Shown: positions 1-23,953 of the stretch, piece after piece | Position numbering within the stretch: position 1 is the stretch's first letter | Layout of the letters: each line of letters begins with the position of its first letter | Assembly (NCBI GenBank): GCA_964388035.1 | Contig: CAYLZE010000078.1 | Coordinates: 1 to 23,953, forward strand | Direction: 5' to 3' | Length of the DNA stretch: 23,953 nucleotides | Source of the DNA: an uncultured archaeon | GTDB lineage: Archaea; Asgardarchaeota; Lokiarchaeia; Sigyniarchaeales; SOKP01 | The notes under the pieces: generated by a model | What the model saw: only the letters and a program-made list of their open reading frames with translations | Databases searched by the model: none | What the model was told of the DNA's origin: nothing | Program-made: the position numbers and the translations under genes

Positions 1-236
1 GCTTCAATGATAAGATCAGCATCTGCGACAGCTTCGGAAAGATTCTGATGTTCAGTGACTTCACCAAACATGTTTTTTCTTTTCTTTTTTCTCGTTAGTG
101 ATCTTGCTATTTTGCCTAGCTCTTCAGAGTTTATATCAAAAATTCGAATTGTATTATTATATAAAACAATATGATTAATTATTTGTTTTCCCATAAAGCC
201 AATGCCTATAACGGCTATAGTTTTTATATCGCTCAT
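1..236 (-). CDS. 3-hydroxyacyl-CoA dehydrogenase family, NAD-binding N-terminus (partial, runs off the window; not in the ORF track)
   Basis: Manual translation from ATG at 236 gives MSDIKTIAVIGIGFMGKQIINHIVLYNNTIRIFDINSEEL...LSEAVADADLIIEA. It contains the Rossmann GxGxxG, an acidic residue after beta2 (FD) and the family-typical 'DADLIIEA'. SD GGGGTGA lies at 250-244, 7 nt upstream. Confidence 0.85.
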   Translation of the reverse strand, partial: MSDIKTIAVIGIGFMGKQIINHIVLYNNTIRIFDINSEELGKIARSLTRKKKRKNMFGEVTEHQNLSEAVADADLIIE

Positions 237-375
237 TATTATTTCACCCCTTTTTTTACAATATTGTAAAAATTATAGATATTATATAATATTATAAATT
301 ATTTCATTTTAAAATGTTATTGTCATATAATAATCTGAAGAATAATAGTTAATGCAAACATGGTGATTTAACTTT

Positions 376-1113
376 ATTAAATTGGGATTTCAAGCTTCAA
401 AACATGTAAGCATTGACAGAATCATTGAAGAAACGATTAAAAAACGGGTAACGGCGATGGAAATTTTTTTTGATGGTTTCCTTCCTCAAGCTTTTCCCAA
501 CGCAACTCGAAAAAAAATAGACGATCTCTCAGATACGCTATATTTAACAATTCATTCTCCCTTGAAGAATCCTTTTGAAAAGGAAGGATACCACGACCTT
601 CTTGATTGTTTAAATTTTGCTATTCAAATCAAGGCAAAAATTTTCACGATTCATGCAGATTATCGGATCAATAAGTTTATTAACTTTCTGGAGGATTTTT
701 TGGCTAATTCGAACTACTCAGAGATAATAATCGGAATTGAAAATATTCCGGGAATTACTGTTAATGAAATGAATGAGATTTTTAATAATTTAAACGTCTA
801 TCCTAATTTAGGAGTGACATTTGATATTTCTCATGCACAATTATCCCCTATTTTTCTAAAAAAAAAAGAGAAAAATGCATTTAAATATTTGAAGAATTTG
901 AATGCTCCCATAATGGAAATTCATCTTCATAACACGGACGGTTTTTCCGATCTACACTCACGAATACGTGAAGGAATAATAGATATCAGAGAAATATTAG
1001 TTTACATGAAAAAAGAAAAAGATTTCAAGGGTCCGTATATAATCGAATATTGGAGAGAGAATGTTTTTAATGACTATCTATGGCTTCATGAACTCTTAAA
1101 AGAGATTGATTGA
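376..1113 (+). CDS. Sugar phosphate isomerase/epimerase / AP-endonuclease-2 (xylose isomerase-like TIM barrel) protein
   Basis: Metal-binding motifs IHSP, TIHA, IENI, FDISHA, EIHLHN, DLH and IIE. The track start is TTG 382. In-frame ATT at 376 (MKLGFQAS) fits the GGTGA SD at 362-366 better, so the start is uncertain. Confidence 0.8.
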   Translation: MKLGFQASKHVSIDRIIEETIKKRVTAMEIFFDGFLPQAFPNATRKKIDDLSDTLYLTIHSPLKNPFEKEGYHDLLDCLNFAIQIKAKIFTIHADYRINKFINFLEDFLANSNYSEIIIGIENIPGITVNEMNEIFNNLNVYPNLGVTFDISHAQLSPIFLKKKEKNAFKYLKNLNAPIMEIHLHNTDGFSDLHSRIREGIIDIREILVYMKKEKDFKGPYIIEYWRENVFNDYLWLHELLKEID

Positions 1114-1145
1114 TAAAGAGATCTTCAATAAAACTCAAAAAATTC

Positions 1146-2705
1146 TCATTCTGTAGGAATGAGAAGGATAAAATTCGTTCCTTTTGAAGGATTGCCCTCT
1201 ATCCTATCTTTTATGGAAATATCACCTTCATATCGAGCCAAAATAGCCCCGACCAAGACCAATCCTAAACCCCCTCCCTTAATCCCACTTTTTGTATTCG
1301 CCGCTTTCTGCAAAATTAATTTCTTTCTTTCATCCGCTATGCCAATTCCATTATCTATGATCTCAAACTTCATGTATTTAATCTCTCCTTTCTTGATTTT
1401 AGAAATTACAATCTGAACTTCTATTATTGGATTCTCATTGTATTGCACGCTATTAGTTAAAATCGATTCAAAGAGAGAAGTTAAAAATTCATCCGCCTTT
1501 ACCCAAAACTTATCCTCTTCTGATTCAATTTCAATAACAATTTGTTTTTTTGGAAAGGAATCCTTTATATTTTTTATAGTGTCATAAAGAACATCCCTGG
1601 CATTTATTATTTTTAATTCTATATCCTTACTCTCCATATCTGATAAAATTTGGATATTTGAAATCAAATTGGCTCCTCTTTTAGACTGATCTTCAATAAT
1701 ATCTAGCATTTCTTGAAATTCTACTTGCTTTTCGGGATTTTTTTTTAAAACTGAAAGTAAATTCACAGAAGAGAGTATATTTTGAAGGATGTTTTTCATA
1801 TCGTGGGTAAAAAGATCTTCATAAAAATTTACTCGAGTTAAGGCTTCCTTGTATCCCCTTTTTGAGGAAATCAATTCTTGCTGAAACTTCTTGCGTTCAG
1901 AGAGATCATGTCCAATCACTTGGATTAAAGGTTCATCTTCCATTTGTAATAATGTTGATTGTAAATTAATCCATACCATCCCTTCATTCTTTCTTCTAAT
2001 TTGTAATTCTATGGGAGGTTGGGGGGTTCCACCAACAATTTTTACCATTCGTTCAAAAAGCTTCGGTAAGTCTTTAGGTAATATGGTTTTAAGTTTATAA
2101 TACTTTTTACCAATCAATTCATCTCGAGAATATCCTGTAAGATGTTCAACTGCAGGGTTTATATCTAATATTTTACCTTTCTTATTTATGAGGAGAACAG
2201 AATTAGGAGAAGTTTCAAATAGAGTACTATATTTTCTTATTGATTCTCGCAACTTATTTTCAGTGGCTTTTTGTCCACTTACGTCAAGAAACATGCCTAA
2301 AAATGCAGTTTTATCTTCATAAAAAAATGCTTTAGAGAATATTTCGATCCATACCAATTTTCCACCTTTCGTGATAACTTGAATTTGGGTATGATTTATT
2401 TTATTCCTTGGGCCTTTTATCTGCTCTTCAATTGAATTTAATACCATTTTCCGATCCTTAGGATTGATTGCTTTGAAGAATTGGTTGGCTTTCCAATTAT
2501 ACATCTCTTCAATTGAGTATCCAATGATGTCAGCAGCTTTTTGATTAATATAAATTAATCGAAAATCTTGCATGACTGCTATTCCTACTATCGGTTGTTC
2601 AAAAAAATTCTGAAAGAATTTTTGTGGATCTTTTAGTTCATGTAGATTGTCGTTTTCCGATATTTTTTTTTTATTATCTTCATTGTTAAAATCGAAATTT
2701 GACAT
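1146..2705 (-). CDS. Cytoplasmic PAS-PAS sensor histidine kinase
   Basis: Two PAS/PAC domains (YINQKAADIIGYS...WIEI; INPAVEHLTGYSRDELIG...WINL), H-box FTHDMKN, N-box ILTNS, G1 DNGIGI, G2 GLGL and terminal GTNF. No transmembrane segment. Confidence 0.92.
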   Translation of the reverse strand: MSNFDFNNEDNKKKISENDNLHELKDPQKFFQNFFEQPIVGIAVMQDFRLIYINQKAADIIGYSIEEMYNWKANQFFKAINPKDRKMVLNSIEEQIKGPRNKINHTQIQVITKGGKLVWIEIFSKAFFYEDKTAFLGMFLDVSGQKATENKLRESIRKYSTLFETSPNSVLLINKKGKILDINPAVEHLTGYSRDELIGKKYYKLKTILPKDLPKLFERMVKIVGGTPQPPIELQIRRKNEGMVWINLQSTLLQMEDEPLIQVIGHDLSERKKFQQELISSKRGYKEALTRVNFYEDLFTHDMKNILQNILSSVNLLSVLKKNPEKQVEFQEMLDIIEDQSKRGANLISNIQILSDMESKDIELKIINARDVLYDTIKNIKDSFPKKQIVIEIESEEDKFWVKADEFLTSLFESILTNSVQYNENPIIEVQIVISKIKKGEIKYMKFEIIDNGIGIADERKKLILQKAANTKSGIKGGGLGLVLVGAILARYEGDISIKDRIEGNPSKGTNFILLIPTE

Positions 2706-3040
2706 TATGATTCTTACTTCTTCTTTTTTTCACCAAAATAAAATATAATAATTAATCAGTAGTATTTTTATATATTTAATCAAGAAACTTTCTTTATTAA
2801 AAGATAATTATTATGTTTTTTAATTTTAAAAAGAGTGATTATTTCCCGATTTCTGATCCTTTCAATGAAATATTAATTAAGTTTTACTTTTGTTCTATAA
2901 AAGAGTACATCCAATTGAATTTTTGGTTGATATATTTTTCCTTAAACAAGTATTTAATTTAAGGAAATTTAGCAGAAAGTATTTAAAAGAGAATTGTTAA
3001 TTATTATTTGTTAATATAAATAAATTCAATAATAATAAAT

Positions 3041-3050
3041 AAGGAAGGAA
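3041..3050 (+). promoter_or_regulatory. Purine-rich SD-like element (AAGGAAGGAA) upstream of the aIF1 ATT
   Basis: The tract ends 9 nt before ATT 3060, within the SD-start spacing seen at other genes in this window. Confidence 0.55.
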
Positions 3051-3059
3051 TAACGTAAA

Positions 3060-3377
3060 ATTAAGGACGAATTAATCTGTCCAAGATGTTCTTTGCCCAA
3101 GGAGCTGTGCATCTGCGATAATCTGGATGTGGAAGAGTCTCGCGTTTCTATTTTTAATGAAACGAGAAAATGGGGCAAAGTGGTGACGATGGCTGATTTT
3201 AAGGGCAATTCCAATATTGATCTGATGGACTTTCTGGCCAAAGCTAAAAAGAAGTTTGGTTCGGGAGGGACTGTTCGGGGAAATGCTGTAGAATTGAGAG
3301 GAGATCACCGATTTAAGTTGAAAAAATTTTTAATTGACTTAGGCTTCCCCGAAGAAAATATCATGATAAAAGAGTAA
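3060..3377 (+). CDS. sui1: Translation initiation factor aIF1 / SUI1, probable non-canonical ATT start
   Basis: SUI1 motifs RKWGKVVT, KKKFGSGGTV and VELRGDHR. In-frame extension upstream of the track's TTG 3093 gives (I/M)KDELICPRCSLPKELCIC, the archaeal aIF1 CxxC-LPKEL-CxC zinc knuckle. There is an in-frame TAA at 3051-3053. Confidence 0.93.
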   Translation: MKDELICPRCSLPKELCICDNLDVEESRVSIFNETRKWGKVVTMADFKGNSNIDLMDFLAKAKKKFGSGGTVRGNAVELRGDHRFKLKKFLIDLGFPEENIMIKE

Positions 3378-3507
3378 GGATCCAAATCACGAGAATAGAG
3401 AATTTTAAGCATCATCCAAACCTATAAGCAAAAAAACCATCTTGGGAATGAGATAATAAGTGGAATATTAAATTAGATTAAATAAGATAGTTTGAAATTT
3501 ATAAATC

Positions 3508-3517
3508 TTTTTTTTTT
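3508..3517 (+). terminator. Possible oligo-T terminator downstream of aIF1
   Basis: T10 run about 130 nt after the stop codon. Archaeal terminators are T-tracts, but the AT-rich background weakens the call. Confidence 0.3.
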
Positions 3518-3681
3518 ACTAAAAATTCATTCTTAAATTGTTTATTTAATCAAAACTTATTTTCTTACTTTTAGTATTTTATATTTCGGATAAGCTCTCG
3601 AAAATGCGATCAAAGATTTCTATCATGAGTCTCAATGTAATAGTAGTATTTTAAAAATCTATATAGTATTAATCATAAACT

Positions 3682-3726
3682 TCGGATAAAATTAGAGGAA
3701 TCTAATATTCTTAAGGTTTTATCCGA
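3682..3726. repeat. 10-bp inverted repeat TCGGATAAAA-N25-TTTTATCCGA, with a further TTCGGATAA copy at 3585-3593
   Basis: Read directly from the intergenic sequence upstream of the AbiEi-like gene. Confidence 0.6.
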
Positions 3727-3883
3727 TAGGATTAAATCCTTTAGAAGATTGTTTGTAATAACATCAAGATTCATATTTCTTTTTTTATCATGAAGAAGTT
3801 GTTATAATAGTAAATCTAATTTAAGATTTTTCATTATGCATAATTATATAATAATTTTTTGATCCAGGATCGAGTGATTTTAA

Positions 3884-4531
3884 GTGTCAATGAATAAAAT
3901 TTATCAAAAAATAAGAGAAGATAAGAAGGAATTCATCACCTCAGAGTATCTAACGTCTATCAGTCATATTTTTTTCTATGACACATATAATGTTATCCGT
4001 TATCTTACATCTCGTAATTATCTTTTAAAAATTTTTAAGGGTATCTTTTATGTAAAGAGTGAAGAAGAGGTTGAGCAACATACAACCAAATATTCACTTT
4101 TAGAATTAGTAGGAAGAGGTCTTGAACTAAAAGGAATAACAAACTGGTATTATGGTTTATATACTGCATTAATCTTGAATGAAGTAATTTCCAAGGAAGT
4201 AACAAAAGATATTTATATTGTGAGTGATACTCTTTTTCGTACCAAACCCTTGGAAATATTAAATTATAAATTTAAGTTTATAAAATTAAAATATAATCTC
4301 ACAAATTTTGGAGTTATTGAAGATGTTATTAAATATTCAAACATTGAAAAAACACTTCTAGATTTCATCTATATTGCAAAATATAAATCAGTAGCAGATC
4401 AAAAGATAATAATTGAAGTTAGAGATTATGTTGAGACTGCATCTCCCAAAAAACTCCAGGAATATGCCATGCATTATCCAATGTCAAACAGGAATATTGT
4501 AACCCAATTGATAACCCAATTGTTAAATTAA
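3884..4531 (+). CDS. AbiEi-like (type IV toxin-antitoxin antitoxin family) transcriptional regulator
   Basis: N-terminal wHTH wing 'YLLKIFKGIFYV', then 'YYGLYTAL', 'IYIVS' and C-terminal 'YSNIEKTLLDF', matching the AbiEi pattern. Confidence 0.7.
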   Translation: MSMNKIYQKIREDKKEFITSEYLTSISHIFFYDTYNVIRYLTSRNYLLKIFKGIFYVKSEEEVEQHTTKYSLLELVGRGLELKGITNWYYGLYTALILNEVISKEVTKDIYIVSDTLFRTKPLEILNYKFKFIKLKYNLTNFGVIEDVIKYSNIEKTLLDFIYIAKYKSVADQKIIIEVRDYVETASPKKLQEYAMHYPMSNRNIVTQLITQLLN

Positions 4532-5796
4532 AGAGCGTTTAAAAAGAGGAGGAAATTTTTGGAGCATTCATTATTTTCTTCGTCGTTATAGGTTTTACTT
4601 TTCTCCTTAGACTTTTCTATATATTTTTTAAGAATAGTTCTTTTCCATTGTTGGAATTGTTTGGTTTCTTTGCCATTCCAATAAGCATTTTTACCTTTAA
4701 TTCTTTCATATGTTTTAATTTTATTTCTATCCTCTAAAAAAGTTTTATAATCATTAGTTGGATTCCCTCCATAGTAAGGATTCCCTTCCGTTCGCGCCCG
4801 GAATTCGTTTGCCATTTTCTTTTTCCATTGTTGGTATTGTTTGGTTTCTTTACCATTCCAATAAGATTTCTTTCCTGTAATTTTTTCATAAATAGTCATT
4901 TCTAAATTATCCTTCTTGTAATCGTCTAATTGGTCCTTTTCGATTACCTTTTTTTTAGCAAAAGATAGATTTTTTTTACTAATGGTTTTATTTTGCATGG
5001 TACCTTTTCCTTTCTTTTTGTAATCAGAAGTGTCTTTAGAATCCTTATTATTTATTTTTAGGATATTTTTTAGAAACTTCTTATAATCTTGAGTTGGATG
5101 GCTCTTATAATAAGGATTTCTTCCAGTTTTTTGCTTGAATTTCTGATTCATTTTCATTTTCCAAGACTTATATTGCTTAGTTTCGACTCCATTCCAAATT
5201 GCGTTTTTTCCCACTGTTTTTTCGTAAATTATAACTTCTATAGGTTTTTCTTCACCATCTTGTTTTACACTTTCTTTTTTCGATGATTTTGTACTTTTTA
5301 AAGCTTTGACCTTTTTTTGAGCTTCGAGATGAATTAATTGTTTATTCTCCTTAATCAGGTTTATTAAACTGGAGATGTCAACTTTTTTCCCCGAACGGAC
5401 GGCAAAAATAGGATCGTTTAATCCATCCAGATGGATAGAAAAGTCAAAATACTTGTGATGATTGATATAAGGTCCAAAATACTTAGCTATAATGAATACT
5501 GCTCCATTTAGATGGGACACGCTCACGTGGGTACTGGTATTCTCGGTATATTGATAAAGAGCAAGATTCTCAAATGAGTTTATTTCATTCAATATCTTAG
5601 TTTCTTTTACATTCTTTATTATTCGGCTGAACTCCTTCGTACTTTTGTTATTGATAATTGAATTTATGACTATTAATGTATATTCTGAACCATTTATCAA
5701 GGTTGTTGCGATAAGTCTCTTTATAAATTGGACTATTTCACTCCAACAAGATTCCTGAGCGATTCCGATGATTTCTCTTGTCAATTCCTCTGACAT
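4528..5796 (-). CDS. Hypothetical Lys-rich protein with C-terminal aromatic repeats (YEKxxGKxxxWNGxETKQYxxW)
   Basis: 422-aa ORF with SD GGAGTG. It has three strong and two degenerate repeat copies and no recognisable family. Confidence 0.75.
   Translation of the reverse strand: MSEELTREIIGIAQESCWSEIVQFIKRLIATTLINGSEYTLIVINSIINNKSTKEFSRIIKNVKETKILNEINSFENLALYQYTENTSTHVSVSHLNGAVFIIAKYFGPYINHHKYFDFSIHLDGLNDPIFAVRSGKKVDISSLINLIKENKQLIHLEAQKKVKALKSTKSSKKESVKQDGEEKPIEVIIYEKTVGKNAIWNGVETKQYKSWKMKMNQKFKQKTGRNPYYKSHPTQDYKKFLKNILKINNKDSKDTSDYKKKGKGTMQNKTISKKNLSFAKKKVIEKDQLDDYKKDNLEMTIYEKITGKKSYWNGKETKQYQQWKKKMANEFRARTEGNPYYGGNPTNDYKTFLEDRNKIKTYERIKGKNAYWNGKETKQFQQWKRTILKKYIEKSKEKSKTYNDEENNECSKNFLLFLNAL
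4641..4865. repeat. Intragenic direct repeat: 45 bp at 4641-4685 and 4821-4865, 2 mismatches, 180 bp offset
   Basis: ttttccattgttggaattgtttggtttctttgccattccaataag versus ttttccattgttggtattgtttggtttctttaccattccaataag. Confidence 0.9.
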
Positions 5797-6133
5797 GGTA
5801 CACTCCGATTTGTCTATAAGTCAATAGGGTGGTAATGAAGACTTTAAAATTTATCATTAAAGTATTTCAATAAACAATAAAAAACTAATCATTAATATTT
5901 CTAGTGATTTAAGTGATAATTTTAGTAGAAATGAGATATAAATCGCAATATTTTACCTCCATAATTAAATTAAAAAGGATTAGGATTTTCCTTCCTTTCT
6001 TAATAAAGAGTAAAAAAACCAAAGTAAAGATATTCCTTTAAGAAGGAAACCAGCAAATTTAAAGTAGAATGGCATGTAAAATTTCATTATATTTATTATC
6101 TAACTTAAATGGATTTTCTATTATTTTTATATC

Positions 6134-6670
6134 ATGGAAGATTGGCTTCAGAATAAAGCAGAATCTATTTTAAGGGAAGTAGGGATTGCGGAAGGGCACA
6201 TTCTGATAGATTTTGGGATTGGTTCAGGAATTTATAGCATCTTGTGCTCAAAAATTATAGGAATGCAAGGAAAAGTATATGCGATAGATATTGATCAAGA
6301 GAAAATCGAAGAATTAAATCGGAAAATAAGCGAGCAACACCTTAATAACATAAAAATGATTAAAATTTCAGAAAAAATAATACTTCCAATCAAAAAAGAT
6401 GAGGTAAACACAGTTCTAATCTATGATGTATTTCATTTATTAACAAAGGAGCAAAAGTTCGATTTAATTCATGAAACAAAAAGGGTTTTAAAATCCAATG
6501 GCCTCGTATCTTTTCATGTAACTCATAGGAGTCCAAATGATAAAGAACTACATCAAATTCATGAAATCGTGATAAAGGATGGATTTGTCTCTAAAAGCAC
6601 GCTAAAAAGGCCCATGTTTCATTGGAGTTGGATAGAAGAAGGATTAATCGTGAACTATCTAAAAATTTAA
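6134..6670 (+). CDS. Class I SAM-dependent methyltransferase
   Basis: Motif I LIDFGIGSG, 'VYAIDID', 'DVFH' and 'RVLKSNG'. Confidence 0.88.
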   Translation: MEDWLQNKAESILREVGIAEGHILIDFGIGSGIYSILCSKIIGMQGKVYAIDIDQEKIEELNRKISEQHLNNIKMIKISEKIILPIKKDEVNTVLIYDVFHLLTKEQKFDLIHETKRVLKSNGLVSFHVTHRSPNDKELHQIHEIVIKDGFVSKSTLKRPMFHWSWIEEGLIVNYLKI

Positions 6671-6902
6671 TTTGATATTAAAAGGATGAGGATCTAGAGC
6701 TTTTTTAGAATTATTGCCTATCATTAACTATATATAACATGCATTTGTTCATGTATTAGTTTAATGTAGTATTAAAAAGGAATAAAAGTATTGATAAAAG
6801 GTTTATTTCATAGTTAAAGACAAAAAAAGTCGCAAAAACGGATCATTAAAAAAACCGTTTTCCTTTATACAATTAAAGATCTTTTTAATTAAAAATCTAG
6901 AG

Positions 6903-8405
6903 GTGCTAAAGAGGATGGATACTTCAAAAACCTCATCTAGCCAGAATCTTGAAAGAAGATATGAATATTTAATCAATAACATTACAGATGTGATTTTTGA
7001 AATGGATTTATCTGGAGTAATTACCTACGTGAGCCCCCAGGTTAAAGTGTTATTGGATTACAATCCTGACGAATTAATTAGTACAAATGCACTTACTCTT
7101 GTTGATCCCGAGGATGCTAATATGATATCTGAAGCGTTTGATCAAGCGCGAGATTTGAATAAAGTGATTACTGTTGAATTTAGATTAATACATAAGAGTG
7201 GAAAGCGGATTTACGTATCATCAAAGGGAAGTTCCGTTAAAAGGAATGGGAATGAATCATTAATTACTGTAGTCAGAGATATTTCACAAGAAAAGGAAAA
7301 TGCTCAAATCTTACAAGCATCAGAAGAAAAGTATCTTAATCTTTTTCAAAATAATCCATATTCTATTCTCTTAATTAATTATGAAGGTACCATCTTGGAT
7401 TTAAATCCTTCTATAGAAAAGCTGATGGGGTATTCCCGAGAAGAGGTTTTGGGGCAGAATTTCTTAAAATTGCCAATCTATGATCCTAAAATGGTAGATC
7501 TTTTGAAAATTCGGTTAAAACAATATTCGCAAAAAGTTAAATTAAAACCTATTGAACTAAAATTATATAAAAAAGATGGTTCTTCAATCTGGGTTAATCC
7601 CAGTGTTAATTTAATTAAAATAGGAAATGAGAACATAATTCAGATCATATTTAATGACATTACTGAAAAAAAGGAAACTCAACTGAAATTAAAGGAAGCT
7701 TATGATAAAGAAAATTTTTATAAAAATCTCTTTACCCACGATATTAGTAATATCTTGACTAATATTTTATCTTCCGTTTCTCTTCTTACCTTATACTTGA
7801 AAGCGCCCATGAGGAAAAAGGATATTGAAGAAATTATCTTAATTTTAAACGATCAAGTTAAGAGAGGCGTACATTTGGTCTCAAATGTGAGGACTTTATC
7901 TCAATTAAGTGAAGCTGAAATACTTTTAAAAATAGTGAATACAGTAGAAATCTTAAAACATGCTGAAAATTCTATAATAGATGGATTTCCTGATAAGAAC
8001 ATTAAAATTAATCATGATTACCCTAAGGCCAAATTTATAGTAAAAGCAAATGATCTTCTGATAAATGTGTTTGAAAATATTCTGACTAATTCGATAAGAC
8101 ATAATAATAACCTGAATATTGAAATAACTGTAAGGATATCAAAAATTAAAAAAGAAAGTATTCCACATATTAAATTTGAATTTATAGATAATGGGACGGG
8201 AGTTCCCGATGAAATTAAAGAAATTATTTTCAAAAAAGGATACGAACATAAAAAGGATATAAGGGGATTGGGATTTGGTCTCTCTTTAGTAAAACGCATA
8301 ATTAATCAGTATAACGGAGAGATCTTTGTTGAGGATAGGGTTAAAGGAATTCATACCGAGGGTAGTAATTTCATTATTTTAATCCCAGCTCATAATGGTA
8401 AATAA
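6903..8405 (+). CDS. Cytoplasmic PAS-PAS sensor histidine kinase (start probably ATG 6915)
   Basis: PAS domains (ITYVSPQV..LLDY; LNPSIEKLMGYSREEVLG), H-box FTHDISN, N-box FENILTNS, G1 DNGTGV and G2 GLGFGL. GAGGTG at 6900-6905 is positioned as an SD for ATG 6915. Confidence 0.92.
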   Translation: MLKRMDTSKTSSSQNLERRYEYLINNITDVIFEMDLSGVITYVSPQVKVLLDYNPDELISTNALTLVDPEDANMISEAFDQARDLNKVITVEFRLIHKSGKRIYVSSKGSSVKRNGNESLITVVRDISQEKENAQILQASEEKYLNLFQNNPYSILLINYEGTILDLNPSIEKLMGYSREEVLGQNFLKLPIYDPKMVDLLKIRLKQYSQKVKLKPIELKLYKKDGSSIWVNPSVNLIKIGNENIIQIIFNDITEKKETQLKLKEAYDKENFYKNLFTHDISNILTNILSSVSLLTLYLKAPMRKKDIEEIILILNDQVKRGVHLVSNVRTLSQLSEAEILLKIVNTVEILKHAENSIIDGFPDKNIKINHDYPKAKFIVKANDLLINVFENILTNSIRHNNNLNIEITVRISKIKKESIPHIKFEFIDNGTGVPDEIKEIIFKKGYEHKKDIRGLGFGLSLVKRIINQYNGEIFVEDRVKGIHTEGSNFIILIPAHNGK

Positions 8406-8716
8406 AATTCTTTTTGTGATTATTTAGTATTTTCCATTTGATTATTATTTATAACGATTTTAGATAACTTAAATTTAAAAAAAGATGCTTATCTGGTGAT
8501 ATTTAGGTAAAACTAAAATCTCTATTTTTAAATGTAAAAAATTAGCTCTAATTAGTAGTCTCTTTCAATTTAAAATAAATTTCATCTTTTATTTAATTTT
8601 TCTAAGGTTGTTCGATAAAAAATCTAATTAATCATGAACCTAAGATTAAAATAACTAATTTAGTAGTTCATTAATTGAAATTAAATTAGTTAATTAAAAA
8701 AATTTGAGGTGCAATC

Positions 8717-9067
8717 ATGTCCGATATAGTTGAATCAGAGAAAAAAACAGAAATTGAAGAAGTAGAAGAACCAACTAAAAGGTTAATATCTCCAGAAATG
8801 TGTTCTTATGTGAATGATGAGGGAACGGGGTACGTTATTGAAATTATTCTTCCTGGTGTAGAAAAGGATACGATTAGTTTAAAGTTAAATGAAGAATACC
8901 TTTTTGTAAGGGGAGAAACCGATACTCTAAAGTATATTGGGGATTTTGGTTTATGTTGTCCTGTTGATGCTGGTAAGGCAAAATCCACGTATAATAATGG
9001 TTTATTAAAGATTGAGGTTCCTTTTAAAGATCTGAGCTCAAAAACTGTAGATGTAGAAATAGTATAA
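8717..9067 (+). CDS. Small heat shock protein (Hsp20/alpha-crystallin family)
   Basis: 'LPGVEKDTI', 'AKSTYNNGLLKIEVP' and a C-terminal VxI/IxV motif. SD GAGGTG at 8706-8711. Confidence 0.9.
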   Translation: MSDIVESEKKTEIEEVEEPTKRLISPEMCSYVNDEGTGYVIEIILPGVEKDTISLKLNEEYLFVRGETDTLKYIGDFGLCCPVDAGKAKSTYNNGLLKIEVPFKDLSSKTVDVEIV

Positions 9068-9087
9068 TTTTTTTTTTCTCTTTTTTT
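9068..9087 (+). terminator. Oligo-T terminator after Hsp20
   Basis: T10-CTC-T7 immediately after the stop codon. Confidence 0.65.
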
Positions 9088-9298
9088 AAAATATCAACGA
9101 AAATATTAGTTTATTACGCTTGATTAAAATATATTTTTTAACTTAATTGAAAAGAAGAATGCTTTACTTTCTTACATCTTACTTTTACTTTCTAATAAGC
9201 ATTAAGATTACTTGTAGTATTATGGTTATTTAAGCTGATTAATTAAAAACTTTTAGTTACTAATTCCATTAGATTTTATGGTTTTTAAGCATCTATTT

Positions 9299-10855
9299 TT
9301 AGAGCATTAATTTTGCAATCATCTCGGGTAAATTTTTCGGAGTACAAGCCAGAACGTCAATTCCGATAGATTTCATGGATTTTGCATAATTACGATTATA
9401 CATGGGTTCACTGTTATAATCTAAAGCCGCTACTCCAAGTATTTTAGTCTGTCCTTCTAGCACTTGTTTTAATGTTTTGGTTAATTCCTCATAAGACCCT
9501 CCTTCATAGAAATCACTGATAATTACAAGAATAGTTTTTTTTGGATTCTTAATTAATGAATGTCCATATTTAACAGCCTTAGAAATATTCGTACCACCTC
9601 CTAATTGTACGGTCATTAATACTTCAACAGGGTCATTAATTCTGCTGGAAAGATCTACAACTTGAGTATCGAATATCACGAGATTGGTATATACTGCGGG
9701 TAAACTAGCGAAAATTGATGCGATAACAACTGAATAAATAATGGAGTCTGTCATTGAGCCACTTTCATCGATTAAAACAACTATTTGCCATGGTTTCTTT
9801 TTCTTTTCTGCACTGAAAAACCGAGGTTCGGCCATTATTAATTTTTTCATGGATGGATCGTAATGTTTTAAATTTCTGCGAATACTTTGTTTCCAGTCAA
9901 TATTTCTAAAAACTTTGATGGGAGTATGGGCATCTCGTTTAATTGCGCCTATGATATGTTTTTCTACCTCATCCTTGAATTTGTCTTTTAAATCTTCAAC
10001 CACTCTTTTGACTAAATTGCGCGCTACCTCTTTCACATCATTAGGAAGCATGTGTTTTAGACTAATTATGGTTTTCACCATCTCGAGACTAGGTTCAACT
10101 TTTTGAAATAATTCTGGATTTGCTATGATATCTTTGATATCTGATCTTTCAATTAGGTCTTTTTCTAATACTTCCTTTGATTCTTTGGGAAACAGTTCCT
10201 TTACATACTCAATCCAATTAGGAATTGAAATATTACTTGGTCCTAATCCCGCGCTACCTTTCTGACTTTCATTTTTTCCATAAACCATTTCTAAAGTATC
10301 ATCCATTTTCTTTAGTTTATCATGTTTGTAATCAACGGAGGGGCTTCCCTTTGCTCCCATACTTCTCCCGGACTCAAAATTTGTAATTTTAGATCTTTCC
10401 TTTCTACTACTTGCACCATTGCTCTTACCTTGTTCTCTTCCCTTCATGCCACTTGAACTTTTTTGTTGTGACCCTGTCCCGATTTTTTCAGTTACTTTAT
10501 TTTCATTCTCTTTACTTATCAATATTTCTTTGTCGTTTTCAATTGGATTCGCTTCTTCTTGAACTATATCCTCCAATTGCTTCTTTAAACTACTTTCCCT
10601 ACCCTCTTCTTGCTTTTCTCCTTCTTTTTCATCTTCTTTTTGTTGTTTATATTTATTAGGATCTAATTCCTCCTCACGGGATATACTTTCAGTTTCTTCA
10701 TCAGAATTAAAATTAAAATCATAATCTTCTGCATTCTTTCCTAAAATAAGTCTCCATCTGTCCATTGCCTCTTTCTTCAATCCAGATTTCTCTTTGATAA
10801 ATTCTTCCGTAAAAAATTGCTCAGCATTCATTTGATTTAAACCTCTCCAAACCAT
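9299..10855 (-). CDS. VWA (MIDAS) domain protein, YehP/CoxE-like (start probably ATG 10831)
   Basis: N-terminal 'RWRLILG', 'IDWKQSIRRNLKHY', MIDAS DESGS, 'QLGGGTNI' and 'ISDFYEG', all typical of YehP-like proteins. A GGAGAGG SD precedes ATG 10831. Confidence 0.88.
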   Translation of the reverse strand: MVWRGLNQMNAEQFFTEEFIKEKSGLKKEAMDRWRLILGKNAEDYDFNFNSDEETESISREEELDPNKYKQQKEDEKEGEKQEEGRESSLKKQLEDIVQEEANPIENDKEILISKENENKVTEKIGTGSQQKSSSGMKGREQGKSNGASSRKERSKITNFESGRSMGAKGSPSVDYKHDKLKKMDDTLEMVYGKNESQKGSAGLGPSNISIPNWIEYVKELFPKESKEVLEKDLIERSDIKDIIANPELFQKVEPSLEMVKTIISLKHMLPNDVKEVARNLVKRVVEDLKDKFKDEVEKHIIGAIKRDAHTPIKVFRNIDWKQSIRRNLKHYDPSMKKLIMAEPRFFSAEKKKKPWQIVVLIDESGSMTDSIIYSVVIASIFASLPAVYTNLVIFDTQVVDLSSRINDPVEVLMTVQLGGGTNISKAVKYGHSLIKNPKKTILVIISDFYEGGSYEELTKTLKQVLEGQTKILGVAALDYNSEPMYNRNYAKSMKSIGIDVLACTPKNLPEMIAKLML

Positions 10856-13320
10856 TCTTCAAATATTTTGCGAATATTATTATCTATCATCTTGAAAAAA
10901 TCTTTAACATCCTCTTGCACCACTTCATCAAATTGGACCTCCTTCTTTTGTATCAATCCGTAATACTCTGCTAGTTTTTCTATAAAGATCTCATATTCAT
11001 TAGGATTTAGTTGAGAAAATGCTTTTCTTAAGGCAGGTAAGATAGCAGAAAAAACATCCCAATTAATAGACTCCACCATTGTAGCCATTACATTTATGAT
11101 ATCTTGATTAAACAGTATTTTTGCTTGACATACATATATAAGACCTCGAATCAAATCTCCCACTCTTACTTTTATGGTATCTATACTACTTAAATACCCA
11201 CTAATTATGGTTTTTATATCAGAAATACTCGTGTAATTCATTAAATAGAGAATTCCAAGAGTTCCCCCCTTAATAAATTCATTGTTAGTATTATCCATGC
11301 AAGTTTTAATGCTTCCCATATAAACATTTAAATCAATTTCTATCTTTTGAATTGAAATTAACGTATTTGCTAAAGTTTTAAAAGCATCTATATAAGTAAC
11401 TTCTTCTGCGGTGGGAGGATTAGCAGAATTTGGAATGGAAAAGCATGAAGTGTAATAGCTTCTTTGAATTAAGTGCTTTATGAGCTCTAAAATTTCCTTA
11501 GGAATGTTTAGCATTAACATGTATTGGTAGATCATGATAATGTTGGAAAATCCTTCCACCAAACTTAAAAATTGATTGTCTTGTTCCAGAGAATTTAAAC
11601 ATTCCTTATATAAATCCTTTATATGATCTGAATAACCCATGAAAAGACTTTGGAATAATAATGTTGTAATCAAGGCAAAATTCTTTAGATTCTTTTTAGT
11701 TTCCTCAACAAGCATATTTTTACTTGCTTCTTCTAAAGTGGACCCATAAGTACTGAGTTCTACGAGTTTTACATCAATCCTTGGGTTCCATTGCAAATTC
11801 CATTTTTCCGTGAATGTTCCAGTAATCCCTTTTAGAACATCTGGTCCCAATAAGCGTTCCGTGTAATCAATTCCTAAGAATTTAATTTTCCAAAATAATT
11901 GAGAGATTTTGGATTCAGATTCTTCCCTTAAATTTAAGGTTATAATTTGCTTTTTCTCTTCGATATTAATTCCATAATTTTCTAACTGCAGATAAAAGTC
12001 TTTCTGTAATGGTAATTTACCAATTTTATTCGTTATTTTTCCAACTTTATATCCTATGGTTTTAGCCTGAATTAATGAATTTAAATATTTACCATCGATT
12101 TCCGGATTACCTTTGACAACAACCATGTAGATTGAATCAATAATATCTTTAAGATCTGGTTCTTCACGCCTTCTAAGCATTGCAAGCATTTTGGCTCCTT
12201 GAAAAGAGTTTATAGAATCAGAAATTGAAACAATATTGCCCTCTAATCTTGCTTGCGCGTAAATATCTGTTATGGTCTCTAATGCCACCGCTTCATATGG
12301 AGATGATACTTTCTTCATGATTTTATTCCATATATTATCATAGAACTGAGGAGCCTGGTTCCCTGAAGTATACCCCGATTTTTGGCTCAGACGATAATAG
12401 GAGAAAGGTATTAATGAATTAATTAATTCTTTTACGGGAAAGGTAAAGTTTTTTGCTATAGAATCAATCAAAGCAACCGAGTGTATGCCGCCCGTAATTA
12501 CTAATACCTCCTTTTCTTTTACTTTGTATTTTTTAATGTAATTTTCGATATTGTACTTCATGTAAGCTTCTCTGATTAGAATATTATCTGCTTTGAGGAA
12601 TTCTGCATCGATAGATTGACGTACAAAAGCACAAAAAACTAGCATGTTTTCCCTTAAGGTCTCAATATTTGATTTTTGTGCACCTATTTCGAATAAAGTT
12701 TCCCAAGTTTCGTCAAAATTTTCAAAATCAAAAACTCGAGCAAATTTTTGGTAAAAAGAACTTAAAATATAAACAGATTGTTTTTCTATATTCACTGATT
12801 CAATTTTTTGCCCTTTACTTTTTGCTTGGGATGTTTGATGAGATATGAGTCCAGTTAGCGGTAAATCGATAAAATGAACGGGAATGTTGTTTTGCATGGA
12901 TTCCGAAAGTGCTATTAATTCTGGAGAATAGGAAACAAATGGGTAATATGCTTCAAATTTAGCCGGAATAGAAACGTCAGAACTTAAAATCCCGTTTAAA
13001 CCAAATACATTTTTAACATCTGCATAAAGTGATAATAATGCAATAGGAGGTCTTGTATCTTTATCAACCATGTATTGAATGAGATCATCAGCAAATGCTG
13101 GTCCTTCTACTAATATTAATTTTGGTTTATACTTTTTTATCCATCGTTTTACGAGTACGGTTGAACCAGGAGAATGGTGGCGAACAGGTAAATAAGTGAT
13201 CTGTTCCTTTTTAATTTTAGAAATTCTTTCATTTATGATTGAAGTATCGATACCTAAAGATGTTCCTATCTCAAAAAGGATACTTTTGAGGTTTTTTGCA
13301 CTTAAATAACTATCTTTCAT
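10837..13320 (-). CDS. YehM-like (DUF5682) protein
   Basis: 'PVRHHSP', 'ILVEGP', 'YYPF..YSPE..A', 'FIDLP', 'RE.YM', 'VITGGIHS', 'PFSY.RL...SGY.SG' and 'E.W.L.W'. It lies between the YehL- and YehP-like genes. Confidence 0.85.
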   Translation of the reverse strand: MKDSYLSAKNLKSILFEIGTSLGIDTSIINERISKIKKEQITYLPVRHHSPGSTVLVKRWIKKYKPKLILVEGPAFADDLIQYMVDKDTRPPIALLSLYADVKNVFGLNGILSSDVSIPAKFEAYYPFVSYSPELIALSESMQNNIPVHFIDLPLTGLISHQTSQAKSKGQKIESVNIEKQSVYILSSFYQKFARVFDFENFDETWETLFEIGAQKSNIETLRENMLVFCAFVRQSIDAEFLKADNILIREAYMKYNIENYIKKYKVKEKEVLVITGGIHSVALIDSIAKNFTFPVKELINSLIPFSYYRLSQKSGYTSGNQAPQFYDNIWNKIMKKVSSPYEAVALETITDIYAQARLEGNIVSISDSINSFQGAKMLAMLRRREEPDLKDIIDSIYMVVVKGNPEIDGKYLNSLIQAKTIGYKVGKITNKIGKLPLQKDFYLQLENYGINIEEKKQIITLNLREESESKISQLFWKIKFLGIDYTERLLGPDVLKGITGTFTEKWNLQWNPRIDVKLVELSTYGSTLEEASKNMLVEETKKNLKNFALITTLLFQSLFMGYSDHIKDLYKECLNSLEQDNQFLSLVEGFSNIIMIYQYMLMLNIPKEILELIKHLIQRSYYTSCFSIPNSANPPTAEEVTYIDAFKTLANTLISIQKIEIDLNVYMGSIKTCMDNTNNEFIKGGTLGILYLMNYTSISDIKTIISGYLSSIDTIKVRVGDLIRGLIYVCQAKILFNQDIINVMATMVESINWDVFSAILPALRKAFSQLNPNEYEIFIEKLAEYYGLIQKKEVQFDEVVQEDVKDFFKMIDNNIRKIFEEWFGEV

Positions 13321-13327
13321 TGATTAA

Positions 13328-14602
13328 TTATTTTACCTGATTTTGAAATGTATTAACAAATTCTTTCCATGAGTCAGACTGGTTGGCTCTCATATGGGCA
13401 ATCATATTGAAGTACTCTTTTAATTTATTCATATTTTCTTTATCATCTTTTACGACAGAATCAATAAGATTCATAGCAATGTGTTTTGGCTCTACTTCTG
13501 ACTTTCCAAAAAATTTTGCATAAATAGCGCTATCAAGCAGTAAGGAAATTTCTTCAGAAGTGGACATCACGGTTGAAATTGGATTAAATCGACCCCCGCT
13601 GGTACTACGGCCTGTTCTTAATTCTTGGAAAACGGTAATTAATAGATCTAACGTGTCTTCGGGGATTTGGATTTTGAATCCAATCTTTGTTAATAAATCA
13701 TGAGTTCTTTGCATCACTATTTTCCGTTCTAATTCTTTATCTTGAACCACGGGTATGTAGATGAAATTAAAGCGACGTTTTAATGCTGCACTCATTTCAT
13801 TAACACCCCGATCTCTGTCATTTGCGGTTGCAATCACGTTAAATCCGGGATTTCCGAAAATTAAATATTCTGATCCTAATTCTGCAATAGGGATGACTTT
13901 TTCGGAAAGAATGGATATCATGCTATCCTGTATTTCTTGTGGACAACGAGTTAATTCTTCAAATCGTAGAATTTTACCCTCTCTCATTGCATTTATCGTG
14001 GGAGAAGCAACTAATGACTTGGGACTCGGCCCTTCTGAAACGAGCAAGGCATAATTCCAAGAATATCTAATTTGGTCTTCGGTTGTTCCCGCTGTCCCTT
14101 GAATGAGATATGTGCTGGTTCCACATATGGCGGAAGCAAGATGTTCCGAAAGCCATGATTTAGCCGTTCCAGGTTCGCCAATTAACATTAAAGCTCTCTC
14201 ACTCGCCAATGTAACAATAGCTTTTTGAATGAGATCCCGGTCTCCATAAAATTTCGTGGTTATTTTTACTTTTTTCTTGCTTCCGTTATTTTCTAAAGGA
14301 AATTCTTCATTTGAGCCCGTTATAAAGAGTTCCACCAACTTTGGCGACAAAATCCAGTTCGGTGGTTTTGGATAAGTATCATTTTGAACTAATGCCATCA
14401 ATTCATCCCGATGTAATTCTTCAGCGGGGAATCTTATTTTATTATCATTTTTCTTATCATACTTTTTATCGCATCCGAGATCTATCTTTGGAACTTTCGG
14501 TACTGCTTTATTATTCAGAGGAGGCATCTTTTCAGTTGGTTCCTCTACTTTAGCAGTAGATTGAGGTGCGGATACTTTTTTTGGACTTTTTTTTTTTGCC
14601 AT
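13328..14602 (-). CDS. MoxR-family AAA+ ATPase, YehL subfamily
   Basis: Walker A variant GEPGTAKSWLSEHL, 'QGTAGTTEDQIRYSWNYA', Walker B FEE, sensor TAND and 'EMSAALKRRFNF'. Confidence 0.93.
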   Translation of the reverse strand: MAKKKSPKKVSAPQSTAKVEEPTEKMPPLNNKAVPKVPKIDLGCDKKYDKKNDNKIRFPAEELHRDELMALVQNDTYPKPPNWILSPKLVELFITGSNEEFPLENNGSKKKVKITTKFYGDRDLIQKAIVTLASERALMLIGEPGTAKSWLSEHLASAICGTSTYLIQGTAGTTEDQIRYSWNYALLVSEGPSPKSLVASPTINAMREGKILRFEELTRCPQEIQDSMISILSEKVIPIAELGSEYLIFGNPGFNVIATANDRDRGVNEMSAALKRRFNFIYIPVVQDKELERKIVMQRTHDLLTKIGFKIQIPEDTLDLLITVFQELRTGRSTSGGRFNPISTVMSTSEEISLLLDSAIYAKFFGKSEVEPKHIAMNLIDSVVKDDKENMNKLKEYFNMIAHMRANQSDSWKEFVNTFQNQVK

Positions 14603-14625
14603 ACTTAATCTACATTCATGAATTT

Positions 14626-15768
14626 TTATTTTACTTTATATAATGATTTTAGTAAAGCTTTGTTATCAATAGGAGTACTTTTACTTATTGGATATGTAAT
14701 TTGATCCTTATTGATAAAACTTAGAGGATATAAAGTTAATTGTCCTCTCTCTAAAAATAATTTGCAAAACATCCCATCAATTGAATTTCTTTTTCCTCTT
14801 AATTCTTTTAATTGTTCAATTAATAGTTGATTACCACTTTTATCTGGAATTCGAATAATTAAGGGATAATCTTCCATGTGTGTTATCAAATACTTATAGT
14901 TTATTGATTTTCCTTCATTTTCACCTTCTTTTTGAACCTCAATTACCTTAACATCCTTTACGTATAAATAATCTAAGTTACTCGTTGGGAGATCAAATGG
15001 AGTTACTAAAATGGAAGATTTAATTTTAGCATGGATTTCATCAGAATTAAGATAGTATTTATTCAATTTTGAGATAATAATTTCATTATCTTTAACGGAT
15101 TCTAAATCAACATATATTTTTGATTCTGGATTTTTTTCCAAGAATATCATTTTTTCTTTTTCATCATAAAAAGAATTTTCCACTTCAATATGATTTGAAA
15201 GAAGAATATTAACTCCGCTATTTGGAACGGAATTCGGCAAATCAAGATGTAGTACACTTTCGGGAACTAATCCTGATCTATATGGGAGCATTAGATTCCA
15301 TTTTAATATTTTTCCTCTCGTATTTCCAAATAATGAGAGAAAATAGAAAATAAATCCCATGAGAGTACCTTCTAAATTGATTTTTTCTGTTCCGATGAGT
15401 CTTAGAATGAATTTAGTTGTTATTTCAGGATTTGCTCGTGCACCCATTATATTATTATAAATTTGAGGTTTTTCTTTCTTGAGACTCTCATGGGAGGTAA
15501 GAGCTTGACTTAAAAGCCAACAATTACTTAAAAAAAATACGTATCGATCAATATTAAAAGCAGAACGATTATCTAAAAATCTCTTTACTTCTACATGTAA
15601 ATATCTTAAGGAGGTTGCTAATCGAAACATCTCTAATTGAGATGCATTCTGCAGAAAAAATTCAATTTTTTTTATATCATTTGCTGCAATAAAATTCAAT
15701 CCACTAAAGACGAGACTTTCAGAATACTCTTTTATTTGTTCCGCAACTATTTCTAATTGAAGAGACAC
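14626..15768 (-). CDS. Hypothetical protein of the YehL-type operon (N-terminal helical bundle plus beta-rich region)
   Basis: 380-aa ORF with GTG start, tightly co-oriented with its neighbours (8 and 23 bp gaps). Confidence 0.7.
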   Translation of the reverse strand: MSLQLEIVAEQIKEYSESLVFSGLNFIAANDIKKIEFFLQNASQLEMFRLATSLRYLHVEVKRFLDNRSAFNIDRYVFFLSNCWLLSQALTSHESLKKEKPQIYNNIMGARANPEITTKFILRLIGTEKINLEGTLMGFIFYFLSLFGNTRGKILKWNLMLPYRSGLVPESVLHLDLPNSVPNSGVNILLSNHIEVENSFYDEKEKMIFLEKNPESKIYVDLESVKDNEIIISKLNKYYLNSDEIHAKIKSSILVTPFDLPTSNLDYLYVKDVKVIEVQKEGENEGKSINYKYLITHMEDYPLIIRIPDKSGNQLLIEQLKELRGKRNSIDGMFCKLFLERGQLTLYPLSFINKDQITYPISKSTPIDNKALLKSLYKVK

Positions 15769-15776
15769 AATTTTTT

Positions 15777-16118
15777 TTAATCCTCTCTTTTTATGATTTT
15801 TTTAACACTTTCTAAGGTCATTACTTTTTCAAACATTCTCGCATAGGTAATCATTTTTAAAATATCCTTCGAAAGCTCTCTTTTCAAATCATTTGAAACA
15901 GGGGGGTGAGATAATTGTTCTATTTTTAATAAAAAAGAATTTAAGAGTTGACTTAGAGTTGAAAAATTTATTGTCTCAAATTTCTGTTTTAATTCGATTA
16001 ACTCAGAGAGATTCTCATTACTGAGGGATTCTACACCTTTTATTAAAACTTCATTTAACTTGAATTTAATTCCATCTAAAATATTAAATGATTCGATGAG
16101 ATCCCTACTTTCAAGCAA
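15777..16118 (-). CDS. Small all-helical hypothetical protein of the YehL-type operon
   Basis: 113 aa, TTG start with GGTGA SD 9 nt upstream, amphipathic helical pattern. Confidence 0.7.
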   Translation of the reverse strand: MLESRDLIESFNILDGIKFKLNEVLIKGVESLSNENLSELIELKQKFETINFSTLSQLLNSFLLKIEQLSHPPVSNDLKRELSKDILKMITYARMFEKVMTLESVKKIIKRED

Positions 16119-16136
16119 AGTTCTTTATCACCAGAG

Positions 16137-16646
16137 TTAAAAAGCAATAAAATCTTCCGGTAGTATTTCAACAGGACGCCATTCAATTTTCCCTTCTAGA
16201 GCATTTTGATATTTTAAGAAAATCCTCGTAGCTTCTGTTTTATCTAAAGAAGGCTTTTGAAAATTGGTATTTTGAACCCATTTTATCAACTCTTCCTTTG
16301 TTCCTTGCTTTGATTTAATCGCCGCAAACAAAGCTAATATAATATGCTTGCAGATTTTACCCCTTAAACCTCCACAAGGATGGAGATTTTGGGTCCCGCA
16401 GAAAAAACTGCCATCTTTATTAAGTTTAACCGCATATTCTAATTCTTTTGGATGGGTCTGAGATTTAATCACTGCTGTTAGAAATTCGTTTTCTTTTTCA
16501 ATATAAAGGAGATTCGTCTCTTTCTTATACATTTTTATGGCTTTATCAATTCTTGGAGGGATCGTTTGGTCCCTTAACGTGGAATTTAGCTCCGAAACGA
16601 AGCTTACAATATTTTCACTTATAGTCATTTTTTTATACCTTGACAA
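16137..16646 (-). CDS. SWIM-like zinc-finger protein
   Basis: 'Y.V.L...G.FFCGTQNLHPCGGLRGKICKHIILAL': beta strands, then Cys residues and the SWIM-type CKH followed by a hydrophobic helix. Confidence 0.75.
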   Translation of the reverse strand: MSRYKKMTISENIVSFVSELNSTLRDQTIPPRIDKAIKMYKKETNLLYIEKENEFLTAVIKSQTHPKELEYAVKLNKDGSFFCGTQNLHPCGGLRGKICKHIILALFAAIKSKQGTKEELIKWVQNTNFQKPSLDKTEATRIFLKYQNALEGKIEWRPVEILPEDFIAF

Positions 16647-16678
16647 TTTTTGATCTTACCTATTTATAAAATCGTAAC

Positions 16679-16700
16679 TTTATAAAAGCTACTTTTTTTT
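16679..16700 (-). promoter_or_regulatory. Putative BRE/TATA promoter of the six-gene MoxR-VWA operon
   Basis: The minus strand reads an A-rich tract, then GTAGCTTTTATAAAG, about 35-40 nt upstream of the SWIM gene start. Confidence 0.4.
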
Positions 16701-16878
16701 GAAATTGTTGAAAAAATTTTAATAAAGGGAAGGGTCCATTCTCACCAAATAAAAGTGAATTACATTTAATTCTTGAAAATGGATAATAATAATTTCCTAT
16801 TTTAACCGATTACATCAAGGAAATAGATGACTTTCATTGTTAAAAAAAAATTAGATATTTTTGCTTGTTTATCTACTT

Positions 16879-17961
16879 CTAAATTCTTTTCCAGATTATT
16901 TCCCCGTTAGATTGAAAGCTATAAACTTTTTCCATCCTGTTTAATTCTTTTAGTATGTTTAGGTCATGCATCATTTCGCTAATCTCCGCAATTACTATCG
17001 TATCTTTCACGCTTTCATTATCTAAGTATTTTTTAAATCGCTTTATGTAAATTTTAAATGTCTCTTCAGTTATTTCATCTAATGTCATCTCTTTTTTTTC
17101 ATTTAGTAGGTTTAAAATTTGTTCTTCTTTTTGATTAATGGAATCATAAAATTTAACCAATCTCTCTTTTAAATTTACTGAAATGGGATTTTTGCCATGC
17201 CCTGATAAAACAATTTTTACTTTTTTGTCTTGGACCATTTTAATCGCTTTTTCAATAGATTGTTTCAAATCATGAAAATTTCCAGCTGCTCCACTAACAC
17301 TGGCGCCAACAGTACTTAAATGAATATCCGAGGAGAAGAGGATCTTATCTTTTTCTCTATAAAAAAAACACATGCCTGGTGTATGGCCAGGAGCATGAAT
17401 GACCTCCAAATCTCCTACTAGTTTATCACCGTCTTTAAAAACGTGTTCGACTTTTCTTGGTTTTATATTCCAAATATCAAATATCATTTTAAATCCTGGT
17501 TTAACCAGAACATTTGTATTTAATCCCGCATAAAAATTTATAGCAGTTAGGAAATCTTCATAATTGGTTTTCCTTTTTAGTAAAGTTAAATCAAAAAGCA
17601 TTTTATAATATTTGAAAGGATTTTCAACGTATTCTTTATCCGCAAGATGGATAAATCCTTCCACATTTTCATTTTTCTCCCGCAAATAATCTAAAAGTAC
17701 GACATGGTCGCTGTGTCCGTGAGTAAGATAAAAATATTTAATTTGAGAGATGTTAATATGATTATCTTTTAACGTTTTATTGAATTTTTTTCTAGAACAT
17801 CCCGGATCAATGATTGCATAATTATTATCCTCTATTTTAATTAAATAACTATTACATGAATTGAAGTTCATTGAATCCATGGAGTCTTGATGGATTAAGA
17901 TGATATCTTCATTAATTCTCGACCATGCTTGGGTACTTCTTTTGGCTCTATTGTTATTCAT
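16879..17961 (-). CDS. MBL-fold metallo-hydrolase with probable C-terminal winged helix
   Basis: IDPG, THGHSDH, APGHTPG, FSSD and SGHG motifs. C-terminal 'ILNLL....MTLDEI'. Confidence 0.88.
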   Translation of the reverse strand: MNNNRAKRSTQAWSRINEDIILIHQDSMDSMNFNSCNSYLIKIEDNNYAIIDPGCSRKKFNKTLKDNHINISQIKYFYLTHGHSDHVVLLDYLREKNENVEGFIHLADKEYVENPFKYYKMLFDLTLLKRKTNYEDFLTAINFYAGLNTNVLVKPGFKMIFDIWNIKPRKVEHVFKDGDKLVGDLEVIHAPGHTPGMCFFYREKDKILFSSDIHLSTVGASVSGAAGNFHDLKQSIEKAIKMVQDKKVKIVLSGHGKNPISVNLKERLVKFYDSINQKEEQILNLLNEKKEMTLDEITEETFKIYIKRFKKYLDNESVKDTIVIAEISEMMHDLNILKELNRMEKVYSFQSNGEIIWKRI

Positions 17962-17971
17962 TTAGGATGCC

Positions 17972-19426
17972 TTATTTTGACTGTAAAAATTTCGCATATT
18001 GCCACATTCGAATTAAAACCCGAACTCCTTCTTCAGGAAAATAGACGGGAATCCCATTATCTTGGAGATGTTCTACGAATTTTTCCTGTCTTGTATTATA
18101 GCAAGTCATTATAATGGGTTTTTGATACTTATTTTTAAATTCTATCAACTCATCAAAAAGCGCGAGAAAAAAATCTTCCATCATTTCCCCGAAGTTTTTC
18201 ATGGTTAGAACACTTTCATTATTTTTCAAAAAATCGGGCACATCAACAAGATTCTCAAAATAATTCGTACCCATTAAGCCATAAAAAATAAGGGAATCAA
18301 TCTCATCACTCTTTAATAAAATATCCGGCAAAATGCTCAAGTAATTCTGCATATCATCCGTGTAAGTAAGATCAATAGGATTCATAGTTGAGGCAGTCTC
18401 AGGCATCCAAGGCTTTAGTTCTTCTTGTAATTTACTGGATAATATCGGGACTTTCATTCCACTGCTTTCAAATAGATCCGACATCAATGAACCAGGACCA
18501 CCCCCCATCGTGAGAATTGCCACCCGATTACCTTTCGGCAAAGGTAAAGTATCAAAAGCCTGAAGCAAATTCAACATTTCCACGCTATCTTTTACTTTAA
18601 TTGCACCCGTTTGCTCGCAAATGGAATCAATCACATATCCCGGAGAAGTTAGTGCTGCGGTGTGGGATTTTGCCGATCTCATGCCTGCATCAGTCTGTCC
18701 TATTGGAATTATAACAATTGGTTTTTTGGGGTTAATTCTTTCCACTAATTCAATAAATTCTTTCCCTCTTCTAACTGCTTCAAAATAGATTCCAATACAG
18801 TTGGTTTCGCTGTCCCCCTCAAATGCTTCTAAATAATCTACTAAATCAGTGTTTACCTCATTTCCTACTGAAACTATTTTTGAGATTCCTACACCTATTT
18901 TTTCACTAATTGCAATTAACGGTTGGACTGCATATGTTCCCGATTGAGAAATAATTGAAACCCCTCCTTTTCTGGGTGGCCAAGGAACGTGAGTAATGTT
19001 TATGGTTGGGGCAACCACTTCACCTGAACAATTTGGACCGATAATCTTAATACCATATTTTTCCGCGATCTTCCTCATTTGCTCTTGACCTTCCGGATTC
19101 CCTGATTCTGAAAAGCCTCCCGATAGAATGATAACATGCTTTATACCTTTTTCTCCACAATCTTCTAAAAATTGATTTATTAAGTTTGTTGGGGTTGCCA
19201 TTACTGCAAGATCTACTTTTTCAGGAACATCTTTAATACTTTTAAAGGTCTTGAATCCTAATATTTCATCTTCCTTTGGATGAATGGGAAAGATTTTTCC
19301 TTTATACCCAGCTGAAACCAAATTCAAGAGATGCAAAGTTCCAAACTTTTGGAGCATTGTGCTTGCTCCATAAAATGCAACGGACTTAGGATTAAAAAAG
19401 CCATCTAACTCTTTAAGTGAAACCAT
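17972..19426 (-). CDS. acdA: ADP-forming acyl-CoA synthetase, alpha subunit (CoA-binding)
   Basis: 'FNPKSVAFYGAS', 'SGGFSE', 'IGPNC', 'SQSG', 'VSVGN', phospho-His motif 'SHTAAL', 'GGG' and 'NPIDL'. Confidence 0.88.
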   Translation of the reverse strand: MVSLKELDGFFNPKSVAFYGASTMLQKFGTLHLLNLVSAGYKGKIFPIHPKEDEILGFKTFKSIKDVPEKVDLAVMATPTNLINQFLEDCGEKGIKHVIILSGGFSESGNPEGQEQMRKIAEKYGIKIIGPNCSGEVVAPTINITHVPWPPRKGGVSIISQSGTYAVQPLIAISEKIGVGISKIVSVGNEVNTDLVDYLEAFEGDSETNCIGIYFEAVRRGKEFIELVERINPKKPIVIIPIGQTDAGMRSAKSHTAALTSPGYVIDSICEQTGAIKVKDSVEMLNLLQAFDTLPLPKGNRVAILTMGGGPGSLMSDLFESSGMKVPILSSKLQEELKPWMPETASTMNPIDLTYTDDMQNYLSILPDILLKSDEIDSLIFYGLMGTNYFENLVDVPDFLKNNESVLTMKNFGEMMEDFFLALFDELIEFKNKYQKPIIMTCYNTRQEKFVEHLQDNGIPVYFPEEGVRVLIRMWQYAKFLQSK

Positions 19427-19427
19427 T

Positions 19428-20123
19428 TCATTCTTCCTCCTTAAGTATAATTCTTGCGTCTACTACCACAGCTCCTTCACCTTTTTTAAACACAATTACC
19501 GGATTTAAGTCAAAGTTTTCGATGTCTGGATTTTCCATCATTAATCTACAACATTTCATAATGATATTCACAATTGAATTCAAATCGGCTTTAGGAGCTC
19601 CACGATATCCATCCAAGAGTGGAAATGCTTTTATACTCTTTATCATTTTAAGTGCTTCTTTTTCTGTTATTGGACATACTCTGTAGGAAACATCTTTAAA
19701 GATTTCCACAAAGATTCCTCCCAAACCACACATTAAAACGGGACCAAAATTAACATCCCTCATTCCCCCTATAATGATTTCTACAACACCATTATTCATC
19801 ATTTTTTGTATATTAATTCCTACAATAACAGCATTTGGATTATATTTTTTGGCATTTAAGAGAACTTCATTATATGCCCTTTTTAGTTCTTCTTCATCAT
19901 GAATATTTAATTTAATTATTCCTGCTTCTGTCTTATGAACAATATCGGGACTCATTAGCTTTATCACGAGAGGATATCCAATCTCATTCCCAAATTCGAT
20001 AGCTTCTGATTCGTTTTTAGCCAGTTTGTATTTCCCTACGGGAATGTCATAATGGGAAATTAAATCTTTACTTTCATGTTCCATTAAAAAAAATCTTTGA
20101 TCATCAAGAATGGTATTAATCAT
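19428..20123 (-). CDS. acdB: ADP-forming acyl-CoA synthetase, beta subunit (ATP-grasp)
   Basis: 'GYPLVIKLMSPDIVHKTE', 'FGPVLMCGLGGIFVEIFKDVS', 'DLNPV' and 'VDARI'. There is a 1-bp gap to the alpha gene. Confidence 0.9.
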   Translation of the reverse strand: MINTILDDQRFFLMEHESKDLISHYDIPVGKYKLAKNESEAIEFGNEIGYPLVIKLMSPDIVHKTEAGIIKLNIHDEEELKRAYNEVLLNAKKYNPNAVIVGINIQKMMNNGVVEIIIGGMRDVNFGPVLMCGLGGIFVEIFKDVSYRVCPITEKEALKMIKSIKAFPLLDGYRGAPKADLNSIVNIIMKCCRLMMENPDIENFDLNPVIVFKKGEGAVVVDARIILKEEE

Positions 20124-20154
20124 TTTTCTCGGTTCAATAATTTTAATTACCTTT

Positions 20155-20586
20155 TCATTTAATTAATTTTAATGTATTAAAGGAATATTCCAAAACTTTC
20201 ATTAAATAAATGGTTATTATAGCAAATATTAAATCAATTATTCCAAATACCAGTAAACCTGAAGCAATTTCTGGAAGGTTAAAAATATTAATAAAAATAA
20301 TAATCTGAATTGTAAAGCGTAAAATGATGATTAAAATAATATTTATTAAATAATTTTCAATATTGAATGAGGAAAGAGCAAGTATTAGTCCTATGATAAT
20401 TGCTAATAATCCCGCGGTTTGGTTAAAAGTGGGATACTTTAATTCAGAAATCCCTGCGCCTAATAAGTTTAATAAGGGAACGATAGCAAAAATTAGTAAG
20501 AAACCAAAAATGATTTCATAGATACCACCGATCATGGTAATTATTTTTAAAAAAGATTCAGCTCTTGTTTTTTCCAGCTTTTTCAC
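20155..20586 (-). CDS. Small integral membrane protein (about 4 TM)
   Basis: Four long hydrophobic stretches. The start is uncertain because the GTG lies inside an SD-like GGGGGTGA. Confidence 0.7.
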   Translation of the reverse strand: MKKLEKTRAESFLKIITMIGGIYEIIFGFLLIFAIVPLLNLLGAGISELKYPTFNQTAGLLAIIIGLILALSSFNIENYLINIILIIILRFTIQIIIFINIFNLPEIASGLLVFGIIDLIFAIITIYLMKVLEYSFNTLKLIK

Positions 20587-20607
20587 CCCCTCGGGATCAT
20601 TGAAAAA

Positions 20608-21426
20608 TTATCTTCCCAGAAAATCAGGTTCTCTCTTCTCAAAAAAGGCCAATAGCCCTTCAGTAAAATCTTCAGAATCAAATGCTTTAAATAGTGCCTC
20701 CGATTCGTTATCCAATGCATTTATTATTTTATCTTCTAATACTTTGTTAATTGCTAACTTGGCAAGCCCTATTGAAAAAGTAGGGCCTTTTGCTAATCTT
20801 TCTGCGATTTCTATCACTTTAACCATCAATTGGTCTTCTGGAAAAACCCCATTAATTAATCCCATGCTTAATGCTTCTTGAGAACTAAATCGGTCTCCAA
20901 AAAATATTAGCTCTTTCGCTTTATGAATTCCAACTAATCTTGGCAAAAGATACGTGGAAGACATTTCCGGGATTAACGCCCGCTTCATAAAAAATGTACC
21001 TAACTCTGCAGTATCCGCAGCATAAATTAAATCACAATTTAATGCTACATTTAAGCCTCCTCCTAAAGCCAATCCATTAACAGCCGCTATGATTGGTTTG
21101 GGAGTGCTTTGCATTTTCAAAACGGTTCTTTTCTGTGAAACGTCTATTTCCATTTCTCCAGACTGCATTTTACCTCCATCCTCAACACTTTCTACATCGC
21201 CCGCCATCCCCTGGCTTGCTTGATTGAAATCTCCACCAGTGGAAAATGCTCTTCCTTTTCCCGTTATGATGGCCGCTCTTATCTCCTTATTGTTCTTAAT
21301 CTCATCTAATGCGTCATATAATTCATCAAACATCTTACCATTAATAGCGTTTAGTTTATGATCCCTGTTGAAGGTAATAACCGCAACGTGATTTTTAATT
21401 TCAAAAATAATATACTTGAATTCCAT
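20608..21426 (-). CDS. Crotonase-family protein, likely enoyl-CoA isomerase-type (ECI2/PaaG-like)
   Basis: 'AFSTGGDF', 'PKPIIAAVNGLALGGG' and 'LPRLVG..KAKEL'. It lacks the two hydratase glutamates and carries 'LIPEMSS'. Confidence 0.85.
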   Translation of the reverse strand: MEFKYIIFEIKNHVAVITFNRDHKLNAINGKMFDELYDALDEIKNNKEIRAAIITGKGRAFSTGGDFNQASQGMAGDVESVEDGGKMQSGEMEIDVSQKRTVLKMQSTPKPIIAAVNGLALGGGLNVALNCDLIYAADTAELGTFFMKRALIPEMSSTYLLPRLVGIHKAKELIFFGDRFSSQEALSMGLINGVFPEDQLMVKVIEIAERLAKGPTFSIGLAKLAINKVLEDKIINALDNESEALFKAFDSEDFTEGLLAFFEKREPDFLGR

Positions 21427-21520
21427 ATCTCTCTCCTCTCAATCCTTCCTAATTTTGATATTTTTAACCTAATTATCGAAAAAATAATAAAAAAAAATTG
21501 TAAATAGAAATATAAAAAAA

Positions 21521-21850
21521 TTATTTCATGAGCATCTGAAGTTTCAACATATCTTTCATGGGGCCTTTTGCTTTAATTTTTCCTCCCATGAATGCTTTTG
21601 TAGGGCTTAATTCGCCATCCATGATATCTATAATAATTTCAGCTGATGTTGTGATTATCATATCAGCGTCATCGACATCTCCGTCTTTTATTTCACATTT
21701 ATCCTCATCAAAAATTAAGTAATAATTTTCCGAATCTGTGAAATTAAATTGTAATGTCTTTTTAAAGCCCTTGAAACGCTCTGCATATGCTGGATCCTCC
21801 AGTTTGCTTACCATCTTCTTAATTCCTTCGACCAATTCTTCATTTGCCAT
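21521..21850 (-). CDS. SCP2 sterol/lipid-binding domain protein
   Basis: 'LQFNF', 'DADMIIT', 'GELSPTKAFMGGKIKAKG.MKDMLKL'. SD GAGG upstream. Confidence 0.88.
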   Translation of the reverse strand: MANEELVEGIKKMVSKLEDPAYAERFKGFKKTLQFNFTDSENYYLIFDEDKCEIKDGDVDDADMIITTSAEIIIDIMDGELSPTKAFMGGKIKAKGPMKDMLKLQMLMK

Positions 21851-21904
21851 TTTTATATCAACCTCTTATTATTTAATTTAAAAAAATTTAAAAAAATATG
21901 TTCA

Positions 21905-22705
21905 TTATTTACCTTTCCATTTGGGTTGCCGATTTCCTTCCATAAAGGCCGTGAAGCCTTCTATGACGTCTTCGCTATGAAATAGCTCTTGGAACGGTTC
22001 CCAAAGGGTTCCAATTGCTCGACTCCTCGTATAATGATATCCTTGCTGGAACCACTTTTTCGTCCATTTATGGCTTAAAGGAGCGACCATTTTCATTTCC
22101 CGAGCCATTTCCATGACTGCATCATGTAATTGTTCGTGGGGCGCTACTTTGTTAACTAATCCCATCCGATATGCTTCTTGAGCAGAAATGATCTTGCCGG
22201 TTAATAAAAGTTCTTTGGTATATCTCATTCCAATCAATTCGGGAAGGAGAAGAAACGCTACTCCACTCGCCAGTCCTCTTCGATTTTCCCAAAACCCCAT
22301 TTCTGCATCATCTGCAGCGATGGCGCAATCGCACCAAAGAGTTAACTCTAAGCCACCGGCGTATGCATATCCATTTATAGCAGCAATTAAAGGTTTGGGA
22401 TAGCGCATCATTAATTCACAGGGATCTAAAAGAATCCCAAGAAAATCTCCCAAATTTTTAAACCCCGTAGTGGACATTTCTTTTATATCCAATCCTGCCG
22501 AAAAAGCGGCCTTTCCTTTAACCTTTTCATCGTTCCCCGTCAGAATAATAACCCTAACGTTAATGTCATTCCACGTTCTTTCCAATACTTCGCCTATTTC
22601 TGCCCAGACAGTTCTACTCAAGGCATTACGCCTTTCGGGACGATTGATGGTAATCCATCCAACCTCATCTTCTATTTCAAATTTAATAGCTTCATATTTT
22701 ACCAT
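21905..22705 (-). CDS. Enoyl-CoA hydratase (crotonase family)
   Basis: 'NRPERRNAL', 'AFSAGLDI', 'AYAGGLEL' and 'FWE' (both catalytic Glu positions present). SD GGTGA. Confidence 0.9.
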   Translation of the reverse strand: MVKYEAIKFEIEDEVGWITINRPERRNALSRTVWAEIGEVLERTWNDINVRVIILTGNDEKVKGKAAFSAGLDIKEMSTTGFKNLGDFLGILLDPCELMMRYPKPLIAAINGYAYAGGLELTLWCDCAIAADDAEMGFWENRRGLASGVAFLLLPELIGMRYTKELLLTGKIISAQEAYRMGLVNKVAPHEQLHDAVMEMAREMKMVAPLSHKWTKKWFQQGYHYTRSRAIGTLWEPFQELFHSEDVIEGFTAFMEGNRQPKWKGK

Positions 22706-22720
22706 TTTAATATCACCTTC

Positions 22721-23953
22721 TTATAAATTTTGAGCTTCCTCTTTTGTTGGCCCTCTTACAGAGGGAGGAACCATTCTGGTATCAACTTCTTGTTTAAATT
22801 CCTGTCGGCCGATGAACAGTTTCAGAATATCATTGGAACCTCCCGCTATTTGCATTAAAGCCGCATTTTTGAGAGTTCCTCCAATTCCGGTTTCTTGAAG
22901 ATAACCATCTCCTCCGCAGATATACAACGCATCTAATGCACTTTCAGTTAAGCCCTCTGTTCCAAAAATCTTTGCAGTAGATGATTTGAGAGCAAATGTA
23001 AACATATCCGCTTCCCCTGTATCTAATAAATTAGCTAAATAGTAGATATACACGCGAGTGAGATGTAGTCTCATGCTTATATTTGCCATTCTCATCTGTA
23101 CTCCATTATATCGGGAGATGGGCATTTCAAATTGAACTCTTCTCCGTCCATATGCCCTTGCTGTTTCAAGTAGATTTTTTGCTGAGCCAACAACGCTTGC
23201 GATGCCTAATCGCTCAATGTTCAATGCAGAAGTCATGACTGTCCATCCATCACCGGGATCTAATATCATGTATTCTTCTGGAACTCTAACATCCTTATAC
23301 CTTATGACAGAATTAGCCATTTCTACGTCTCCTATCAACCAATTAATTTTTTCTATGCTTATACCAGGAATATCCGTTGGGACCAGAAAAGCGGTAAGAT
23401 GTCGATAAATCCGTTTCATATCCGGATCCGTGTTTGCGTACAGCATGTGATAATCTGAAAGTGCTCCAAGTGTAATAAAGCGTTTCCACCCATTCAATAC
23501 CCATTCATCCCCATCTTTATATGCTCCTAATTGAACACCCGCAGCATCATTTCCTACATCAGGTTCAGTAACCGTGATGCTTGCCCACTTATCTCCTTTT
23601 ACAATGGGTCTTAAGTATTTCTCTTTCTGGGCTTGCGTTCCAAAAAGATGGATGGGTCCTGCTCCAAAAACACTTGTTAATAAGGGATTAACGTTTACCA
23701 TTGATCTTCCTATCTCTTCATTTAAGATAGTATACCCGGCATAGCCTTTATCCCGACCACCGAATTCTTCTTCTGCCAAAACCATTAAGGGATGAAATCC
23801 TTTTTCAACACATAATTTTGATGCAGCCCATTGAATAGCCATGTTATCCTCGTTCCTTTCCATCATCTTCATGGCAATGGGGACAAGTTCCTCATCCATG
23901 AAATTTTCTACCTCGTCCGCAAATTGTTTTGTTTCTTTATCCCACCAAGGCAT
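22721..23953 (-). CDS. Acyl-CoA dehydrogenase (may extend beyond the window edge)
   Basis: 'FGT.AQKEKYL', 'TEPDVGND', 'LNGWKRFIT', 'RRVQF..PI', 'GGDGY' and 'IAGGSNDI'. The ATG sits exactly at the window end. Confidence 0.92.
   Translation of the reverse strand: MPWWDKETKQFADEVENFMDEELVPIAMKMMERNEDNMAIQWAASKLCVEKGFHPLMVLAEEEFGGRDKGYAGYTILNEEIGRSMVNVNPLLTSVFGAGPIHLFGTQAQKEKYLRPIVKGDKWASITVTEPDVGNDAAGVQLGAYKDGDEWVLNGWKRFITLGALSDYHMLYANTDPDMKRIYRHLTAFLVPTDIPGISIEKINWLIGDVEMANSVIRYKDVRVPEEYMILDPGDGWTVMTSALNIERLGIASVVGSAKNLLETARAYGRRRVQFEMPISRYNGVQMRMANISMRLHLTRVYIYYLANLLDTGEADMFTFALKSSTAKIFGTEGLTESALDALYICGGDGYLQETGIGGTLKNAALMQIAGGSNDILKLFIGRQEFKQEVDTRMVPPSVRGPTKEEAQNL

Follow-up and report, generated by a model that had tools for sequence, protein, structure and literature searches.

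A conserved AUU start codon on the aIF1 gene of a Loki-type Asgard archaeon, a candidate for negative feedback on start-codon stringency

The window, i.e. the whole stretch of 23,953 nucleotides that we have analysed, corresponds to contig C78 in a genome of 5.47 Mb, the nearest relatives of which are Promethearchaeota (Loki-type Asgard) genomes. The subject of this work is the gene of the initiation factor aIF1, whose locus contains the following features:

2973..2988, forward strand: putative BRE (2973-2979) and TATA box (2980-2988); a similar element recurs in family loci
3042..3050, forward strand: Shine-Dalgarno-like (SD-like) motif within the purine motif 3041-3050, sharing the register of the family motif AGGTTGTGA and ending 9 nt before the ATT
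3051..3053, forward strand: in-frame TAA, which closes the aIF1 frame two codons ahead of the start and is followed by CGT AAA ATT(3060)
3060..3062, forward strand: ATT (AUU), the initiation codon of aIF1 as assigned from the family comparison, the tree and identical letters in independent runs
3060..3377, forward strand: aIF1 (SUI1) coding sequence, 105 aa; Pfam PF01253, single copy, match to 4MO0 and 5ZCY
3078..3116, forward strand: N-terminal four-cysteine zinc knuckle of aIF1, with CxxC at 3078-3089 and the last two cysteines at 3108 and 3114

Elsewhere in the window, the reverse strand carries a 422-aa open reading frame that has no Pfam match and contains three copies of a WNGKET-like repeat (4528-5796), and a long run of co-directional genes (9299-23953) that includes a VWA/CoxE-like gene (9299-10855) and a DUF5682 gene (10837-13320).

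The stop-to-stop frame of the aIF1 gene (3054-3377) matches SUI1 in Pfam (PF01253, E-value 6e-12, 46 bits against a cut-off of 25.5), and no second SUI1 match occurs in the host genome; with respect to homology with IF3, Pfam gave SUI1 alone. The protein aligns with the aIF1 of M. jannaschii (4MO0) from residue 6, the isoleucine before the first cysteine (E-value 6e-24), and the alignment includes the zinc knuckle, whose four cysteines are invariant across the alignment and mark the zinc type. In most archaeal aIF1 proteins, a four-cysteine knuckle of this kind is a known zinc site, and 0.8 Zn per protein has been measured for the M. jannaschii factor, which has the same class of motif (PMC6237735). 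Judged by its sequence, the protein of the window is an ordinary zinc-type aIF1. It also carries an arginine in place of the glutamine of the ELQGD motif (3294-3311) and Phe-Gly-Ser in place of the usual Cys-Ala-Ser before GGT (3255-3272), two variants that are rare in the host family.

An earlier note on this DNA had placed the stop codon TAA at 3051, an ATT at 3060, the CPRC motif at 3078-3089 and a TTG at 3093, all of which are correct on re-reading. Its observation that no ATG, GTG or TTG lies between this stop and the knuckle cysteines also stands, since the stop-to-stop frame offers none ahead of TTG 3093. The knuckle is complete only when translation begins before position 3078; initiation at TTG 3093 would halve it, as the note had argued, with the loss of the first two of the four cysteines. 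The note had left ATT 3060 and ATC 3075 as candidate starts, and the comparison with the host family retains the former and discards the latter: ATC 3075 is a conserved coding isoleucine, located before the first cysteine, that has undergone 10 synonymous changes, while the codon at the site of ATT 3060, six or seven positions ahead of the first cysteine, is ATT in 88, ATC in three and ATA in three of 94 distinct family loci, which come from related genomes and are not independent counts. With AUH at this site in 94/94 loci, chance can be rejected as the origin of ATT 3060; ATG in close relatives, which the note had named as evidence against its proposal, occurs in 0/94, and GTG and TTG are equally absent. 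In 86 of the relatives' 93 loci, an in-frame stop precedes the AUH by one to three codons, and in six relatives a single sense codon separates the two, which pins the start; where an in-frame GTG occurs upstream (six loci), it falls within the SD motif.

The letters themselves have been checked for an ATG>ATT error, a possibility that the note had raised: contigs of three DNA runs from three studies, one of which may be the source sample of the host genome, cover ATT 3060 at an identity of at least 99% and show no other letter. ATT is likewise read in an RNA-run contig from a near relative, which spans 3050-3236 with two differences and has the site only 10 nt from its end. Independent runs and the 94 family loci together rule out a sequence error.

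It is hardly credible, in our estimate, that the true start of aIF1 lies elsewhere, i.e. at TTG 3093, at an out-of-frame codon followed by a frameshift, or upstream of a stop that is read through, for example as selenocysteine, or that the letters are wrong. Such a reading draws on the in-frame TTG-TGA and the out-of-frame GTG inside the SD motif that are found in most relatives, as well as on the HdrA/VhuD-like in-frame TGA breaks, by which these archaea appear to read some TGA codons as selenocysteine; however, the stop in the window is TAA, TAA or TAG directly follows the TGA in many relatives, and the host genus and two others lack the TTG-TGA arrangement, so that neither selenocysteine read-through nor a start-stop element is retained. 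An upstream start with a frameshift is opposed by positions 3011-3059, which hold no ATG, GTG or TTG in any frame, and by 1-nt variation of the spacer, which shifts the GTG of the SD motif between frames. TTG 3093 is missing in most relatives, which have Ser-Phe-Pro there, and an aIF1 truncated to this codon has no exact match in the protein collection searched. An altered initiator tRNA has been rejected as the cause of AUU use, the initiator tRNA of the host genome being normal (A1:U72, three G-C pairs, CAU anticodon). The start of aIF1 at ATT 3060 is thus strongly supported by sequence comparison, from which AUU is the only usable start codon of the gene. In these genomes, gene callers shorten aIF1 and thereby cut into its zinc knuckle; a few percent of the other genes are mis-called as well.

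Selenocysteine has been described for Loki-type archaea. In the host genome, conserved in-frame TGA breaks that are consistent with it occur in HdrA/VhuD-like genes of contigs C45 (about 2200-4200) and C32 (about 4130).

The motif that the earlier note had seen to end 9 nt upstream of the ATT is SD-like: the 16S 3' end of the host genome is the standard archaeal anti-SD and pairs with it, and the family motif AGGTTGTGA (AGGAAGGAA in the host genus) ends at the conserved position of 9-10 nt 5' of the start. The duplex amounts to -6.2 kcal/mol in the window, with a family median of -7.9, and the SD of the family retains two central mismatches to the anti-SD. The BRE-TATA-like element recurs 70-85 nt 5' of the start across family loci, and its putative position in the window would place the transcript start near 3010, with an AU-rich leader some 50 nt long; the gene upstream is divergent. 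This arrangement suggests that aIF1 is expressed as a leadered transcript from its own promoter. A search for structured RNA near the start gave no above-threshold Rfam match, and a sigma-70 promoter scan of the upstream region is uninformative for an archaeon.

An AUU start is not by itself diagnostic in this family, because about 3-4% of the conserved genes in the host genome, and several ribosomal-protein genes of the family, start with AUH or CUG. The percentage derives from about 8 of 228 orthologue pairs compared between the host genome and its sister species, and is a lower bound that describes a minority, not an exception. An automatic screen of starts also returned many antisense shadow frames and selenocysteine fragments, which have been discarded manually, one of them after a check. 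Across some 80 ribosomal-protein operons of the family, uS14 starts with ATA or ATT in 26 of 66 cases (39%), uL15 does so in 13/33 and uS8 has ATA or ACG in 14/66; further cases occur in uS12, eS27, uS4, eL42, uL22 and uL14, the rows for uL6, uL18, uS3 and uS12 being qualitative only, with imperfect start anchors. The host genome itself has ATT starts for uS3 (contig C6) and PCNA (contig C67), and genes that need ATT, ATC or CTG are also found on its contigs C24, C18, C14 and C11; two such genes align to ATG in the sister species. The near-cognate starts of uS14 and uS8 have stronger SD duplexes than the canonical starts of the same genes (loci L207-L286; medians of -8.5 versus -2.4 kcal/mol for uS14, and -9.5 versus -6.2 for uS8), as expected for SD-guided initiation. 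On contig C67, uS12 (12026-12472, forward strand) is inverted and divergent from uS7 (11282-11944, reverse strand), an arrangement shared by the sister species (L426); the two genes are co-directional in the 23 other family loci.

Against this background, the start codon of aIF1 is set apart by how rarely it changes. On the aIF1 gene tree, it has changed twice, while five other conserved isoleucine codons and the isoleucine before the first cysteine have changed 10-26 times; the start is 5-13 times less changeable than synonymous isoleucine codons of the same gene, and is therefore constrained as a nucleotide triplet and not as isoleucine. When 48 genomes are matched to a tree of ribosomal proteins, the start of aIF1 shows 0 changes, as does the ATG of eS4, while the starts of uS14, uS8 and uL15 show 5-8, of which 2-4 lead from a canonical to a near-cognate codon or back. 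The earlier note had proposed that a conserved non-canonical start above the genome background would support its claim; the codon is fixed on aIF1, unlike on uS14, uS8 and uL15, but the background is itself 3-4%. Among the other factors, aIF1A, aIF2-beta and aIF6 have ATG in the host genome, and a canonical start is available for aIF1A and aIF2-beta in every relative scored.

The comparison across 30 Asgard families has revealed nine (the host family f1, and f2, f5, f7, f9, f12, f14, f19 and f20) with members whose aIF1 gene offers no usable canonical start, and f21 is probably a tenth. The near-cognate codons are ATT, ATA and CTG, located behind an SD; the remaining families have ATG, GTG or TTG. 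In the 19 genomes outside the host family that have a near-cognate aIF1 start (14 unambiguous, five with an alternative reading), the control genes are canonical in 54 of 55 cases (uS8 19/19, uL6 19/19, uS14 16/17), so that in those lineages the weak start belongs to aIF1 and is not shared by the control genes. On an Asgard tree of five proteins, at least seven changes of aIF1 start class are required; with a sample enriched for near-cognate cases and deep-node support of 34-81%, this tree allows more than one direction of change and number of origins. Beyond Asgard, the start is canonical in 115 of the 116 aIF1 genes sampled, which span four phyla, and is possibly CTG in the remaining one. 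The aIF1 of Thermococci (L566-L589) starts with GTG in 24/25 sampled genes, possibly a milder form of weak start.

The controls within the family and across lineages differ from aIF1, which supports selection holding the weak start specifically on this gene. The contrary reading, in which initiation is relaxed and an ancestor drifted to AUU with no selective edge over AUG, would find room in the near-cognate background of the family, and two third-position changes are by themselves too few to demonstrate avoidance of G. We nevertheless consider it improbable: a codon 5-13 times less changeable than its synonymous counterparts, showing none of the reversion seen in uS14, uS8 and uL15, and the occurrence of ATT, ATA and CTG on aIF1 in nine to ten families with canonical controls, both speak against neutrality.

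The best explanation of these findings, and one that we hold to be probably correct, is negative feedback of the infC/eIF1 type. The SD of the leadered mRNA would dock it on the 30S subunit and put AUU into the P site, where the normal initiator tRNA (CAU) would pair with it through a third-position mismatch. aIF1 would destabilise such mismatched complexes, so that, when abundant, it would more often reject initiation on its own AUU; when scarce, AUU would be accepted and more aIF1 made, and the loop would hold start-codon stringency at a set level. According to PMC4705826, restated in PMC6237735, 30S complexes of S. solfataricus accept both AUG and AUU mRNAs as long as aIF1 is absent, but only AUG mRNA once it is present; this AUU rejection was seen in vitro, on an SD-led mRNA. 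The aIF1 of P. abyssi destabilises and proofreads initiation complexes (PMC6237735). Features of the infC/eIF1 type, where the AUU of infC and the poor context of eIF1 are autoregulatory (PMC4705826), are found here too: the gene encodes a start-codon fidelity factor, as the single aIF1 of the host genome; its own start is suboptimal by sequence comparison; and this start is kept beyond the background of other genes (94/94 loci; 0 changes in 48 genomes; controls canonical in 54/55). We infer that the host aIF1 rejects, in vivo, the AUU of the mRNA that encodes it, and that selection maintains this. Counted against feedback are the near-cognate starts that are common in the family and the Gln-to-Arg change in the ELQGD motif of the host aIF1, which may or may not affect its function. 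Highly expressed family genes tolerate AUH behind a stronger SD, so that the lineage may discriminate only weakly against AUU; in addition, about two thirds of the Asgard families and 115/116 of the other archaea sampled are canonical on aIF1, and the loop is thus not needed by archaea in general.

The same observations could arise if AUU simply fixed aIF1 at a constant low level, with an efficiency that hardly depends on aIF1 and no meaningful feedback, a reading that we regard as unlikely but deserving of weight; its further element, that low aIF1 keeps initiation relaxed for the few percent of genes with AUH or CUG starts, is given the same modest weight. It accounts equally well for the conservation of AUH and the missing ATG, and fits the many family genes that depend on near-cognate starts, the tolerance of AUH by highly expressed genes, and the two central SD mismatches, which are expected of an output tuned low. 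However, a weak promoter or SD could equally lower the output, and the repeated mismatched start on aIF1 amid canonical control genes implicates the codon itself; moreover, if the host aIF1 rejects AUU as in Sulfolobus, feedback would follow automatically. Autoregulation remains our preferred reading.

If this reading is true, the weak start that recurs on aIF1 among the closest archaeal relatives of eukaryotes would complete a pattern across the three domains (IF3, eIF1, aIF1), and its conservation would provide genomic evidence on the role of aIF1 in vivo, until now mostly addressed in vitro. It is conceivable, although rather doubtful, that the level of aIF1 acts as a stringency dial which co-regulates the genes with near-cognate starts, a few percent of the genome that includes several ribosomal-protein genes, and that the weak start is old in Asgard archaea, a forerunner of the poor-context autoregulation of eIF1; the at least seven changes on the Asgard tree are compatible with repeated gains as well as with an ancestral weak start followed by reversions. 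The earlier note knew of no description of aIF1 autoregulation in Asgard archaea, and we found none in the papers searched; nor did these papers, most subscription journals being outside their scope, report an AUU-initiated or autoregulated aIF1 from any archaeon.

Among known systems, the closest in protein are the aIF1 factors of M. jannaschii, P. abyssi/horikoshii and S. solfataricus (4MO0, 5ZCY; PMC6237735), which belong to the same zinc-knuckle family and proofread initiation complexes; in the papers searched, no autoregulation is described for them. The bacterial infC gene, encoding IF3, starts with AUU and is subject to translational autorepression (Butler et al. 1987, by way of PMC4705826), and shares with the host aIF1 the AUU codon, an SD-led mRNA, a product that rejects non-canonical starts and strong conservation; it differs in that its feedback is proven, while that of aIF1 is predicted, and in that near-cognate starts are found on other genes of the host family too, amounting to a few percent. 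Since IF3 and aIF1 lack homology (PMC7531240, PMC8576121), an infC-like AUU on aIF1 would be a case of convergence. Eukaryotic eIF1/SUI1, which is autoregulated through the poor context of its AUG (Ivanov et al. 2010, by way of PMC6237735 and PMC4705826), is the orthologous factor, with a suboptimal start of its own and the same predicted logic; eIF1, however, keeps its AUG and weakens the Kozak context that is met by scanning, whereas the host aIF1 uses a mismatched codon that is placed by the SD.
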